From positions 1-64,000 of the IMG/VR virus record IMGVR_UViG_3300046810_000041: a stretch of 64,000 bases of DNA. One strand, 5' to 3'. The DNA is from a virus (Duplodnaviria; Heunggongvirae; Uroviricota; Caudoviricetes). Positions 1-64,000 of the stretch are shown here, piece by piece. The translations under genes were made by a program, and so were the position numbers. The notes below the pieces were generated by a model. The model saw only the letters and a program-made list of their open reading frames with translations. It ran no database searches and was not told the origin of the DNA. How positions within the stretch are numbered: the stretch's first letter is position 1; every line of letters begins with the position of its first letter.

Positions 1-60
1 TACCTCGTTGGTGGTAAGAACCCTGAGTGGTATAAAAACTTGTAGTACGGATGGTCCACG

Positions 61-127
61 CAGCGCCCACAAATTCCCTTCCAAGGGTCTTTGTGGGCGC
101 TGCAATCATCTTTTTTTTTTTTTTTTT
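61..127 (+). terminator. Hairpin with 13-bp stem (61-73/90-102) and conserved loop CCCTTCCAAGGG, then an 8-nt spacer and a T17 tract (111-127)
   Basis: Inverted repeat cagcgcccacaaa/tttgtgggcgctg read directly, followed by 17 consecutive T. The spacer between stem and T-run is atypical for a classic intrinsic terminator. Confidence 0.4.
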
Positions 128-159
128 GTTTTACTGTAGTACGGCAATTGTGCCAACTG

Positions 160-168
160 TGTTATAAT
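160..168 (+). promoter_or_regulatory. Host-type extended -10 promoter (TGTTATAAT) upstream of the early genes
   Basis: TGnTATAAT read directly at 160-168. There is no good -35 hexamer. Its position upstream of the first genes and the RNAP gene is consistent with host-RNAP early transcription. Confidence 0.3.
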
Positions 169-189
169 AGAATATACTGAAAGCGCAAA

Positions 190-321
190 ATGGAAAAGCA
201 CGCACTCCACTTCATCCTCCTGGCACTCGCTCTGGTGGTATGTACGAAACTCTCCCTTGATGCGGTCATCATTGGAGCAGCGGCTCTCTTCGTATCTCAA
301 GTAAAGGCAATCAAGCTGTGA
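190..321 (+). CDS. Small hydrophobic peptide (43 aa), hypothetical
   Basis: ATG at 190, hydrophobic translation MEKHALHFILLALALVV..., first ORF after the promoter. Too short to appear in the ORF track. Confidence 0.25.
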   Translation: MEKHALHFILLALALVVCTKLSLDAVIIGAAALFVSQVKAIKL

Positions 322-429
322 GCATCATTCTGAGTTTTCTACTGGCCTACTTGGGCTGGCGCTTTATCAATCTCGTACCACGAATCATCGTCCGTTACGA
401 GCAACTCTAAATAAATATATCTGGATACA

Positions 430-2706
430 ATGAAACAAAAATTAGTTGCATCTATCACTGAGCGTCTTCAAACTGAAATCAATCCTCGGAATCCGGTAAA
501 GTTCCTCAAAGAACTCGACGTTTCCGAAATGATCGACGCTGCCACGGTTGTCCTCTATACTTTCACACGTGGAGGACGATCGTCTGGAACTAAGGCAAGG
601 CAAATCCTGATGTCAGAAGTCGTGTGCGCAATTGGCCACGGCATCCGTAATCGAAATCGCCTCAAGAAGGACTCTGCGCTGGCTGCAAGGGCTGGTGCAT
701 TCATTCTCTGGTCCTTTGAGAATCTTGGTATCGTTCTGACCAAGATGGGTAAAGCCGACAACAAGCATGGCACCTTCATTGTTGAAGTGACTGCTGAAGA
801 AGCTCTGGTGCAGCTGTTCGAAGACATCGATATCAAGAAGATCGAGAAGCTTCCTTCGCTGACTCCATATGCACCCTGGACTTCGACCAAGCATGAAACT
901 GGTGCTAATATGGTCAAGACTGCTGATCGGGATGTTCTTGCAATTATCAAACCCGAGACGCATCCGATGGTGTATGAATGCTTGAACAAAGCACAACGTA
1001 CTGGCTGGAATGTCAACAAGGATATTTATGCGATCTTCACGTGGGCTCTCAGAAATAAAACGGATGCGTTTGCAGACATCTGGGAAATGCAGAATCCGGA
1101 AGCCAAGTCCTCAAAGGTACGGGAGGCAAATGCAGTGGGCGCAATTGCAAAGCGCTTCCTCGATGAGACGTTCTATCATCTCTACTATTATGACTTCCGT
1201 GGTCGCAAGTACCCGGCCACTGCTTACTTTCACGAACAAGGAACTGACGCGTCTAAGGGCTTGCTTCTCAGACAAGACAGCTTCCGTATCGGAGAGCACG
1301 GCTTCAACTGGCTCCTCATTTCCATTGCATCCAATTGGGCTGGAAGCGCTGGGCGCGAGGATGGTGCAAAGACCGACAAAATCCCGCTGAAAGATCGTGT
1401 ATGCTGGGCACTCGACAATAAGGAGATTCTGCTGTCGTATGCAGAGAACCCGAAGGTCAATCAGGGCTGGATGAAGGCGGATAAGCCTTGGCAGTTCCTG
1501 GCAGCATGCAATGAATGGATGAAGTTGGAGAAATGGCTTAACGATGGAGGCTGGAAAAGTGAAGATGGAAGGCTTGTACACATTCGAGACCAAGCTGATT
1601 ATGAGTCTCATCTTGAGTGCTTCATCGATGGCAGTAATAACGGCAGTCAGCATTTGTCTGCGCTCACCTTGGACGAAGTTACTGCTCCTCACGTTAATCT
1701 GGTTCCAAGTGATCTCCCTGGTGATCTGTATAAGTATGTTGCTGATCACGTATGGGAAAAGATTACTGATGAAGCTGAGGCAATGCTCCAAGCTCAGGTC
1801 CAGGAACTTGAGCGTGTAATCGACACTGTCACTGACCTGAAGACCCAGATTCAGCAGGCACCGATGAAGTCTGATCGTCGAGAAGAGCTGATCAAACAGA
1901 TTCAAGCCTACAAGCGAGAGAAGAAAGAAGTCATCGCGCAGGCTGCAGTAATCTTCTGGTATCGCGTCACTGATGCCAAACATCGTCGTAAGGTAGTGAA
2001 GCGTAATGTGATGACTCTTCCGTATGGTGGTACTGCGTATGGCCTGGGTCAGCAGCAGATCGATGATGCACGCAAGCACGGCATTGAGTCCCTGATGTCA
2101 ATGGAGCATGCTTGGGGCTCTTACATGGGCCGAGAGGTCTTCGAGGACTGCAAGAAGTCGCTTGAGAAGCCGATGCGTCTGTTGTCTGTGTTTGAGGCTG
2201 CAGGTGAGAAGGCTGGTGCTGAAGGTCGTTTCCTTAGCTGGACTGCACCAATCACCAACTTCCCGGTCGTTCAGCATTACGTGGAAGGCACTACCAAGAA
2301 GATTCACGTTCAATATGGCCCCGCTGTTGGAGAGCGGAGCAAGAGCACTGGATACTACGACAATGATCGACAACTGCACATCTGTGTCATCGAGCAATCG
2401 AAGCCTTCACCGAAGAAGCAATCTACGGGTGCCTCGCCAAATGCAATTCACAGTTTGGACGCTGCTCATCTTACTCTGTGTGTTAATCGTTGTGATTTCC
2501 CTGTCACTACTATTCACGATTCTTTCGGCTGCTTACTTGGTCATATGGCCGATCTGTTTCGTATTGTCCGCGAAACGTTCGTGGAGCTGTACAAATCTAA
2601 ACCGCTAGAAAAGCTGATGCAGGACATCGGTGGTGACATTAGCCAAGTTGAGATTGGTACTCTCGATCTGAACCTCATCCTGGAATCGGAGTATTGCTTT
2701 GCTTAA
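430..2706 (+). CDS. T7-like single-subunit DNA-dependent RNA polymerase (758 aa)
   Basis: Translation contains the DFRGR (T/DxxGR) motif, motif A DGSNNGSQH, motif B RKVVKRNVMTLPYGG and motif C IHDSFG. These are the hallmark catalytic motifs of T7 gene 1 RNAP. Confidence 0.9.
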   Translation: MKQKLVASITERLQTEINPRNPVKFLKELDVSEMIDAATVVLYTFTRGGRSSGTKARQILMSEVVCAIGHGIRNRNRLKKDSALAARAGAFILWSFENLGIVLTKMGKADNKHGTFIVEVTAEEALVQLFEDIDIKKIEKLPSLTPYAPWTSTKHETGANMVKTADRDVLAIIKPETHPMVYECLNKAQRTGWNVNKDIYAIFTWALRNKTDAFADIWEMQNPEAKSSKVREANAVGAIAKRFLDETFYHLYYYDFRGRKYPATAYFHEQGTDASKGLLLRQDSFRIGEHGFNWLLISIASNWAGSAGREDGAKTDKIPLKDRVCWALDNKEILLSYAENPKVNQGWMKADKPWQFLAACNEWMKLEKWLNDGGWKSEDGRLVHIRDQADYESHLECFIDGSNNGSQHLSALTLDEVTAPHVNLVPSDLPGDLYKYVADHVWEKITDEAEAMLQAQVQELERVIDTVTDLKTQIQQAPMKSDRREELIKQIQAYKREKKEVIAQAAVIFWYRVTDAKHRRKVVKRNVMTLPYGGTAYGLGQQQIDDARKHGIESLMSMEHAWGSYMGREVFEDCKKSLEKPMRLLSVFEAAGEKAGAEGRFLSWTAPITNFPVVQHYVEGTTKKIHVQYGPAVGERSKSTGYYDNDRQLHICVIEQSKPSPKKQSTGASPNAIHSLDAAHLTLCVNRCDFPVTTIHDSFGCLLGHMADLFRIVRETFVELYKSKPLEKLMQDIGGDISQVEIGTLDLNLILESEYCFA

Positions 2707-2914
2707 ACATGTTGGTGTTATCATTCGTGAAGCTTATACGCCTAAGGATTTCATAAGTCCACGGTTCCAGATTTATCTGTCGGGGCCTAAGGGTGAAATC
2801 TGCATACCACATCCGAAGGATTCATACGGGTATGGTTCAGCGGAAGCCAGAACGCGAGCTACAGAGATTGCTAATGTACTTGAATGTGGAGTGGAATTCG
2901 ATGGAAAAGGCTGA
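2699..2914 (+). CDS. Hypothetical protein (71 aa)
   Basis: ORF abutting the RNAP stop. It overlaps the next ORF in another frame, so the start and even its existence are uncertain. Confidence 0.3.
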   Translation: MLKHVGVIIREAYTPKDFISPRFQIYLSGPKGEICIPHPKDSYGYGSAEARTRATEIANVLECGVEFDGKG

Positions 2915-3272
2915 TTTCGTAAATAAGCTGCATATGGTTAAGTCGCTGATTGGGCTGATCCATATCGAACATGCACATGACTTGCCTCGTAAGAAGAGTG
3001 TGATCGGTGTATGCGATGAGCTCATGGGTAAGATCGACCATGATGGTATCGACTTTCTGGAGCCTCAGAAGCCTCAAATTGTGGTAAGGGAAGTGCAAGT
3101 GAAGGTTCCGGTAGAAGCACCTATACTGGCACCAAGGGCCGAGCCATGGCCTGCATATGTAAAATGGCACAAAGCTTCTTACTCAGGATTCCCACCTCCA
3201 CCGCTGGAGAAGATGAATGCTGGGCAGAAGGATCGTTATAACATTTGGATGGCAGGATACAACGCAACATGA
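2901..3272 (+). CDS. Hypothetical protein (alternative upstream start at 2793)
   Basis: ORF in the track. An internal ATG at 2901 overlaps the upstream stop (ATG/TGA overlap), which favours the shorter form. Confidence 0.35.
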   Translation: MEKADFVNKLHMVKSLIGLIHIEHAHDLPRKKSVIGVCDELMGKIDHDGIDFLEPQKPQIVVREVQVKVPVEAPILAPRAEPWPAYVKWHKASYSGFPPPPLEKMNAGQKDRYNIWMAGYNAT

Positions 3273-3688
3273 TTACTCTTGGAAACAACATGAATGAAAC
3301 CCACTCGATGTTTGGGCGGGAGGGTTTGACTTATCCACAATGGGCGAAAGTTGTTGGCTTCATTCGCAGGCAGCTGGATGAGATGGGTTGTGACGAGGAA
3401 TCTCCAGACTACTTGGAGAACTTCGGAGGTGTATTTAAGATCGTTGAAGACAATCAAGAAGACTTCACTGATATGATGATGCACATGTCTCCGGACATTC
3501 GTGTGGGCCGTAGTAAAGATGATCTCAGCCGTGGGTTTGACTTTGTACATACGCTGCAACAAGGCGAGCTGTACATCGTGGGTGTCTGCACTAATAATCA
3601 GGGCGGCAACCACTACATTATCACGGGTGAGCTTATCGAAAAGTACCCACTCATCTTGACCCACATGGAATTGCAGGAGGTGTTCTAA
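3245..3688 (+). CDS. Hypothetical protein (147 aa)
   Basis: ORF in the co-directional early gene string with protein-like composition. Confidence 0.45.
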   Translation: MDGRIQRNMITLGNNMNETHSMFGREGLTYPQWAKVVGFIRRQLDEMGCDEESPDYLENFGGVFKIVEDNQEDFTDMMMHMSPDIRVGRSKDDLSRGFDFVHTLQQGELYIVGVCTNNQGGNHYIITGELIEKYPLILTHMELQEVF

Positions 3689-3892
3689 ATGCTCGTCACT
3701 CGTACTTCTGGCTTCACTGGTAAGCGTAACACGATGGATCTCCCGGTAACCCAAGAGCAGCTCACAGAGTATGCTACGGGCAACCGCATGATTCAAGAGG
3801 TATTCCCTAACCTGAATGCAGATCAGCGTGAGTTCATCATGACTGGGTGCACTCCTGAAGAATGGAATGACCTCTTCAAGCAGGAAGAATAA
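3689..3892 (+). CDS. Hypothetical protein (67 aa)
   Basis: ATG immediately after the upstream TAA. It lies just before the first copy of the 21-mer. Confidence 0.4.
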   Translation: MLVTRTSGFTGKRNTMDLPVTQEQLTEYATGNRMIQEVFPNLNADQREFIMTGCTPEEWNDLFKQEE

Positions 3893-3921
3893 AGGACGGG
3901 TGAGTTGAATCCGGGCGGCCG

Positions 3922-3942
3922 CCAACCCGTTAAATTAACCCT
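3922..3942 (+). promoter_or_regulatory. Putative phage-RNAP promoter, exact 21-mer CCAACCCGTTAAATTAACCCT (copy 1)
   Basis: Identical 21-mer present at 5 sites in the window plus one variant. It is flanked by the inverted repeat gggcggcc/ggccgccc and lies upstream of the SSB gene. Confidence 0.6.
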
Positions 3943-4096
3943 AAGGCCGCCCTCCCCAGAGGGAATCCCAGGAGGGAACCCTCAGCTAAACCCTTGGTTA
4001 GTAGTTAGTTATAAACTATTAACTAAGGAGAATTGATTGTAAGAAGCAGTATTAGCATAATGCTAACAGACTAACATTATTTAAAGAGAATACACC

Positions 4097-4705
4097 ATGG
4101 CAATGATCAAAGGCGCAGAAATCCACTACATCAAATGTGACCCGAAGCGTCCGGATGGTACGTACAACAAGAAGAACCCGTCCTGGCAGGTTCAACTTCG
4201 TACTTCGGATACGGCTCAACGTGACAAGTGGAAAGAACAAGGACTGAACGTCAAACTGCTGACTCAGAAGGCAGAAGGCGCGGAAGAAGATGATCCGAAG
4301 ATTCCGGTTCTGACTGCGGATGGCAAGAAGATCTATCGGGTTAACCTGAAGAAGGGCTCGATTAAGAAAGACGGCTCCAAAGCAGAACCGGTGAAGGTGA
4401 TCAACGGTGCTCTCGAAGACATCGATCCGAACACCATCGCAAATGGCTCGATTGCCAATGTCCGTGTCTTCCAGTACGACTACAAGACCGAAGACGGCAA
4501 AGAAGGTATCGCTTCTATGCTGATGGCCATTCAGGTCACTAAGCATATTGTGTATGTGCCTAAAGCACGCGATGACGACTTCGATGTCGAAGAGACCGAG
4601 ACCATCGCAGCACAAGAAGAAATCGGTATGGACGATGATGACCAGCCGAAGGAAAAGAAGAAACCTGCAGCTACTCCGGCAGGTCGCAATGACGATGATT
4701 TCTAA
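4097..4705 (+). CDS. Single-stranded DNA-binding protein, T7 gp2.5-like
   Basis: 202 aa with a highly acidic C-terminal tail ending ...NDDDF (aromatic C-terminal residue as in T7 gp2.5). Position directly after the promoter in the replication module. Confidence 0.65.
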   Translation: MAMIKGAEIHYIKCDPKRPDGTYNKKNPSWQVQLRTSDTAQRDKWKEQGLNVKLLTQKAEGAEEDDPKIPVLTADGKKIYRVNLKKGSIKKDGSKAEPVKVINGALEDIDPNTIANGSIANVRVFQYDYKTEDGKEGIASMLMAIQVTKHIVYVPKARDDDFDVEETETIAAQEEIGMDDDDQPKEKKKPAATPAGRNDDDF

Positions 4706-4720
4706 TCATCAAGTAGTGTA

Positions 4721-4760
4721 GTGTAATACCGGGAGGGTCCTTGAGGCTCTCCCTAATTAT
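4721..4760 (+). repeat. Conserved intergenic element GTAATACCGGG-hairpin-CCCTAATTA (family copy 1)
   Basis: gtaataccgggagggtccttgaggctctccctaattat. Shares its 5' and 3' flanks and a hairpin with the elements at 9404 and 16941. Confidence 0.45.
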
Positions 4761-4777
4761 TGTTATGTGAGAATACA

Positions 4778-5482
4778 ATGAACAACTGGTTTAATGTGCT
4801 GAATCAAGCAGGTAATGTGACTCAGGCAGGTAAAGATTTCAACAAGCTTACGGTGGTCCCTGAAGGACATACTGTGCATATCTTTATTGATGGCAAGCGC
4901 AATACCATCCTCAAGAACCAAGACCAACTCGACGGCTGGCTCGAAGGTCAACAACGTAAATTTGCCTGGAAACCTGAAATGACTGAACAATTTGGACAAC
5001 ATACCATGACTGCAATCGCCCAACTGAATGGTATCGGTACTGACATCAACAATGCAATCAAAGGCCTGAGCAATGCGTTCGGCCCTGTGAGCAACTACAA
5101 TCCACCAAAAGAGCTGATTGGCACTCATGACCTGACGCGCGGTAATGTGGCCAAGATGTCTGACTTGACGGGTACTACCGAAGGGTTCGCAGATAACTAC
5201 GATGCTAAAGGTGGTGCAAGTCATTACAAGGACATTGTGCCGGGTATGCAGTACATGGAAATGATGCAGTACATGCTGGCAAAGTTCACTGGTGTTGAAG
5301 CACACCTGATGGGCCAGCTCTATAAGTATCTGATGCGTTGTGGTAACAAGGATGCCACTCTCCAGGAACTCACCAAGGTTCACTGGTATCTGGAATTCCT
5401 GATGGCATGGCACAAGAATGGTTGCAAGCCGTTCACTCACGAAGAGCAGCTGCGTCTGCTGGCCATGGAATCGGTTCTCTAA
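4778..5482 (+). CDS. Hypothetical protein (234 aa)
   Basis: ORF whose start carries the conserved context GAGAATACAATG. No motif recognised. Confidence 0.55.
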   Translation: MNNWFNVLNQAGNVTQAGKDFNKLTVVPEGHTVHIFIDGKRNTILKNQDQLDGWLEGQQRKFAWKPEMTEQFGQHTMTAIAQLNGIGTDINNAIKGLSNAFGPVSNYNPPKELIGTHDLTRGNVAKMSDLTGTTEGFADNYDAKGGASHYKDIVPGMQYMEMMQYMLAKFTGVEAHLMGQLYKYLMRCGNKDATLQELTKVHWYLEFLMAWHKNGCKPFTHEEQLRLLAMESVL

Positions 5483-5494
5483 GAAAGGCTAAGT

Positions 5495-7384
5495 ATGCCA
5501 CCACATCTGACAAAGAGACTTCTATTCGACATCGAAACTGATGGACTCCTCGTTACAGTAAGTGTAGCTCACATTGTGGGTTACCTGGACCTTGATACAA
5601 ACATCAAGAAAAGCTTCCGTGAAGGTGACGAAGGCTGGCGTGAAGACTTCGACCAGTGCAGACTGTTCGTAGGCCACAACATTATCGGTTATGACTTCCC
5701 GGCAATGTACAAAATCTTCAAGTGGCGTCCACACCCTGCAGCAAACATCCATGATACCATGCTGATGTCCCAAGCTCAGAACTATAGAAGGTTCATGAGC
5801 GGAACTCACAAGCTGGAAGATTGGGGTAATTTCCTGGGTTATCCTAAGGGTGATCATAGTGATTGGTCCAAGTGGACTCCTGATATGCAGATCTATTGGG
5901 AACGAGACATTGACCTGAACAAGAAAGTCTATGACTACTTGCTCGGTGAGTTCCGCGTTCTAATTGGTCGTAACATCTTCTTCAAGAAGTCTCTACAGAA
6001 CGAGCACATGGTTGCTAAGTTCTGTGCTAGAGCGCATGAAGTAGGCTGGCTCTTCGATAAGAAGTCTGGTCATGAGCTGCTGGCTGAAATGAAACAAGCT
6101 CTGCTGGACACGGAAGCAATCATTGTTCCGAAGCTGTTGGTAAAGACTGTAGCAATTGATAAAGTAAAAGGCGAGGTTGAGCCTAAGAAACCGAAGTGGC
6201 TGAAGAACGGCTGCTATGATATCCATACCTGCAAGTATTTCGGGATCACTCCTGAATCCGGTAAGGACGAAGATAATATGCTAGTGGTAGGTCCGTACTC
6301 TCGAATTGAGTTCGTAAATCCTACACTAAAGAATATGGAAGATGTGAAGACTTGGCTCTTCAGCATTGGTTGGGAACCTGACGACTGGAACCTCAAAAAG
6401 GAGCCAGATGGAACATGGCGTAAGGTTTCTCCGAAGCTGTCTGAGTCTTCGCTTCTGGCTTTAGGGCCGGATGGTGAATTGATTAACGACTACACGACTA
6501 CAAAATCTCGACATTCGATCCTGGAAGGCTGGCTGAGTTCCCTGGATGAGAATGATCGAATTCGTGGAGGTTGCTTCACCATTGCAACACCCACAGGTCG
6601 AGCACGGCACTCCGAGGTATGTAATGTACCCGGTGCAGAAGCTCCTTGGGGGAAACAGATCAGGTCGCTGTTCATCGCAGACCCTGGCTGGAAGATTGTT
6701 GGCGCTGACTCGTCTGGTAATCAGTTCCGAGCTTTGTGCCACTATCTGAAGAATGACAAATACACCGAGCTTGTGTTAACAGGTGATGTGCACCAAGAGA
6801 ATGCAAACGTTCTCACGGACATTCTTCAAGACATCGGTGTCTATAACTCCGAGCAGAAGGTGCCTCGTAAGACAGCTAAGCCTTTCATCTATGCATTCTT
6901 ATTTGGTGCAGGCGGTGAGAAGCTGTCGTTGATCGTGCTGGGTACACGTAACAAAAAGATTGGTAACAAGCTGAAGAATGAGTTCATTAAGCGAGTTCCT
7001 GGTCTGGAGCAACTGGTCGATAAAGTAACGAAGTTCTATTACAAGACCGAGCAGTATGGTAAGCCTTACATTCCAGGTGCGGATGGACGTAGGGTGTATT
7101 GTGACTCTCCGCATAAAGCACTGAACTATCTGCTTCAAGATTTTGAGGCTATTAGCTGTAAAGCAGCTGTGGCTTACATTATGGAGAAGTGTGAGAAGGA
7201 AGGTGTGCCATATATCCCACTCATCTGGTATCATGACGAATTTGAAATCATGGTTCCGGAAGAACACGCTGAGAAAGTCAGAGAGTGGAGTATCGAAGCC
7301 TACAGAGAATCAGGCAAGGAGTTTGGCATGATGATTCTGGATGGTGCAGGTAAAGTTGGTGATTCGTGGTATGATGTTCACTAA
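5495..7384 (+). CDS. Family A DNA polymerase with 3'-5' exonuclease domain
   Basis: Exo I motif DIETDGL and Exo II motif HNIIGYDFP. Pol motif A DSSGNQFR, motif B RKTAKPFIYAFLFG, motif C YHDEF. Confidence 0.9.
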   Translation: MPPHLTKRLLFDIETDGLLVTVSVAHIVGYLDLDTNIKKSFREGDEGWREDFDQCRLFVGHNIIGYDFPAMYKIFKWRPHPAANIHDTMLMSQAQNYRRFMSGTHKLEDWGNFLGYPKGDHSDWSKWTPDMQIYWERDIDLNKKVYDYLLGEFRVLIGRNIFFKKSLQNEHMVAKFCARAHEVGWLFDKKSGHELLAEMKQALLDTEAIIVPKLLVKTVAIDKVKGEVEPKKPKWLKNGCYDIHTCKYFGITPESGKDEDNMLVVGPYSRIEFVNPTLKNMEDVKTWLFSIGWEPDDWNLKKEPDGTWRKVSPKLSESSLLALGPDGELINDYTTTKSRHSILEGWLSSLDENDRIRGGCFTIATPTGRARHSEVCNVPGAEAPWGKQIRSLFIADPGWKIVGADSSGNQFRALCHYLKNDKYTELVLTGDVHQENANVLTDILQDIGVYNSEQKVPRKTAKPFIYAFLFGAGGEKLSLIVLGTRNKKIGNKLKNEFIKRVPGLEQLVDKVTKFYYKTEQYGKPYIPGADGRRVYCDSPHKALNYLLQDFEAISCKAAVAYIMEKCEKEGVPYIPLIWYHDEFEIMVPEEHAEKVREWSIEAYRESGKEFGMMILDGAGKVGDSWYDVH

Positions 7385-7389
7385 ATAAA

Positions 7390-7545
7390 ATGGATCCGGT
7401 AGAGTACCTCGAAAGCTTAATAAGCAACGTAACTAAGATGCCAGTTCAAAAGAACGAACTGGAGCTTCTCAAACGATTCATTGAACTGGATCGAGTACGC
7501 AAAGAGGCTGCTCTACTGGCCTCAATTGCACAAACAGGACTTTAG
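7390..7545 (+). CDS. Small hypothetical protein (51 aa)
   Basis: Short ORF immediately after the DNAP stop. Not in the track because it is under 60 aa. Confidence 0.25.
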   Translation: MDPVEYLESLISNVTKMPVQKNELELLKRFIELDRVRKEAALLASIAQTGL

Positions 7546-7550
7546 CATAC

Positions 7551-7739
7551 ATGAACATAAACTTGCTTAGTAAGAAAGCAAAGCTCATCAAACGAACTTA
7601 CAAAGAAGGTTATATCACTGCCCGAAATGGCGATGACTATGGATTTTCGGATGCATGGGAACGAAGTGGTGCCAAAATGGACCATGACGCGTTGTTGAAG
7701 AAGATCGCTAAGCTTAGCCTGAAACACCGTATCAAATAA
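7551..7739 (+). CDS. Hypothetical basic protein (62 aa)
   Basis: ORF in the co-directional string. Confidence 0.4.
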   Translation: MNINLLSKKAKLIKRTYKEGYITARNGDDYGFSDAWERSGAKMDHDALLKKIAKLSLKHRIK

Positions 7740-7774
7740 GTAGTAAAGCGGGTTGTGTAGAATTGCCCTCATGC

Positions 7775-7795
7775 CCAACCCGTTAAATTAACCCT
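7775..7795 (+). promoter_or_regulatory. Putative phage-RNAP promoter, exact 21-mer (copy 2)
   Basis: Exact CCAACCCGTTAAATTAACCCT, flanked by the inverted repeat gccctca/tgagggc. It lies upstream of the lipoprotein gene. Confidence 0.6.
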
Positions 7796-7845
7796 CTTGA
7801 GGGCTTGCAGTACAACATCAATACTAAACTAACTGAAAGTATACA

Positions 7846-8637
7846 ATGAAGAAATTTGCTCTGATGATTATGGTTGCCCTGTCGATGGCAGCATGCACTC
7901 GCGTTCCGACTGGTGAAGTTGGTCTCCGTGTTAACTGGGACAAGACCATCGAAGCGAAAGAGCTGGTTGCTGGTTCGGTCAATCAAACCATCATCGGTGA
8001 CGTCGAGAAATTCCCGATCAAGGAAATCTCGGCAGAAGTGAATGACCTGTCTCCTCTGGCGGCTGACAATAGCACGATGAAGGATTTCGACATCGCAGTT
8101 GTCTACAACCTGAACCCTTCTTCGGTATCCGAACTGTACACCAAGAAGAGTCATTCGTTCCATGCCACCGCAAGGGACACTGGCGATACGTTGCTGATGT
8201 ACTCGTATATCCAGCTGACTGCCCGCAATGCAGTCTTCAAGGAAGCACGAAAGTACGCAGCACTGGAAATGAATGACAAGCGTACTCAGATCGAATCCGA
8301 TATCCTGGCAACCATGAAAGCAACTCTGGCTGCAGAAGGTCTCGGTAACGATATCACCATCTCACAGATCCAGGTCAAGAGCATTGCGCCTTCGGATGCT
8401 GTGAAACAATCGGCTGATGCACTGGTTCGTTCCCAGAATGAACAGAAGCAAAAGCAGATCGAAGTGGGTACTGCGAAGCTGGAATCCGAGCGTATCGCTG
8501 CATTGAACGCCAATGCGGGTGCTATCGGTTACATGCAAGCACAAGCCCAGATGAAAATTGCCGAAGGTATCGCCAATGGCAAGGTTCAAACCGTTGTGGT
8601 GCCTTATGACTTCAAAGGCATGATCAGCGTGAAGTGA
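7846..8637 (+). CDS. SPFH/band-7-like lipoprotein
   Basis: Signal peptide with lipobox MIMVALSMAAC. The segment MKDFDIAVVYNLNP resembles the SPFH core, and a C-terminal coiled coil is typical of HflK/C-like proteins. Confidence 0.5.
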   Translation: MKKFALMIMVALSMAACTRVPTGEVGLRVNWDKTIEAKELVAGSVNQTIIGDVEKFPIKEISAEVNDLSPLAADNSTMKDFDIAVVYNLNPSSVSELYTKKSHSFHATARDTGDTLLMYSYIQLTARNAVFKEARKYAALEMNDKRTQIESDILATMKATLAAEGLGNDITISQIQVKSIAPSDAVKQSADALVRSQNEQKQKQIEVGTAKLESERIAALNANAGAIGYMQAQAQMKIAEGIANGKVQTVVVPYDFKGMISVK

Positions 8638-8783
8638 TGAAAGGTATCCCTTACAAGGATACGTTCGCAGCAAAGGGCTCGGAACTTTATCGAGCTCTTA
8701 CTGAGGGTACTCCTCAACAAGCAAAACAAGTGTACGATGCAACTACGGCTCGTATGAAATCATTAATTGAAAAGAAAGCATAA
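8637..8783 (+). CDS. Small hypothetical protein (48 aa)
   Basis: ATG overlaps the upstream TGA (TGATG). Confidence 0.25.
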   Translation: MKGIPYKDTFAAKGSELYRALTEGTPQQAKQVYDATTARMKSLIEKKA

Positions 8784-8788
8784 ACGAA

Positions 8789-9169
8789 ATGACTACTAAC
8801 ACTACCACCGCTGTTACCAAACCTGCCCGCAAAGTCGCTACTGTCAAGAAAGCAGCAGTGTCGAAGCCTGGCAAACCAGTTGGTGAAGTCAAGATCGTCG
8901 GTGACATCGAGAAATCGAAGCGTCCTCTGATGGTCTCTGACATGGCCTACAAGCAAGTCTTCATCCGTGAAGGCAAGCTGTGCATGCGTGTGATGAATGT
9001 CTGCAATGGCAACATCAAAGGCCGCGCATCGAAGAAAGAACATCTGTGGATCGTCGATCTGGCAGCTGGCAAGACCTTCCTGTCTTCGGACATCCCGGTC
9101 GAACTGGTTGACGTGGAAATCGCGATCACCAACAAGCGCGTTGCTCCCGTCGAGCAAGGTTCGCTGTAA
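8789..9169 (+). CDS. Hypothetical protein with basic N-terminus (126 aa)
   Basis: ORF whose start has the context ATAAACGAAATG, shared with the starts at 11013 and 21677. Confidence 0.5.
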   Translation: MTTNTTTAVTKPARKVATVKKAAVSKPGKPVGEVKIVGDIEKSKRPLMVSDMAYKQVFIREGKLCMRVMNVCNGNIKGRASKKEHLWIVDLAAGKTFLSSDIPVELVDVEIAITNKRVAPVEQGSL

Positions 9170-9203
9170 TACAAACACTGTTCAATAACGTCGAGAGAAT
9201 ACA

Positions 9204-9392
9204 ATGCAACACAAGCAAAAAGCAGTTAGCGCAGTCGGTCAAGAAGCACTGGCACGTCGTCTGAAATCGCCGGGTCACCAGCCGTTCAATCTGGCCCCGA
9301 GCAAGATCAATCGTACGGGCAAGAAGAAAGGCGGCGATCGCACCGTCTATCCGAAGCGCGGCGATTACGCTGTCCAGGCGGTTGCGCAGTAA
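9204..9392 (+). CDS. Small basic protein (62 aa)
   Basis: ORF with the GAGAATACAATG start context. Confidence 0.4.
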   Translation: MQHKQKAVSAVGQEALARRLKSPGHQPFNLAPSKINRTGKKKGGDRTVYPKRGDYAVQAVAQ

Positions 9393-9403
9393 GCTGCAGT
9401 AAA

Positions 9404-9445
9404 GTAATACCAGGGTGGTCTCTAACAAGGGATCACCCTTATTAA
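9404..9445 (+). repeat. Conserved intergenic element GTAATACCAGG-hairpin (AGGGTGGTC...GATCACCCT)-TATTAAT (family copy 2)
   Basis: A 28-nt core agggtggtctctaacaagggatcaccct identical to 16949-16976. It forms a 9-bp stem with a 10-nt loop. Confidence 0.5.
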
Positions 9446-9468
9446 TCTAATCGTGGAATATAGCATAC

Positions 9469-9747
9469 ATGAAGACTCTCAAGAAAGGCGATATTGGTAT
9501 CGCTCAGTTCTTTGATAACTTTCCAGAATACAACGGTCAGGAATGTACTGTCCTGGATGGCCTGGAGTTCCGTGGTTTGATCATGGACGATATGACTACC
9601 CGCGAGAATGTTCTGCGGTATCGTGTACAGTTTCCTGATGGTCAAATCTTGGGGCCGCTCCCGCACCAGCTGCGTCCTCGCCCTGATCCGGATGAGAAGC
9701 ATGCAACGAACGACGAGCAGTACCTTCCAGATGCGGTGGCAGCATGA
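9469..9747 (+). CDS. Hypothetical protein (92 aa)
   Basis: ORF in the co-directional string. Confidence 0.4.
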   Translation: MKTLKKGDIGIAQFFDNFPEYNGQECTVLDGLEFRGLIMDDMTTRENVLRYRVQFPDGQILGPLPHQLRPRPDPDEKHATNDEQYLPDAVAA

Positions 9748-9899
9748 AAAATATCAAGCTCATCACCAGTGTTTGGGATCCAATGTACAACCGTATAATT
9801 CTTGTTGCAGTTTGCGATGACAATACGGTATGGCAAAAGAAAGGTGAGAATGAATGGCGCAGGATTGATGATATCCCGAACAAAGGAATTGTAGAATGA
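9744..9899 (+). CDS. Small hypothetical protein (51 aa)
   Basis: Short ORF whose TGA overlaps the FEN ATG (ATGA). Confidence 0.25.
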   Translation: MKNIKLITSVWDPMYNRIILVAVCDDNTVWQKKGENEWRRIDDIPNKGIVE

Positions 9900-10852
9900 C
9901 CCCGAATATCCAGTTTGATGAAGAAGTACACTTCGTCCCTTTCAACAAAGGTGAAACGCTTGTACTCTTCGATGGTGATGTGATGTGTTTCGTGGCATGT
10001 CCTCCACGTGACTTCATGGATAAGCGGAAGAAGCGTAAGGACGACTTCGAAGTTGTTACCACTCAAACCTTCGATGCACAAGGTAATCGTATCGATGGGC
10101 TCGGTGTGGTGGACACACAAGAAAGTGAGCAGAAGGTGGCGAAGAAGCTGCCCTCGGAATACACGGAAGAAGAAAATGAACAGTACTATGAGACCTGCTG
10201 GGAACACCTGCAGAACAATATCATCAGCACCCGTCAAGGTCTTGATGCTACTGGATTCCTCATGGCTGTCAAGGGCGACGGTAATTACCGGGATGACATC
10301 TTCCCGATCCTTCCGGACGGCACTGGATACAAAGCCAACCGAGCAAAAAATCCTGAACATCGGAATCTGTTCGTACCGAAGCTCCGCAAAGAGCTAGTCA
10401 ATCACAACATTGCTATCGAAGCTGATGGCCGTGAGACTGATGACTTCCTGCGTATCTGGGCTTTCGAAGCGATCGCTGCTGGTGACAAGTTCATCATTGC
10501 AACGATTGACAAAGACCTCGATATGATTCCAGGCCCACATTACCATCTGAAGAAGCTGGTTCGATACACCTCTACGGAGAAGTACTCGACTCGGTTCTTC
10601 TATGAGCAATTGCTTAAAGGTGACCCGACGGATAACATTCCTGGTCTCCCTGGTATTGGCCCAAAGAAGGCCGAAGCGTACCTTGATCCATATGACACTG
10701 AGCAGGAATTCCAGGCTGCAGTGATCGATGGTTACAAGGAAGTCTTCGGCAACGAATGGGAACAGTACCTGCTGGCAAACGGCAAACTGTTGTACTTGCA
10801 GAAGCATATCAACGATCACTTCACCATTCGTGGTTGGGCAAGGTTCAGTTGA
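9896..10852 (+). CDS. 5'-3' exonuclease / flap endonuclease (T7 gp6 / T4 RNase H family)
   Basis: H3TH motif GDPTDNIPGLPGIGPKKAEAY, plus acidic clusters IATIDKDLDM and FDGDVMCF. Confidence 0.85.
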   Translation: MTPNIQFDEEVHFVPFNKGETLVLFDGDVMCFVACPPRDFMDKRKKRKDDFEVVTTQTFDAQGNRIDGLGVVDTQESEQKVAKKLPSEYTEEENEQYYETCWEHLQNNIISTRQGLDATGFLMAVKGDGNYRDDIFPILPDGTGYKANRAKNPEHRNLFVPKLRKELVNHNIAIEADGRETDDFLRIWAFEAIAAGDKFIIATIDKDLDMIPGPHYHLKKLVRYTSTEKYSTRFFYEQLLKGDPTDNIPGLPGIGPKKAEAYLDPYDTEQEFQAAVIDGYKEVFGNEWEQYLLANGKLLYLQKHINDHFTIRGWARFS

Positions 10853-11001
10853 TGTGCGATTGTGCTATCGATGATAACTGCATCTGTGATAACGAGCCTT
10901 TCGAGGAAGGCGACGAGTGTCATGGGTGTGGTTCTGAAGAAGTAAAATGGAACTCTCACCACAGACTTTACATTTGTGATAACTGTGGGTGGGAACACTA
11001 A
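10852..11001 (+). CDS. Small zinc-ribbon protein (49 aa)
   Basis: Two CxxC pairs (CHGCGSEE...CDNCGWEH). ATG overlaps the FEN stop (TGATG). Confidence 0.4.
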   Translation: MCDCAIDDNCICDNEPFEEGDECHGCGSEEVKWNSHHRLYICDNCGWEH

Positions 11002-11012
11002 GGATAAACGAA

Positions 11013-11645
11013 ATGCCTACAGCAGCAGAACTCAAGGCGATGATTAAAGTCATCAAGCCGAAAGTGGCCGAGGTAGAACCAGTAAAGAAGGTTCGAAAAG
11101 GCCGGGTTAGCAAGGACGTCAAAGAACTCAGCTTAAAGCATGAAGACGTCGAAAAGATTCCGAAGGCTAAACGTACCGTTACTCGGCGTAGCGATTACGA
11201 AGGCAACGGGCATTGGGCCTTTGATTCACCTATGGGCGGCAAGGGTAAGTTCGGTTTCATTTATGTGATTCACGATCTGATCAATGATAAGTACTATCTT
11301 GGAAAGAAACAATACCGAGGCACTGGCCAAGAGAATTTTGGAGTCGCTTCCAATTGGCCATGGTATACCTCCAGCCGGGATACCCTCGTAGAATTGATTA
11401 AGGCGCGTGGCAAAGAGCACTTTGAGTTCATTGTGCTTGAAGAGTACTCGTCGAATAAAGCATTGGGTTACGCAGAGACTTGGAGTCTTATGCGGGCAGA
11501 AACACCATCCAACCAAGGTAAATGGTATAACCGACTTGTGAACAAGGTGTCATGGTTCTGTTCAGAGGCAATCACGCAGCGACATAAAGACCGCCTAGAT
11601 GCGATCATCAAAGGTGAAGTGATTATTACTAAAGTGAATATATAA
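11013..11645 (+). CDS. GIY-YIG family endonuclease, possible homing endonuclease
   Basis: GFIYVIHDLINDKYYLGKK matches the GIY...YIG motif, followed by conserved R...H (ARGKEH) and E (LEEY). Free-standing between the FEN and primase genes. Confidence 0.55.
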   Translation: MPTAAELKAMIKVIKPKVAEVEPVKKVRKGRVSKDVKELSLKHEDVEKIPKAKRTVTRRSDYEGNGHWAFDSPMGGKGKFGFIYVIHDLINDKYYLGKKQYRGTGQENFGVASNWPWYTSSRDTLVELIKARGKEHFEFIVLEEYSSNKALGYAETWSLMRAETPSNQGKWYNRLVNKVSWFCSEAITQRHKDRLDAIIKGEVIITKVNI

Positions 11646-11878
11646 TGAACAAGCTTCTTATTGTAGTGTACTTCCTGGCAGCATTTGGTGTTGCCCTTCG
11701 TGGTATGTGGCTCGTAGAGGGTCATTGGGGAACCGTGGAATATCTGCTGTGCTCCTGGTTCTTCATAATGGCAGCTCTGGTGACTTCACTGTTTACTAAG
11801 TGGGTCAAAGACAACAAGTCAACACCTCCGGAAAATAACCCGGAAGAACCTGATGCAGGAGAAGCAGTTCACGTCTAA
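11645..11878 (+). CDS. Small membrane protein (77 aa, two predicted TM helices)
   Basis: Hydrophobic segments LIVVYFLAAFGVAL and LLCSWFFIMAALVTSLF. Confidence 0.4.
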   Translation: MNKLLIVVYFLAAFGVALRGMWLVEGHWGTVEYLLCSWFFIMAALVTSLFTKWVKDNKSTPPENNPEEPDAGEAVHV

Positions 11879-11889
11879 CCGGAGCAACA

Positions 11890-13602
11890 ATGGGTAAGAT
11901 CGTAAAGAAGAATCAGCCGTGTCTCGATGAAAGAAAGTGTGGTTCAAGCGATGCACGGCAAATTTATGAAGCAGGTGATTCATTTTGTTTCGCCTGTTCC
12001 AAAGCATTTCCCGCAGAAGAAGGTAGCATGGCCAAAGCAGATAATGACGATGATTTCGAAATTGAAGAAACGCAGAAGGTAAAGATGTCTGCAGATGGTA
12101 GCGAAGATCATAGCGAACAACTCGCTGAGATTGCTGAATACGTTACCCGTGGTTTCAAAGAACGTAACATCACAAAGACCGTAACTGAATTCTTTGGTGT
12201 TAAAGTCGGCCTCAAGCAAGATGGCAGTATCGATGCACATTACTACCCGTACGGTGATGTCGGTGCTGTTCAAGGATACAAAGTAAGAAAGCTCCCGAAG
12301 GTATTCAGCTATGTAGGCAAGGCTGGTGGCCTCTTCGGTCGCAGTAAGTTTGCTGGTGGTGGTAAGCGTATCATCATCACTGAAGGCGAAATCGATGCAA
12401 TGTCGTTTGCTCAGGCATACCAAGACAAGCATCAAAGGATTTATCCGGTGGTATCACTACCATCGGCTCAAGGTACTGCCCAGCTGATCGCTAACCGCGA
12501 TTGGCTTCGAACGTTTGATGAAGTCATTCTGGCTTTAGACAACGATGAAGTCGGCCAAGCAGCTACCGAGAAAGCAATGAAGATCATTGGCCTGGACAAG
12601 GTCAAGCTGGTCAACTTCGGTGACTACAAGGATGCTAATGAGCTGTTCTTGGCTGAAGGTGGCCAGGCTCTGCTTGTCAAGGTCTACGATGCTCAGATGC
12701 ACAAGCCAGCGGGTATTATGGACCGCAAGGCGATGCGTGAGCAGATGCATGCCAAGAACGAGACCAAGGCTGTACCCTATCCTGACTGCTTGAGGGAACT
12801 CAACGACAAGGTCAAAGGACGTCGCCGTGGTGAGATTGCACTGCATATCTCTGGTACTGGTTCTGGTAAGAGTACTGTTATCCGAGAAATCATCCTCGAT
12901 GATGTGGCTGTACTGGAACCTCATGAGAAGGTTGGTGTTATCTCCTTGGAAGAAACTCCAGGTGATACCGCACGTAACCTTGTCTGTATGCAGCTGAAGA
13001 AGAACCGGAACAAGGTTGAAATCTCTCGCGAAGAGATGGACAAAGGCTTTGACGAGGTATTCGGAACGGACAGTGACGATGAGCGTGTGATTGTTCTTGA
13101 TCACCAAGGCTCGATTAAGGATGCATCTATCCTTGATCAGATTATGTATATGATCCTGATGGGTTGTGTGCACATCTACATCGACCACTTGACCATCCTG
13201 GTTTCAGAAGGTGCTGAAGGTCTAACTGGTAACGAAGCGATCGACAAGATCATGAATGACATGCTGCGTATCGTCAAGAACGAGAACGTTCACATTGGCC
13301 TGGTCTCGCACCTCCGCAAGACTAAAGCAGGTGATAAGTCGTTCGAAGAAGGTTACATGGCAACGATGGACGATATCAAAGGCTCTGGCTCTATCAAGCA
13401 GGTCTGCCTGGATATCTTTGCTTATGCTCGTAACATGAATGCTGAAACGGCTGAAGAGCGTAACACCATCAAGAAAGCAGTGCTGAAATGCCGTGAGACT
13501 GGTGAGACTGGTCCTGTGGCTCCGTCGTACTACGATAGTATGACTGGTCGTCTGGGTAACTCGACCACGGTCAAGATGCCTGAAGAATTCGAGAAAATCT
13601 GA
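11890..13602 (+). CDS. Bifunctional primase-helicase (T7 gp4-like)
   Basis: N-terminal Zn-binding CxxxxxC-GSSD...CFAC as in T7 gp4. TOPRIM segment IIITEGEIDAMS and Walker A HISGTGSGKST of a DnaB-family helicase. Confidence 0.9.
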   Translation: MGKIVKKNQPCLDERKCGSSDARQIYEAGDSFCFACSKAFPAEEGSMAKADNDDDFEIEETQKVKMSADGSEDHSEQLAEIAEYVTRGFKERNITKTVTEFFGVKVGLKQDGSIDAHYYPYGDVGAVQGYKVRKLPKVFSYVGKAGGLFGRSKFAGGGKRIIITEGEIDAMSFAQAYQDKHQRIYPVVSLPSAQGTAQLIANRDWLRTFDEVILALDNDEVGQAATEKAMKIIGLDKVKLVNFGDYKDANELFLAEGGQALLVKVYDAQMHKPAGIMDRKAMREQMHAKNETKAVPYPDCLRELNDKVKGRRRGEIALHISGTGSGKSTVIREIILDDVAVLEPHEKVGVISLEETPGDTARNLVCMQLKKNRNKVEISREEMDKGFDEVFGTDSDDERVIVLDHQGSIKDASILDQIMYMILMGCVHIYIDHLTILVSEGAEGLTGNEAIDKIMNDMLRIVKNENVHIGLVSHLRKTKAGDKSFEEGYMATMDDIKGSGSIKQVCLDIFAYARNMNAETAEERNTIKKAVLKCRETGETGPVAPSYYDSMTGRLGNSTTVKMPEEFEKI

Positions 13603-13609
13603 GGATACA

Positions 13610-13864
13610 ATGCAACACTTTCTGATTAAACGTACTGACACGAAGATCATGCGATTTGCAGTTCGCATGGTGGAAGGTAAGACCAGGAATCACAGCACTC
13701 TGCTGGTGTTCACTAGCCGAGAAGAAGCTCAAGATTACATTGACGATGTGCTCACACCTGAAGCCACCTGGAAAGTTCATCCGGTGACTCTGCGTGGTGC
13801 ACAGGCAATCTTCAACAATATGCGTAATGCTGAATACAAGGCTCAACAAAATGCTCGATCGTAA
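13610..13864 (+). CDS. Hypothetical protein (84 aa)
   Basis: ORF with the GAGGATACAATG start context. Confidence 0.45.
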   Translation: MQHFLIKRTDTKIMRFAVRMVEGKTRNHSTLLVFTSREEAQDYIDDVLTPEATWKVHPVTLRGAQAIFNNMRNAEYKAQQNARS

Positions 13865-14123
13865 ATACATCGTTGTCAAGACCAAAGATACTGGTGAAGA
13901 ACTCATGATCCAGTTCCCGAAGAGCATCAACCACAATGATATGTGGGAGGCTGTACAAAGCATGCGCTGCAACAGCCATGGTCGCAACTGGCATCGCCCA
14001 TTCATCAACGATACGGTGGTGTCGGCAGGTTTCATCAGTCCTATGGGTACCTGCCACGGTAAGAGCGAAAGCCTCAACGTTGCTTCTCGTCCGAAAGAAG
14101 ATACCGCAATCGCGACCAAGTAA
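13851..14123 (+). CDS. Hypothetical Cys/His-containing protein (90 aa)
   Basis: ORF trimmed to the internal ATG that overlaps the upstream stop. Confidence 0.4.
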   Translation: MLDRKYIVVKTKDTGEELMIQFPKSINHNDMWEAVQSMRCNSHGRNWHRPFINDTVVSAGFISPMGTCHGKSESLNVASRPKEDTAIATK

Positions 14124-14234
14124 TTCAACGTAATAAAGTACGGCCATTGGGTGTCCAGTGGTCGTCATAGAAATGTCATATAGAATACACTTAGCCTTGG
14201 TTAGGCATTCGTTTACTGTTCAATTGAGGAATAA

Positions 14235-15215
14235 ATGCCTACCGCAAATATCAAAACTAACAAGGGTGGATACATCGACGAGTATCCAGAGTTCAGCAAG
14301 ATTGCCGATAACCAAGCCAAGATCTTTTGGCCATGGAATGAGATCACTGTGTCGAAAGACAAACAAGATCTTCTGGTCGGCACGAGCGAATCCGAAGCCC
14401 ATGGCATTATCAGTACTCTGAAGCTCTTCACTATCTACGAACTCTTCGTGGGTAAAGAGCAGTGGGGCTCGCGGATTGCTAAGGCTTACCCGCATGTCGG
14501 TCCGGAACGAATGGCAGCAGTGTTTGCTCACGTAGAGCTGAACTCGCATGCCCCGTTCTACAACGAGATCAATAAAGTACTCGGTCTCGGTACTATGGAA
14601 TTCTACAACTCGTATCTGAACGATCCTGTTCTGAAAGCGCGTGTAGACTTCCTGGATAGTCTGGTTGCAAGCGATGACGACGAATTATCCACAGCTTGTT
14701 TCAGTCTGACCGAAGGTGGTATTCTGTACACCTCGTTCGCTTACCTGAAGCACTTCCAGAGCAACGGTAAGAACAAGATTGCGAACATTGTTCGTGGTAT
14801 CAACATGAGTGCTCGCGACGAGAATCTGCACGCTATCGGTGGCGCAGGTCTGGTTAACCAAGCACTCAAGGAGCAAGAACGCTCGACTTACGAGATGCTT
14901 CAGTTCCAACAAGCTGTCGAGGCTGCGGCTGAAAGCGGCTTCAAGCATGAATGTCTGATTGTAGACAAGTTATTTGAGAAAGGCCCAATCGAGGGAATCA
15001 ACGCTCAGCAGCTCAAAGAGTTCGCTAAGAGCCGATTCAACCTTGGTCTTAACAACCTCAATTTGAAATCGATCTTCGAAGTAGAAGATGATACGGTAGC
15101 TGGCTGGTTCTATAAAGGAATCAACAACTACCAGATGAATGATTTCTTCCAGGGTGTAGGTCGCGAATATCAGCGTGATTGGAATCCAAAGCGTTTTGTG
15201 TGGAAGAAGGGCTAA
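14235..15215 (+). CDS. nrdB: Ribonucleotide reductase class I small subunit (NrdB-like, ferritin-like diiron)
   Basis: FWPWNEITVSKD resembles the R2 N-terminal block. Two ExxH diiron motifs are present (VELNSH and RDENLH). It sits immediately upstream of the large subunit. Confidence 0.7.
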   Translation: MPTANIKTNKGGYIDEYPEFSKIADNQAKIFWPWNEITVSKDKQDLLVGTSESEAHGIISTLKLFTIYELFVGKEQWGSRIAKAYPHVGPERMAAVFAHVELNSHAPFYNEINKVLGLGTMEFYNSYLNDPVLKARVDFLDSLVASDDDELSTACFSLTEGGILYTSFAYLKHFQSNGKNKIANIVRGINMSARDENLHAIGGAGLVNQALKEQERSTYEMLQFQQAVEAAAESGFKHECLIVDKLFEKGPIEGINAQQLKEFAKSRFNLGLNNLNLKSIFEVEDDTVAGWFYKGINNYQMNDFFQGVGREYQRDWNPKRFVWKKG

Positions 15216-15218
15216 AGA

Positions 15219-16937
15219 ATGAACCTGTATGAAAAATTGAGGGTAGAACGCAAACAAATGCAAGAAGCTGGTGACATGCCAATGTGGTGGTCTACTGGCG
15301 GCTGGCAGCTGTTCAAAGAGCGTTACCTCTACGCTGTAGATACTCCACGTGAACAAATGTGGCGCATTGCAATCACCCTTGCAAAGCATATCGAAGGCCA
15401 CTACCCGGATTGGTGGTCAGAAGAATACGGTACCAAGACCTGGGCTGAAGTGTTCTTCGATGAAATGTGGTCTGGCCGTCTGTCGCCTTCTACTCCTGTG
15501 TGGAGTAATACTGGCACTGATCGTGGCATGCCTGTTTCGTGCTCCGGTAACGTCATGACTAACAGCATCGACGGTATCTATAAAGCCAAGCGTGAGATTG
15601 CCATCCTGACGAAGAACTCGTTCGGTACCGCAACTTACCTGGGCAACCTGCAATCGCGCGGCACCAAGACCGACAAGGGCGTCAAAGCTTCGGGCATCGT
15701 ACCTGTGGCTGCTGGTCTGGTCAATGACATGGACTATGTGTCTCAGGGTCAGAATCGCCGTGGCGCTGTGGCAACCTACGTCGAGATTACCCACGGTGAC
15801 GCTCCTGAGCTTATGAGCACGCTCGAAGAATTCCCGGATGGTCTGCATGTGGGCTGGCTGATCGAGAAGTCCTTCATCGATGATCTGAACGATGGTAGCG
15901 AGAAGGCTATTGATCTGTTCCAGAACTCGCTGTCGGCAAAGATGAAGACGGGTAAAGGCTACTACAGCTTCATCGATAAAATCAATGGCAACCGTCCTCA
16001 GATGTATGTGGATCGTGGCCTGAAAGTTGTTGCTCCACAGTTGTGTAATGAGATTCACCTGCATTCAAGCGAAGAATATACGTATACCTGTGTCCTTTCG
16101 AGCCAGAACTTGGTTCATTGGGACGATATCAAAGGCAGTAAAGCAACCTTCGTGCATCTGGTCTTCCTGGACTGCGTCAACTCTGAATTCGTGATGCTGG
16201 CCAAAGGTGTACCAGGTCTTGAGAAGGCTGTTCGTTTCGCAGAAGAATCGCGAGCACTCGGTCTGGGTGTTTGTGGTCTGCACACTCTGTTCCAAAAGAA
16301 GCGCCTTCCGTTTGAATCGATGGAAGCACACCTTCTGAACAATGAAATCTTCAATAATCTTCGTGATCAGTCGCTGGAAGCATCTAAGTGGCTGGCACAA
16401 GTTCTGGGAGAACCGCTGTGGTGTAAAGGTTATGGTGTTCGTAATACGCACCGTACTACTTGCCCACCGACCAAGAGCACTGCCCTGATCGCAGGTGGTG
16501 TATCCGAGGGTATTAACCCTGATCCTGGAATGACTTACACTCAGCTGACTCCAGCTGGTGAAGTTGAGCGTGTGAATGTGGAGTTCCTGAAGTGGATGAA
16601 AGAAGCAGGCGTCTACACTAAGGAACATGAACAAGAGATTATCGATGCAGGTGGCTCGGTCCAAGCTTTGGATTGGGTGCCCGACGATATCAAACTCGTG
16701 TTCAAGATCGCATTCGAGATTGATCAACGTGCTATCCTTCGTTTGGGCTCTCAGCGCCAACGTCGACTGTGCCAAGGTCAATCCCTCAATCTGTGGTTCG
16801 CTGCAGATGAGGAAGAGGAATACATTGCTGAAATCGTCTCGGAAGGCTTCCAAGATCCGTGGTGTTTCGGTCTGTATTACTTCTACTCGAAAGCGGGTAT
16901 TGTAGCATCTAAGGGCGAGTGCATGGCTTGCCAATAA
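15219..16937 (+). CDS. nrdA: Ribonucleotide reductase class I large subunit (NrdA-like, no ATP-cone)
   Basis: Active-site-like LCNEI and SSQNL segments, and a C-terminal Cys pair ...GECMACQ as in R1. At 572 aa there is no room for an N-terminal ATP-cone. Confidence 0.75.
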   Translation: MNLYEKLRVERKQMQEAGDMPMWWSTGGWQLFKERYLYAVDTPREQMWRIAITLAKHIEGHYPDWWSEEYGTKTWAEVFFDEMWSGRLSPSTPVWSNTGTDRGMPVSCSGNVMTNSIDGIYKAKREIAILTKNSFGTATYLGNLQSRGTKTDKGVKASGIVPVAAGLVNDMDYVSQGQNRRGAVATYVEITHGDAPELMSTLEEFPDGLHVGWLIEKSFIDDLNDGSEKAIDLFQNSLSAKMKTGKGYYSFIDKINGNRPQMYVDRGLKVVAPQLCNEIHLHSSEEYTYTCVLSSQNLVHWDDIKGSKATFVHLVFLDCVNSEFVMLAKGVPGLEKAVRFAEESRALGLGVCGLHTLFQKKRLPFESMEAHLLNNEIFNNLRDQSLEASKWLAQVLGEPLWCKGYGVRNTHRTTCPPTKSTALIAGGVSEGINPDPGMTYTQLTPAGEVERVNVEFLKWMKEAGVYTKEHEQEIIDAGGSVQALDWVPDDIKLVFKIAFEIDQRAILRLGSQRQRRLCQGQSLNLWFAADEEEEYIAEIVSEGFQDPWCFGLYYFYSKAGIVASKGECMACQ

Positions 16938-16940
16938 CCA

Positions 16941-16981
16941 TGTAACACAGGGTGGTCTCTAACAAGGGATCACCCTTTTTA
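16941..16981 (+). terminator. Conserved element family copy 3: hairpin agggtggtc...gatcaccct followed by TTTTT
   Basis: The same 28-nt core as 9412-9439, here followed by a T5 run. Lies directly after the nrdA stop. Confidence 0.55.
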
Positions 16982-16995
16982 ATTGAGAGTATACA

Positions 16996-17340
16996 ATGTG
17001 GCAGTACGGTTGTGACAAGGATAAAGGAGAAAATTCATTTAGGGCCAATTATGAATATCATATTTGGGAAGGCAAGCGTTCTAACACTATATTCACCTGG
17101 TGCCAAAAGACACCAGCGAGTAAACGAAAGGTATGGGTAGAACAAATATTATTCTGGAGAGAAATCTTTGGTGATAGTATACCTGAGCCTGAATGTAAAG
17201 ATTTCACCTCAACCCGAGGAGCTGTGCACTATAAAGGTGTACATATTATCTCAACACCTCGTATTAGAAAGGACAGAGAAATTATTGCAGCGTACTTAGC
17301 TAAGCTTTTAAACTTGGCTGAGGACAAAGAGCATATGTGA
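16996..17340 (+). CDS. Hypothetical protein in a markedly AT-rich segment (114 aa)
   Basis: ORF whose base composition is visibly more AT-rich than its neighbours. Possible laterally acquired moron or endonuclease. No motif assigned. Confidence 0.4.
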   Translation: MWQYGCDKDKGENSFRANYEYHIWEGKRSNTIFTWCQKTPASKRKVWVEQILFWREIFGDSIPEPECKDFTSTRGAVHYKGVHIISTPRIRKDREIIAAYLAKLLNLAEDKEHM

Positions 17341-17356
17341 CCAAAGGAGATTATCA

Positions 17357-17523
17357 TGCCAAAGAAAGTCGAAGAAGCACTTTACAGGCAGGCTAAGAAG
17401 AAGGGCTTGAATGAAGAGGAAACTAAGCGATATGTATTTGGTACGATGAACAAGCGTGGCTTACTGAACAAAAGCGACAAGATCAAGTCCACAGAACGAT
17501 CTAGAAAATCTGATAAAAAGTAA
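17357..17523 (+). CDS. Small lysine-rich protein (55 aa)
   Basis: Short ORF MPKKVEEALYRQAKKKG... Confidence 0.3.
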
Positions 17524-17533
17524 ATAGGATAAA

Positions 17534-17920
17534 ATGAAACAAGTAATCTTTGTGTTTGGTTCGAACCTGGCTGGTCGTCATGGCAAGGGCGCTGCGGAAT
17601 ACGCCAAGAAACATTGCGGTGCTATTCCAGGGCAAGGAGAAGGACTTCAAGGCCAAAGCTATGCGATCCCTACTAAGGATGGTCGTAACGGTAAGTATCT
17701 TGGAGCTCCTTCCCAAACGCTCTCCTTGGCTCGAATCAGAACGCATGTCAATACCTTCATTGACTTCGCGATCAACAACCCACAAATGTTATTCCATGTA
17801 ACACCAATCGGTTGTGGTCTGGCAGGTTACAAACATGCTCAGATCGCACCACTGTTCTTGAATGCACCCGAGAACTGTTTGCTGCCGCCAGAATTCACGG
17901 CTATCTTGAATCAACAATAA
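17534..17920 (+). CDS. Hypothetical protein with Gly-rich N-terminus (FVFGSNLAGRHGKGAA)
   Basis: ORF. The Gly-rich loop suggests a nucleotide- or phosphate-binding fold, but the family is not recognised. Confidence 0.5.
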   Translation: MKQVIFVFGSNLAGRHGKGAAEYAKKHCGAIPGQGEGLQGQSYAIPTKDGRNGKYLGAPSQTLSLARIRTHVNTFIDFAINNPQMLFHVTPIGCGLAGYKHAQIAPLFLNAPENCLLPPEFTAILNQQ

Positions 17921-17930
17921 GAGGAATACA

Positions 17931-18227
17931 ATGCAATTCGGTCTCACATCGCAAGAGCGGGTAAAGAAGTATATCGTAGGTTGGTGGAAGTTCGCATGGC
18001 TGCCAACAAAGATGTCTGATGGTAGCTGGGTGTGGTTGCAAGAATTTTGGATGCATTATCCTGGAGCCTGGGATGCATACCGTAAGCACTTCTTCCTTTA
18101 CACCATTGGTGGATTTATGGGTGATGGTGAGATTTACCAAAAGAAGTTTGCTACACTGCCGTCTCCAGATTATATGTGCAAATACGCTAACATCACTGAA
18201 TTTGAACTCAAACCTGTCGAAATCTGA
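17931..18227 (+). CDS. Hypothetical protein (98 aa)
   Basis: ORF with the GAGGAATACAATG start context. Confidence 0.45.
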   Translation: MQFGLTSQERVKKYIVGWWKFAWLPTKMSDGSWVWLQEFWMHYPGAWDAYRKHFFLYTIGGFMGDGEIYQKKFATLPSPDYMCKYANITEFELKPVEI

Positions 18228-18235
18228 GAATACAA

Positions 18236-18777
18236 TGAACAAGCTTGAACACCTGAAATCCATCGCTTTCTCCCCGATCTACAACTATGCTGGTATTCCT
18301 GGGCTGACAAGTTCTCTGATCACTCCGGCAACTGAGCATGGTTTGATTCGTATGTTTCACTCGGAACGCGAGCATCACGAAGTACTGATCCCTCATTCGC
18401 ATCGCTATGACTTCCGTTGTGAAGTTCTGCAAGGTCAGGTCGATAACACGATCTGGTATGAGTATGATCGTGGTACTGAAATCGATATGTTCCGTATCAC
18501 CAAGCTGGAATATGGCAAAGAGCCTGGTGATTACAAGCGTGGTATCGAGCGTTATGCAATGATGCAATTCGAGACCAGTCACTACGGTGAAGGCGATACT
18601 TATTCGATGACCTCGAATGAGATTCATAGCATCAAATTCAGAAGAGATACTTATGTGCTCTTCTATGAAGGCCCTAAGGTCAGTGACACTTCAGTGATCA
18701 TTGAGCCTGTGGTTCGTGGTAAAGCAGTACCGACCTTTAAAGTGGAAGATTGGATGTTTGCAAAGGAGTGGAATTAA
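18236..18777 (+). CDS. Hypothetical protein with His cluster (IPHSHRYDF), possibly cupin-like
   Basis: ORF trimmed to the ATG at 18236, which has the GAGAATACAATG context and follows the upstream stop at 18227. Confidence 0.45.
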
Positions 18778-19053
18778 ATGAACCGTGGAACCTCAAAGCA
18801 ACTGGTAGATACTCCGCGTGATGCTCTGGAACGCATCCTCCAGTTGTGCAATAATAGCAGTCAATATACCCGTCGTACGAGCTTCATCCATGAAATTGCA
18901 ATGCAAGGTCTGGGTATGACTGAATCTCAACGTAGCGTAAGGCATGAACGCTGTGAAGAGAAAAGGACTCGTCTTCTGGAGCTGCTGGAGACGAATACGC
19001 GAGGTGAAGCTCGTAAAATCATGCAGGGAGAGTTTGGTCATAACGTAGAATAA
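18778..19053 (+). CDS. Hypothetical protein (91 aa)
   Basis: ORF whose ATG overlaps the upstream TAA (TAAATG). Confidence 0.45.
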   Translation: MNRGTSKQLVDTPRDALERILQLCNNSSQYTRRTSFIHEIAMQGLGMTESQRSVRHERCEEKRTRLLELLETNTRGEARKIMQGEFGHNVE

Positions 19054-19139
19054 TCGTTAAAAGAGCGGTTATAAGGGTATCTTATATGAAGAATGTAAGA
19101 TATCCTTCAATCATTGTGTAGAATATACTGGAATAAATA

Positions 19140-19307
19140 ATGGCAATTAGCAAACCTGTAGCAGTATTACGCGGAATTCCCAAACCCTACAACAAGCTGA
19201 CGCGTGAGGAAAAGGACTATCAGTTCCGACTCAAGCAGATGTCTGATGGGCTCAAGAAAGAAGCGCATGATAACAACCTTCATGTGAAGGATGCTCATCA
19301 TGTTTAA
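19140..19307 (+). CDS. Small hypothetical protein (55 aa)
   Basis: Short ORF preceding and overlapping the ligase start. Confidence 0.25.
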   Translation: MAISKPVAVLRGIPKPYNKLTREEKDYQFRLKQMSDGLKKEAHDNNLHVKDAHHV

Positions 19308-20226
19308 GCCATTGCTCGCACCACGTGATTGTCCAGAAACGAAGCCAGGGTTCTTTGATAAGCTCCCATGGCCTTTAGTGGCATCGCCGAAATACGACGG
19401 CATCCGAGCGCTACCGAAAGATGGTAGTGTGAAGTCGAGAACATTCAAGGACCTGCCTTCCTGGCAAGTTCAAGAGCTGTTCAGCCCATATCAGAATCTC
19501 GATGGTGAGATCATGGTTGGTAGCCCCACAGACTTTGATGTGTACAATCGTACTCAGAGTCATGTGATGTCTTTCGATAAGCCCGCTGAATCGATCAATA
19601 TGTTCGCATTCGACTGGACTGACGAAAGAGCTGCAAATATTCCGTTTAAGGAACGCAGCGAAGAGACGAAGCGTATGGTACATGCGTTTCAAACGAAGGA
19701 CATCGAGAAGGGCTTGAAGCCTAACTTGATCTATGTACCGCATGAAATCATCCCGGATTACCCGACTTTGGTTCTGTATGAGAACGCAATTGTAAGTCAA
19801 GGGTTCGAAGGAATCATGATGCGTGGTTTGAATGGCCGCTACAAGCATGGCCGCGCCACGTACAACGAAGGGATCATTTACAAGCTTAAGCGATTCCAGG
19901 AAGATGAAGGTCAAGTAGTTGACTTCGTCGAAGCAATGATTAATGATAACCCAGAAGAAGTTGATGAGCTGGGTTACATCAAGCGTTCTACTCATCAGGA
20001 AAACATGATCCCAGCTGGTCGTGTTGGTAAGTTTATTGTGCGGTTCCAAGGGCAAGACATCAATGTCGCACCCGGTAACTTCACCCATGCAGAACTGATT
20101 CACATCTGGAATAATCGTAGCAAGTATCTCGGAAGATGGCTTAAATTCCGACACTTCGCCCACGGTGTGAAAGACCTGCCGCGTCACCCACGTGCAATGG
20201 GTTGGCGTGATCCAATGGACATGTAA
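19291..20226 (+). CDS. ATP-dependent DNA ligase
   Basis: Adenylation motif I KYDGIRA (KxDGxR), plus a downstream FEGIMMRG...YKHGRATY...IYKLK block as in T7 ligase. Confidence 0.8.
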   Translation: MLIMFKPLLAPRDCPETKPGFFDKLPWPLVASPKYDGIRALPKDGSVKSRTFKDLPSWQVQELFSPYQNLDGEIMVGSPTDFDVYNRTQSHVMSFDKPAESINMFAFDWTDERAANIPFKERSEETKRMVHAFQTKDIEKGLKPNLIYVPHEIIPDYPTLVLYENAIVSQGFEGIMMRGLNGRYKHGRATYNEGIIYKLKRFQEDEGQVVDFVEAMINDNPEEVDELGYIKRSTHQENMIPAGRVGKFIVRFQGQDINVAPGNFTHAELIHIWNNRSKYLGRWLKFRHFAHGVKDLPRHPRAMGWRDPMDM

Positions 20227-20326
20227 GGCTAATATGAATGAATATCCTTTCATAGCTGCTATTTTAGTAGCATTCATAGCAGGAGTCCGTGTGGGCTACC
20301 TGTTGGCTAAATAATACAGGAATACA

Positions 20327-20620
20327 ATGAACAGTTTGGAAATGCTGTTGGCCCAAGGCGCTGAAGAAGGTAGCGAGTTTGCACAAGCATGTGTGAAGAT
20401 TCTTCGCTTCGGTCCTGATTCTACCTTTCAAGGTGAATCTAATCTCATGCAACTTCGCAAGGAGTTCATTGATGTGTTGGGCGTAGCAAGTCTGTTGCAA
20501 GATGAAGGCCTTCTGCCGAGGATGAATGACCCTGAAGTAGCATTCGGCGTTCAAGCTAAGCGCGAGAAGGTGAAACGTTACATGGATGTGTCCGAGCAGT
20601 TGGGCACCCTGCAGCGTTAA
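20327..20620 (+). CDS. Hypothetical protein (97 aa)
   Basis: ORF with the AGGAATACAATG start context. Confidence 0.45.
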   Translation: MNSLEMLLAQGAEEGSEFAQACVKILRFGPDSTFQGESNLMQLRKEFIDVLGVASLLQDEGLLPRMNDPEVAFGVQAKREKVKRYMDVSEQLGTLQR

Positions 20621-20657
20621 TAGTAGTACATTCAAATATACTGATAGAAAGCATACA

Positions 20658-21497
20658 ATGAACCACGCAATCGAAACCGCAAAACTGAATCAAGTCCTGG
20701 CAACCTTCTTCGGTGTTCCCGAGCACAAGTGGCTGGCAGGTCCTGAAGGTGTGTGGGTTGAGACTCTCAAGCAGGAAATGGCTGAACTCGGCCTGATGCT
20801 GGCAGGTGGCACCATCACCAGTATCTTCACTGGCAAGCACGTCAACGACCTGGACTTCTACATCAAGGACGAGCGTGACCTCAAGAAGGCTCAAGACTTC
20901 TTCCTGCGTGTGTTCCACAACGGGAAGGACATGCCGTATATCTCCCGTAATGCGGCTACCTACAAGCGCAAGTCGGACAAGTCGGCAAAGGTCTGGACGA
21001 TTCAGCTGATCAGCCGTTTCACTGGCAACCCATGGCAGATCATGGGCTGGTTCGATTTCACCATCACCCAAGGTGTGTATGACTTTGGTGCTCGTTGGGA
21101 AATCATCGATGAAAGGAAAGTATTCATCGGAGACTTCTTCTTTGGTGACCGTTTCTTCCAGGACATTGGTAAGCGCAAGCTGGTTTACCTGGGCTCCTCG
21201 AAATATCCGATCTGCGCAATGCATCGGACCAAGAAGTACATTGCCAGGGGTTATGATTGCCCTGGTAGCACTATCATGCACATCGCTCTGTCAATCGTGC
21301 AACTGAAGATCGAGAACTATGGGCAGCTGAAAGATCAGCTCATGGGCATCGATACTTCTTATCTCCAGAACCTGCTGGGTGAAGATCGTTACAACGATGC
21401 TCTCCCGGTTGACTATGGTACTTTCCTCCAGGAAGCTCTGGATTCGATCAACGGCTTCGCTTATGAAGATCACATCGAGGAAGATGGCTCACTGTAA
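20658..21497 (+). CDS. Nucleotidyltransferase-fold protein (Pol-beta superfamily)
   Basis: GGTITSIFTGKHVNDLDFYI fits the minimal nucleotidyltransferase signature G[GS]x(9-13)DhD. Start trimmed to the ATG with the CATACAATG context. Confidence 0.5.
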   Translation: MNHAIETAKLNQVLATFFGVPEHKWLAGPEGVWVETLKQEMAELGLMLAGGTITSIFTGKHVNDLDFYIKDERDLKKAQDFFLRVFHNGKDMPYISRNAATYKRKSDKSAKVWTIQLISRFTGNPWQIMGWFDFTITQGVYDFGARWEIIDERKVFIGDFFFGDRFFQDIGKRKLVYLGSSKYPICAMHRTKKYIARGYDCPGSTIMHIALSIVQLKIENYGQLKDQLMGIDTSYLQNLLGEDRYNDALPVDYGTFLQEALDSINGFAYEDHIEEDGSL

Positions 21498-21676
21498 TCA
21501 AGCAAGAGTCAAAGGTCGGGAGTTGTTTGACGATGTGGAGTTGCTTAATCTCTCCAATAAGTTTGCAACACCCGACGTTGAAGCACCATCAGCACACCGT
21601 ATTAAGATGACTAAACGGGATTTGGTGGCATACACACATGCAGTAATTGTAGAAACTTTAAATAGGATAAACCGAA

Positions 21677-22015
21677 ATGAGCAACCAAGCACAAGTACTC
21701 AAGATTCAAGCAGCAGACCGCACCAAGACCTTTCATTCCCGCGTGGAAGCGAAACGTCGCAGCAACGAGGACATCATTCAGGAGTTGATGCAACACTCCA
21801 AGTTTGGTGGACTGGCTCAAGCGTTCGTGATGGCAGGTCTGCGGGTGTATGCAGAATCGATCGCCTCGACGGAGCGTCCGGAAGCACAGCCGAATGCAGT
21901 AATCGATCCGGCTTTGTGGCACGACATCGCGACCGACACTTTCGAGCGTTTGGAAATGATGTATAAGCAGAACAATGAAGTAGTTGTATCGAGCATCATC
22001 GATCTGGCGGCCTAA
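21677..22015 (+). CDS. Hypothetical protein (112 aa)
   Basis: ORF with the ATAAACCGAAATG start context. Confidence 0.5.
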   Translation: MSNQAQVLKIQAADRTKTFHSRVEAKRRSNEDIIQELMQHSKFGGLAQAFVMAGLRVYAESIASTERPEAQPNAVIDPALWHDIATDTFERLEMMYKQNNEVVVSSIIDLAA

Positions 22016-22083
22016 GTCAGACGATTGCAGTAAGTGGCCTAATAAGCCCACATTCTAATATTACACCAAGAGGAATATTTATC

Positions 22084-22395
22084 ATGACGAAGAAAATCAA
22101 AGACTTAGCAATTCTGGACTTGGCAAATCTGCCGAACGCTCTCAAGACTGTCTACGTTGATCATAACAACGTGATTGTCAAGGTGAACCGCAGCAAAGAT
22201 CTGTTGAAGTCCGCTGCTACTTGTTTGATGCATATGCAAACGAACCAGTATGGCGCAAAATACGCAGAGATTCTTGATGCGGATACTGAGAAGCGTTATG
22301 CGATGATCAAACGTCCGATTCGCGGTGAACTTAAGGTCGAGTACGATTGGGACCCTGAGCAAACCGTGTATGGCGTCAGTGTGTTGTTGAAGTAG
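22084..22395 (+). CDS. Hypothetical protein (103 aa)
   Basis: ORF in the co-directional string. Confidence 0.45.
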   Translation: MTKKIKDLAILDLANLPNALKTVYVDHNNVIVKVNRSKDLLKSAATCLMHMQTNQYGAKYAEILDADTEKRYAMIKRPIRGELKVEYDWDPEQTVYGVSVLLK

Positions 22396-22460
22396 TAGTA
22401 GAAGTAGCCCGGAGCCTCAAAACTCCGGGTTTCACCATGTAATCTTAACTCCACGTTATA

Positions 22461-23297
22461 ATGAAAAATAAACCGCTCGTGATTTACCATGCAAGTTGCC
22501 TCGATGGTTTTGGTGCTGCATTCGCATTCTGGAAGGTGTTCGGCAAGAACGCTGATTATCATCCGGGTGTGTATGGAGACCCTTGCCCCGATGTAACTGA
22601 TCGTGATGTTTATATGTTAGACTTCGGCTACAAGCGTAATGTGGTTGAAGGCATGGTTAAGTTTGCCAAGAGTGTAACGCTGATCGATCACCATGTGACA
22701 ACGATTAATGCTCTGGCAGACGTTGATGGTATCGACCGCTATACCGATATTCATCAATCGGGTGCTGTTTTGGCCTGGAAGTACGCACAAGATGTTCTGT
22801 TCCTGGATGCTGAGATTCCGCAACTGATCAAGCATATTCAGGATCGTGACCTCTGGAATTTCGAATTACCTTTTACGAAGGAAGTTATCGCTGGTTTGTC
22901 CAGTTATGATTTCAACTTCATGGATTGGGATTCGATCATCTACGAAGTGGGTAATGAATTCCTGATCCAGGAAGGCAACACTATTCTCCGCTACCACAAG
23001 AAGAATCTGTTGCAAGTACTCGAAGAATGCACTCGCGAAATGTTCATCGTGGGTGAGCCTGTACCCTGCGCCTCTGTGCCATATTTCATGGCCTCAGATG
23101 CAGGTGAAATTCTGAATAAAGGCAAACCGTTCTCTGCAACGTATTATGACACCGACAAGCATCGTGTGTTCAGTCTTCGTTCTGAGAAAGGTAAGGGTTG
23201 GGATGTGTCTGCAGTTGCTGCTCAATACGGCGGCGGTGGTCACAAGCATGCAGCAGGGTTCATGGTAACCCGTCAGCATCACCTGGCTAAAGTCTAA
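22461..23297 (+). CDS. DHH-family phosphoesterase (NrnA/RecJ-like core)
   Basis: The four DHH-family motifs are present: YHASCLDGFGAA, LDFGY, LIDHH and YGGGGHKHAAG (GGGH). Confidence 0.7.
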   Translation: MKNKPLVIYHASCLDGFGAAFAFWKVFGKNADYHPGVYGDPCPDVTDRDVYMLDFGYKRNVVEGMVKFAKSVTLIDHHVTTINALADVDGIDRYTDIHQSGAVLAWKYAQDVLFLDAEIPQLIKHIQDRDLWNFELPFTKEVIAGLSSYDFNFMDWDSIIYEVGNEFLIQEGNTILRYHKKNLLQVLEECTREMFIVGEPVPCASVPYFMASDAGEILNKGKPFSATYYDTDKHRVFSLRSEKGKGWDVSAVAAQYGGGGHKHAAGFMVTRQHHLAKV

Positions 23298-23310
23298 GTA
23301 GTTTCTTGGT

Positions 23311-23360
23311 GCGCTCCTTAATCGGGGCGCTTGGTGGTGTCTTCGGATGCCACCCTTTTT
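23311..23360 (+). terminator. Two tandem hairpins (gcgctcc-TTAATC-ggggcgc, then ggtggtgtc-UUCG-gatgccacc) followed by TTTTT
   Basis: Inverted repeats read directly. The second has a UUCG tetraloop and a T5 run. Lies directly after the DHH gene. Confidence 0.5.
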
Positions 23361-23387
23361 ATTCGTCAATTGTTAGGATACATTATG

Positions 23388-23606
23388 AGCACTACCAAAG
23401 AAGTCAAGTCGAAATCCCTGGGTGAACTGCAAGAAGCCTCCATCAAGGCAACTCTCCTGTTCCGCAAGGCTCAAGAAGACTTTGTCAAAGCGCAGGAAAA
23501 CCTCAAGGTCCGCCAGAACCAGCATGTTACGGCTATTCTTCAATTGAATGATGAATTCGCCAAGGTTCGCCGCGAGTGCGAGGTTGCCCCGCTGGGCAGT
23601 CTGTGA
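23388..23606 (+). CDS. Hypothetical protein (72 aa)
   Basis: ORF trimmed to the ATG that follows the terminator. Confidence 0.4.
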   Translation, partial: STTKEVKSKSLGELQEASIKATLLFRKAQEDFVKAQENLKVRQNQHVTAILQLNDEFAKVRRECEVAPLGSL

Positions 23607-23732
23607 GCCTGTGATGGGTTTCACCGACCTGTTCTTCCCGCGTGTCACCACGGACCAACCTGGTAGGCAGGTGACGGTGCGTGTGCTCAAGTCCCGGTCT
23701 GAGTTCAGCAGTCCGTACGGTCTGGTTCTCCG

Positions 23733-23753
23733 CCAACCCGTTAAATTAACCCT
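23733..23753 (+). promoter_or_regulatory. Putative phage-RNAP promoter, exact 21-mer (copy 3, tandem pair)
   Basis: Exact CCAACCCGTTAAATTAACCCT followed by GAAAGGGAACGA. It is the first of two copies 64 bp apart. Confidence 0.6.
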
Positions 23754-23796
23754 GAAAGGGAACGACGAGGAAGGTCAGCTGCGGTCTACCGCCAAT

Positions 23797-23817
23797 CCAA
23801 CCCGTTAAATTAACCCT
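23797..23817 (+). promoter_or_regulatory. Putative phage-RNAP promoter, exact 21-mer (copy 4, tandem pair)
   Basis: Exact 21-mer with the same downstream GAAAGGGAACGA. It is the second unit of a roughly 64-bp tandem duplication upstream of the gene at 24004. Confidence 0.6.
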
Positions 23818-24003
23818 GAAAGGGAACGAGGAAGTTCGGCTGGCTTGCTGTCTCCAGGACGCTATGTCTTTTGGACTTCCTCACCTGAACACGCTTTAAC
23901 CTATACTCCGTAAAACTGCGGGTTTATAGGCATCTTATATGAAGAAGGCTCATAAGAGTTGACTTCGAATTCCATTACTTTTAAATTGAAACGAGAATAC
24001 ATC

Positions 24004-24441
24004 ATGACGAACGCAACCGAAAACCAGATCATCGACAACGCAGAAGCAACCGCACCGACCGTCGCCAAGAAGAAAGGCGCTGTCGCCCTGCTGAAGAAGC
24101 GCGCACTGTTCGAAGCTCCGGATGGCACCATCTTCGAAACCCAGAAGGAAGCCACCGAGTACCTGCGCCGCCACCTGAAAGTGGATGCTGTCAATGCTGT
24201 CGCTGCACTGTTCACGGGCGTCGATGCTGAAGGCAACGAGCAGACTCTGGGCCAATTCCTGCTGTCGAACGAAGATGCAATCCGCAAGGCATACGATGCT
24301 GCCAAAGTGGAACGCGCTCCGGTCACGGAAGAAACCAAGGCCAAGATGCGTGCTGCACGCGCCAAGCTGAAAGGTGAAGTCGCTCCGGCAGACCAAACCC
24401 CGGCTGATGCAGAAACCCAAGGCGATGCTCAAGCTGAGTAA
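24004..24441 (+). CDS. Hypothetical acidic/Ala-Lys-rich protein (145 aa)
   Basis: ORF trimmed to the ATG with the GAGAATACATCATG context. Confidence 0.5.
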   Translation: MTNATENQIIDNAEATAPTVAKKKGAVALLKKRALFEAPDGTIFETQKEATEYLRRHLKVDAVNAVAALFTGVDAEGNEQTLGQFLLSNEDAIRKAYDAAKVERAPVTEETKAKMRAARAKLKGEVAPADQTPADAETQGDAQAE

Positions 24442-24820
24442 TCGCGATCTAAGGAAAGTAGTTCGACTATAGAGATACTATAGCGGATCGAAATCCTTGG
24501 ACTACCCTTTGTTGAGCTTGCACTCAACTCCCGGCCCTATATAGACCTGAAATCTGTATAGGGCCACCTTTCTAATCTAATCTTAGACGATAAATAGTTA
24601 TGATCTGGCCGTAGTGTATTGAGTACATTTGAATAGACGATAATTGGATGAGTGACGCCTTTAGGGCATTGATAAGATTAGAGTGCCAGAATGGGTCTGG
24701 TATTCGCTTTGTTAAATATAATTAATATGATTTGGCGTTAGATTAGGGGGCATCGACCGAGTGTGGAGCTAACGGGATGCCCTCATTAACTAACGTAGTA
24801 GGATTTACCTAACAGAAACC
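24442..24820 (+). repeat. Repeat-rich non-coding region: palindromes CTATAG...CTATAG and ggccctata...tatagggcc, direct repeat TAGACGATAA x2, several further hairpins
   Basis: No protein-like ORF is present. Multiple inverted and direct repeats are read directly. Confidence 0.4.
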
Positions 24821-24892
24821 GCCACAGGTAAATCTACAGTAGCTCTTTATTGAGTTGCCGTAGATTTACCTGTGGCCTTTTTTTTTTTTTTT
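24821..24892 (+). terminator. Strong intrinsic terminator: perfect 17-bp stem (gccacaggtaaatctac/gtagatttacctgtggc) followed by T15
   Basis: Perfect inverted repeat with a T-tract immediately after it. It closes the replication module. Confidence 0.7.
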
Positions 24893-24915
24893 CGTTCCCT
24901 TTGTAAATAGCTGAG

Positions 24916-25182
24916 ATGAATACACCGCAACCTATCCCTGCAATCGCTTCGGAAGCAGAAACCTACGATAGTGAATTTCTGCTCAATCGTGCAACTATGA
25001 TGAAACGCCGTAAAGGTTTCATTAGTGGTACCAAGATTAAGAATCCAGATGGCTCTTATACAGTCACCTGGGTTCCAGCATCACCTGCAATTAAGGTTGG
25101 TGGTAGTAAGAAGAGGATTCGTCCTCGGATCAGTAGTAATGCAGTTCGTAATACCTTCTCACCTGGTGCAAGCCAGCTGTAA
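24916..25182 (+). CDS. Hypothetical protein (88 aa), first gene of the AT-rich island
   Basis: ORF. Confidence 0.4.
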   Translation: MNTPQPIPAIASEAETYDSEFLLNRATMMKRRKGFISGTKIKNPDGSYTVTWVPASPAIKVGGSKKRIRPRISSNAVRNTFSPGASQL

Positions 25183-25187
25183 CACCT

Positions 25188-25209
25188 AGCGTCCCTTAAT
25201 TGGGGCGCT
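25188..25209 (+). promoter_or_regulatory. Hairpin agcgtccc-TTAATT-ggggcgct carrying the exact palindrome CCCTTAATTGGG
   Basis: The same 12-mer occurs in the loop of the 28832-28901 hairpin, with variants at 23316 and 78-89. Confidence 0.4.
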
Positions 25210-25226
25210 TAATTATTGAGGATGTA

Positions 25227-25424
25227 ATGCTTCCTATTAACGAAGTAAAGAAGTTTGAGTATAAGGGTGAGTTGTTTGACACTTATGCTGAAGCTGAAAG
25301 AGCAAAATACGTGGATGAAATTGAAACGTATCTTGGCCGGGAATGCAATCTTGAATCCTGGCAACTAGAAGGCGTGTTAGAGGCACTCTTAAAACAGTAC
25401 GATATCACGCTTAAGACTAAATAA
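25227..25424 (+). CDS. Hypothetical protein (65 aa)
   Basis: ORF trimmed to the ATG after the hairpin. Confidence 0.35.
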   Translation: MLPINEVKKFEYKGELFDTYAEAERAKYVDEIETYLGRECNLESWQLEGVLEALLKQYDITLKTK

Positions 25425-25439
25425 TCTTTAGGATAAATC

Positions 25440-25946
25440 ATGGAACACAACCAGCAACCGAAGCCTACGAACCACACCTCGCCAGTAACTTACAATCTCC
25501 GCCGTGAAGAACGTCACATGGTTGATATGATTGCTCAGGCGCAAGGGACTCCAGGTGGGCCATCGGGCAGTAAATCCCAAGTAGTAAGGGATGCTATTCG
25601 CTTCTATGCCATCGCGCATGACCAGCAAGCCCAAGGTCATCGTATGGTGTTCATCGGTGCAGACGGTAAGACAACGGAGATCAGTGAACTCTGGCACAAG
25701 CCAATCAGTAGTATGGCTGCTCCTGGATTCCCTCCCGCTCCAATCCCTGCTGTGGCGAATCAAGATGTACCCGCTGTACCTGCTGTGGTAGCACCTGCAA
25801 CTGCAGTAACGAGGGCTCCTGATGATGTTCAAGCATTGCTCAAGGCGATGTTGACGATCAACAAGGATCCTGGGTTTGAAACCATGGTTAACTCCATGGG
25901 TGTGGAAGTTCTCATCAACATCGGTAAGCAACTGCTGAATAAGTAA
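25440..25946 (+). CDS. Hypothetical protein, possible ribbon-helix-helix DNA-binding regulator
   Basis: KSQVVRDAIRFYAIAH resembles RHH/Arc-MetJ-type strand-helix segments. Weak evidence. Confidence 0.4.
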   Translation: MEHNQQPKPTNHTSPVTYNLRREERHMVDMIAQAQGTPGGPSGSKSQVVRDAIRFYAIAHDQQAQGHRMVFIGADGKTTEISELWHKPISSMAAPGFPPAPIPAVANQDVPAVPAVVAPATAVTRAPDDVQALLKAMLTINKDPGFETMVNSMGVEVLINIGKQLLNK

Positions 25947-25957
25947 TAGGATATAAA

Positions 25958-26752
25958 ATGGAACACAAGGAATATCGCCTCGTCTGCAACAATCGTCGTT
26001 ATATCATCAAGCTGGATCCTACCAAAGTTCTGGAAACGACTTCGGTAACGACTGATAGCTCAAGTAAGATGTCTCTGTCTTACTTCGGTCTGAACGGCAG
26101 TGTCACCAGCTCGTTCTCGACTAACGACGAGGAGAGCAAGAAAAGCGTCACGGCATTCTTGTGGCGTGAGTTGGCTCGTATGCATCATCGCGAGTTGGGT
26201 GAACGTCAGCCGGAACCTCCGCGTGTCGTTGGTATCCGCACCTTAACGAATACACGTCCTCGCCCGAATCCGAATGGTGGCCGTGCTTACGCACAAGCTA
26301 TTCTGGACAATGGTGGTTTGGAAGGTATGGCCAAGCTTGCTCACCAGGCTTTTGAGTTGCGCATCAAACAGCTGGAGCAAGAATTGGCTGAGAAGGATGA
26401 GCGTCTCAACAACGCAATGGCTGCAATTGATTCCCGCGATGTAACTATCCGGGCTCAACGTGCAGAGAACATGCGTCTGCAGCATGAGTACCGCGCTCAG
26501 GCCTTCAATGAAGTGAAGAAGGAATTTGAAGAGCGTGAGAAGAAGCTGCATGCATCGGTTGATACGTGCCACCAGAAGGTTCGTATGTTTGATGAAGCTT
26601 GCAAGCGTGCTATCCTGGGCTCCCGTGGTTTGGTTATCATCGATACCAGTGAACAGGCCGATGAAGAAACCAAGATCGGTAATGCCGGGACGGTCGCTGA
26701 AGTGCAAGATCGTCTGCTGCAAGCCTGCAATCGTCGTATGGGAGAATTCTGA
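25958..26752 (+). CDS. Hypothetical coiled-coil protein (264 aa)
   Basis: ORF with a long heptad-like region LRIKQLEQELAEKDERLNNAMAA... Confidence 0.5.
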   Translation: MEHKEYRLVCNNRRYIIKLDPTKVLETTSVTTDSSSKMSLSYFGLNGSVTSSFSTNDEESKKSVTAFLWRELARMHHRELGERQPEPPRVVGIRTLTNTRPRPNPNGGRAYAQAILDNGGLEGMAKLAHQAFELRIKQLEQELAEKDERLNNAMAAIDSRDVTIRAQRAENMRLQHEYRAQAFNEVKKEFEEREKKLHASVDTCHQKVRMFDEACKRAILGSRGLVIIDTSEQADEETKIGNAGTVAEVQDRLLQACNRRMGEF

Positions 26753-27147
26753 TGAGCAACTCTATCAAACCCTCTACGATTCTGATGCGTGCTTGTAACG
26801 CAATCGGTGTTGGTGAAGAGCATGGCATTCGTGTATTCTGCTGTAACGCGATCACGAAGGTTGTGTTTGACTATGTGCATGCGGGCAAGAAAGTCAAACC
26901 GCATTGGGATGAGCAGACGCATGAAGAGCTGGCGTACCTGCGTAATCTGTCCGAGTATAAAGCAGCTATGAAGTATCTGCTGATGTTCGCTCCGGATTGG
27001 GTTGTGGCGGACATGCTGACTTCCAACCCTCTGCATGAGAAGATGGAAGACGCTGTGTGGTTCCGTTATAGCACTCCTGGTTGTTTCGATGAGCGTATCA
27101 TTGCTCTGTCGATGGCTGCTTATATGGCCAAATCTGAAGGTAACTAA
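26752..27147 (+). CDS. Hypothetical protein (131 aa)
   Basis: ORF whose ATG overlaps the upstream stop. Confidence 0.45.
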   Translation: MSNSIKPSTILMRACNAIGVGEEHGIRVFCCNAITKVVFDYVHAGKKVKPHWDEQTHEELAYLRNLSEYKAAMKYLLMFAPDWVVADMLTSNPLHEKMEDAVWFRYSTPGCFDERIIALSMAAYMAKSEGN

Positions 27148-27265
27148 CCTGTAGTACTGTAGTCGAGGGCGCTTTCATAGGCCCTCAGTTGTTTAATTGT
27201 TTATTGTTTAACTGTTCGTATATTTCCGTTATTAGGATAAGCTAACATTATAAAAGGAAGTCATA

Positions 27266-27772
27266 ATGGCTCAATGGTCCATGCTACTAGATTCATCTCG
27301 TTCGCCAATGTATGGAGCAATAGTTGCACGCTCTGTACCTGAAGCAAAGCGAAAGTGTCTGATTCGGGGAGTGCCTGAGAACCTGATTCTAGAGTTTTAC
27401 CTGGGTATAAATCAGCCAACTGGTTTAGACTTTGCTAAATGGCTCGTCAAAGTTGATCAAGACTTTAATGGCGGGTTCATCCCAAAACATTTCACCTTCT
27501 ATGTACATTCGCAGAATGAAGAGGGGCGTGAAGCGATTAACACTTTGTTGAACGACTACCTGGAGGAACGTCGTAATAAATGGATTCAAGAGTTAGGCTT
27601 TGAAGATCGTAGAGACCGAAGGTCGAAAGAATATGTCCTCGAAGAGCGCCGCAAAAATCCTCCGAAGTTAGGTAGAAGGATTAAGCCAAGCATCTTATGG
27701 GGTAATCTTGATGGTTCAGACTTTGCTTTACACACTCGAAACAAACTGATTGAAGACAAAAGGAAACACTAA
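27266..27772 (+). CDS. Hypothetical protein (168 aa), AT-rich
   Basis: ORF. Confidence 0.45.
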   Translation: MAQWSMLLDSSRSPMYGAIVARSVPEAKRKCLIRGVPENLILEFYLGINQPTGLDFAKWLVKVDQDFNGGFIPKHFTFYVHSQNEEGREAINTLLNDYLEERRNKWIQELGFEDRRDRRSKEYVLEERRKNPPKLGRRIKPSILWGNLDGSDFALHTRNKLIEDKRKH

Positions 27773-27774
27773 GA

Positions 27775-27966
27775 ATGAAAAAGTTGTTTGTTACCACTTA
27801 TAACAAAACTACGGGTCACCTGAGCAGTAAAGTTGTTGAATTTCATACGAAGGCTGGTGCAGACGCGTTTATTAAATTGGCAGAGGAAAGGACTGTCAGT
27901 GATAACTATCCAATTGGTTATCAAGTAGTACCGATGTATGACGAAGAGCAGGGTTATTCATTTTAG
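27775..27966 (+). CDS. Hypothetical protein (63 aa)
   Basis: ORF. Confidence 0.35.
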   Translation: MKKLFVTTYNKTTGHLSSKVVEFHTKAGADAFIKLAEERTVSDNYPIGYQVVPMYDEEQGYSF

Positions 27967-27983
27967 GTATTAGGAGGTGTATC

Positions 27984-28355
27984 ATGAGTATCTTCGGTAG
28001 GGCAAAGGACAAGGTCGTAGAGAAATCATCTGATCTTGCCCGTCAAGCAGTAAGAGCAGTGAAGGGTCGTCCGAATGTTCAAACGAATCTCTCGGATGAA
28101 ACGGAGAAGGGTGGTAGAAAGAAGGTAGCACCGCAGTATCGGTCTGGGGCGAAAACTTCTCAGAATCAACAGAGGTCTAGCTCCAAGAACGCTTCTCCGA
28201 AAGGCTATAGTGAAAGGCTTCCGAAAGACTTGCCTCCTCCGGTATCACCTAATGATCCTCCCACAAAGGAACTAAGGGTGATACCAAGGCAGTTCTCGAA
28301 AGTGATGGATAGAATCACTCCTAAAGCCATACGGGATAGAAAGGAACATGATTAG
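27984..28355 (+). CDS. Hypothetical basic, low-complexity protein (123 aa)
   Basis: ORF with S/K/P/Q-rich composition. Confidence 0.35.
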   Translation: MSIFGRAKDKVVEKSSDLARQAVRAVKGRPNVQTNLSDETEKGGRKKVAPQYRSGAKTSQNQQRSSSKNASPKGYSERLPKDLPPPVSPNDPPTKELRVIPRQFSKVMDRITPKAIRDRKEHD

Positions 28356-28489
28356 TTTTTCGTTGCTAATTGTGGTAAGTAAATGCTTGAGAATAAAAAT
28401 CTGAAAGAGACAGAAGGTAGAGCACTTCCTTAATAATTCTACCAAGAGTTATTAATCAGTGCTCTACCTTCATCAACCCGAGACTTAAA

Positions 28490-28819
28490 ATGAAAAATAA
28501 ATTGTATCGAGTAGTAACTGGTAAGCCGTTTGTGGATAAATTCTACCATGCATTCTTCAAGGGCACTTTGGTGAAAACTAAAGATGAACCTGTGTATGGT
28601 ATGGTGTATGTTGTTGGAGAACATCCGCCTCATAGTGGTACAGCCTTAGGGCAGACTGTGAGGGAGAAAGATCTTGTGCTCGTATGTGAGTTCAACGATT
28701 CAAGAAACAAACGAGAAGGTAGTTTTAAGAAGCGTCGTGAGAAGAAAGCCCGAAAGGGCATCGTGGTAGTAGATATTGAAGCAGTACCAAATGCTGTACT
28801 CATGAAGTTAGCAGCATAA
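28490..28819 (+). CDS. Hypothetical protein (109 aa)
   Basis: ORF. Confidence 0.45.
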   Translation: MKNKLYRVVTGKPFVDKFYHAFFKGTLVKTKDEPVYGMVYVVGEHPPHSGTALGQTVREKDLVLVCEFNDSRNKREGSFKKRREKKARKGIVVVDIEAVPNAVLMKLAA

Positions 28820-28831
28820 GATTTCTCCTTT

Positions 28832-28916
28832 GGCGGCCCTAGGCTCCCTCTCTAAACATTCCCTTAATTGGGTTTGTTTAGAGAGGGAGCCTAGGGCCGC
28901 CTATTTTTTTTTTTTT
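28832..28916 (+). terminator. Very strong terminator: perfect 27-bp stem (28832-58/28875-901), loop containing CCCTTAATTGGG, then T13
   Basis: Perfect 27-bp inverted repeat ggcggccctaggctccctctctaaaca/tgtttagagagggagcctagggccgcc, followed by TAT and then T13. Confidence 0.7.
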
Positions 28917-29171
28917 GTTCTCTCAACAATAATGCTCTACGGTTACGCCTAATCCAGAGTATTGCCAGGAGCAAAGCTTGTGTCGGTCTAGGACGAGGGC
29001 TCAGACGCCTCACGAACGCTGTGCCTCGGACCAACCTGCTAGGCCTCCGGTCCAACCTGTCACCGAGAAACGGGCCAGCTAGCCAGGGCAACCGAGGGTC
29101 AATATAGAGCAATAGATCTTAGTTGTAGTTGTATAATAAAAGATAGAAAATCCCAATACGACTACCCTCGT

Positions 29172-29192
29172 CCAACCCGTTAAATTAACCCT
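29172..29192 (+). promoter_or_regulatory. Putative phage-RNAP promoter, exact 21-mer (copy 5) with a leader homologous to the region downstream of copy 1
   Basis: Exact 21-mer. The downstream sequence CTAAGCGCCGCCTCCCCTAGAGGAAC... parallels 3943-3975 CTAAGGCCGCCCTCCCCAGAGGGAAT... Confidence 0.6.
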
Positions 29193-29356
29193 AAGCGCCG
29201 CCTCCCCTAGAGGAACCTAAGAGGGTAATCCCTGGCTATTCTTCCCGGCCTATCTTATAGAGGAACCCCAGGGAGGCCTAAGGGATGACTAACTGTATTA
29301 TTAGTTATTATTAAACCTATTAAGAGAGAATCCTGAAGGATGACTCTAAAGATATC

Positions 29357-29731
29357 ATGGAACAAATAACCTTTAATGTTGTATCAAAGCCGAAATATGG
29401 TAAAGCCTTTAAATGGAACGGAGATAACTCTCTAGAGTTTCATACAGAATTAGCGAAAGCGTACTCTAGCAGATTTATGCTGACAGAGACTGAATCACTG
29501 ATATACCGAGAGAAGATCCTCCGAGTACGTGATTTCAAAATGGAATCCGAAGTAGTTGTTCACAAGAACGACTTCTTTATGGTCACAGACACAAATAGCT
29601 GTTGTTTGAGGCCTCATGAATTTGAAAGGTATTGGACTGTCAATGCATTTCATGATGTAGATTTTAAAGAAATATCTACGAAAGCAATTCCTGCTATTGC
29701 CTTTGTGAGGGCTCCGAGTGAGTTCTCCTGA
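29357..29731 (+). CDS. Hypothetical protein (124 aa)
   Basis: ORF, first gene after promoter copy 5. Confidence 0.45.
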   Translation: MEQITFNVVSKPKYGKAFKWNGDNSLEFHTELAKAYSSRFMLTETESLIYREKILRVRDFKMESEVVVHKNDFFMVTDTNSCCLRPHEFERYWTVNAFHDVDFKEISTKAIPAIAFVRAPSEFS

Positions 29732-29809
29732 GAGGTTTGGCAGGGTTTTTGAGTGGCCTAAGTGGTTGATTTTCTTGGGGTCGCTCTGATTTTCAACCCG
29801 GAACTTAAC

Positions 29810-30307
29810 ATGGATAATATAGAACAACCCAAAGCCAAGGGAGGTCGTCCCAAAGGCTCCAAGAACTTACGATCAAAAGAGGCATCGAGAGTATTAGCAC
29901 AATTAGGCTTTGACCCTATTGCCATGCTTGTGCGTACTCATGATGATGCACTCCGAAAGATTGCTATTGAAGAGCGTAAACAGAAGCCCTCTATGATTGC
30001 AATCGCTCAGTTGCTTGCTATTCAACAGAAAGCATGTGCTGAACTTATGAGGTATGGTTACGCACGTACCACAGAGACTCAGGAAGTCCTCACAAGAGAA
30101 CTACCTCCATTGCAAGTTACACTGACTCCTAAAGGATGGAAGCCTGGTGACCCTGTGCCTGGTCAATCTGGTGATCCTAATGAAGATGCTGTGTATGACC
30201 CTAGTGCTGCACCCGATGAAGAATATCCTGAGTATGATGGCCGCCCTGATCCTCTTGAGAATCTCCCTCCTGTGTTGAAGCACGATGACTTTGATGTAGT
30301 AGATTAA
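29810..30307 (+). CDS. Putative terminase small subunit
   Basis: N-terminal KAKGGRPKGSKN basic motif followed by helical segments, typical of TerS N-termini. The assignment rests on this N-terminal motif alone. Start trimmed to the ATG at 29810. Confidence 0.45.
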   Translation: MDNIEQPKAKGGRPKGSKNLRSKEASRVLAQLGFDPIAMLVRTHDDALRKIAIEERKQKPSMIAIAQLLAIQQKACAELMRYGYARTTETQEVLTRELPPLQVTLTPKGWKPGDPVPGQSGDPNEDAVYDPSAAPDEEYPEYDGRPDPLENLPPVLKHDDFDVVD

Positions 30308-30318
30308 TCGAGATAATC

Positions 30319-30510
30319 ATGTTTGATGTAACTGTGAAGAATAAACGCAAGCTGCAACCTCCTAAAGGTCGTAAGGCTGATTACCAAAACGATCGTGAAA
30401 AGAAGATCAAGCGTAATCCCAAAGATAAGCCAGAGCATGCCCGAGGAATTATTCCTGAAGGTTGGCCTAAGAAGCAACCTGCGTGGATTCTTCAGGAAGA
30501 AGGCGAATAA
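30319..30510 (+). CDS. Hypothetical basic protein (63 aa)
   Basis: ORF. Confidence 0.3.
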   Translation: MFDVTVKNKRKLQPPKGRKADYQNDREKKIKRNPKDKPEHARGIIPEGWPKKQPAWILQEEGE

Positions 30511-30511
30511 A

Positions 30512-30781
30512 ATGATCAATGCATACTGTGTTGGTAAAGAAGTGATGCCTGACTGGCTGTTTGAATTGATGAATGACAATAAAGTCGTTCTTACAATTCC
30601 CTTCCGAGGTATTGGTGTATCATCGGCATCTGTGCAAACTACTAAAGATGGCATCCAGGTAGCACAACGAGGGGATTACATTAAGCAATACCTTTGTGGT
30701 ACTCTGACGGTAGAGCGTGTAGGTAGTGTCAAGGTTAATGCTAGTGCCTTTGCTGTGCATAGCTCTCTGAATGGAATCTAA
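30512..30781 (+). CDS. Hypothetical protein (89 aa)
   Basis: ORF trimmed to the ATG following the upstream stop. Confidence 0.4.
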   Translation: MINAYCVGKEVMPDWLFELMNDNKVVLTIPFRGIGVSSASVQTTKDGIQVAQRGDYIKQYLCGTLTVERVGSVKVNASAFAVHSSLNGI

Positions 30782-30782
30782 A

Positions 30783-31187
30783 ATGATCGATAAGATTAAA
30801 GATATGCTGGGCCTCAATGCAGTAACGGTCCAGAATAACATCGTAGCAGGTGATCTGGTAGTAGGTGATCTTGTGAAATCTGTGCGAGGTCCTTGCTACC
30901 CTAACGGAGACCATATTGTACGTACTAAAGAAGCTGTTCGTGAGCACCTCAACAAGCCGAACATTTGCATTGTCGCTCGTAATATTAATATTGCGTATGA
31001 CTATGCTAAGCGCCTTGGTCTTGACCCTAAGTGGCGGTTTGTACGGTCTGCAATGTATCTTCGGGGTCTTGCAAGTGGAACTCCTATCTACGTCGTTGGT
31101 GAAAGGCGTGATATCGAGGATCTTGATGAGATAACCCGCGAGTGTCGTATCAGGAATTACACCCTGATGTTCATCAACGATCGCTAA
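30783..31187 (+). CDS. Hypothetical protein (134 aa)
   Basis: ORF; the stop abuts the first tRNA. Confidence 0.45.
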   Translation: MIDKIKDMLGLNAVTVQNNIVAGDLVVGDLVKSVRGPCYPNGDHIVRTKEAVREHLNKPNICIVARNINIAYDYAKRLGLDPKWRFVRSAMYLRGLASGTPIYVVGERRDIEDLDEITRECRIRNYTLMFINDR

Positions 31188-31192
31188 GAGAT

Positions 31193-31269
31193 ACCACTAT
31201 AGCTTAACTGGATAGAGCAAGAGTCTTCTACACTCCTGGTTGCAGGTTCGAGTCCTGCTAGTGGTGCCA
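31193..31269 (+). tRNA. tRNA-Arg (anticodon TCT)
   Basis: Cloverleaf folded by hand. 7-bp acceptor accacta/tagtggt, D-arm gctt..gagc, anticodon loop cTTCTAc, T-arm gcagg-ttcgagt-cctgc, encoded CCA. Confidence 0.7.
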
Positions 31270-31284
31270 AAAATTTTGGCTGGT

Positions 31285-31305
31285 CCAACCCGTTAGATTA
31301 ACCCA
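31285..31305 (+). promoter_or_regulatory. Variant of the 21-mer promoter motif (CCAACCCGTTAGATTAACCCA, 2 mismatches)
   Basis: Lies between tRNA-Arg and the Trp-like tRNA. Confidence 0.3.
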
Positions 31306-31309
31306 CAAC

Positions 31310-31395
31310 GTGCAGGTGGTAGAGCGGTCGAATACAATGGTCTCCAAAACCATCATCGAAAGATCACCTAGGTTCGAATCCTAGTCTGCATGCCA
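31310..31395 (+). tRNA. tRNA-like gene, anticodon CCA (Trp), with an unusually long 14-nt variable arm
   Basis: Acceptor gtgcagg/tctgcat, perfect anticodon stem atggt/accat with loop cTCCAaa, extra arm atc-gaaa-gat, T-arm ctagg-ttcgaat-cctag, CCA. 86 nt. Confidence 0.5.
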
Positions 31396-31440
31396 TTATC
31401 AACTCGTCATATTCTACGAGTCCCAAAAAGAATAACCCGG

Positions 31441-31516
31441 TGTCTTGTAGCTCAGCTGGTAGAGCAGATGACTGTTAATCATTTGGTCCTTGGTTCGATT
31501 CCAAGCTAGACAGCCA
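31441..31516 (+). tRNA. tRNA-Asn (anticodon GTT)
   Basis: tgtcttg...ctagaca acceptor with one mismatch, gctcagctggtagagc D-arm, anticodon loop ctGTTaa, T-arm cttgg-ttcgatt-ccaag, CCA. Confidence 0.7.
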
Positions 31517-31593
31517 CGATCAATATCCCCGTCGTACTCGAACGAACCGACTTAGAAGAATGCTAAGTGGGGATGCCAATTTAAAGGATCTGT

Positions 31594-31770
31594 ATGATAC
31601 AAGAAAAGAAGCACTTTATGAAGACGTGCAAGGCTGGCGGCGGTAGAGGCTTCCATTGTACTTGTTGCTATCCAGGTCCTCGTAGAAAAGATCGGAAGTT
31701 ATTTATGAGGAATGCACGTCGTAAATACAACCGAGAAATTAGCAAGTTAGTCCAAAGCGATTTAAACTAA
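31594..31770 (+). CDS. Small basic Cys-rich protein (58 aa; HCTCCYPGP)
   Basis: Short ORF between tRNA genes. Not in the track. Confidence 0.25.
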   Translation: MIQEKKHFMKTCKAGGGRGFHCTCCYPGPRRKDRKLFMRNARRKYNREISKLVQSDLN

Positions 31771-31774
31771 CAGT

Positions 31775-31850
31775 TGCGGGGTAGCTCAGCTGGTAGAGCA
31801 GTAGACTTTGACTCTATTGGTCGTTGGTTCGAATCCAACTCCCGCTGCCA
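31775..31850 (+). tRNA. tRNA-Gln (anticodon TTG)
   Basis: gcggggtagctcagctggtagagc 5' half, anticodon stem gtaga/tctat with loop cTTTGac, T-arm gttgg-ttcgaat-ccaac, CCA. Positions 1-72 are a U-U mismatch. Confidence 0.65.
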
Positions 31851-31951
31851 AGCCAGTCCTAGTGTACATACGTAAGTCCGCTCTTGAGGTGGTACGTCTA
31901 GTTGTAAGTAACTGTACAAGTGAAGGGAACACACTTTAAAAACCACACACT

Positions 31952-32029
31952 CTTTTCGTAGCTCAGTCAGTGTAGAGCACTTGGTTTGGGACCAAGGGGT
32001 CGTAGGTTCGAATCCTACCGGGAAGACCA
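31952..32029 (+). tRNA. tRNA-Pro (anticodon TGG)
   Basis: Acceptor cttttcg/cgggaag with G-U pairs, anticodon stem cttgg/ccaag with loop tTTGGga, T-arm gtagg-ttcgaat-cctac, CCA. Confidence 0.7.
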
Positions 32030-32135
32030 AACATGTAACACGTACCGAATGGACCTCGAAGGAGGCTTGTATTGGTGTATAGTCAAGGTGAAGATCTTAC
32101 TATGCCGTCACTCTACGAAACAGAGTAAGAACATT

Positions 32136-32212
32136 AGCGGTGTAATTCAGTGGTCAGAAGAGGAGCCTCATAAGCTCTGCGTCATTGGTTCGAATCCAAT
32201 CATCCGCTACCA
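32136..32212 (+). tRNA. tRNA-Met-like (anticodon CAT) with imperfect acceptor stem
   Basis: Anticodon stem ggagc/gctct with loop cTCATaa and T-arm attgg-ttcgaat-ccaat are clear. The acceptor pairs for only about 5 of 7 positions, so the boundaries are approximate. Confidence 0.5.
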
Positions 32213-32261
32213 AACATGGTCTGGAAACGACCCGGCAAGTGAAATGCTTGCAACAAACAAT

Positions 32262-32354
32262 GTATGTCAGCTGAATATTGGCTTAAGTCAGCCCGGTCTG
32301 TAACACCGGAGTCTCCTAGAGAGGGTTGGGGTTCGATTCCCTGGACATACACCA
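32262..32354 (+). tRNA. tRNA-Tyr (anticodon GTA), type II with long variable arm
   Basis: Perfect 7-bp acceptor gtatgtc/gacatac, D-stem ctga/tcag, anticodon stem ccggt/accgg with loop ctGTAac, variable arm tctc-cta-gaga, T-loop ttcgatt, CCA. Confidence 0.65.
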
Positions 32355-32754
32355 TCTACGCTTAGCACAGAACCGCAAGGCCAGCGGGCCACTGTGGAAG
32401 CTGATTGTGATAATTCACATGACTTTGCAGATTAGAAAGAAATCTGACCGATACCCATACCATCCATGGTGGAAGTGGTATTTGGAGGTGGCTCTACAAA
32501 CTAGTCTCATTCGGAAACTCCTATTAGCACGACGAACGGAAAGCCGAGATAGTTACGTGCGAAGCGTAGCGATGAGTATTAGAGAGCTCCCTGCCAAATA
32601 GTACTTCCTGTTGTTTAACTAAATGAAAGCTTCAAATGAGCTCTAAAACAATCCGTCGTCACCCGAAACCAATGCCTCAACCTGTATTCCGTCCTCGCCC
32701 TAAGTTTCTGGCCTGGGCTGTACAGAACATCTGCCGCACCTGGAGTAACATCAA

Positions 32755-32934
32755 ATGAACAACTTCATCTACTGGATCTCAGTCGGTTTGATGATTTTCT
32801 TTGTGCTCCGTAACAGTGCAAATAGCCCTCGCTCGAATGGTCTTAGTACTATTCTTGGGCTGCTTTTCGCGTTTGTCCCTTACATGAATACGATCGCAGT
32901 AGTGATCAACATTCTTCACTACAACAGGAAATAA
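32755..32934 (+). CDS. Small membrane peptide (59 aa), paralog of the next ORF
   Basis: Hydrophobic ORF MNNFIYWISVGLMIFFVLRNS... between tRNA genes. Confidence 0.3.
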   Translation: MNNFIYWISVGLMIFFVLRNSANSPRSNGLSTILGLLFAFVPYMNTIAVVINILHYNRK

Positions 32935-32936
32935 TC

Positions 32937-33098
32937 ATGTGGATTCTCTATTGGGTCTCTATGGTGGTTTGCCTCATCACTATCTTCCGTAATTCCAAAT
33001 ATCTAGGTGTTGATCGCTATTTCTTCTTTGCGATTATCCTCTCGCTTATTCCTGGTCTTAACACACTATTAGCCCTCTATGCTGTAGTGAGCGATTAA
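32937..33098 (+). CDS. Small membrane peptide (53 aa), paralog of the previous ORF
   Basis: MWILYWVSMVVCLITIFRNS... Shares the Y-W-hydrophobic-RNS architecture with 32755-32934. Confidence 0.3.
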   Translation: MWILYWVSMVVCLITIFRNSKYLGVDRYFFFAIILSLIPGLNTLLALYAVVSD

Positions 33099-33104
33099 CA
33101 ATAA

Positions 33105-33180
33105 GCCCTCTTAGCTCAGTTGGTAGAGCAGTTGATTTGTAATCATCTGGTCAGGGGTTCGAGTCCTCTAGAGGGCACCA
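33105..33180 (+). tRNA. tRNA-Thr (anticodon TGT)
   Basis: Perfect acceptor gccctct/agagggc, gctcagttggtagagc D-arm, anticodon loop ttTGTaa, T-arm agggg-ttcgagt-cctct, CCA. Confidence 0.7.
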
Positions 33181-33190
33181 AACAATCAGT

Positions 33191-33267
33191 TCTTCCATAG
33201 CTCAGTTGGTTAGAGCGCTGTCTTGATAAGGCAGAGGTCATAGGTTCAAGCCCTATTGGGAGTACCA
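33191..33267 (+). tRNA. tRNA-Ile (anticodon GAT)
   Basis: gctcagttggttagagc D-arm, anticodon stem ctgtc/ggcag with loop ttGATaa, T-arm atagg-ttcaagc-cctat, CCA. Positions 1-72 are a mismatch. Confidence 0.65.
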
Positions 33268-33273
33268 AACAAC

Positions 33274-33348
33274 GCGGGTGTAGTTTAATGGTAAAACAGT
33301 AGCCTTCCAAGCTTCGGTCGTAGGGTTCGATTCCCTCTTCCCGCTCCA
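33274..33348 (+). tRNA. tRNA-Gly (anticodon TCC)
   Basis: Acceptor gcgggtg/ttcccgc, short D-arm, anticodon stem gtagc/gcttc with loop cTTCCaa, T-arm taggg-ttcgatt-ccctc, CCA. Confidence 0.65.
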
Positions 33349-33360
33349 TTACATAATATT

Positions 33361-33642
33361 ATGACAACTTTTCCTTTCAAAGACTTCGAGAGTAAGCCAA
33401 TCACACGGCAAGCTTTCCAGATTAAGCCTGATGTACTCATCAAAAAGACTCCCAACGAGTCTGAGTACGAAGCTCACGTGATCGTCCATGGTGACCCTGC
33501 TACTGCAGCCGTTGCTCGGACTATCACGTTTAAAGCTTACGAAGAACCTCAACAGAATGATTGGATTGTTCGTCTTACTGAGACTGACACTTACCACGTC
33601 ACTGATAAAGTCTTCCGTGAGCGCAACATTGTAAACGACTAA
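33361..33642 (+). CDS. Hypothetical protein (93 aa)
   Basis: ORF directly after the tRNA cluster. Confidence 0.4.
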   Translation: MTTFPFKDFESKPITRQAFQIKPDVLIKKTPNESEYEAHVIVHGDPATAAVARTITFKAYEEPQQNDWIVRLTETDTYHVTDKVFRERNIVND

Positions 33643-33643
33643 C

Positions 33644-33847
33644 ATGAAAGCACTCATTATGTTCTTTCTCGCTACTCTGGCAGGTGTTCTCGGTGGTGCT
33701 CTTATGCATCTCTGGCGGGGTAACTTTATCCTGGACTTCCTGGTAGGTATTCTGTGCTGGATTCTCGTCTGTGTATTCCTGGGTGGAAGCACTGGACGTT
33801 CTTCTGGTCAATCTTCATTCGACTTCGACGTAGACTTCGATGATTAA
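33644..33847 (+). CDS. Small membrane protein (67 aa, two TM segments), holin-like architecture
   Basis: Hydrophobic segments LIMFFLATLAGVLGGALM and FLVGILCWILVCVFLGG. Function unproven. Confidence 0.35.
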   Translation: MKALIMFFLATLAGVLGGALMHLWRGNFILDFLVGILCWILVCVFLGGSTGRSSGQSSFDFDVDFDD

Positions 33848-33913
33848 CTTCTTACTAGGTATTGGTGCTACACTCCTTGTAGTGTTCGTCATTTACCTGT
33901 ACATAACCCTGAA

Positions 33914-34285
33914 TTGGAATTTTCACTAATGGATGAAACCAAAGTAGAAAAAGAACTGCAGGCTGCTGGTTGTACTGGTCCTCGGCTTACTCCCGATATG
34001 ATTAGTGCGGCTATCAAGACTGCTCAGTACTATGTCTTCCCTGGAACTACTCTGACTGTTTGCTGCGTTACGCTGCAGAATGGTTATACTGTTCTGGGTG
34101 AATCGGCTTGTGCTGATCCGGCTAACTACCGGAAAGACCTGGGCGAGAAATATGCCTATGAGAATGCTAAGAATAAAATCTGGGCGCTCGAAGGCTATCT
34201 GCTCAAGGAAGCAATTCATCAGATTCAGCTTCAAAATCTTACTGCACAAGCAATGCAAGCGAAGATCGATAGCATGGATCGATAA
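33914..34285 (+). CDS. Hypothetical protein, resembles the Gp49/Gp66-type family often found next to terminase genes
   Basis: Conserved-looking block YYVFPGTTLTVCCVTLQNGYTVLGESACADPANY. Lies immediately upstream of the large terminase. Confidence 0.45.
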   Translation: MEFSLMDETKVEKELQAAGCTGPRLTPDMISAAIKTAQYYVFPGTTLTVCCVTLQNGYTVLGESACADPANYRKDLGEKYAYENAKNKIWALEGYLLKEAIHQIQLQNLTAQAMQAKIDSMDR

Positions 34286-34293
34286 GGAGCCAT

Positions 34294-35622
34294 ATGCATA
34301 CCATTTTACATCCAGGTCAATCCGAGATTTATTCTGATCTCTTTATTGAAATGAATTGTAGGTATGCTGTGGCGGTGTGTAGCCGTGGATGGGGTAAATC
34401 CTATTTCGCGGCTGCATGTGCAACTACGGCTATCTTCGAGCTACTACAACTAGCTACTTACGTGCCGAACAAGATTGTATACATCATTGCACCAACGTAT
34501 GCTCAGGTGACTGACATCTATTACCCTCTTTTGGCCTATGAAATGGGTCTTGAGAATTACTGTATTCGCAGTAGTAAAGATGCAGGACGCTTCTGGTTCC
34601 CTAAAGGCGTAGAACTAAGACTTGTCTCTTACGAGGCAGTTGAGCGTTTACGTGGTACGGGTGCATACTTTGTTGTTATGGACGAGGTCCGAGATTGGAC
34701 CAAAGGCTCAGGCTTTAAAGAAGCTTGGGAATCTATCATTCAGCCTTGCATTAACACGCGTTGGTCTCGGAAACGAGCTAAACAGTTATTTGCCAAGTCT
34801 CCTGGTAGAGCCCTCTGTATTTCGACCCCTAAGGGTTACGACTACCTCTATGAAATGTACCACTTCGAAGAGTCAGACTCTGATTGGAAGTCTTACCATT
34901 TCGACTATCGATCTTCTCCATACTTGGATGAGGCCGAAATCGAGAAGGTAATGCATACGATCGATCCTCTGAAGTTCGCAAGAGAGTACAAGGCTTCATT
35001 TGAGGATTCTGGCAATAATGTCTTCTACTGTTTTAATAGGAAAGTCCATGTTCAGAAAGATGTTCCCGATCTCGTTGAGGGTGAAGATGTCCATATTGGC
35101 ATTGACTTCAACGTTGGCCTCCAGTGTTCCTCGGTTTTCGTCATTCGAGGAAATCAAGTACACTTCATTGATGAGCTCAAAGGGCACCCCGATACCGAGC
35201 AGCTCGCGATTGCAATCAAAGCACGCTACAAGGGACACAAAATCTTCGCATACCCAGATCCATCGGGTAGGTCACGGAAGACGTCGGCCCCGGTAGGTGT
35301 GACTGACTTCTCTATCTTGCGCTCTTATGGAATCATCTGTCTAGCTCACAAGAAAGCACCACCGATCGTTGATTCTGTGGCTGCTGTGAACAAGATGCTT
35401 AAGACTGCTGCGGGTGGAGTAAGTATTTATATTCATCCTCGTTGTGTTGGTGTGATTCAATCCCTTGAGCGTACTGCTTGGGTGGATAATAACGCCGATA
35501 CCGCAACGATCGATAAGAAAGAAGGCAATGAGCACTTCTCTGATGGTATCAGGTATGCAATTGAATTCCTGTTCCCGATCAAGGCTCACAAGAAAACTGT
35601 GGAAAGAGGCTTTGGCTTCTAA
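34294..35622 (+). CDS. Terminase large subunit
   Basis: Walker A CSRGWGKSYFAA and Walker B VVMDEVRDW, a downstream nuclease-type acidic block, and a size of 442 aa. Confidence 0.8.
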   Translation: MHTILHPGQSEIYSDLFIEMNCRYAVAVCSRGWGKSYFAAACATTAIFELLQLATYVPNKIVYIIAPTYAQVTDIYYPLLAYEMGLENYCIRSSKDAGRFWFPKGVELRLVSYEAVERLRGTGAYFVVMDEVRDWTKGSGFKEAWESIIQPCINTRWSRKRAKQLFAKSPGRALCISTPKGYDYLYEMYHFEESDSDWKSYHFDYRSSPYLDEAEIEKVMHTIDPLKFAREYKASFEDSGNNVFYCFNRKVHVQKDVPDLVEGEDVHIGIDFNVGLQCSSVFVIRGNQVHFIDELKGHPDTEQLAIAIKARYKGHKIFAYPDPSGRSRKTSAPVGVTDFSILRSYGIICLAHKKAPPIVDSVAAVNKMLKTAAGGVSIYIHPRCVGVIQSLERTAWVDNNADTATIDKKEGNEHFSDGIRYAIEFLFPIKAHKKTVERGFGF

Positions 35623-35647
35623 CATTAACCAATTTTGAAAGTATATT

Positions 35648-35953
35648 ATGACCGACCAAGTTCAAGCTCCTGTGCTGAATAAACCTGTTGTGGCAAATGC
35701 TGCAGTCAAACCTGCTGAACCTATTGTTCAAGCAAATGCAGAAGTTAAAGAGCCTCCGAAGGAAGTCCCTAAGGAAGCTGCTCAGAAGTATCGTGTGACG
35801 CCTGGTACTCTGCTGCCTGCTGATCTGATTCCCGCCAATTGGGTCATCGAGACTACCTCGGAAGAGAATGTCATCTATGCCCGTAATGGTGTGACCAACA
35901 AAGAATTCGTGGGTCCGAAGAAAGACCTGGGTCGCTACCTCCGGGGTGAATAA
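35648..35953 (+). CDS. Hypothetical protein (101 aa)
   Basis: ORF between TerL and the putative portal. Confidence 0.45.
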   Translation: MTDQVQAPVLNKPVVANAAVKPAEPIVQANAEVKEPPKEVPKEAAQKYRVTPGTLLPADLIPANWVIETTSEENVIYARNGVTNKEFVGPKKDLGRYLRGE

Positions 35954-37596
35954 TGATCGTTACCGTTCCTAAAGCGACAGACGGTGCGGAAAGTAAAAAG
36001 AGTGTAGCTGATCCTACAACCTCTTACCTTACTATGCTCCCTCTGTGGGGCAAAAGCAGGGCTGTATGCAATGGTGAACGGGCTGTAAAAGAGTATGATG
36101 ATATTCTTGATTTAGTCGGATTCACTAACCTGCTGATTCCGTTCTCGCCCTCGATGTCCCCTGAACAGTACCAATGGTACAAATCAGAAGCAGAACTTCC
36201 TGGTATTGTCTCTCAGTATGCTAAGGTAATTGTGGGGGGATTGCTCCGTAAGAAGCCTTCCCTCGAACTACCTGAAGATGCTCCTGAAGATGCAATGGAC
36301 TGGATCATGAACCAATTCGCACAAGATGGTTCTCCTTTGGTTAACTTCCTAGATCAAGCTCTCTGGGAAGAAATGCAGACTTCTCGCGCTTGGGTTTACA
36401 TTGACTACCCTGCTGTAGAAGATGCAAAAGCCAATGCGATGACAAAGGAAGACTTCCTGGAATTGAAGCCTTATCCGGTAATCTGGAATGCTGAGTCCAT
36501 TGTTAACTACCGTGTTGGTGTTAGCTCTGAGACTGGTAATCAAGAACTCAAAATGGTTATTGTGCGTAACTATGAAGAGGACTATAAGGAAGGTGAATAT
36601 CACCCTACTCTAGTCGATACTGTCTGGGTTCATGAACTCAAAGACAATAAGTATCAGATTACCAAGTACCAGAATAAATCTGGGAAGGCTGGTATTCCTG
36701 TAATCAATGGTGCTATCCAGCAGAATTACACTGAGTCTGCTTCTGGCTTCGAACAAGATGGTGAAATCATCTATCCGAAGATTCAGGGCGAGCCTATGAC
36801 TGTAATCCCTGCATGGCCTCTGAATGGTTCGATTGGAATGGTTGATCCTATTCTGAACGCACTGATCGATCGCGAGCTTAGCCTGTACAACAAGCTTTCT
36901 CGTCGTAATCACCTTCTGTATGGCGCATCTACGTATACTCCTTGGATTGCCTCGGATATGCCTGATGAAGACTTCGAGAAGGTAGTAGGTCGTGGACTTG
37001 GTTCCTGGATTCACATCCCTAGTGGTGATACAATTGGCGTCCTTGAGACTCCGACTGCAGCACTACAAGATATGGATCGTGCTATCTCTGCCACTCTTGA
37101 AGAAATGGCGAAGATGGGCATTCGTATGCTGTCTCCTGAAGTGGACCAATCTGGTATTGCTTTGGAGATTCGCAATGCAGCTCAGACTGCTCAACTTGGT
37201 ACGTTAAATACTAAGGTCAGCAATCAGATGTCTAGCATCATCGCTTTCATGCTCAACTGGCGGTATGGTACGGATTACAAACCAGCTGATGTCAAATTCA
37301 AGCTTTCGGATGACTTCAATCCTGCCCCTCTGGGTGCTGATTGGCTGCGTCTGATTACTGAATGGTACCAGGCAGGTCTGATTCCACGTACTGTGTGGCT
37401 GTCGATCATGAAACAGAACGATATCGTACCTCCGGAATACGACGACAAGGAAGGCCAGAAAGAAATTAATGGTGACCCTCTGGTTGTTACTCCAAGGGAA
37501 GATATGCAGTTCGCAGCTCAATTGCAGAAAGAAGTTACGGCTCAAAAGACCGGACAACCAACTGCAAAACCAGCTGTTCCACCAGCGAAGAAGTAA
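35953..37596 (+). CDS. Putative portal protein
   Basis: 547 aa, placed between the large terminase and the MuF-domain minor head protein, which is the canonical portal position in SPP1/lambda-like modules. Assignment by synteny and size only. Confidence 0.5.
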   Translation: MIVTVPKATDGAESKKSVADPTTSYLTMLPLWGKSRAVCNGERAVKEYDDILDLVGFTNLLIPFSPSMSPEQYQWYKSEAELPGIVSQYAKVIVGGLLRKKPSLELPEDAPEDAMDWIMNQFAQDGSPLVNFLDQALWEEMQTSRAWVYIDYPAVEDAKANAMTKEDFLELKPYPVIWNAESIVNYRVGVSSETGNQELKMVIVRNYEEDYKEGEYHPTLVDTVWVHELKDNKYQITKYQNKSGKAGIPVINGAIQQNYTESASGFEQDGEIIYPKIQGEPMTVIPAWPLNGSIGMVDPILNALIDRELSLYNKLSRRNHLLYGASTYTPWIASDMPDEDFEKVVGRGLGSWIHIPSGDTIGVLETPTAALQDMDRAISATLEEMAKMGIRMLSPEVDQSGIALEIRNAAQTAQLGTLNTKVSNQMSSIIAFMLNWRYGTDYKPADVKFKLSDDFNPAPLGADWLRLITEWYQAGLIPRTVWLSIMKQNDIVPPEYDDKEGQKEINGDPLVVTPREDMQFAAQLQKEVTAQKTGQPTAKPAVPPAKK

Positions 37597-37599
37597 AGA

Positions 37600-37622
37600 G
37601 AAGTCCCTCTTCGGAGGGCTTC
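37600..37622 (+). terminator. Hairpin gaagtccctc-UUCG-gagggcttc after the portal gene
   Basis: Inverted repeat with a UUCG tetraloop. Only a weak T-tract (ttgaaat) follows. Confidence 0.3.
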
Positions 37623-37699
37623 TTGAAATAACTCATGAATTGGGTTATTTCAGGAAGATTCAAATTCAATTGATTAACTAACATAAGAGGCGGGTATAA

Positions 37700-40600
37700 A
37701 TGGCTGAGATTAATGCTAACACTGCCATCTATGACAAGTCCGTAGATCGATCAGCAATGATTCGATTCTATGAGGAACGTGTCGGCGGTAAAATCAAAGA
37801 GGTAATGAAAGGGCATGAGCTTGATGTGATGAAGCTTATTGCTAGCACTCCCAAGAATGATCCAAAGCTCCGTGAAGAGCTGGATAAACTCTTGATTAAG
37901 AATTATGGCAACATGCATGATATCTCGAAGCGTTCCTTGATGGATCTCATCTTCGATCAGACATCTTACATGGTGCAGAGCCTGACTAAAGCTATTGGTG
38001 ACATCTGGTCTGTCAATAAGCCTCAGTACAGGATTGCAGAAGAGATTGCTCTCAATCGTCCTCTGTATAACGATGCTACCCTACTCCAAGGATGGCAAGG
38101 TGTATCGATCGCTGAAAGAAAACGCCTCGAAGCAGTAATCCGTAAAGGTATTGCTCAAGGTCAATCAGAAGCTGAGATTGCTTTGGAAGTCCGTAAGGGT
38201 AATGTGTTCAACATTTCCAGAACTCAATCGCTTGGTCTTGTGCGTACTGCCATGACTAGTGTTGTGGTTCAAACAGATCATGAAGTCTACAAAGCAAATG
38301 AAAAGGCCTTACAAGGTTGGCAGTATATTGCTGTGCTCGATAGTCGTACTACTCCTATTTGTGCTCATCGTGATGGTACAATCTACGATATTAGCGATAC
38401 TGAACATCTACCACCTTCGCACTGGAACTGCCGATCGACTACTGTCCCTGTTGTCAAGCACTGGTCTGACTTACTTAAGCTTGATGGTGTGGCACAGATT
38501 CGTAGGAAGAACCTGGAGAGCCTGACAGATAAGCAGAAAGCGTACTATGATGGTTTGACTCCTTCGAAAGAGTCTTATCAAGATTGGCTTTCTCGTCAGC
38601 CTACACTTGTTCAGTTGAAGCATCTTGGTGATTACGCCAAAGTAGAAGCCTTCCAACAAGGTAAACTGACTGTAGATAAATTTACAAACGATGATGGTAA
38701 ATCCATCGGTATTAAAGAACTGAGACAGTTGACCAATGAGACCTTCACGGCTCCTGGTGATACTACTCGATTCGGTAATGCCAAAGAAAAGCTGGATGCT
38801 ATTCGCTTAGGTGTGAATCGTCCAGAAGACCTGATCAACAACCCTGATCTGCAGGCTGCACTCAAGGAATACTACTTGCTTCAAGCAGGTGATCTTGATG
38901 GTACTCTGTCGCTCACTAGTTATCGTGGTACGCTTGTTGGTAACAAGAAAGCTACTAAGACTCGTGTTCTTAACTCTCCTCCAAGGGAAGAGAATTTGAA
39001 GTACAATCCTGTGACTGGTCGTTATGATGATTCTCGTATGTATCAGCCTTCTGCTGAGGCACTTGAGAACTCTCTGCGTCTGGTTAATGAAGCTGCCTCT
39101 TTGAAAGACGAGGATAAAGTCTTCATTAATAACTTTATTGCAGGTATGGAGAACTTTGTAGGCACTAACGAAAGAGCTGTGATTACAGAAAATCTGCGTA
39201 TTGTGTTTACTCGATTCCGCGATAACAAAGAGCCTTGGGCTAATTTCAAAGCAGTCCTGAACTCTCAGATGAAGTTTGACGTGATGAACGTTTCTGACTA
39301 TATCGAGACTCAGCTGCGTAAAGACGGTAATCTCCTGACTCGTTTGAAGCAAGACAACTACATTGACCCTGTCCTTGGTGTTGTTCAGCTTGACGATCTT
39401 GAGAAGACCTTCATTGACAACATTAAGGAAAAGAATGCTTGGGAAGATAAGACCGCCCCTAAGATCGCGAAAGAGCTTCGTGGACTTCTTGATCTGGACA
39501 TTCCTCTGCGAATTAGGACACGCCTTAGTAATGATGATCTCGAAGCTTTTTATCTTCGTTTTGCTAACCGCTTGTCTGTTGCTGATACTCCTGACCGTGA
39601 CCAACTGGCAGTCTCTTTGGGACGGGACCTTTACAATTCCGCTAACTGGCGTGGTGACAGACGTGCATGGTTCGACTTAGGTTCTAAGCTGCTGAATAGC
39701 CCTCGGGTGAAAAGCTACTGGAAGCAAGAGACAACGATGACTACTAAGCGTCGTATGAAGAGTAGACTTTCGGGTCAATACTTCGGTCCTTACTATGACT
39801 CGTTCACTGTCAATATTCGTATTGTCGATCCAAGGATTCAGCGCTATGCACAACTTACCCGAAAAGTCGATGTTGGACTCCGATTGGGAGTCTTTAATGA
39901 GCGTAATAAGCTCTACATCCGACCCGGCTTTAAGACTTACTGGACTAAAGGTATTCTTGGCTACGAGGACACAAGAATTCCCATTACCTCCACGAATTCT
40001 TTCTCAGATTTCCCAGAAGAACTGGTTGACAACAATCTGTCCGACGCTCTTAACTGGGCATCAACCACTAAGTACAAAGTAGACCCTGAGTTCCACGACT
40101 TCATCGAGAAATTGCTGATGTTCGAGGACGATAAGGGTAAAGCTCAGTACTATCATGGTTTGAATCAGTATCGTAGTTACATCGCTGAACGTGGTGATGC
40201 CTATGAACGATTTAAAGCTATGAAGTGGCTTCGGGATAAAGAAATTGGATTTGCTAATCATGCATTCGTAGACCATCGTGCTCGTATTTACGACCGTGGT
40301 ATGATTAGCCCTCAGTCTGGTGAAACATTCCGTCCATTCCTTAATACGAGTGAGCCTGTGAATTTCTCCCCAGAAGAGTTTGACAACTTGCAGGATCAGA
40401 TAGGTGCTTTCTTAGGAGGTCTCTCAGACCACTTTGAAGGAAGGTACAATTCCCTGTCTATCCTTGGTCGTCAGAAGATCGCTGAGATGTGGAGAGATGA
40501 ACTGGTCAAGATCGGTAACCATATCCTGAGAAATAAACCTGGAGATATTCGTGCTGTCCTGGAGTCTGACTTCCTGGCACATATCGAAGGTGAAGAGCAA

Positions 40601-42619
40601 GGTAAAGCTATGCGCTTCGCTCTGGAAATGGCAAAGATCGATAAGTATCTGAAAGAGAAGGCTAGTGTAGTCTTCCAAGAACCTGACCTGAGCTTTATTC
40701 GTGATGGTGATGAGTACATTGACATTAACAAAGTACACCAGTTGGCTCACTTGAAGCCGATTGAGAAAGTTAATGTGGATGATGTCAACATCTTCGTGGA
40801 TGAAACTCTTTCAGAGCACTCCGCAAGGAAGCTCCCTAAAGGTGATGAGAAACGAATTAAGAAAGCAGACTTGGATGCACCTGTGGTTGTGGAGTTAGAT
40901 GAAGGCCAATACGGTCAACAAGACTTCAAATACCACTGGCTCGATGGTTACCACCGCTTAGTGAAAGCAAAGCGTGATGGCATCAAAGAGATTCAAGTAC
41001 AAGTGCTCTCTGCAAAAGATGTGAAGAAGGCCCGAGTGCAGCACTACGATCAGTTGACTGAAGGTAATCCCAAAGAGATTCTGTGGGGTAAGCCGATCAA
41101 CCCGTATTCGCCGCTTAACTTGAGGCACCTCAACAACTACAAAATCAGTGTCGCTCTGGAGCAGGATGCTTCCTCCTCTGGTGCACAGATTATTGCTCTG
41201 ACTACGAAGAACAAACAGCTCGCCAATCTGTCTAATGTTATTCCAACTAACCAGAAGCAACGTCTGTATGACGAGATTGCAGCAGCTACCTACCAAGATC
41301 CTCGTTTCCAAGAACTGAATAAGCGATTGGGACTCTCCGAGAAGGATCTACGTAAGGCTGCTAAAGCTCAGAACATGGTTACTTTCTATGGTGCTGGTGA
41401 ACGTACTGGTATTCTGAATGTGGAAGGTAAGCTCGCGAAAGCCCTTAGCAAACAACCTGGAACAATGGTGGTTAAGGCTTCTGACCGAGACAAAGTACTT
41501 AACGAAATCTCGGCTCGTATGGCTCGATATGAAAAATTCGATCCAGACACATATGAAGAACTTAAGGCTCTTCGTCAAGACGTGCGTGACATCTTCAACA
41601 AAGGCCAACAGCCTAGTGATGACATCATGTACCAATTGTATTTCTTAGAGCCTAAAACGAGAGACCTGGTGGATAAGATGACGCGTCAGTACGACAATGT
41701 TGTTACTCCGCAGGACTTCTCAACAATTGCAAAGATTATGAGCGAGAATCTTTCAATCCAAGTCCCAATCCTCAAAGACTTCACCAGATTCTTCGGAAGA
41801 CTGGCGGAAGACTTCGTAACAAACGCTAAACCTGGGGATAGCAAGAAAGATCTTGCAGAAGTACTCAAAGAGAAAGCCTTTGGTCAGCGCAAAGGACAGC
41901 CTCCAGAACTCCTTAACCGGATTCCGGGATGGCATCCAGGAAGTCCTTTGTCTGAAATGCTCTATGGCGTGCGTGAGAAGAAACTACCTAAGAAATGGAC
42001 TAACATTCCTTGGGTTAACTTTGATGGTAAGACAATTGAACAGAACTTCACTCAAGTGTTCGAGGAGCGTTTGACTTACAAGGACAAGAATGGTAAGTGG
42101 GTGACTAATATCCTGCAAGTACCACAGAAAACTGATCCCACATTCTGGGATGAGCTTGTGAATAAGAGCGACCTCTTCAATGATATTGTTGATGCTCAGA
42201 AAGCAAGAACTGCATTTGCGGTTAACGGTAATCACTCAAATGATGCTGTGATCGTTAAGCGTTTCCATCTGTGGGGCAAAGAGAAGGATATTCCGACTTC
42301 TACTATCCATGATGCGTTCTTTACAAATGCTGCTAAGCTGCTTGAGGCTAGAAGCGCACTCAGAGAAATCTATGGTGACATCGTTACGACCAATCCTGTT
42401 CAAAATACTCTCGATGAGATGTATAAACGAGGTTTACCAAAAGAGCTCTACAAGAAATACTTAAATGAAGCTATCGACATTGGCCTGATACCTGTGGTTG
42501 GAAGGTCGCGTGTTGGCGGTAAGCTCATTACCGAGGATGACATCCTCACGAAGGAAGATATTCTAGCGCCTATCCCTAAAGGGTTCAAAGAGAACCTTGG
42601 ATGGTATGGCATTGGATGA
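37700..42619 (+). CDS. Giant minor-capsid fusion protein: N-terminal Mu-F/SPP1-gp7-like head domain, central region, C-terminal T7/N4-like single-subunit RNA polymerase domain with a ParB-like insertion (candidate virion RNAP)
   Basis: MuF motif ...TTPICAHRDGTIYDISDTEHLPPSHWNCRSTTVP (about 38340-38445). RNAP motifs: DHRARIYDRG...SPQSG (T/DxxGR region, 40271), motif A QDASSSGAQ (41165), motif B KAQNMVTFYGAG (41363-41392), a HSND block, and motif C IHDAFF (42308). ParB-like WLDGYHRLVKA at 40937-40969. Confidence 0.8.
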   Translation: MAEINANTAIYDKSVDRSAMIRFYEERVGGKIKEVMKGHELDVMKLIASTPKNDPKLREELDKLLIKNYGNMHDISKRSLMDLIFDQTSYMVQSLTKAIGDIWSVNKPQYRIAEEIALNRPLYNDATLLQGWQGVSIAERKRLEAVIRKGIAQGQSEAEIALEVRKGNVFNISRTQSLGLVRTAMTSVVVQTDHEVYKANEKALQGWQYIAVLDSRTTPICAHRDGTIYDISDTEHLPPSHWNCRSTTVPVVKHWSDLLKLDGVAQIRRKNLESLTDKQKAYYDGLTPSKESYQDWLSRQPTLVQLKHLGDYAKVEAFQQGKLTVDKFTNDDGKSIGIKELRQLTNETFTAPGDTTRFGNAKEKLDAIRLGVNRPEDLINNPDLQAALKEYYLLQAGDLDGTLSLTSYRGTLVGNKKATKTRVLNSPPREENLKYNPVTGRYDDSRMYQPSAEALENSLRLVNEAASLKDEDKVFINNFIAGMENFVGTNERAVITENLRIVFTRFRDNKEPWANFKAVLNSQMKFDVMNVSDYIETQLRKDGNLLTRLKQDNYIDPVLGVVQLDDLEKTFIDNIKEKNAWEDKTAPKIAKELRGLLDLDIPLRIRTRLSNDDLEAFYLRFANRLSVADTPDRDQLAVSLGRDLYNSANWRGDRRAWFDLGSKLLNSPRVKSYWKQETTMTTKRRMKSRLSGQYFGPYYDSFTVNIRIVDPRIQRYAQLTRKVDVGLRLGVFNERNKLYIRPGFKTYWTKGILGYEDTRIPITSTNSFSDFPEELVDNNLSDALNWASTTKYKVDPEFHDFIEKLLMFEDDKGKAQYYHGLNQYRSYIAERGDAYERFKAMKWLRDKEIGFANHAFVDHRARIYDRGMISPQSGETFRPFLNTSEPVNFSPEEFDNLQDQIGAFLGGLSDHFEGRYNSLSILGRQKIAEMWRDELVKIGNHILRNKPGDIRAVLESDFLAHIEGEEQGKAMRFALEMAKIDKYLKEKASVVFQEPDLSFIRDGDEYIDINKVHQLAHLKPIEKVNVDDVNIFVDETLSEHSARKLPKGDEKRIKKADLDAPVVVELDEGQYGQQDFKYHWLDGYHRLVKAKRDGIKEIQVQVLSAKDVKKARVQHYDQLTEGNPKEILWGKPINPYSPLNLRHLNNYKISVALEQDASSSGAQIIALTTKNKQLANLSNVIPTNQKQRLYDEIAAATYQDPRFQELNKRLGLSEKDLRKAAKAQNMVTFYGAGERTGILNVEGKLAKALSKQPGTMVVKASDRDKVLNEISARMARYEKFDPDTYEELKALRQDVRDIFNKGQQPSDDIMYQLYFLEPKTRDLVDKMTRQYDNVVTPQDFSTIAKIMSENLSIQVPILKDFTRFFGRLAEDFVTNAKPGDSKKDLAEVLKEKAFGQRKGQPPELLNRIPGWHPGSPLSEMLYGVREKKLPKKWTNIPWVNFDGKTIEQNFTQVFEERLTYKDKNGKWVTNILQVPQKTDPTFWDELVNKSDLFNDIVDAQKARTAFAVNGNHSNDAVIVKRFHLWGKEKDIPTSTIHDAFFTNAAKLLEARSALREIYGDIVTTNPVQNTLDEMYKRGLPKELYKKYLNEAIDIGLIPVVGRSRVGGKLITEDDILTKEDILAPIPKGFKENLGWYGIG

Positions 42620-42688
42620 AAATTGCAGTAGGGCTGTGCCTTATTGTGTATTAATTAACTAGCGGGCTGTGCCCATGGAAGAAACAAA

Positions 42689-43369
42689 ATGAACACGACT
42701 GATAAATTCCTTGAAGATGGAGTTACACCGAATCCGCATTACATCGACCCGAATCAAGAGACAGAAGAACAGCGTATTGAACGCCTGGCTCAAGAACGTG
42801 CTGATGCAAAGCTGAAAGAGATCAAAGCCAAGCTGGATAATGCGTACTCTGCGCGTGATGCTGCTCTGGCCGAAGCGGAGAAGCTGAAGCTGAAAGAACA
42901 AGAAGCACTCAAGAAGCAACTGGAAGAACAAGGTAAGTACAAGGAATTGTATGAACTTCAACTCCAGGAACAGAAAGATCGTGCTGCTCAACTGGAAGCA
43001 GAGAAAGCTGCTCTGTCTGCTCGTAATACGGAACTTACTCGCGATAATATGCTCCGTGATGCACTGAAGGGTTTCGACTTCCGCAATGATCGTGCTGCCG
43101 AAATGGCGTATCGTGAAATTGTTGGTGAACTGATTCAAGATGCCAATGGCAATTGGATTCACAAGTCGGGCGTCTCTATCAAAGACTTCGCTGTAGCATT
43201 CTCCAAGGACGATACTCAATCGTTCCTGTTCAAAGCAAAACAAAATGGCGGTGGCGGTACCAGCAATACTAATCACAAACCGAATGTGAATGCTGGTAAG
43301 AAACTCACCGAAATGTCCCAGAAGGAAGTCCTTGACGGGATTGCCAAAGGGACAATCAAAACCCGATAA
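42689..43369 (+). CDS. Putative scaffolding protein
   Basis: 226 aa, strongly coiled-coil and charged (...KLKEIKAKLDNAYSARDAALAEAEKLKLKEQEALKKQLEEQ...), immediately upstream of the capsid gene. Confidence 0.5.
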   Translation: MNTTDKFLEDGVTPNPHYIDPNQETEEQRIERLAQERADAKLKEIKAKLDNAYSARDAALAEAEKLKLKEQEALKKQLEEQGKYKELYELQLQEQKDRAAQLEAEKAALSARNTELTRDNMLRDALKGFDFRNDRAAEMAYREIVGELIQDANGNWIHKSGVSIKDFAVAFSKDDTQSFLFKAKQNGGGGTSNTNHKPNVNAGKKLTEMSQKEVLDGIAKGTIKTR

Positions 43370-43386
43370 TGTAAAGGAAACACAAT

Positions 43387-44568
43387 ATGGATATGACCAC
43401 TGGTCTGGCAGGCGCTTCTAATTACGTCCTGCAATCGGCTATCACTGCTTATGCAGATGAAGCTTACACTAATGCTCGCAAACTGTCGGGCACTGGCATC
43501 GCTGGTACTGATGCTCGTATCGATCCTTCGACTGAGACCTTCATTGGTCAAATGCGCTGGTTCAAGCCTCTGAATCCTGTGATCAACGTCGCATCGCTGA
43601 CTGATCCGACCAAAGGTACGCCGACTACCTACGCTTCGGAATTCGCGACCTACGTGAAATCGACTCGTACCCACGGTGCAGAGAAGGTCAATCTGCAGCA
43701 CATCGTTACTCAAGACGATGGTCTGGCTAAGGTTGGTCGTGACTTCGCTGAGACTCGTGCTCAAGATGAACACAATGCAATGCTGGCCATCATGAAAGGT
43801 GTCGCAATCTCGGAAGCCCTGATGGGTGCTGCCGCTGGTTCGGGCACTGGTGGTCTGGGTGGTCAAACCTTCGACAACGATCCGACTGACAAGCGTTACG
43901 GCTTCTATGTCGATCTGGGTACAAGCTCGCTGGTCAATGCTGCTACGGCTTCGAGCCAAGGCGCACAGCGTGCAGAACAGTTCCTGAATGCTCTGGGAAT
44001 GGGCTGGAAGGACTACGAGCCTGAATACGCTTACCTGGTGACTTCGCCGCAGATGGTCGCTATGCTGCGTTCGGCTAACCTGGTCGATCAAACCAAAGTG
44101 TCGGAAGCGAACATCATGTTCGAAACCATCTTTGGTGGTAAGTTCCGTCTGATCCAGACTCGCGCTACTCAGTCGCTGTCGGCTGGTCAAATGTCGAAGA
44201 TCAATTCGGGCAATGGTGTCGATATCGTCGGTACCAAGACTTCGTTCATCGTTCTGCCTGGCGCTATCGCTATGGCTGGCCTGAACATCGAAGTCCCGAC
44301 CGAGATTACTCGCGATGGTTCGACCTACAACGGTGGTGGTTCGACCAACATCTGGCATCGTTGGGGCTATGTGGCTCACCCTTCGGGCTACAACTGGAAA
44401 GGCGCTGACGACAAGTTCGCTTCGGACGCTGACTACCAGAAGGCTCTGACTGGTGGTACTGCACTGAACCTGATCGACAGCGTTGTGGATAACACCACTG
44501 TCGGTACCTGGGAACGTAAGACGAACTCGGCTCTGGGTCTGTCGATCCTGCCTGTGTTCCACTCGTAA
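43387..44568 (+). CDS. Putative major capsid protein
   Basis: 393 aa, positioned after the scaffold and before the head-tail genes. Assignment by synteny and size. Confidence 0.55.
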   Translation: MDMTTGLAGASNYVLQSAITAYADEAYTNARKLSGTGIAGTDARIDPSTETFIGQMRWFKPLNPVINVASLTDPTKGTPTTYASEFATYVKSTRTHGAEKVNLQHIVTQDDGLAKVGRDFAETRAQDEHNAMLAIMKGVAISEALMGAAAGSGTGGLGGQTFDNDPTDKRYGFYVDLGTSSLVNAATASSQGAQRAEQFLNALGMGWKDYEPEYAYLVTSPQMVAMLRSANLVDQTKVSEANIMFETIFGGKFRLIQTRATQSLSAGQMSKINSGNGVDIVGTKTSFIVLPGAIAMAGLNIEVPTEITRDGSTYNGGGSTNIWHRWGYVAHPSGYNWKGADDKFASDADYQKALTGGTALNLIDSVVDNTTVGTWERKTNSALGLSILPVFHS

Positions 44569-44580
44569 TCCGAGGTTACC

Positions 44581-45054
44581 ATGGCACTCGTCCCTGGAGT
44601 AAATTCATTCGTCTCTGTTCAAGAGTTCGATGATTTCTGCGGGGAACGTCTAGATATGGCAGCGGCATTCAATGCTGATGTGACCGCAAAGTCTGCAGCT
44701 TTGGTGTCCGCTACCGATCTTCTGAATGAGCTTCCTTGGACGGGTGTAGTGGTTGATCCTTCTCAACAACTCGCCTTTCCTAGAAGTGGTTGGTACTTCG
44801 ATCCACGAAGAGGTGGTCGTGTGAGTATGGAAGGAATTCCTGCTCGTATTAAACAAGCCACCTTTGAGCTTGCGCATCATCTTCTAGCGAATGAAGGTGT
44901 GCAGGACTCTTCCGGAGGAGTTCGGGGTTTGCAAGTGGGGCCAATCTCACTGAGCAATATCCGTGCTACTCCGGTAATTCCATCTAAGGTGTCCAATATC
45001 ATTCGTCCGATTCTTGTGAATCAAGGAGCGAGCGGGTGGTGGAGGGCTAATTAA
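44581..45054 (+). CDS. Head-tail joining/adaptor protein (hypothetical)
   Basis: ORF in the head-completion position. Confidence 0.4.
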   Translation: MALVPGVNSFVSVQEFDDFCGERLDMAAAFNADVTAKSAALVSATDLLNELPWTGVVVDPSQQLAFPRSGWYFDPRRGGRVSMEGIPARIKQATFELAHHLLANEGVQDSSGGVRGLQVGPISLSNIRATPVIPSKVSNIIRPILVNQGASGWWRAN

Positions 45055-45422
45055 TGGACTTCCGAAGACTTACCAAAGCTCAAGTCAAAAAGGCGTTCTC
45101 TTTGGTTAAATCTCTTGCTTATGACGTGACATTCCGAAAGGATGTTCCTGTTGGGTTTGACTTCAATAGTCAGACTGCTACAACTGGTCCTGTCAGTACG
45201 GTAACCCTTTCTGGTATTCCGGCAGGTAACGAAACAAGGCAAAGAGATACTGTACTTCAAAATGCAGAGGTCCAGAAGCTACTGTTTATCGCAGAAGGCT
45301 TCCCTGACCTGAAGCTATATTCGTCTGCCCAATTCAATGATTTAGATTGGAAGATTAGTGGACCCCAAAGTAATGATGGCTACGTCGTTACTGTTACCTT
45401 CGTGAGGGAGCGTAATGGGTAA
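45054..45422 (+). CDS. Head-tail connector/completion protein (hypothetical)
   Basis: ORF in the head-completion position; start and stop overlap the neighbouring genes. Confidence 0.4.
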   Translation: MDFRRLTKAQVKKAFSLVKSLAYDVTFRKDVPVGFDFNSQTATTGPVSTVTLSGIPAGNETRQRDTVLQNAEVQKLLFIAEGFPDLKLYSSAQFNDLDWKISGPQSNDGYVVTVTFVRERNG

Positions 45423-45822
45423 ATACACTGATCTAAGCGCGAATATCTTCTCTGTATTTGGCTCACCTGAATGGTCACTAGAGAAAATAAAAACATTCCC
45501 TTCTGACTTCACAGGTAAGGATGCGGGTACAGAGTATCTCAGAGTAACAATCATCCCTAGTGGTCATCAGGCTGCTAATACTCTTACATCCGTGAGTGGC
45601 ATTCTCATGGTAGAGATATTTACTGCTGCAGGTTTTGGCCCCAATCGAGCCTTAACTATCGCAGATAAGCTAGACACATACCTCGCAGGAAAAGTCTTCC
45701 GACTTGGTGAAGGGCAAACACAATTTGCTTCTTCGACTCTTGCAGGTGGAGCTCTTGATAAGGCTAACTCAAGCCTCTATCGAGACCTCTACTCAATTCC
45801 TTTTAATCACTTTGGAGTGTAA
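45415..45822 (+). CDS. Tail completion/terminator protein (hypothetical)
   Basis: ORF immediately upstream of the major tail gene. Confidence 0.4.
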   Translation: MGKYTDLSANIFSVFGSPEWSLEKIKTFPSDFTGKDAGTEYLRVTIIPSGHQAANTLTSVSGILMVEIFTAAGFGPNRALTIADKLDTYLAGKVFRLGEGQTQFASSTLAGGALDKANSSLYRDLYSIPFNHFGV

Positions 45823-45826
45823 ATTT

Positions 45827-46420
45827 ATGGCTCATATTAATTCTATCGGTACTGCAATGTTCACCGACCTGTCGGTTGCTACTGGCGTGGTCGCTTCGGG
45901 TGTCGCTGCTTCTCCGGCCCCGGCAACTCTGGACGCTGCTGGCTTCCAGGCTCTGTTCAGCACTGAAACCTCGGCTGCTGGTGGCTTCTCGCGCGTGAAG
46001 AACGTCCGTGACTTCCCGGCAATTGGTACGCCTGCAAACATCGTCAACGTTCCGGTCTATGGTTCGACGACTTCGCAGACCGTGCAGGGTCAGGCTGACG
46101 CTCCTTCGCTGGAAGTCACCATCAACTACGTCCCGGCTGATTGGGCTAAGGGCGTCGGTGGTACTGCTCTGGGTAACATGGTTGGTGACGGTACTCAACG
46201 TGCATGGCGCTTCACCCTGGCTCAGACCGACAGTCTGGGTACCACTGCTGCTACCAAGTATGCGTCGGTGGCTGCTGGTCTGGGCACGATCCAGAACTCG
46301 CAGTTCTTCTTCGTCGGTAAGCTGGAATCGCTGCTGGTGACTCCGTCGCTGACTGACGCTACCACTGCTACCCTGGCGTTCTCGATCCAGTCGCAGTTCT
46401 ACGGCCCGTTCACGTCGTAA
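45827..46420 (+). CDS. Putative major tail (tube) protein
   Basis: 198 aa, Ala/Thr/Gly-rich and beta-rich. Lies between the head-completion genes and the chaperone/TMP genes. Start trimmed to the ATG at 45827. Confidence 0.5.
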   Translation: MAHINSIGTAMFTDLSVATGVVASGVAASPAPATLDAAGFQALFSTETSAAGGFSRVKNVRDFPAIGTPANIVNVPVYGSTTSQTVQGQADAPSLEVTINYVPADWAKGVGGTALGNMVGDGTQRAWRFTLAQTDSLGTTAATKYASVAAGLGTIQNSQFFFVGKLESLLVTPSLTDATTATLAFSIQSQFYGPFTS

Positions 46421-46483
46421 TTAAGTAATACATGGAGGGTGTTCTTAGGAGCATCCTCCGCCTATCCCAATAAAGGAAATAAA

Positions 46484-46705
46484 ATGACAGTCAATAGCAC
46501 TGATGAAAAGGCTAAGCCGTTTAGCCGTGAGTATGTGTTGCGCACCACTGCGCGTCATATGCTGAAAGCTGTGGATACCAGCATCAATAAGACAATGGCA
46601 CGTATGCAAGAATTCGAAGGGAACCCTGAAATGGCCCAAGAACTTCTGCGCACTCTGTCCGATCTGAATGCTCTCAAAGCACGGATCAATCTGAACCCGG
46701 TCTAA
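46484..46705 (+). CDS. Hypothetical protein (73 aa)
   Basis: ORF trimmed to the ATG following an AGGAAAT Shine-Dalgarno-like context. Confidence 0.35.
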   Translation: MTVNSTDEKAKPFSREYVLRTTARHMLKAVDTSINKTMARMQEFEGNPEMAQELLRTLSDLNALKARINLNPV

Positions 46706-46755
46706 TAGACCTATTTGTAGTACATCAATCATTCAAATTTAAAGGAAATATCATC

Positions 46756-47067
46756 ATGGCTATCAATTCGTTCGCAGCACTGGTTGGCAAGAAAGTTCAA
46801 AAGACCGTCAAGTTCATGGGTCAAGACGTCGACATCACCAAACTGACCGTCGCTCACGTGGAAGCTATTCAAGAACAAGCAAAGGAAATCGAGAAGAATC
46901 CTGAAAAGGGTTTCGATGTCCTGAAGCAGATCATCCGTTCGTCGGCCGTTGGCGCTGAAGATATCTCGGATGAAGACTTCGCAAATATGCCTATGGATGA
47001 GCTGACCAAGCTGTCCAATGAGATCATGAAGTTCTCGGGCGTTGCTGGTGAAGGCGCGGGAAAGTAA
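46756..47067 (+). CDS. Tail assembly chaperone (lambda G-like), normal-frame product
   Basis: 103-aa acidic protein ending in a slippery heptamer. Lies immediately upstream of the TMP region. Confidence 0.55.
   Translation: MAINSFAALVGKKVQKTVKFMGQDVDITKLTVAHVEAIQEQAKEIEKNPEKGFDVLKQIIRSSAVGAEDISDEDFANMPMDELTKLSNEIMKFSGVAGEGAGK
47058..47064 (+). promoter_or_regulatory. -1 programmed ribosomal frameshift site G GGA AAG (the same heptamer as lambda G/GT)
   Basis: The heptamer is in the correct phase of the 46756 ORF, 1 nt before its stop codon. The -1 frame is open from 47052 through to 47438. Confidence 0.55.
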
Positions 47068-47438
47068 TACTCACTGCTGAAGAGATGAATATCTACGAAC
47101 TTGCCTTCCTTCTGCATAAGACGGTAGGTGAGGTTGTAGGTATGACATACGCTGAATACTTAGGTTGGCAAGCGTACTTTGCTGCAAGACCTGTAGGTTG
47201 GCGAGAAGACCAACGAGTTATGCCACTACTCCAAATTAAAGGAGTCAAGGCTAAACCTCATGAAATCTTCCCGTCTCTTATCCCAATCTACAATCCAGAA
47301 GAACCTGGAACTGTGGAAGACGGTATGGTCAAGGCATCTTCGCTCAAAAAGTCTGCGCTGTTCAGCAAGCTTATTGGTGCAACTGGTGGTGATAACGTTG
47401 ATATCTTTGGTACTAAAGGAGCAGAAAATGCGAGTTAA
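47064..47438 (+). CDS. Frameshift extension (T part) of the tail assembly chaperone; the GT fusion is 46756-47064 joined to 47064-47438
   Basis: The track ORF 47085-47438 is the downstream part of the -1 frame that opens at 47052. Confidence 0.5.
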   Translation, partial: VILTAEEMNIYELAFLLHKTVGEVVGMTYAEYLGWQAYFAARPVGWREDQRVMPLLQIKGVKAKPHEIFPSLIPIYNPEEPGTVEDGMVKASSLKKSALFSKLIGATGGDNVDIFGTKGAENAS

Positions 47439-47751
47439 AGTAACAGGTATTGACGCCACTATGAAGAGTATTCGTGCTCAGATCAAAGCCCAAACAAAGG
47501 CTAAGCTACCCGGTGTAGCTAGTAATCTGATCGATGCTCTTCATGATGCAACCCCAAAAGATACTGGTCATGCGGCTAACTCTTGGCGGTATGAAATTGT
47601 AGGTGATAAGGCAGTAATCACCAACCCTGTAGATTACATTGATGATCTTAACAGGGGAAGCTCTCAACAAGCTCCTGCTTTCTTTATCGAGAAAACGATT
47701 TTAGAAAACAAAGATGTAGTACCCGTTGGTGCTATTGTGTCCTACCGCTGA
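47428..47751 (+). CDS. Hypothetical protein (107 aa)
   Basis: ORF trimmed to the ATG at 47428. Confidence 0.4.
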   Translation: MRVKVTGIDATMKSIRAQIKAQTKAKLPGVASNLIDALHDATPKDTGHAANSWRYEIVGDKAVITNPVDYIDDLNRGSSQQAPAFFIEKTILENKDVVPVGAIVSYR

Positions 47752-47790
47752 CAAAGCCCTCTGATGGCTGACCTAATACGTCAATCGTCG
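47745..47790 (+). terminator. Hairpin agccctc...gagggct followed by TTTT
   Basis: Inverted repeat with a large loop and a T4 run, directly before the TMP start. Confidence 0.3.
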
Positions 47791-47820
47791 GAGGGCTTTT
47801 AACATTTAAGGAGGCTTGAT

Positions 47821-50800
47821 ATGTCAGGCGTAGCAATTGACGTACAAACAAGGTCTGACTCAGCGGAACGCGACCTTAAGAAAATAAACGAGTCGTTGAC
47901 AGGGATCCAAAAGACAACCGAAGGTGTGACTAAATCTTTGGCTAATATGGCCAAATCGATTGCACTATCTGCTGCATCGGTTGGTGGATTCGCTGCTATC
48001 GTACAAATCTCAGATCAGTTTACCAACCTCGGCAATAAGATTGCTCTGGTCACTGGTCGTACTAATGACATGGTCTATGCACAGACTAAGCTGCTGGACA
48101 TCACGGAAAGAACTCGTGGTTCCATCGATGATGCAGCTATGGCATTCGGTACATTTGGTAAAGCGCTGAAAGGCTCTGGTGCTTCTGTTGACTCTCTGCT
48201 CAAGGCTACTGAAGCTGTGCAGAAGGCTGTGGCAATCTCTGGCTCGTCCGCTGAGTCTGCTCAGGCCGCAATCATCCAGCTTGGCCAGGGTCTTAGCTCT
48301 GGTGTGCTGCGTGGTGAAGAGTTCAACTCGATCATGGAACAGACGCCCCGTATCGCCGTAGCTCTGGCAGACAGCCTGAATGTGTCTCTGGGTAACCTGC
48401 GTGCTATGGCCGCCGAAGGTAAGCTGACTTCGGATGTGGTGTTCAAAGGTCTGTTAAGCCAGACTAATCAGCTGAACAAAGAATTTGCTCTGCTTGCTCC
48501 TACTATGAGCCAAGGTGTACGTGCTAGTAAACAAGCCGTATCTGAGTTCGTAAATGAACTCTTAATTGGTCTTGGCGCAAGCGAGGCTGTAGGTGGTGTA
48601 ACAATGAAGATGGCTTCGGCTATTCGTGATCGTGCTAAGACAATCGCTGTCGATGCTGCAATCTTCATGGCTAACCTGCGAATGATGCTGGCCAACATTT
48701 CTGTGATTGGTAAACCGATCATCGACCTGTTCAAAGCAATCGGTACTCAAATCAAAGCTGCATTCCCTTCTTTCTGGATTTCTCGTACTCTGACGGGTGA
48801 TCTGGAATACGCTCTCCGTAAGATCGACCTTATGTTCGGTGGTACTCTGGAGATTATGGAGAAAGATGCAGAACACTTCTGGGACGACTTCCTGACAATT
48901 GACAGCCCTGTAGAGAAGGCTGTTAAGAAACTTAAACGTCTGACTCCTACTGAATGGTTCCACGAAGGTGTCCATAGTGGTGAGCTGAAAGCATTCTTCA
49001 GTACAGAAATGATGTATCTGTATGCTGATGCTTTGCGTGACCTTGCTACTGCCGTTGCTGACAATAGTAATAGCATGTACGCTTCGTACCGTGACTTCGG
49101 TCGTAAGATCACTGGTGTCTTCAAAGATGTTCAGATGTATTTCGGTCTCATTCCAGATACGCTGATTCGTATGCGAGTTGGTGCAGTAGATGCACTGATG
49201 TGGACTGTTGCACAATTGATCCGTGGCTTTACCGAGCTGGGAATCAAGGTGTATGACATCCGTCGTTACGTAAGTGAGACTCTGGGTGACACATATGTGG
49301 GTGTTGTGAATGCATTGAAAGATGTGTTTATGAACGCACCACGAATGCTCTTCAATGGTATCAAATCTGTGTTCGAGTATCTGGTCCGTGTAGCTGTTAA
49401 TACCGCTCAGATTATTGAGGACGCATGGAACAACAAGATTTATGGACCTATGGCTCTTGTCATTATGGGCATCCAAAAGATTGCTCGATTGATGAATGGT
49501 CTGGGTGAACAGAATCGTGCTGCTGAATTCTTCAAGACAGTTATCGCAATGTCGGTACGTATGGCTCAGGAAGCTGGTCGTGCTATTCAAGAATTTAGTG
49601 TAAAGATCATTCAGTACTTCTTCGAAATCTGGGATGCTGTTATTGGCCACTCCTGGTGGACTGATACTGTGGAGAGTGTGATCAACACCTCTGCTAGCCT
49701 GCTGTCTGATGTTGCAGGCCCTTTGACTAAGTTCTCCAAGTTTGTTGTAGGTCTCTTCAAGGATATCTGGAACAAGACGACTAATGGAGAAGGCTTCGCT
49801 GCTGTGGCTGATGCTATCGTTGCTGGTGTGGATAACATGGCAACCAACATTCGTCCAGGTTTTGCCAAGTTTAAGAAGACTGTTGTCGATGGTTATAAGT
49901 CGCTGGCTCAAGTCAGTACCTTCACGAATCCGCTGAAGAGCGTAGCTGGTTGGTATACTGGTAAGGTTGTAAAGCGCGAAATCTCGTATGACGTGTCTTG
50001 GGAACCGAGTGCAATGCAGAAGATGCTGCACAACTTTGATGTGATGACTTTCCAAGTGATGTTCAAGACTGCAATGATGGTCGACAAAGCTGGTAAGGCA
50101 ATCCATAAGTTCTGTGCTTATGTCATCGCTGAGTTCCGTGAAGTGTGGGATGCTGTTATCGGCCACTCTTGGTGGACTGATACGATCGATGGTGTGGTGG
50201 ATCAATCGAATAGCTTGATCAAGCGTACTAAAGATGCATTCAGTACTTTCAAGAACATGGTTGCTGACACATTCGATGCTCTGGCAGGCGCTGCAGGTAT
50301 GAAAACTACCTTCGCTAGTAGTCTCCAAGGACTCGGTCAACTGTTCGGTATCGTGGCTAACGACTTCAGTGATAAACTGGTAGCGGGTCTGGAAGTATTC
50401 AAAGACGAAATGCCACAAATCCTTAAGGCTGTCGGTATTGCTGCTGCTGGTTTTGCTGCACTGCTGTTACCTCTGGGTCCGTTTAAGAAAGCTGTTGTCT
50501 TTGCAATTGTTGATTCGCTCATCACTGCTTCGACACTGGTTTCTGAGAAGTTCTCGGAAGGTGTGTTCGGTGCTAGCTTCACCTTAGGTGCTGGTCGCGC
50601 AATCGGTCATGTAATCGCTTCTGTGGTTGCAAACTTCATTGCTGATCTTCCACAAATGCTGAATGCAATCGTAGGTCTTGTAAGCGGTTTTATTGAAGGT
50701 ATTACTAGCGGTCTTGCTTCGAAGATTCCGGTTATCGGTACTCTGATTGCTAAAGTCTTTGATGTAATTAACTTTACAGGATTGACTGGACCTTTAGGTA

Positions 50801-53800
50801 TTTTGGGTATGTACCTGTACGGTAATAGTATCCTGTCGTTCTTCGCTAAGCTCGGTATCTTTACAGACCGGATTGGTGCTCTGCAGTTGAGCTTGGAGAA
50901 TCTGGGTAAAATGCGTACTGACCTGTCTAGCCAGCAAGGTATTCTGGGTAAACTCATCTACGGTACCGTTGGTGCTAAATCGACTGTTGCTGGTATTGGC
51001 CTGATTTTGTCTTCGCTGGGTGCTTTCGATAGTATCTTCGCTGGTTCGTGGATCATGAAGATGGCTGCTAATGGTGGTCTGCTGACTGTGATGCTGGCTG
51101 GTGATAAAGGCATCGACAAGATTGCTGATACATTCTACAGCAAAGTCATGGGTCCATTGATGCTCAAGATCCAAGAAATGACTAAGAAGGTTAGTGTTGG
51201 TGGTAGCACGTTGAATGACATGCTGTTTGGGCCTGCTGGTTCTAACTTGGCAATCGTTGAAAGGGGTCGTGAGACTCTCGGTAAATGGATCGGCAAGATG
51301 GAAGACTACATTGTCGAGCAAGGCGCTAAATGGGGCAAGAAGGGTATGGACTTCATGACCATCCTTGTGATGGGTAGTGAACAAGATACCACTGTCAACC
51401 AGTTCAAATCTATGATGGATAAGATCGTAGATGTTGCCAAGAACGCTCTGAAGAAGATTGGCGAATACGCTATGAAGAGTGACTTCCTCAAGAAGGCATT
51501 CACAGGTGAAGACGGTAATGGCGGTCTGGTAGGCAAGTTCAAAGAGTTCATGGCTCGTCGTCGTACCCAAGCACCGCAGACTCAAGGTAGCCTCTTCGGC
51601 GGTTCTATCGATGAGCAAATTCGTCACGCTCAACGTCCAGCTAACCAGTCGCACGACCTGGTAAATCAGGGTGACCTGCTGGGTGGCGTTCCGATGATCA
51701 CTCGTCAGGCTGAAGCTGGTATGCAACGTGTCACTGTTGCTGCTAACCAGGCCAACCAAGCTGCTGCACGTATCGGTGGACCTACGGGTCTTCTGGGTCG
51801 TGTTGTGTTTGGTAAGTGGGGTCTGATTGGTCTGACTGCGGCTGTGGCTCTGGCATTCTCGTCGTTTGCAAAAGCTGCTGAAAATCAGCCTTACACGAAG
51901 AGCAACAAAGACTTCGGTATCTTTGACGGTATCAAAACTGTTCTGCAGTCGTTCATGGAGAATGATCCAATCAAAACCTATGTCACTGGTGCTCTCGTAA
52001 TTCTGGGTACTTTGACTGCATTCTTCCCTGGCACTATGGTTCCCGCAATTGGTGGAGCTATGAGTCTGGTTGGTAGCATTATCGCAAGCGCTTTCAGCCC
52101 TGGTGTACTTGCTGCATTTGGTACTGCATTTAGCGCGCTGACTGCCTTTATTGGTGCTAATGCAATGCGTTTGAAACTGGCTCTTGGCGGTATGATTGCT
52201 GGTGGTGCTGCTGGTGCTGCTTTAGGTGCTAACAATAATGATATGATGCTGCTTATGGGTATGGCTACAATGGCTTCTCAAGCTATTATGGCGATTCCTG
52301 CAGTAACAAGAGCTGCTCTTCTGGCATCTTTGGCATCGTTTGGTAAATGGGTTGCTGGTGTTATCGCTGGATTTATGGCGATTGAAGCTGCTGCTATCGA
52401 AGCATGGGCTGTCGCTCTGTGGCCGTTCGTTCTCGGTGCCGCTGCTATTGCTGGTACATTCGCTACTATTCTGCAACTGTTTGGTGAAGGCGAAGGATTC
52501 CTGGAAAAGTGGGACAACTTCATGGACAGTATTTACCAGAAGTTTGGTTGGCTGGAGAAAGGTGTTAGCCGAGTCCGTAAGAATATCGAGAACAAGATTG
52601 ATCCAAAAGATCGTAAGTTCGAAGGTATGGACCTGTCTTACAGCTTGGATGGTATTGATCTGAAAGCGATCGATGTCGGTATTACCAAGAGCCTGGACAA
52701 AGTCACTGACAAGATGGCTGAAGCTGTTAAGCAAGCTAAAGAACAGAAAGACCTGCAAGGCGAAGTTGAAGATAGTACAATGAAGACTATCCGCGAACTG
52801 AAGAAGCAACTGGATAACGTGATTGCGAAAGCACGAGCTGCATCCCGTAAGGATCTGGGTGATCAACTGAAAGATGCTAACGCATCCAATCAGCATGACC
52901 CTGATCGTGAGCGTGGTTTCTTTGGTCGTATGAAAGATAGCTTCCTGAACTACAGTCTGCATAAGAAGTATGACAGCGATGAAGCTCGTTTGAAGCGTAT
53001 TCTGGAACGTGATCCTGGTAATACTCAAGCTATTAAAGAGCTGGATGATATCAAAGGTAAGCGTCAAACTGAGTACAAAGCAAACTACAACTTTGCTGAT
53101 GACTTCACGAAAGATCTTCAAGCTACTTGGAACAAGATTGACCCGACATTCTCTATTGTGGCTGACATCAATCAGTCGTCTACTGAGAAGACGGACAATA
53201 CTCGTCTCAAGGACAATTTCGAAGCTGCTGTGGCTAACCTGAACAAGGCTAACCGCAGGGTCTTAGAAGTAGAAGATAGTGGCTACTCTAACTCCAGCGG
53301 TAGAAAGAGCATTGCTTACCGTACTGCTGATATGAATCGTGATAGCGCGAGAGCTGCTGTTAAGATGCTGTCGGAACAGTATTTGGCTGCACAGCAGGCT
53401 GAGAAGGCGATTCAAGAATACCAAGCTGGTCTCGGTACTCTGGATACTCAACTCAAAGAACTGAATATCACGTATGAAGCTGGTGGTCTTTCGGCGGCTG
53501 GTGATACTGTGTATGCAACTGCTGAAGCTCAAAGAGCCCGTGCAGAAGCTATGAAAGCTGGTAAGACTGAGGAAGAAGTCAACAAGGCTTCCCAGGATGC
53601 GTACGAAGAAGCTTACCAGAATAGTCTCAACCGATACAAAGGTACTGTAGCTATCTTGGCTCAACTTCAGAAATCGTTGAAGCGTACTAAGAATGGTTAC
53701 CAAGACCTTCAGAAGCAGCTTGAACTGCGTGATGGTAAAGCGGAGAATGCGGTCGATGTTCGTCAAGGGCAAGATCGTAATCAGCTGAATCCTGACCAAC

Positions 53801-56571
53801 TGCTGGAAGTAAGTAATGCTAAGGCCAACACTGGCTTTGGTATTGACTTCAAAGCTCTTCATGATATCCCTTCGGCATTTAAGCTGGAAATGAATGAGCT
53901 GATTCAGCAACTGGAAAAGCAGAAGTTGCGTCTGACTTATCGTGACCTGATTGTCACTACGGATATGTCTGCTGATGCTAAGAGAGACGCCGATAAGAGA
54001 ATGGCTGAAGCGCTTGCCGCTATTGGTCAAACTCAAGATGCTATCCGGAAGAAATTCCAAGATGCATACGACATGGCTCCTGGTGTTATGGGTCGAGTTC
54101 AAGCAATGAAAGGGTATGGTGTTGATGAGACGCCTGAACCAGTGTTTACGGACCTGAGCCCTGAAAAGCAACGAGCTTATACCGACAAACAGATGCATCT
54201 CAAAGAACTGAAAGACATTCTGTCGAGTATCCAAGATGGTACCGCGAGCTTTAAGTTCGATGACAAGAAAGTTGAAGATAAGTTCTTCGGTGATCTCCGT
54301 AAAGGAATCCGCGATACGACTGCAGAGCTGGCAGAAATGCTTCCTACTGCAACTAATGCTCTGGGTATCCTTGAGCGTATGGGTCGTATTGGTTTCAATG
54401 TAAACGCAAACCAGTTGTACCGTCTTCCGAAGAAACTTCGTGATGATGCTGCAGCTAAGGGCGATGAGTACAAAGAAATCAACTTCAAGCTGACACGTGA
54501 AGGTAGTCAGAATCTGTCGGATGACGAGAAGAAAGCACTGATTGCGAAACAAGATGCTCTGCGTAAGTGGGGTGAAGAGCAATCGGCTAAGCTTCCTAAA
54601 TCGTTCTCGGACAAGATGGCTGCTGTTTCGGCTGCTGGTGTTAATCTTGATATGGGCACAGCTTTCCGCTTGCCGCCTGGTATCATTGATCAATACATGA
54701 AGATCGCTGATGAGATTGGTGTCATCACACGACAGGCTGCTCGTCTGGATGAATCGTCTACTCCTGCTCAAGTTTCGGCTTTGGGTAAGAGCTACGAGGA
54801 ACTGGTCAAGAAGTTGCGTTCGCTGAGTGAAGCAAACATGAACTACGGAGAGAAACTCAACTTCGTCAATAGCAACCTCCAGGACGCTAAAGTGACGGGT
54901 GATGAGTGGGCTCGTATGACCAACAAGCAACGTGATGCTATGATTGAGCTTGCAAAAGCACATCGTGATTACGAAGAGCAGTTGGAACGTTCGAAGAACC
55001 CTAACTCGAAGAAAGCTCAAGAATTGCGTGCTCGTATTCGTGAACTCGAAGAACAGTCGAAGGACAATCCAGGACGTACTCTAGGTGGTGCTGCTTCTGA
55101 TTCGATCAATCGTGCTGGTGTATCCACAAGTGAGTCTGTTGTAGGTCGTATGAATGTTGATGATCAAGTTAATCTGAAGAAGATGGCTGATCAAATCAAC
55201 TTGCAGAAGGCAAAGAATCTTCAGGAAATGAACCCACAAGTTCGTCGTGCTGGAGAAGATATTGTCGCTGATCTGACTGAAAAGCTGACTAACGCTGTGG
55301 CTGCATCTACTGTCACTTCAGGTATCACTGCAATCTCTGGTGCTGGTGTTAATATCACCCAAGCAGGTTACAATCTGGTGGATGAAGCTAATCGTGCTAT
55401 GCTGCAAGGTATGGCTGGTGAGATTCGTCGTCAACAAGGGATTGTGGCTACTACTCTGGATCCTGTTGCTCGTATGGCAGCTCAGAAGAAGCTCAATGAA
55501 TTGACAATTTCTTTGCAGAATCAAGTTGCAAAGCTGACAATGGATCGTGCTAATTCGGGTGCTTACCAAGCAGGTCAAACTCTGGCGCAGAATATGCATC
55601 AGAATATGACTCAAGGTATTTCTGATGTCCTGAAAGGGAAATCAACAATCAAGGATGCATTACTCGGTGTTGTGGACACGTTCACAAATGGAATCATCGA
55701 TAGCTTCGTTGGTGGTATGACTTCTGCTATCAGTGGCAAAGGTGGTATCCTGGATACTATGATGGGTGGTGTTGGCGAAGGTGTATTCGGTTGGGCTAAA
55801 GGTTTGTTCGGTGGAAACACTCAGAACGAGAAAGACTATGCAACTCAAGCAATGCAAGAAGCTGCTTCGGCAATGAAAGCGTTGGTAGCTGCAATCTCTG
55901 GTGTAATGCCAGGAGGTCTGAATCCTTTCAGCACACCTGATACTTCGGCATCTACCGCACCAATCAAGGCAGGTCTGGACAGCATGGGTGAGAAGATCAG
56001 AGACGGTAACACTTCTCTGGCTACGATCCTGGGCGGTTCTTTGACTAGCCTTGGAGGAATGATTACAGCAGGTCTGCAAGGGCTGATGACTGTGATGGTT
56101 CCAGGTAGCGGCGGCGGTGGTGGCTGGCTCGGTATCGCAATGGCTGGCCTGAGTGCTATGTCTGGCTCTGGCATGTTTGGCGCGGCTGCAGGTGCTGCTG
56201 GTAGCGCAAGTACGATGCTGACTGCTGCTGACTTGTCTCTCCCTGCTTCGATGATTCGTGAGAATGCTTCGTTCATGGACAGCCTGTCTCAGCTGCCAGA
56301 CTTCAAACCTGCAGGGCAATTTGCTATCGGTGGAGTGATCCCTGGTACACGTGGTATGCCTGTTCCGATCATCGGTCACGGTGGTGAGGTCATTCTGAAT
56401 GCAGCACAACAGAATGCTCTTCTGCATGGTGGCGGTGCTAAATCGGAAGCAACCTTCAATCTGCATATTACTGGTGATGTGTCTACGCAAACTCGTCAAG
56501 AGATTGCTCGGATGATTCCTCAGATTGCAGCAGGTGTTAACCAAACCAACCTTGAGAAAGGAAGAAGATGA
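47821..56571 (+). CDS. Tail tape measure protein (2916 aa)
   Basis: Classic N-terminal tape-measure block [58 protein letters not shown]. Long coiled-coil regions and Gly/Ala-rich membrane-like segments. Position after G/GT. Confidence 0.8.
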   Translation: [2916 protein letters not shown]

Positions 56572-56701
56572 GATACGCTAACACTTTGAAAGGAGGTGAT
56601 CCCATCTACTCATTGGTCTAACTGACTAATGTTTCGTAAGACTTCGCTAATGATCCTTAGTGAGGTCTTACCTTAGATTAGTCAACAAATAAGGATATAA
56701 A

Positions 56702-57331
56702 ATGAAAATCGGAATTTTGAAATCAAGTGTCAACACAGGTCTCGATACAGAGATCAAGTTCGAGCTGGTTACTCCTCTGAATATTGTTTCTAATCAACCT
56801 GCATTTGCAAGTGAAATGATGAGCTTGCGTAGAAATATTATTTCAATGAATACCCAGCGATGGGAAGTTACAGCAAACGTTATGCCGTCTAACGATGACA
56901 GCTCTGCTAACTTCCTGGTGCATGCAGTTACCTATGGCTACAATCGTAAAGTATATTTGCGAGTACCCCAGATTTATCGCGGGAGTGCACCAACCCCTGC
57001 CTATACTGATATCACGCTAACAAGTCCTGTAGTGAGAGGAGCTTCTGTGCTTCCTCTGACAGGCAACAATAGTAAGAAGATCAAAGATGGCGAGTTTATT
57101 AACGTGACGGGTCATGACAAAGTATACCTTGTTACAGAAGTCACTGCGGATGGATCGGCAATCACTATCGAGCCACCTCTGCGGAAAGATACTCTGAATG
57201 GTGTGAAGATTGCTTATGGTTCCCGTACCACCATGGTTTGCAAATATGGTATGGACTCTGTGCTTGGAATCAAGTACACTGACGGTATTTTGGCGGACCC
57301 TGGTGCTTTCACATTTATCGAGGATATCTAA
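56702..57331 (+). CDS. Tail-tip assembly protein (lambda M/L-like position), hypothetical
   Basis: 209-aa ORF directly after the TMP. Confidence 0.4.
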   Translation: MKIGILKSSVNTGLDTEIKFELVTPLNIVSNQPAFASEMMSLRRNIISMNTQRWEVTANVMPSNDDSSANFLVHAVTYGYNRKVYLRVPQIYRGSAPTPAYTDITLTSPVVRGASVLPLTGNNSKKIKDGEFINVTGHDKVYLVTEVTADGSAITIEPPLRKDTLNGVKIAYGSRTTMVCKYGMDSVLGIKYTDGILADPGAFTFIEDI

Positions 57332-57948
57332 TGAAATATGTAAGCCCCGCAGTTCAAGTTCTCCTGCAATCGGGAGATATTATGTATTACCATTTAGTCA
57401 AGATCGGCCCATTCCGAGACTTCAATGGTAATCTACAGACTTGGCGGCATACTCAGGTTCCTGGTGGTATCAGCATTGACGGTGAGTACTTCACTGATGA
57501 TAATACGCTTATGCATATTGATCCACCAAGACAATCTGCTGCTGTAGACCGCGAGTCTTTCAAGATCGCTTACTCTGATAATGGATTCGATCTACGACCA
57601 TACTTCGAAGGTAACTTCTCAGGTATCCCTGTTGAAATCTATATCGGCTTTTATAACACTTCTGATCAAGTGCTGAGTGGTGTCGCCCCTGGAATGCCAC
57701 TGAATACCCGAAGCGATCTGATGATGGTTTATGCAGGTAACACTGATGCACCTTCTTACAATATTGATACTAGAAGTGAAGTGATTGTCACCATTGAGTG
57801 CACATCACCTATGGGTGCATTGCAGATGATTCGTACTTTGAATACAAACAAAGAGTCTCTTCAACTGAGAAATCCGAATGATACTGCCTATGATGAACTG
57901 TATGTAGGTTCCAAAGGCCTAACCCTGTTGTGGGGAAAGAGGACTTAA
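57331..57948 (+). CDS. Tail-tip assembly protein (lambda L/K-like position), hypothetical
   Basis: 205-aa ORF; ATG overlaps the upstream stop. Confidence 0.4.
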   Translation: MKYVSPAVQVLLQSGDIMYYHLVKIGPFRDFNGNLQTWRHTQVPGGISIDGEYFTDDNTLMHIDPPRQSAAVDRESFKIAYSDNGFDLRPYFEGNFSGIPVEIYIGFYNTSDQVLSGVAPGMPLNTRSDLMMVYAGNTDAPSYNIDTRSEVIVTIECTSPMGALQMIRTLNTNKESLQLRNPNDTAYDELYVGSKGLTLLWGKRT

Positions 57949-57949
57949 C

Positions 57950-60900
57950 ATGCCATTTTTAACTCCTGTTATTATCGCTTGGATTTCATTCGCTATTACG
58001 GTAGCGAGTACGATTTACCAACGAGAAAGACAAAGAAAATTAGCTTCTCAAGCTGCAGATGCGGCTGACAAGCAAAAGGGCTTCCAGCTAACAGCTGAAG
58101 GTCAAGTTGCACCGTTGAATGTGTTCTACGGTCGTAACAAAGTGGGCGGTACCCGAGTCTTCCATAAAGTCTCTGGTAATTACTACTATGGGCCGCCTAC
58201 TGCTGGTGGTACTGCATTTACCACTAAGGGTAATGCAACATACATGTCTCGTAAGACATCGCTTCAAATCCAACAGATGTCGATGTATTTGCCTGACAAC
58301 TTTGATGGCCATGGATCGGCTGCTAAGAGCGGTGTAGTGGTGACAGGGGTAGGCGCTTCGCTTGATGCAACTACTATGACATTTACTATCCCGGCAAACT
58401 CGACGATCATTCCACTGATTCAGGCTGGGGCAGATAATGCAGCAGGTTATATTACTCTGTCGCACACTCCTCTGTTTGATTTCGATATGAATGTTGCTAG
58501 CTTTCACTTCGAAGGCTCTATCGGGGAACTTGAGGATCACAATTACCGAATCCTGTCCTACGATGCTGTTACTCGTAAGATGGTGGTTCAACTACCATTT
58601 ACTGTGTCTGATGCTCTTAGCACGGGTATGGCAAAGACTGTTACAAATACTAAGAACGAATTCCTGTTTATTCAGCAGGTGATTGGCTATAAAGGTATCA
58701 ACAAGATCTATAGTGTTGATATCAATGGTCAAGACTACCGTGACCCTTCTTTCGGCGACTCTGGCCGTATCCATGTGTATACTGACGGTAATGTATCAGA
58801 TAACATGATGGCCCAGAACTTTGCTGAGCGTAGCAAGGCTTACTTTACTGATGCTGCATACGCATCTATGGTATTCAGGTTGAATCGTGATGATCCTCAG
58901 TACAATGGTATTCCTGAAGTTCAGTTCTATATCGAAGGCCAGAAGATTTATCGAGTAGTGAAGAATGCAGATGGGTCTTATGGTCTCTCCGCTACCCGTA
59001 CTTACTCGAATACTCCTTCGCTGTGTCTTCTGGACTACCTTCTGAATTCTGCATACGGTAAAGGCGTACCACTCGATAAGATCGATCTGGAATCCTTTTA
59101 CCATGCAACTACAATTTGCGAGCGTTTGGTTCCGGTTAACGGTAGCTATGGCTTGGAAATTGGCGGTAAGCTGTGGGAAACTAAAAGCTTAACCACTACT
59201 CGTACTATTCAGTTGTATGAATGCAATATGGGTATCGATACCTCGAAGACTATTCGTGATAACATCGATGTGCTGCTCGAAACCATGGGTCGTGCTGAAC
59301 TCGTATGGTCTGGTGGTAAGTACAAATTGCAGCTCGAATACCCGATGGAATTTGGTAAGGCGCATACCGAGAACAAAGCACTAGTAGGTGTTTCTGGTAT
59401 TGGTATGGCAGATGGTCCTGGTGCTTACCATGCAGGTGACATTGTTCAGTACCCTCCTGGATATGACAACACAGTTGATCTGTATCGCAGCACTGTAGAT
59501 AATAACGTGTCCACTCCTGGTGTAAGTAACACTTGGGTGAGAAATGTGGTCTCCGCTTATTTGTCTGACGATGATATCTTGAAAGACGAAGCTATCACTC
59601 AGACGTGGCCTTCAAGCCAGAATAAACTGAACTTCTACACAGTACGCTTCAATAACGAGGCTAAAGACTTTGCGGAAGACAGTGTGTCATGGCCGCCTAA
59701 GAATGGTGATAATGGTGTCTATCTGGCGTATCTAGCGGAAGATAACAATCAGCAACTTGAGGGTGAAACCTTCCAGTCTGGTGATACAACTTACTACCAT
59801 GCTCTCGCAACAGCAGAAGAGAAAGTACGTGCATCACGTTCTCAAGTGGTCTACAAGTTTGGAGTCTCTACAGAGTTCTCTTACTTGGAGCCTGGTGATT
59901 TTATCAAGATCAACAGTGAAGTGCTCAATATTGATGGTGAGTTGCTGCAGATCGAAGAAATCTCAGTTGAAGATGCGAGCACTGCGGTTATCCAGGCAGT
60001 TAAGTACGATGCTCGTAATTTGGCTTGGAATGCCAAAGATAACGAAGTAGTTAGACAGCGTAATGTTTATGACTCTTCGTTAGACCAAGCAAGTAACCTT
60101 GTGTTCACTCCGGTGACTTCTGCTCAGCCTGGTATTGATAGTTTGTCTTCGGGTATTCTGTCTTGGGTTCGTGCTCGGGATACACGTGTACGCCGTTACA
60201 GTGTGAAGGTCACTCAGAAGTCTCTGTCTGAAGTTAATGAGAATACTGAATGGCTTGACTTGGGAAGCACAGATGGGACGACTATGTCGATTCCAATCTT
60301 GCAGCCTGGTTACTTCACGTTTACCGTGGTAGCAATGAATGACAATGGAGTTCTTGCTCCATTCTACAATCCGTTGACGGGTTCTACTTGGCCTCTGCTG
60401 AATGCGAACTCCTCTTTGTCGGCTCTTGGTCTTTCTACTGCTAGCCTCAGCATCTATATGCGATCGAAGACTAAACCACCAACTCCAAAGAATGCTGCAG
60501 AACCTTTTGGTGGTACCTACGACTTCTTGACTTCGGTAATGACAAGCTTGCCTGCAGACTGGTCTACAGTTGTTCCAGAAGGAGAAGACAGTCTGTATAT
60601 CTCGAATGCGATGGTGACTGTACGTTATCCGGATACACTCTGCAAGAATATTACTTGGTCTGATCCAAAGGCTTTCTACTTGAGTGGTATTGAGACTCAC
60701 GTCATGACAGCCTACGCTCGCGGTGCTCCTACGAAAGCGCCCACAGGTGGCTCGTATACGTTCCCTGCTGGTACCGCTGCAAACCCATTAGGGGTACCAC
60801 CAACGAGCGATGACGGCACGACCTGGGCTATGTCTGACCCTGGTGGTGCAGGCGCTTTGTGGTCCTCAGTCGCTCTGGCTTCAGGGCCGCATACCGGGCT

Positions 60901-62314
60901 GAACACAAATCAGCTTGTATGGTCTACACCAACAGTGATGATTCAGCCGAATGACCTTGTAGCAGAGGTTTACATGTATGTTTGGGGCCCAATTGCTCCG
61001 AATGTAACTGCGGGTAAGACTAAGTACACTTGGGGTACTGGCTCTCATACAGTTACCACATCGGTTACAGGTGCTAATAGCGTTGTCTGGAGTCTGGATG
61101 TCCCTACTAACTCGAATGCAAATAATATCTATTTGTATAGAGCAAAGAAACGAGTAGTCGCTCCGAGTGGTTCTGTGTTTACAGATATCGACTGGACTAT
61201 CGGTGTCACCATTGAGCAGATCAGTAAAGAGGGTGTTCCAGGCCTCAAGACAGCTAACCTGAAAGCCTACCAATGGGCTCTTAGCGCACCAACTGTGACC
61301 GCCACTCCGGATACCTATAACTGGACTACCAAAGCTGCTGGTGCTGTTCCCACTGGTTGGGCTTTAACAGCACCTGCTGCACCGTCTCCAGGATTTACTC
61401 TTTGGACGGTGGAGGTGGTTGTCACTGAATCTACTACCGTGAATACTACTGCGTTTAACTGGAATATTGGCCGCATCTCTGCCGCTGGTTACGCAGGTTT
61501 GAATGGTAGCAGCTTGAACACTTGGGTTATGTACTCTGATAATTCAGATGGTTCTGGTATGTATGCGACCCCAACTACAACAACCTTGTATATTGGTATT
61601 GCAGTTAACCAAGCATCAGCAACTAAAGGCACAAACCCAGCTTCGTACACTTGGAGTAAGTTCAAAGGCGACCAAGGTGTTAAGGGCGACAATATGTATA
61701 CTTGGATTAAGTATGCTGATAGCTCTGCAGGTGCAGGTTTAAGTGATGATCCTACTGGTAAAACATATATCGGTATGGCTTTCAATAAAATTACTGCAAC
61801 TGAATCTACAGTAGCTACTGACTACGTTTGGTCTCTGATCAAAGGTGGTGATGGCGCTAAGGGTGATTCTTACCGTACTTGCTACGCTAAAACAACTGCT
61901 AGTAGTATGGCCGGGACCCCTGCTACTGTTACAACAGCTGGTAGCTCTTCATTCCCGGCTGTAGGTACTTGGTCAACAGGTGCTACATGGTCAGCTAATC
62001 CTCCTGCTCTTGCTGCTGGTGAATCGCTGTACCAATCGGACGGTGTTTACTCCACGTCTACTGGAAATACTATCTGGACTGTTCCTTACTTGAGTTCTCT
62101 CAAAGTAGGCAGTCTTAACGCAATCACAACCAATACTGGTGACTTGACGGTTACTGGTACCTTATCGAGCGGAAATGGAAACTTTTCAACTGACTCAACG
62201 GGTAAAACAGTTATTCGTTCGGCTTCCACAGGTGATCGTACAGAGCTATCAAACGATGGTATCATTATTTACGCGGCTGGGGCAATTCGTATCAGGATTG
62301 GTAAACTTATTTAA
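57950..62314 (+). CDS. Host-specificity / central tail fibre protein (lambda J-like), 1454 aa
   Basis: SLCLLDYLLNSAYGKGVPLDKIDLESFYHATTICERL parallels the lambda J block AWCLWDMLTHPRYGMGKRLGAADVDKWALYVIGQYCDQ. A fibronectin-III-like segment (YSVKVTQ...FTFTVVAMNDNG) is present. Confidence 0.65.
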   Translation: MPFLTPVIIAWISFAITVASTIYQRERQRKLASQAADAADKQKGFQLTAEGQVAPLNVFYGRNKVGGTRVFHKVSGNYYYGPPTAGGTAFTTKGNATYMSRKTSLQIQQMSMYLPDNFDGHGSAAKSGVVVTGVGASLDATTMTFTIPANSTIIPLIQAGADNAAGYITLSHTPLFDFDMNVASFHFEGSIGELEDHNYRILSYDAVTRKMVVQLPFTVSDALSTGMAKTVTNTKNEFLFIQQVIGYKGINKIYSVDINGQDYRDPSFGDSGRIHVYTDGNVSDNMMAQNFAERSKAYFTDAAYASMVFRLNRDDPQYNGIPEVQFYIEGQKIYRVVKNADGSYGLSATRTYSNTPSLCLLDYLLNSAYGKGVPLDKIDLESFYHATTICERLVPVNGSYGLEIGGKLWETKSLTTTRTIQLYECNMGIDTSKTIRDNIDVLLETMGRAELVWSGGKYKLQLEYPMEFGKAHTENKALVGVSGIGMADGPGAYHAGDIVQYPPGYDNTVDLYRSTVDNNVSTPGVSNTWVRNVVSAYLSDDDILKDEAITQTWPSSQNKLNFYTVRFNNEAKDFAEDSVSWPPKNGDNGVYLAYLAEDNNQQLEGETFQSGDTTYYHALATAEEKVRASRSQVVYKFGVSTEFSYLEPGDFIKINSEVLNIDGELLQIEEISVEDASTAVIQAVKYDARNLAWNAKDNEVVRQRNVYDSSLDQASNLVFTPVTSAQPGIDSLSSGILSWVRARDTRVRRYSVKVTQKSLSEVNENTEWLDLGSTDGTTMSIPILQPGYFTFTVVAMNDNGVLAPFYNPLTGSTWPLLNANSSLSALGLSTASLSIYMRSKTKPPTPKNAAEPFGGTYDFLTSVMTSLPADWSTVVPEGEDSLYISNAMVTVRYPDTLCKNITWSDPKAFYLSGIETHVMTAYARGAPTKAPTGGSYTFPAGTAANPLGVPPTSDDGTTWAMSDPGGAGALWSSVALASGPHTGLNTNQLVWSTPTVMIQPNDLVAEVYMYVWGPIAPNVTAGKTKYTWGTGSHTVTTSVTGANSVVWSLDVPTNSNANNIYLYRAKKRVVAPSGSVFTDIDWTIGVTIEQISKEGVPGLKTANLKAYQWALSAPTVTATPDTYNWTTKAAGAVPTGWALTAPAAPSPGFTLWTVEVVVTESTTVNTTAFNWNIGRISAAGYAGLNGSSLNTWVMYSDNSDGSGMYATPTTTTLYIGIAVNQASATKGTNPASYTWSKFKGDQGVKGDNMYTWIKYADSSAGAGLSDDPTGKTYIGMAFNKITATESTVATDYVWSLIKGGDGAKGDSYRTCYAKTTASSMAGTPATVTTAGSSSFPAVGTWSTGATWSANPPALAAGESLYQSDGVYSTSTGNTIWTVPYLSSLKVGSLNAITTNTGDLTVTGTLSSGNGNFSTDSTGKTVIRSASTGDRTELSNDGIIIYAAGAIRIRIGKLI

Positions 62315-62324
62315 AGGTGATAAT

Positions 62325-64000
62325 ATGGCTTTGGATCAAGGAATTCAAATCTTCCGCCAGGATCAGACCATTAATATGGATCAGAATAGTAAAGGCGGAG
62401 TGTTTATGGAAGTCCTTACCATGGCTCAAGGCTCCGGAGGATCGAAGACTTATTCTTTGGTTCCCGGAGGTTCTTACTTGAGACTATATGGAGTCACTAC
62501 AAATATGCATTCAATCTCTATTGGCACAGATGCTAATGGAAATGCAGTAGTGACTTGGACTCCTATTAGTACGAATACCCATGTCTTGTACGTTCCGAAT
62601 AGTGTCTACTTTGTATTTGCTACCAAGCTCAAAGAAGACCCTTATGGTGCTACTATCTACGGAGGTGATGGTAGTATTTTGGCAGATTTCAGGTACCCAA
62701 CTCCGCAGTATCTTGGTGTACTTACCCCTAACTCGCAACCTATTCCTACAGATATGGAAGATGGTTATACTCGTTATAATCATACCATTACCTCTAGTTT
62801 AGGCTCTGGCAGAGAACGTTTCTTTGCCGTTTACATGCCAGACTCTGGTGTTGATGATGTATGGTACTCCAACCCCTCTGGTTGTTACATGTCTAAAACA
62901 GTTACAGGAACTTATAGTTTCTCATTCTATGTAATTACCAAGAAGGGTGCTCCATACAAAATCCCAAACATCTTGGTGTATGCGGTAGATGCTCCACCAA
63001 CACCGTCTCCGGACATTTATGGGTTTAGACTATACGATGCAGCTAGTACACTGACATTTGATGCTGGATTGAATAACATCTTTCCAGTAGATAACTTTGC
63101 ATTGTCCTACCCAGAATTTGGAAGTACAAATACGTATGTATCTTCTGCTAGTACTGGTATGGCCTTGACTCTCTCAGAGCATTACGAAGAGTACTATGCG
63201 AGTGGCAAGAAGTATACACTCTTAGGGGCCTGTAAGAGAGTTGGCAATCAAGTTACTTTCAAACAATTCTCAGCAGCTAGTGAGAGCTCGACTGCATTTT
63301 CGAATACAATCAATCGTGATGCAGGATTCTGTGCTGTGTTCGATATGTCTAACTTCACTGCTGCTCCAGCTTTAAGTACTCCTAAAGTAACTCAGCAACC
63401 ATCTGATGCTAATGTAGTATGGGGAACCTCTTATACGCTTACTTGTGCGGCTACTGCATACCCTGATCCAACATATCAGTGGTATAAAGCAGATGTCGCT
63501 ATTCCAGGCGCAGTTAACCCTAGTTATACAATTACTAGCTTCAAAGAGGTTGATATTTCATTGTACAAATGTCATATCACTAACTCGATCGGTGTAGCGG
63601 ATACTCGTTATGCAGCCTTGAATATCTTGCCTGATGGTCAGGTTCCTCAAGTTACTGTGAGTCCTTCGAATGCATCAGGTCATGTTGGTGGTTCTGTCAC
63701 ATTCTCAGCTACCTTCACAGGTACTAACTTGCAGTATTTTGCGATCATTAATAATGGTCCTGAGATTTCAATTCCAGGTCCTTCGTATACGTTTACGAAT
63801 GTCCAATCGAATCAGGATAACACCGCAATTTTCTTCAGAGCTAAGAATACAGTTTACGGACAGCCACAATCAGCAGACTCGTTGTATGCATACATGAGGG
63901 TGGACACTCCGATCACTGTTTCCAATCAGCCAAGTAACTGGTCTGGTGATGCAGGACAGAATATGCACTTTCACTTTGGTGTAAACGGGTACCCTCAACC
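62325..64000 (+). CDS. Tail fibre / receptor-binding protein with Ig-like domains (3'-partial; continues beyond the window)
   Basis: Frame opening at ATG 62325 has no stop to the window end. It contains an I-set Ig-like signature TYQWYKADVAIPGAVNPSYTITSF...YKCHITNSIGVADTRYAALNI. Confidence 0.55.
   Translation, partial: MALDQGIQIFRQDQTINMDQNSKGGVFMEVLTMAQGSGGSKTYSLVPGGSYLRLYGVTTNMHSISIGTDANGNAVVTWTPISTNTHVLYVPNSVYFVFATKLKEDPYGATIYGGDGSILADFRYPTPQYLGVLTPNSQPIPTDMEDGYTRYNHTITSSLGSGRERFFAVYMPDSGVDDVWYSNPSGCYMSKTVTGTYSFSFYVITKKGAPYKIPNILVYAVDAPPTPSPDIYGFRLYDAASTLTFDAGLNNIFPVDNFALSYPEFGSTNTYVSSASTGMALTLSEHYEEYYASGKKYTLLGACKRVGNQVTFKQFSAASESSTAFSNTINRDAGFCAVFDMSNFTAAPALSTPKVTQQPSDANVVWGTSYTLTCAATAYPDPTYQWYKADVAIPGAVNPSYTITSFKEVDISLYKCHITNSIGVADTRYAALNILPDGQVPQVTVSPSNASGHVGGSVTFSATFTGTNLQYFAIINNGPEISIPGPSYTFTNVQSNQDNTAIFFRAKNTVYGQPQSADSLYAYMRVDTPITVSNQPSNWSGDAGQNMHFHFGVNGYPQ

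Follow-up and report, generated by a model that had tools for sequence, protein, structure and literature searches.

A MuF head protein fused to a T7-type RNA polymerase in long-tailed phages: a candidate virion RNA polymerase

The window analysed here, a stretch of 64,000 nt (positions 1 to 64,000 of IMG/VR record IMGVR_UViG_3300046810_000041), comes from a long-tailed phage of the Caudoviricetes with a 2916-aa tape measure protein. In its head module a single ORF with an ATG start (37700..42619, + strand, 1639 aa; ORF list and translation) matches both Pfam PF04233 (Phage_Mu_F) and PF00940 (RNA_pol), and is designated below as the MuF-RNAP fusion gene. A plausible Shine-Dalgarno sequence, AAGAGG, is located 8 nt 5′ of the ATG. 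The large terminase gene (Pfam and PHROGs) lies at 34294-35622. The portal gene (35953..37596, + strand; phrog_145, E = 5.7e-57; DUF4055) is situated directly 5′ of the fusion gene and the scaffold gene (42689..43369, + strand; phrog_206, E = 2.9e-13) directly 3′ of it, followed by the gene for the major head protein (43387..44568, + strand; phrog_247, E = 9.8e-19). The ORF list and the Pfam/PHROGs assignments of the neighbours agree with a preliminary description of this DNA, which had placed a 1639-aa ORF between portal and scaffold. The same two genes flank the fusion gene in roseophage DSS3_VP1 and in two metagenomic relatives (L008 and L010).

The N-terminal part of the protein carries a MuF/SPP1-gp7-type head morphogenesis domain (37862..38779, + strand, aa 55-360; phrog_241, E = 3.2e-60). 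The Phage_Mu_F core (38126-38443, + strand, aa 143-248) was matched in Pfam with E = 3e-16 and 60.6 bits, vs a curated cut-off of 29.6. The Mu-F signature pointed out in the preliminary description is real: CAHRDGTIYDISDTEHLPPSHWNCRSTTVP (38360..38449, + strand, aa 221-250) follows the pattern C..RDG...PP(S/L)HWNCRS and is kept in 17 distant family members in a motif alignment. Both the family HMM and the position beside the portal gene agree with MuF/gp7 membership, and by homology the N-terminal 360 residues are assigned to a MuF/SPP1-gp7 minor head protein domain. The linker that follows (38780..39016, + strand, aa 361-439) is conserved in the family consensus; it has no Pfam match and no recognisable domain.

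The rest of the protein (39017..42616, + strand, aa 440-1639) makes up a predicted single-subunit RNA polymerase module with N-terminal domain, thumb, palm and fingers. The fusion protein matched RNA_pol (PF00940) with E = 8.4e-12 and 45.1 bits (cut-off of 22) and the PHROGs RNA polymerase family phrog_414 with E = 4e-20. The T/DxxGR block (40271..40321, + strand), with DHRARIYDRG at aa 858-867 and ISPQSG at aa 869-874, was aligned by HMM to T7 DWRGRVYAVSMFNPQG; D858-R862 of the window protein correspond to a motif kept as D.RGR.Y in relatives. Motif A, DASSSGAQ (41165..41188, + strand, aa 1156-1163), contains the putative catalytic D1156; all 120 close homologues have it unchanged, and DAS is kept in distant members. 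Motif B, KAQNMVTFYGAG (41363..41398, + strand, aa 1222-1233; K1222, Y1230 and G1231), has its Lys and Tyr at the spacing of T7 K631/Y639, with K...YG conserved in the family. The block NGNHSNDA (42224..42247, + strand, aa 1509-1516) aligns by HMM to T7 NFVHSQDG, making H1512 the equivalent of T7 H784. Motif C, IHDAFF (42305..42322, + strand, aa 1536-1541), aligns to T7 IHDSF and contains the putative catalytic D1538; no family member examined lacks this Asp, and the residue before it is H, Y or F. The protein stops ∼100 aa past motif C.

The Asp residues of motifs A and C, K...YG of motif B and the MuF signature are all retained at 23-37% identity and in the cultured phage DSS3_VP1. All the RNAP motifs named in the preliminary description were thus located, in the correct order; the catalytic Asp pair is kept down to ∼25% identity, and the RNA_pol match of the C-terminal half is significant, above the Pfam curated cut-off. 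On this homology, residues 440-1639 are identified as a complete predicted DNA-dependent RNA polymerase of the single-subunit T7 type, with none of the catalytic motifs missing.

A phmmer search with the C-terminal 1039 aa found no match among PDB sequences, and a family profile gave only marginal T7 matches in the PDB (E 0.04-0.07) with convincing local alignments; a fold search was needed to settle the RNAP assignment. The C-terminal module has a Pol I-like right-hand fold together with an RNAP-specific N-terminal domain and is nearer to RNA polymerases than to DNA polymerases; structural alignments with T7 and mitochondrial RNAPs also take in the N-terminal domain. The earlier label ‘T7/N4-like’ holds for its T7 part, as in structure the module resembles T7 and mitochondrial RNAPs more closely than the N4 virion polymerase.

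The preliminary description had presented the RNAP half as continuous. It missed a domain of ∼150 aa inserted between the T/DxxGR block and motif A (40661..41113, + strand, aa ∼988-1138). The insert alone gave nothing in Pfam or PDB sequence searches and was identified by structure prediction only; with its predicted ParB N-domain fold and a DGxHR-type nucleotide-binding motif (DGYHR, aa 1082-1086), it is placed in the ParB/sulfiredoxin superfamily. Other family members have different domains at this site, GNAT-like or other. The region before motif A is an insertion hot-spot in the polymerases of this family, and the insert of the window phage appears to be an optional cargo or accessory module that may bind nucleotide or DNA.

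The fusion is found far beyond the window. A protein identical to it (P0001) is present in public metagenomes. A phmmer search of 1.84 billion proteins yielded no more than 169 proteins; those of full length that were checked (six with Pfam, 17 by motif alignment) all belonged to the fusion family. The family comprises 398 proteins, nearly all with PF04233 and PF00940; 169 clusters at 50% identity were counted. The distant full-length members checked all have the N-terminal MuF domain, and the fusion is retained in every full-length member checked, down to ∼25% identity. In IMG/VR it occurs in 413 contigs from many samples. A search of 185,579 species genomes for a prophage or a clue to the host gave only two loci, both in one Gammaproteobacteria MAG with a 74-kb, phage-sized scaffold.

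Cultured members are limited to two roseophages, DSS3_VP1 and DSS3_PM1, in which the gene, with protein record YP_010105321.1, is annotated as ‘head morphogenesis’; the window phage and DSS3_VP1 share at least 20 genes in synteny. The DSS3_VP1 paper contains no virion proteomics and nowhere mentions an RNA polymerase. We found no window homologue of the dCMP/dCTP deaminase of DSS3_VP1 at E<1e-5, nor of its HD phosphatase, provided that the latter gene lies within the part of the VP1 genome compared. Given that the window is only part of a genome, this search speaks neither for nor against dU-DNA in the window phage.

An older GenBank record, EBPR siphovirus 1, also has an orthologue, annotated only as a head protein and as three CDS. 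Within motif B lies a group I intron that carries an HNH endonuclease, and it accounts for the split. Sites essential for catalysis are a typical location of group I introns. The conservation of the catalytic motifs and the intron in motif B are counted as evidence for purifying selection on what would be an active enzyme. Every public annotation seen labels the fusion gene as a head protein only. The preliminary description knew of no MuF-RNAP fusion in a long-tailed, siphovirus-like structural module. Our search of the literature open without subscription found no published description; the fusion is nevertheless no one-off, belonging to a large family that includes DSS3_VP1/PM1 and EBPR siphovirus 1.

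The second polymerase reported in the preliminary description, a free-standing T7-like RNAP gene (430..2706, + strand, 758 aa), is real (PF00940, E = 1.1e-64) and is a candidate non-virion polymerase. Its best phage match is the RNAP of DSS3_VP1 (34%). The phages examined for a free RNAP beside the fusion, the window phage and DSS3_VP1/PM1, all have one. The fusion and free polymerases are related at motif level only. Motif A of one aligns with motif A of the other; in an hhalign comparison of the family profile with the free RNAP of the window this motif alone was aligned, with a probability of 3%. Recent paralogy of the two enzymes was rejected on this result.

Distinct classes of promoter-like motifs were observed. 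The class B 21-mer CCAACCCGTTAAATTAACCCT occurs in six copies, on the + strand only (3922..3942, 7775..7795, 23733..23753, 23797..23817, 29172..29192 and 31285..31305), with 0 expected; PWM scores were 32-36, vs 16 for the next best site. The tRNA cluster and the genes for head and tail come after the sixth and last copy, and the late 34-64 kb region contains none. Analogues of class B exist in relatives, including two copies immediately 5′ of the DSS3_VP1 portal gene. The class C motif (...GCGG-N9-GGTATCTTATATGAA) has four copies in the phage. Two of them are in the window on the + strand (19050..19093 and 23903..23946) and fall inside the replication region (19079 and 23932); class C is also found at the start of the small-gene block 5′ of the free RNAP gene. 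Its core is conserved from the window phage to DSS3_VP1, whose record has class C motifs at 35808, 36255 and 67792. The comparison of early regions in IMG/VR, made via the free RNAP, covered two short contigs only, one of which (L007) showed class C conserved, with related motifs. Class C contains TATAAT-like hexamers; in view of these hexamers and of the copies in the replication region, the host RNA polymerase could use class C.

Sigma-70-like sites were not enriched in the small-gene region 5′ of the free RNAP gene (10 found vs 12.3 expected), which weakens a sigma-70 explanation of the early region. Just 5′ of the free RNAP gene, after a strong terminator, an extended −10-like sequence, TGTTATAAT, was noticed by eye. 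The host might transcribe the free RNAP gene, as in T7, and an injected polymerase would then be less necessary. Three 54-nt double-hairpin elements with compensatory stem changes are located between the small genes of this region (7198, 7458 and 7894 in L005); they could be N4-like early promoters or, equally, RNA processing or termination signals. The early promoters of N4-like virion RNAPs are DNA hairpins located in the first-entering end of the genome. Assignment of a polymerase to each promoter class is guesswork. The free RNAP and the distinct motif classes fit a two-polymerase programme.

We consider it probable that the fusion gene encodes a virion RNA polymerase that is packaged, injected and starts early transcription; the packaging, injection and early role are inferred from what MuF/gp7 proteins do, small head proteins of a type placed at the portal and released from the capsid along with the DNA. 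The MuF domain would recruit a few copies to the procapsid portal, so that the polymerase would be packaged beside the DNA. At infection the fusion protein would exit the head with the DNA via the portal and the long tail, probably unfolded, as is likewise assumed for the N4 virion polymerase. The injected enzyme would begin transcription on the genome as it enters, with no need of the host RNA polymerase. The free T7-like RNAP (430-2706) would be among the early products, or these would permit its expression; from the class B promoters, six identical 21-nt sites, the free RNAP would then transcribe the replication genes. Read-through from these promoters would yield the head and tail genes, and the fusion gene itself would consequently be a late gene. 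Counting against injection, passage of a folded polymerase core of ∼130 kDa plus MuF through a siphovirus tail tube would require unfolding and refolding.

One alternative keeps packaging and injection and gives the polymerase another main job, pulling in the genome by transcription or priming replication. T7 RNAP and mitochondrial RNAP make primers at origins. Mitochondrial RNAPs, which also make replication primers, are among the closest structural relatives of the module, and the second complete RNAP could handle all gene expression. For P23-45, virion RNAP transcription coupled to DNA translocation was proposed (PMC10770324). However, the phage has its own Toprim primase-helicase (11890-13602), leaving less need for priming by an RNAP. 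Genome pull-in and early expression are not mutually exclusive, and this unlikely alternative is more a refinement than a rival.

The enzyme might instead work in the producing cell only, as a late second RNAP tethered to the portal or procapsid or freed by proteolysis, being either undelivered or an inert passenger in the virion. The fusion gene belongs to the late head operon and no promoter-like motif of its own was found; the 34-64 kb region, free of class B promoters, may need another enzyme, and N4 and T7-like systems assign different polymerases to different gene classes. A late polymerase needs no covalent link to a portal-binding head protein, yet every full-length member checked keeps the link, down to ∼25% identity. 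Pfam and PHROG scans of six head-module proteins detected no prohead protease, and MuF fusions elsewhere were interpreted as delivered effectors (PMC5512222). We judge restriction to the producing cell improbable.

That the polymerase part is an inactive relic, serving as a DNA-binding or structural internal head protein, is very doubtful. Some MuF-associated domains are predicted to be inactive, such as the PBECR domain of Mu gpF (PMC5512222), and the lack of a PDB match by phmmer indicates strong divergence from canonical T7-like RNAPs. Against a relic, the family as a whole conserves the two catalytic Asp residues, Lys and Tyr of motif B, the T/DxxGR motif and the His block; the invariance of motif A extends to all 120 close homologues, and motif B is the target of a homing intron. 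That a misassembly or a frameshift joined a gp7-like gene to a separate RNAP gene is refuted, as an independent Logan assembly and hundreds of contigs contain the same unbroken ORF and the three CDS of EBPR siphovirus 1 are accounted for by the intron.

Beyond the virion polymerase as such, a broader reading is offered tentatively, as possible and short of probable. A large clade of lytic phages with long tails and a global distribution, among them the dU-DNA Naomviridae, would use a MuF-carried T7-type RNAP starting at class C early promoters, with a whole programme free of host RNAP; the polymerase would also smuggle variable enzymes (ParB/Srx or GNAT-like) through its insertion hot-spot. 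The dU-DNA of DSS3_VP1/PM1 would be an obvious reason to bring a polymerase, since host promoter recognition depends on thymine.

Virion-delivered RNAPs are known from few lineages: N4-like phages, crAss-like phages, jumbo phages and P23-45. Each such discovery altered the understanding of early phage transcription and host takeover, and the fusion, if it functions as proposed, would give T7-type enzymes a delivery route of their own, in siphoviruses of ordinary size. The fusion is common yet overlooked, with hundreds of metagenomic contigs, and the cultured DSS3_VP1/PM1, which grow on Ruegeria pomeroyi, make it testable now. A compact, self-delivering, promoter-specific RNAP with a permissive insertion site could serve engineering, with the candidate early and middle promoter motifs as starting points for orthogonal transcription systems. 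Genes of this family named ‘head morphogenesis’ should additionally carry an RNA polymerase label.

MuF/gp7 proteins are head components of portal-terminase phages, and MuF carries C-terminal enzymes thought to be injected, among them RNases, ARTs, RelA/SpoT, PRTases and kinases (PMC5512222). The fusion shares with SPP1 gp7 and Mu gpF the MuF domain and the gene place after the portal gene. At ∼1200 aa its cargo far exceeds typical MuF toxin domains in size, and it would act as an enzyme of host takeover, not as a toxin; the literature searched contained no report of MuF carrying an RNA polymerase. The combination of MuF, RNAP and the predicted ParB/Srx insert in a head operon matches the definition of polyvalent proteins (Iyer et al. 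2017). T7 and mitochondrial RNAPs (PF00940) have the fold of the module and its catalytic motifs, likewise ordered; the module differs in its low identity to them (∼10-17%), in its fusion to a head protein and in the insertion hot-spot before motif A.

N4 injects a T7-like virion RNAP for early transcription (PMC5512222). This protein, gp50, is ∼3500 aa long; an injection region lies at its N-terminus, and the encapsidation region at its C-terminus includes a zincin-like peptidase. N4-like virion RNAPs were said to occur only in N4-like phages (PMC5512222). In contrast to gp50 of N4 (Schitoviridae), a podovirus, the fusion of the long-tailed window phage has an N-terminal MuF domain as putative delivery module and 1639 aa. 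An N4-type architecture was rejected: the fusion protein contains no HExxH motif and its significant Pfam matches are MuF and RNA_pol only.

[quoted passage not shown] The genome of AR9 contains dU (PMC8323127), as does that of DSS3_VP1, which has a fusion orthologue. The long-tailed Thermus phage P23-45 delivers gp96, an RNAP fused to the tape measure; this enzyme transcribes the pre-early genes, among them the one that encodes a second RNAP outside the virion (PMC10770324). The likeness lies in a long-tailed phage with an RNAP fused to a structural virion protein. The P23-45 polymerases are of the two-barrel type, akin to cellular RNAPs, with the tape measure in the tail as carrier, whereas the fusion joins a T7-type enzyme to a portal-associated head protein. 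Delivery by a MuF handle, if true, would be another independent virion-RNAP route and the first to use a head-portal adaptor.

The fusion is encoded by one uninterrupted ORF (37700-42619, plus strand; 1639 aa) with an ATG start and a plausible ribosome-binding site ahead of it. Position mapping recovered every motif quoted in the preliminary description, in the order claimed: the MuF signature (aa 221-250), DHRARIYDRG...ISPQSG (aa 858-874), motif A DASSSGAQ (aa 1156-1163), motif B KAQNMVTFYGAG (aa 1222-1233), NGNHSNDA (aa 1509-1516) and motif C IHDAFF (aa 1536-1541). The presence of both domains in one ORF was borne out by Pfam, with 60.6 bits for Phage_Mu_F (PF04233; cut-off 29.6) and 45.1 bits for RNA_pol (PF00940; cut-off 22), and by PHROGs, where phrog_241 (head morphogenesis) matched aa 55-360 (E=3e-60) and phrog_414 (RNA polymerase) the motif A-B region (E=4e-20). 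Given these scores, the domain calls are not a chance resemblance; by every computationally checkable feature the protein is a member of both the MuF family and the T7-like RNAP family.

Sequence searches against solved structures gave weak matches; therefore, we built a family alignment (A1) and predicted the structure of aa 440-1639, obtaining a good model (pLDDT 80.6, pTM 0.74). Foldseek grouped the model with T7 RNAP and mitochondrial RNAPs (E ~1e-14, probability 1.0); since the alignments span >1100 columns, the structural match covers the RNAP N-terminal domain as well. In profile alignments DHRARIY corresponds to DWRGRVY of T7, NGNHSNDA to NFVHSQDG (H784) and IHDAF to IHDSF (D812), and motif A aligns to motif A of the free T7-like RNAP encoded in the window. 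The spacing K1222-Y1230 is the same as that between K631 and Y639 of T7. By the Foldseek grouping and the motif alignments to T7 the enzyme is an RNA polymerase, not a DNA polymerase, and it is a complete, active-looking one of T7 type. Within the T7/N4-type assignment proposed earlier, the predicted fold places it nearer to the T7 and mitochondrial RNAPs than to N4 vRNAP. The family profile also had an unexpected PDB match (E=2e-4) to Pyrococcus PH1932, a putative transcription regulator, covering roughly aa 690-820 (A1 profile positions 677-808) within the RNAP N-terminal domain.

The C-terminal 1020 aa of the fusion, searched against 5.8 billion proteins, matched 398. Nearly all of the top 120 matches (1400-1765 aa long, from contigs of up to ~80 kb) have both PF04233 and PF00940; motif A is identical letter by letter in 120 of these 120, and motif C is present in each of them. 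When 1.84 billion cluster representatives were scanned exhaustively with phmmer, 169 clusters matched at E<=0.001, 82 of them at E<=1e-30. Full-length members at 23-37% identity still have the N-terminal MuF domain and retain its signature, both catalytic aspartates and the K...YG of motif B; T/DxxGR is present in distant full-length members except the four most distant. The polymerase is covalently joined to the MuF head domain and is under strong purifying selection, and the fusion is the rule within the family.

The close subfamily occurs in at least 413 IMG/VR contigs. Only one MAG among 185,579 species genomes carried the fusion, on a phage-sized scaffold, which fits a strictly lytic lifestyle. 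Full-length relatives were present in only 4 of 50,697 GenBank phage records: one of EBPR siphovirus 1 (55% identity) and, at 28% identity, three of roseophages, two for DSS3_VP1 and one for DSS3_PM1. These are annotated as ‘head protein’, ‘minor head protein-like’ or ‘head morphogenesis’; all five polymerase motifs were found in the DSS3_VP1 orthologue.

Just N-terminal of motif A lies a domain of ParB/sulfiredoxin fold (40661-41113), absent from the preliminary description. Most family members have no insert there; four (P0064, P0104, P0106 and P0109) carry other domains at exactly this site, the alternatives being a GNAT-like domain (below the Pfam cut-off), a domain with a GHSRG motif and a further domain of ~125 aa. 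As different members carry different domains exactly there, the site is an insertion hot-spot. The arrangement recalls the ‘polyvalent’ virion proteins, which gather effector domains and have ParB-type domains and MuF among their hubs (PMC5512222). A separate interruption was seen in EBPR siphovirus 1 (JF412302), where ~950 nt (11179-12126) with an HNH endonuclease ORF split the orthologue exactly inside motif B (KAAKAQNMV / TFYGAGERTG). Rfam scored a group I intron there at 40.5 bits, below the 50-bit cut-off (E=1.4e-8); in GenBank the locus appears as three separate CDS (head protein, HNH, hypothetical).

The proposed placement in the head module, between portal and scaffold, was confirmed by the flanking genes: the portal gene adjoins the fusion upstream, with the large terminase before it, and the scaffold and major head protein genes follow immediately, then the tape measure (47821-56571). 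The portal, fusion, scaffold and capsid genes follow in the same order in relatives. At 2916 aa the tape measure implies an unusually long tail; those of relatives have 1656 aa or more (2048 aa in contig L010). The separate T7-like RNAP gene at 430-2706 was likewise verified (PF00940, E=1e-64). Its product resembles the fusion RNAP at the motif level only, so the two are not recent duplicates. Its best match is the RNAP of DSS3_VP1 (34% identity), a phage with which at least 20 genes are shared in conserved order; the window phage is a distant relative of the Naomviridae phages DSS3_VP1 and DSS3_PM1. Given the gene order and the free RNAP match, the two-polymerase arrangement is common to these phages and no one-genome accident. 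In a relative, L007, the free-RNAP match (4269-7189) spans 2921 nt vs 2277 nt in the window, suggesting that this polymerase gene, too, contains an insertion or an intron. The window also has nine tRNA genes (Arg, Trp, Asn, Gln, Pro, Tyr, Thr, Ile and Gly; 31193-33348) separating the replication block from the packaging genes, and a SegE-type GIY-YIG homing endonuclease ORF (10989-11645) between the 5'-3' exonuclease and primase-helicase genes. Unusual accessory genes of the replication region encode an SPFH/Band-7 protein (7846-8637), a DHH/DHHA1 phosphoesterase (22461-23297) and a cREC_REC (cyclic-phosphate processing receiver) domain protein (27266-27772).

Three types of candidate regulatory motif were found. 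Class B, the 21-mer CCAACCCGTTAAATTAACCCT, has six plus-strand copies, all intergenic (3922, 7775, 23733, 23797, 29172 and 31285, the last inside the tRNA cluster), vs 0 expected by chance; PWM scores are 32-36 vs 16 for the next-best site. No copy lies in the head and tail region (34-64 kb); relatives have near-identical copies next to the fusion gene (L008 11627 and 11737, L006 3269, EBPR siphovirus 1 13500). The analogue in DSS3_VP1 is a 17-mer, ATAGGGTGCGTTAAAGA, found eight times; two of these copies immediately precede the portal gene. Class B probably serves the free RNAP as a T7-type promoter; on that view the fusion gene would be a late gene.

Class C, ...TGCG(G/C)-N9-GG(C/T)ATCT(T)ATA(A/T)TGA, is bipartite, with the upstream block at a fixed distance from the core. 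This phage has four copies: two in the window, at 19050-19093 (19079) and 23903-23946 (23932), and two upstream of it in contig L005, which overlaps the window with identical sequence, at 5518 (5534) and 6827 (6843), the latter heading a block of small genes ahead of the free RNAP gene. Others lie in L007 (550, 2132), whose free RNAP is 53% identical, and in the DSS3_VP1 record (35808, 36255, 67792). The region of small genes, presumed to be early, opens with class C both in this phage and in DSS3_VP1. Its core is conserved between phages with free RNAPs only ~34% and fusions ~28% identical; this conservation despite such divergence of the free RNAPs speaks for a phage enzyme as the one that recognises it, and the fusion RNAP would be the obvious candidate. 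Two features of class C count against the model of an injected polymerase for early transcription: it has copies inside the replication region too, and it contains TATAAT-like hexamers.

Class A comprises three 54-nt double hairpins between the first small genes (L005 7198-7251, 7458-7511 and 7894-7947; 1.6-2.4 kb before the window begins); the first stem has 7-8 bp and shows compensatory changes, the second has 5 bp. N4 uses hairpin promoters; class A elements could be such promoters, by analogy, or sites of RNA processing or termination.

Runs of 12-17 Ts occur at ~60-135, 24881-24900 and 28904-28923. The run at ~60-135 is preceded by a 21-bp hairpin and, lying a short way ahead of the free RNAP gene, resembles a strong terminator; after it comes TGTTATAAT, read by eye as extended -10-like (TGnTATAAT-like). 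This sequence, too, counts against the injected-polymerase model, since host RNAP may take part in transcription. Sigma-70-like sites showed no enrichment in the small-gene region upstream of the free RNAP gene. Altogether, the motifs fit a transcription cascade without proving one.

MuF/gp7 proteins are head components of portal-terminase phages, and MuF is repeatedly fused to enzymes believed to be delivered into the host (PMC5512222). By analogy with this family and with N4, the fusion would be incorporated into the procapsid at the portal, exit with the DNA and begin transcription in the new cell. We regard an injected polymerase for early transcription as reasonably probable; most of the remaining probability falls on an enzyme that is injected but mainly serves another purpose, or on one acting only late in the producing cell. 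With the corrections made here, the injected-RNAP interpretation is supported as far as computation reaches.

Membership of the N4 gp50 family is ruled out, the fusion having neither the metallopeptidase/encapsidation region nor an HExxH motif. It may work like gp50 without belonging to its family; it is half the size, with another carrier and another virion type. N4-like virion RNAPs are confined to N4-like phages (PMC5512222), and vRNAP fusions are given only for crAss-like and N4-related phages (PMC10770324). In the full-text literature searched, MuF and virion-RNAP terms occurred together only in PMC5512222, where the MuF-RNAP combination is not described. Neither of the two papers on DSS3_VP1 refers to an RNA polymerase. 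In DSS3_VP1 DNA, dU replaces dT (PMC8323127), and AR9, also a dU phage, likewise packages an RNAP, which offers a rationale for the DSS3_VP1 fusion worth testing. The window has no detected homologue of the DSS3_VP1 deaminase, nor of its HD phosphatase, provided that gene falls in the part of DSS3_VP1 compared.

The closest conceptual analogue is the virion RNAP of P23-45, also a long-tailed phage, in which a virion RNAP joined to a structural protein transcribes the gene of a non-virion RNAP; P23-45 differs in having a two-barrel polymerase and in using the tape measure as carrier (PMC10770324). The MuF-RNAP fusion is widespread, unannotated and open to direct testing in a cultured phage; it is no categorically new system, combining two known kinds, virion RNAPs and MuF-cargo fusions.

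Follow-up and report, generated by a model that had tools for sequence, protein, structure and literature searches.

Introduction

The polyvalent proteins that phages and conjugative elements encode include fusions of MuF to effector domains, as well as N4-like virion RNA polymerases to which ART, lysozyme or PBECR domains are joined (Iyer, Burroughs, Anand, de Souza and Aravind 2017, PMC5512222). The ParB domain of P1 DdrB defines a polyvalent-protein ParB clade (PMC5512222), and NTP-dependent binding or nicking of DNA has been proposed for the ParB domains of polyvalent proteins. The phages RP12 and RP31 also package an RNA polymerase in the virion, and it contains the subunit that carries a relative of the domain described here (PMC5468394). 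In phages that are independent of the host enzyme, the very first step of infection is performed by virion RNA polymerases, and the packaging, silencing and activation of these polymerases are poorly understood.

We have analyzed a stretch of 64,000 nucleotides (the window; positions 1 to 64,000 of the IMG/VR virus record IMGVR_UViG_3300046810_000041). A preliminary description of this DNA had pointed to a ParB/sulfiredoxin (ParB/Srx)-like segment around the string DGYHR, inserted in the polymerase domain of a fusion protein.

The MuF-RNA polymerase fusion

The gene at 37700..42619, which like all the features within it lies on the + strand, encodes a putative virion RNA polymerase of 1639 aa in which a MuF/SPP1-gp7 head-morphogenesis part is fused to a T7-like single-subunit RNA polymerase (ORF translation). 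Both parts are recognized by Pfam, Phage_Mu_F with an E-value of 3e-16, above cut-off, and RNA_pol (PF00940) with an E-value of 8e-12 (45.1 bits against a cut-off of 22), and the PHROG matches are likewise to head morphogenesis and RNA polymerase. The MuF core, a capsid/portal-targeting module, covers aa 143-248 (38126..38443; PF04233, 60.6 bits against a cut-off of 29.6). The metagenomic protein P0001 is 100% identical to the fusion. Directly upstream of the gene are those for the terminase (34294-35622) and the portal (35953-37596), and the major head protein (43387-44568) is encoded downstream. The window also encodes a second T7-like RNA polymerase, which is free-standing, at 430-2706.

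The T/DxxGR block of the fusion, DHRARIYDRG (aa 858-867, 40271..40300), aligns to MDWRGRVY (D421-Y427) of T7 RNAP, and motif A, DASSSGAQ with the catalytic D1156 (41165..41188), is aligned to DGSCSGIQ (D537) and is invariant in our polymerase alignment A2. Motif B (R-x3-K-x7-YG, RKAAKAQNMVTFYG, 41351..41392), whose K, Y and G are invariant in A2, and motif C (HDAFFT, 42308..42325), aligned to HDSFGT of T7, are both intact. An AF2 model of aa 641-1639 has T7 and mitochondrial RNAP as its best Foldseek matches, with an E-value of about 1e-13. With phmmer the polymerase half had no match among PDB sequences, and the profile of the polymerase family reaches T7 only marginally (E-value about 0.05-0.09). 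The hhalign probability of the family against T7 is low, at 18%, yet the alignment is colinear through T/DxxGR and motif A. By its motifs, Pfam score and right-hand fold, the host protein is a T7-like single-subunit RNA polymerase.

The insertion and its distribution

The starting positions given earlier for T/DxxGR (40271) and motif A (41165) are correct, as is the observation that the two are unusually far apart: D858 and D1156 are separated by 298 aa, against 116 aa between D421 and D537 in T7 RNAP. An insertion of about 190 aa had been proposed from this spacing. A real insertion is indeed present, but it is smaller, comprising the 156 residues of aa 985-1140 (40652..41119; about 148 net), which are exactly missing from the orthologs of EBPR siphovirus 1 and DSS3_PM1. 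The remaining ~35 extra residues relative to T7 are common to the whole polymerase family. The insert ends 16 aa before motif A, and in the hhalign alignment its site is the loop matching H524|G525 of T7 RNAP, just upstream of the motif-A strand and at the edge of the palm-insertion module.

This loop is a permissive surface loop of the polymerase. No insert of any kind occupies it in 106 of the 120 metagenomic orthologs, and only 6 of the 120 (the window protein and five orthologs) have the ParB-like domain there, patchily spread over the polymerase tree. In one pair of polymerases with 83-85% nucleotide identity, the presence or absence of this domain is the sole difference. The clean absence of the segment from most orthologs bears out the suggestion that it is an independent module within the polymerase domain. 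Other orthologs have the same loop filled by unrelated domains, of at least three types, one of them GNAT-like; for an alternative insert of 152 aa there was no match in PDB or Pfam, and the only match was to phrog_5043 (function not assigned). The ParB-like domain has no second copy in the window, and the initial 50 kb of EBPR siphovirus 1 and the homolog loci examined gave none either.

The patchy distribution and the clean indel between close relatives would also fit a selfish ParB-like nuclease, moving in frame between polymerase genes as a non-splicing homing element without benefit to the phage. Genes of this polymerase family do attract mobile elements, as in EBPR siphovirus 1, where the ortholog is split inside motif B by an HNH endonuclease, and in locus L012, where an HNH_3 gene lies just downstream. 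Additionally, some ParB-like domains have been reported to act as nucleases (PMC5512222). We consider a selfish element very unlikely, however, given that the loop takes unrelated domain types, the GNAT-like one included, that intein/Hint features are not present, and that the family of the domain is conserved in stand-alone virion-associated proteins and many fixed fusions. The GC content of the insert (45.3%) also matches that of the host gene (44.4%), a comparison that gives no compositional sign of a recent foreign origin.

Fold and family of the inserted domain

The folded core of the insert spans aa 999-1110 (40694..41029) and consists of an N-terminal beta-hairpin and helix followed by the ParB/Srx alpha/beta core. 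The hairpin is specific to the family and carries its YQE...YDLN motifs. The AF2 model of the insert has a pLDDT of 83.6 and a pTM of 0.78, and the structure prediction recommended earlier as a check gives the same secondary structure whether the insert is modelled alone or within the polymerase. Almost all significant matches in a fold search were ParB/Srx structures, with SerK and sulfiredoxin among the top ones, and the insert has the alpha/beta core that is shared by the ParB N-domain, sulfiredoxin, SerK/SbnI and Osa. The family profile matches the solved ParB/Srx protein SbnI with an E-value of 2.3e-7, which together with the fold matches upholds the likeness first noticed. The insert is thus a genuine, complete and independently folding domain of the ParB/Srx superfamily, of about 110 aa plus linkers. 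No HTH or other Pfam domain was found in the 156 residues.

The Pfam search that had been put forward as the other check was of little help. PF02195 (ParB_N / ParBc) has no match in the window sequence even at E<=10, and sub-threshold scores were obtained for two relatives only, the better being the P0006 insert (17.6 bits and an E-value of 0.004, against a threshold of 26.3 bits). Because Pfam is blind to the window sequence, the family profile and the fold search were needed for confirmation. A word-indexed homolog search with the insert alone as query found nothing, and the homologs were recovered by exhaustive HMMER search. Judged by sequence, the nested domain belongs to the phage-specific family phrog_17560, to which the match is near full-length (aa 992-1110 on profile positions 7-111 of 119), with an E-value of 4e-10 for the whole protein and 2.8e-11 for the fragment.

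The range singled out in the preliminary description, 40930-40975, falls on the motif. DGYHR is aa 1082-1086 (40943..40957), in the peptide KYHWLDGYHRLVKAKRDGIKEIQVQVL (aa 1077-1103, 40928-41008), and corresponds to the motif with which ParB/Srx proteins bind phosphate (GERR / GCHR / DGxHR). It aligns to IDGVHR of SbnI and lies at the strand-to-helix turn, as the G-x-x-R phosphate-binding motif of the superfamily does. D1082, G1083, H1085 and R1086 are invariant in 25/25 family members (D98, G99, H101 and R102 of alignment A1), and so is A106 of A1. R1052 (40853..40855; R68 in A1), which lies in EKRIKKAD upstream of the core strand, is invariant as well, and D1057 and P1061 (D73 and P77 in A1) are conserved in 90% or more of the members.

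The five-residue string by itself is weak evidence for a ParB-like domain. DGYHR is expected by chance 0.007 times in the ORF, and another DG.HR is found in a non-coding frame of the window. This second occurrence, along with the missing Pfam ParB match, could suggest that the string is a chance match in a canonical RNAP subdomain, or that the insert is an intein. The likelihood of either is negligible. A chance match is ruled out by the SbnI profile match and the ParB/Srx fold matches, by the clean deletion in orthologs and by the existence of stand-alone homologs of 106-160 aa. The junctions (...DKYL|KEKAS and ...YSPLN|LRHL) are not those of an intein: the insert starts with Lys and not with Cys or Ser, the C-terminal junction lacks HN-Cys/Ser/Thr, and the ParB/Srx fold differs from Hint.

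SbnI, a free serine kinase, is the closest sequence match of the domain among solved structures. This, together with SerK and sulfiredoxin in the fold search and a motif of the DGxHR/GCHR type (His before Arg) and not GERR, points to a possible Srx/SerK/SbnI-type phosphotransferase or kinase, which at the start of infection would phosphorylate a host protein, a nucleotide or a small molecule for host takeover or anti-defence. The stand-alone family member of Xoo-sp14 would fit as well, being located among nucleotide-metabolism genes, between dTMP kinase and thymidylate synthase. We regard a kinase as quite unlikely, however. The match to SbnI spans only residues 7-92 of 242-256 (about 250), its N-terminal domain, and there is no counterpart of the SbnI/SerK C-terminal domain. 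Moreover, no conserved acidic catalytic base is evident in A1 when aligned with the N-terminal region of SbnI.

The family in other phages

The phrog_17560-type domain is found repeatedly, in some cases as a small protein of its own and in others as one module of a 'polyvalent' protein delivered with the virion. Gp075 of Pseudomonas phage EL is a stand-alone member of about 120 aa with the same invariant residues, and EST35_0140 of PA5oct has the domain at the C-terminus of a small virion protein; the family is seen on one virion protein confirmed by proteomics. In RP12, RP31, FLC1-1B and FLC4-3B the domain forms the C-terminus of the beta' N-subunit of the virion RNAP, and the RP12 subunit (ORF42, the phiKZ gp180 ortholog) matches phrog_17560 with an E-value of 1.4e-17 and has YQEE...DGNHR. 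Fusions to MuF (P0121, P0123 and L018), to a GH19 lysozyme (L031) and to an SNF2 helicase (L042) were found, as were giant proteins (L037, L065 and L080). A scan of IMG/VR with the family pattern gave 79 loci, none of the MuF-RNAP type and with no further nested copies. Members of the family have a net charge close to zero that varies from -10 to +9 (-3 with a pI of 6.1 for the window copy), which favors neither DNA binding nor other roles and does not support non-specific DNA binding.

The occurrence of one family on two kinds of virion polymerase raises the question of whether the domain is a dedicated accessory of these enzymes, acting as a switch, clamp or tether that is gated by NTP. The two recruitments would have been convergent, one nesting the domain in the palm of T7-like polymerases and the other placing it at the beta' C-terminus of phiKZ-type ones in RP12/RP31. 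The effect of the domain could be allosteric, with the polymerase off in the NTP-free capsid and on in the cytoplasm, or it could couple the polymerase to the ejected genome. Besides the nested copies in the window polymerase and its five orthologs and those on the beta' subunits, such a role is favored by locus L003, where a family domain and virion RNAP beta genes are about 4 kb apart, and by the insertion site at the edge of the palm-insertion module, which in the T7 RNAP-lysozyme structure is part of an allosteric regulatory surface. ParB-fold domains are also known NTP switches (PMC12704722). On the other hand, only 6/120 orthologous polymerases have the domain, near-identical ones differ in its presence, and unrelated domains use the same loop. 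PA5oct relies on the host RNAP and still packages a protein with the domain, in many members the fusion partner is MuF, lysozyme or SNF2 and there is no RNAP, and the domain is generally absent from gp180 orthologs of the phiKZ type (phrog_2986, 539 aa). We find it doubtful that a dedicated partner explains these data, and equally doubtful that a small phage-specific ParB/Srx domain silences or anchors the virion RNAP in the capsid and licenses it with cytoplasmic NTPs.

Discussion

On balance, we favor the reading that the nested domain is an optional accessory or effector module that is carried with the virion RNAP and stands outside the transcription machinery, since its family recurs as stand-alone proteins and on virion-delivered proteins. 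There is direct support for the fold, the insertion boundaries, the conservation of DGxHR and the Arg, the ability of the polymerase family to do without the domain, and its recurrent attachment to virion or ejected proteins. The domain is unlikely to be essential for promoter recognition, because 106/120 orthologs have no insert, a near-identical pair differs in it, and unrelated domains share the loop. Some stand-alone members lie outside virion modules, as seen for Xoo-sp14 and for Machina, where the member is located among tRNA genes, and this goes against an accessory module, as do the near-neutral charge and the lack of detectable similarity to the P1 DdrB ParB domain.

Judging by the MuF fusion and the position of the gene, the MuF-RNAP is most likely packaged in the head, ejected with the DNA and used to transcribe early genes. 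It would enter the cell with the DNA to transcribe these genes, and the free-standing T7-like RNAP would take over later. The accessory domain may bind an NTP through DGYHR and R1052, probably in an ATP-type manner that resembles Srx/SerK/SbnI and differs from a canonical CTP switch. It would act in the first minutes of infection. Our leading candidate for its activity, put forward tentatively, is the one proposed for ParB domains in polyvalent proteins, DNA binding or nicking that depends on an NTP.

The loop before motif A is a place where a T7-like polymerase naturally accepts inserted domains, at least four unrelated folded ones, and should be useful for the engineering of T7-type polymerases. 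The family is an unannotated one of the ParB/Srx fold and would escape current Pfam-based surveys of the ParB-CTPase fold. Its recurrence on ejected proteins (the MuF fusions, the jumbo-phage virion RNAP subunit and a virion protein) makes it a biochemical target of about 120 aa, and a route to the role of ParB-like domains in the earliest phase of infection.

Comparison with known systems

The canonical ParB-CTPases (ParB, Noc and KorB) consist of an N-domain, an HTH and a C-terminal dimerisation domain. The insert has neither of the latter two, as its fold ends at about aa 1110 and the sequence then returns directly to the motif-A strand. In place of their box II, GERRxRA with two arginines, it has DGYHRLVKA, in which His replaces the first Arg, and neither a box III (ENLQR-type) segment nor the ParB-CTPase C-motifs are found in alignment A1. 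Its nearest solved relatives are SbnI, SerK, sulfiredoxin and the N-domains of KorB, ParB, Noc and PadC. SbnI and SerK are two-domain proteins in which the C-terminal domain completes the substrate site, whereas the insert has no second domain, and unlike all of these relatives it is nested inside another enzyme.

The host protein is a MuF-fused T7-like polymerase in a siphovirus-type genome, and not an N4-like vRNAP of 3500 aa. The RP12/RP31 polymerase is a multisubunit enzyme of the beta/beta' type, with a fold unrelated to T7 RNAP, and there the domain is a C-terminal appendage, in contrast to the internal insertion of the window protein. No relation to the P1 DdrB ParB domain was detected with hhalign (a probability of 0.3% for A1, over 15 aligned columns), a comparison whose sensitivity is limited by the single-sequence target. 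Like the polyvalent proteins, the fusion brings together a head-targeting MuF, an early-acting RNAP and a ParB/Srx-type domain on one late-gene polypeptide, and the family as a whole shares their multi-domain build, with MuF, lysozyme and SNF2 in a late-gene context. Polyvalent proteins concatenate their domains in tandem, whereas here the extra domain is nested in a loop of the polymerase palm.

Results

The fusion protein and its orthologs

The insert lies in MuF-RNAP, a 1639-aa protein encoded by a single ORF at 37700..42619 (+). Its Phage_Mu_F domain (aa 143-248) scores 60.6 bits in Pfam against a cut-off of 29.6 and RNA_pol scores 45.1 against 22, while PHROGs places the N-terminus in head-morphogenesis families and the C-terminus in RNA polymerase families. 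The RNAP motifs are all intact, namely the T/DxxGR block DHRARIYDRG (aa 858-867), motif A DASSSGAQ (aa 1156-1163), motif B RKAAKAQNMVTFYG (aa 1218-1231) and motif C HDAFFT (aa 1537-1542). By Foldseek, the AF2 model of aa 641-1639 (pLDDT 80) comes closest to T7 RNAP and the mitochondrial RNAPs (E about 1e-13). In gene order, terminase and portal precede MuF-RNAP and the major head protein follows it. Given these domains, motifs, model match and gene position, the protein is presumably a MuF-anchored T7-like virion RNAP that would be packaged in the capsid. Our searches of open-access papers turned up neither a MuF-T7-like RNAP fusion nor an RNAP with a nested ParB-like domain.

In N4 and phiKZ a virion RNAP acts first and a non-virion RNAP later. 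The window phage probably does the same, since it also encodes a free-standing T7-like RNAP of 758 aa at 430-2706 (+) (phrog_414, E=8e-117). Its very long tape measure protein (47821-56571 (+), 2916 aa) implies an unusually long tail; the counterpart in EBPR siphovirus 1 has about 2140 aa.

The ortholog in EBPR siphovirus 1 (locus L001, 6189-7040) is annotated as three genes, gp47/gp48/gp49. An HNH endonuclease ORF splits it within motif B, precisely between the positions that match V1227 and T1228, and directly after the HNH stop codon the downstream exon restarts; the interruption resembles a mobile intron that carries a homing endonuclease. An HNH_3 gene also lies directly downstream of the polymerase gene in the locus of the homolog P0002 (L012). 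The Naomviridae (dU-DNA roseophages) DSS3_PM1 (gp60, L002 3010-7401) and DSS3_VP1 carry an insert-less ortholog whose sole annotation is 'minor head protein-like' or 'head morphogenesis', and the paper describing this family nowhere mentions an RNA polymerase.

Position and boundaries of the insert

The peptide that drew attention in the preliminary description corresponds to aa 1077-1103 (nt 40928-41008), with DGYHR at nt 40943-40957 (+). The unusually long spacing between the T/DxxGR block and motif A was borne out, being 298 aa from Asp to Asp compared with 116 in T7. The DGYHR 5-mer by itself is weak evidence for a ParB-like domain, but comparison with orthologs decides that the insert is real. 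Only a few residues stand in place of aa 985-1140 in the orthologs of EBPR siphovirus 1 (55% identity) and DSS3_PM1 (28% identity). Among the 120 best metagenomic orthologs, 106 have 2-16 residues at this site (mode 8), six have a DGxHR domain and five an unrelated domain of ~152 aa, and inserts of 131 aa (GNAT-like), 105 aa and 33 aa occur once each. Since orthologs carry only a few residues or other domains here, the insertion proposed earlier is a discrete module, although its size is 156 aa (nt 40652-41119 (+)) and not roughly 190 aa.

By hhalign the insert maps between H524 and G525 of T7 RNAP, in the loop that immediately precedes the motif-A strand; this alignment has a low probability and is colinear through both motifs. 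The loop is a domain-insertion hotspot (homologs P0064, P0069, P0104, P0109, P0120, P0100, P0106 and P0054). The ~152-aa alternative weakly matches phrog_5043, a family with no assigned function, the 131-aa one is GNAT/FR47-like, the 105-aa one is a 'GHSRG' segment (phrog_30942), and another has 33 aa. A conserved (P)YS stands close to the end of every insert type.

Domain assignment

The suggested Pfam search for ParB left the window insert unrecognised, and two sister inserts gave ParB_N matches below threshold (E=0.004 and 0.2). A match to aa 992-1110 comes from phrog_17560, a 119-position family that also has no assigned function, with E of about 1e-10 to 1e-11. An exhaustive HMMER search with the insert returned only 20 relatives at E<=1e-3, mostly stand-alone proteins of 117-146 aa. 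Six residues are invariant in our 25-sequence family alignment: R68, D98, G99, H101, R102 and A106 of the insert, or R1052, D1082, G1083, H1085, R1086 and A1090 of MuF-RNAP. The alignment profile matches SbnI, a serine kinase with a solved ParB/Srx fold, at E=2.3e-7 across the core strand and the DGxHR helix, and the secondary structure of the insert is unchanged when it is modelled inside the full polymerase. The profile match, the conservation and the predicted secondary structure make the insert a bona fide member of the ParB/Srx superfamily, and the ParB-like character first proposed for the segment holds.

A chance motif and an intein were both excluded as explanations. Canonical ParB-CTPases were rejected as well, the insert lacking both an HTH and a box III and carrying His where they have the first Arg of GERR. 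No similarity of the family to P1 DdrB was detectable. We also rejected the two-domain SbnI/SerK kinase identity; a phosphotransferase role, to which the affinity to SbnI/SerK/Srx points, seems to us quite improbable.

An optional cassette

When the polymerase core is placed on a neighbour-joining tree, sequences with a ParB-type insert are interspersed with others that have none. Locus L009 carries the insert and locus L010 does not; their nucleotide sequences are 83-85% identical over the full length of the gene and are set apart by a clean indel (348 vs 12 nt). The insert is also missing from P0002-P0004, which are closest to the window protein (74-79% identity in the polymerase half). Accordingly the insert is an optional cassette that a permissive loop accommodates, and the MuF-RNAP family can apparently transcribe and recognise promoters without it. 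Sequence comparison further indicates purifying selection on the insert for its own motif. Its GC content is that of the MuF-RNAP gene, and a second copy of the domain was found neither in the window nor in the 50 kb searched of EBPR siphovirus 1. The patchy distribution could suggest a selfish homing element, which we consider very improbable.

The domain family in other phages

The family domain is N-terminal to MuF in the fusions P0121, P0123 and L018. When an annotated phage collection was searched by tblastn with the window insert and the stand-alone protein P0131, matches fell almost only in genomes of jumbo size (about 180-310 kb). In RP12 gp042 (L006 4339-6333) phrog_2986 spans 1-538 and phrog_17560 follows at 557-658, forming the C-terminal 100 aa; matches under beta' annotations imply the same C-terminal domain in RP31, FLC1-1B and FLC4-3B. 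RP12 ORF42 is the ortholog of phiKZ gp180, the N-part of the virion RNAP beta', and its RP31 ortholog was found in virions by LC-MS/MS (Matsui et al. 2017, PMC5468394). The phrog_17560 appendage goes unremarked in that paper. Domains of the same family are attached independently to virion RNAPs of two types, one single-subunit and one multisubunit, which would fit a role particular to virion RNAPs, whether as an NTP-gated switch or as a genome tether; this is the most interesting alternative, if an unlikely one.

In PA5oct, which relies on host RNAP (PMC7318152), the domain forms the end of EST35_0140, whose annotation reads 'structural protein, ESI-MS/MS'. A small ParB-like protein of the PA5oct-like Pseudomonas phage vB_Pa-PAC2 (59709-60029; search matches H44/H67) is annotated 'putative RNA polymerase beta prime subunit', probably transferred from an RP12-type fusion via the common domain. 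Phage EL has the stand-alone gp075 near its major head protein gene, a phiKZ-like metagenomic contig has a family gene after the prohead protease and about 4 kb from the virion RNAP beta genes, and in Psa21 an internal head protein follows. Non-virion contexts are Xoo-sp14, where dTMP kinase and thymidylate synthase flank the gene, and Machina, where it lies among tRNA genes. In IMG/VR the domain is joined to a GH19 lysozyme and a second ParB_N (L031, 4399-6927), fused to an SNF2 helicase (L042, 5326-8202), and found inside giant proteins of 2500-3750 aa (L037 640-11883, L065 2101-12138, L080 1-7506). By eye, a candidate 2H-phosphoesterase-like H-x-T/S motif pair appears to follow the domain in P0132.

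Discussion

Polyvalent virion proteins that contain a ParB/Srx module are of an already known kind. What is new is that the module is nested here in the palm of the polymerase, and that its family is linked to a jumbo-phage virion RNAP subunit. The term 'RNA polymerase' is absent from a 2025 survey of the ParB-CTPase fold, which searched with TIGR, Pfam (PF02195) and KOFAM ParB models and whose sole related fusion is with a bacterial Sigma70-domain (PMC12704722).

We favour, with a little more than even confidence, the insert being an accessory NTP-binding module that would be delivered together with the virion RNAP. The likeliest activity of such a module, unproven and put forward tentatively, is DNA nicking or binding. 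This accessory-module reading is preferred because both the architecture and the fusion partners fit the polyvalent protein concept, where ParB/Srx domains are hubs and are predicted to act as DNases that are regulated by NTP and enter the cell with the injected DNA (Iyer et al. 2017, PMC5512222). MuF-RNAP matches these proteins in combining MuF, an early enzyme and a ParB/Srx domain, and the wider family matches them through its partners MuF, lysozyme, SNF2 and the giant proteins.
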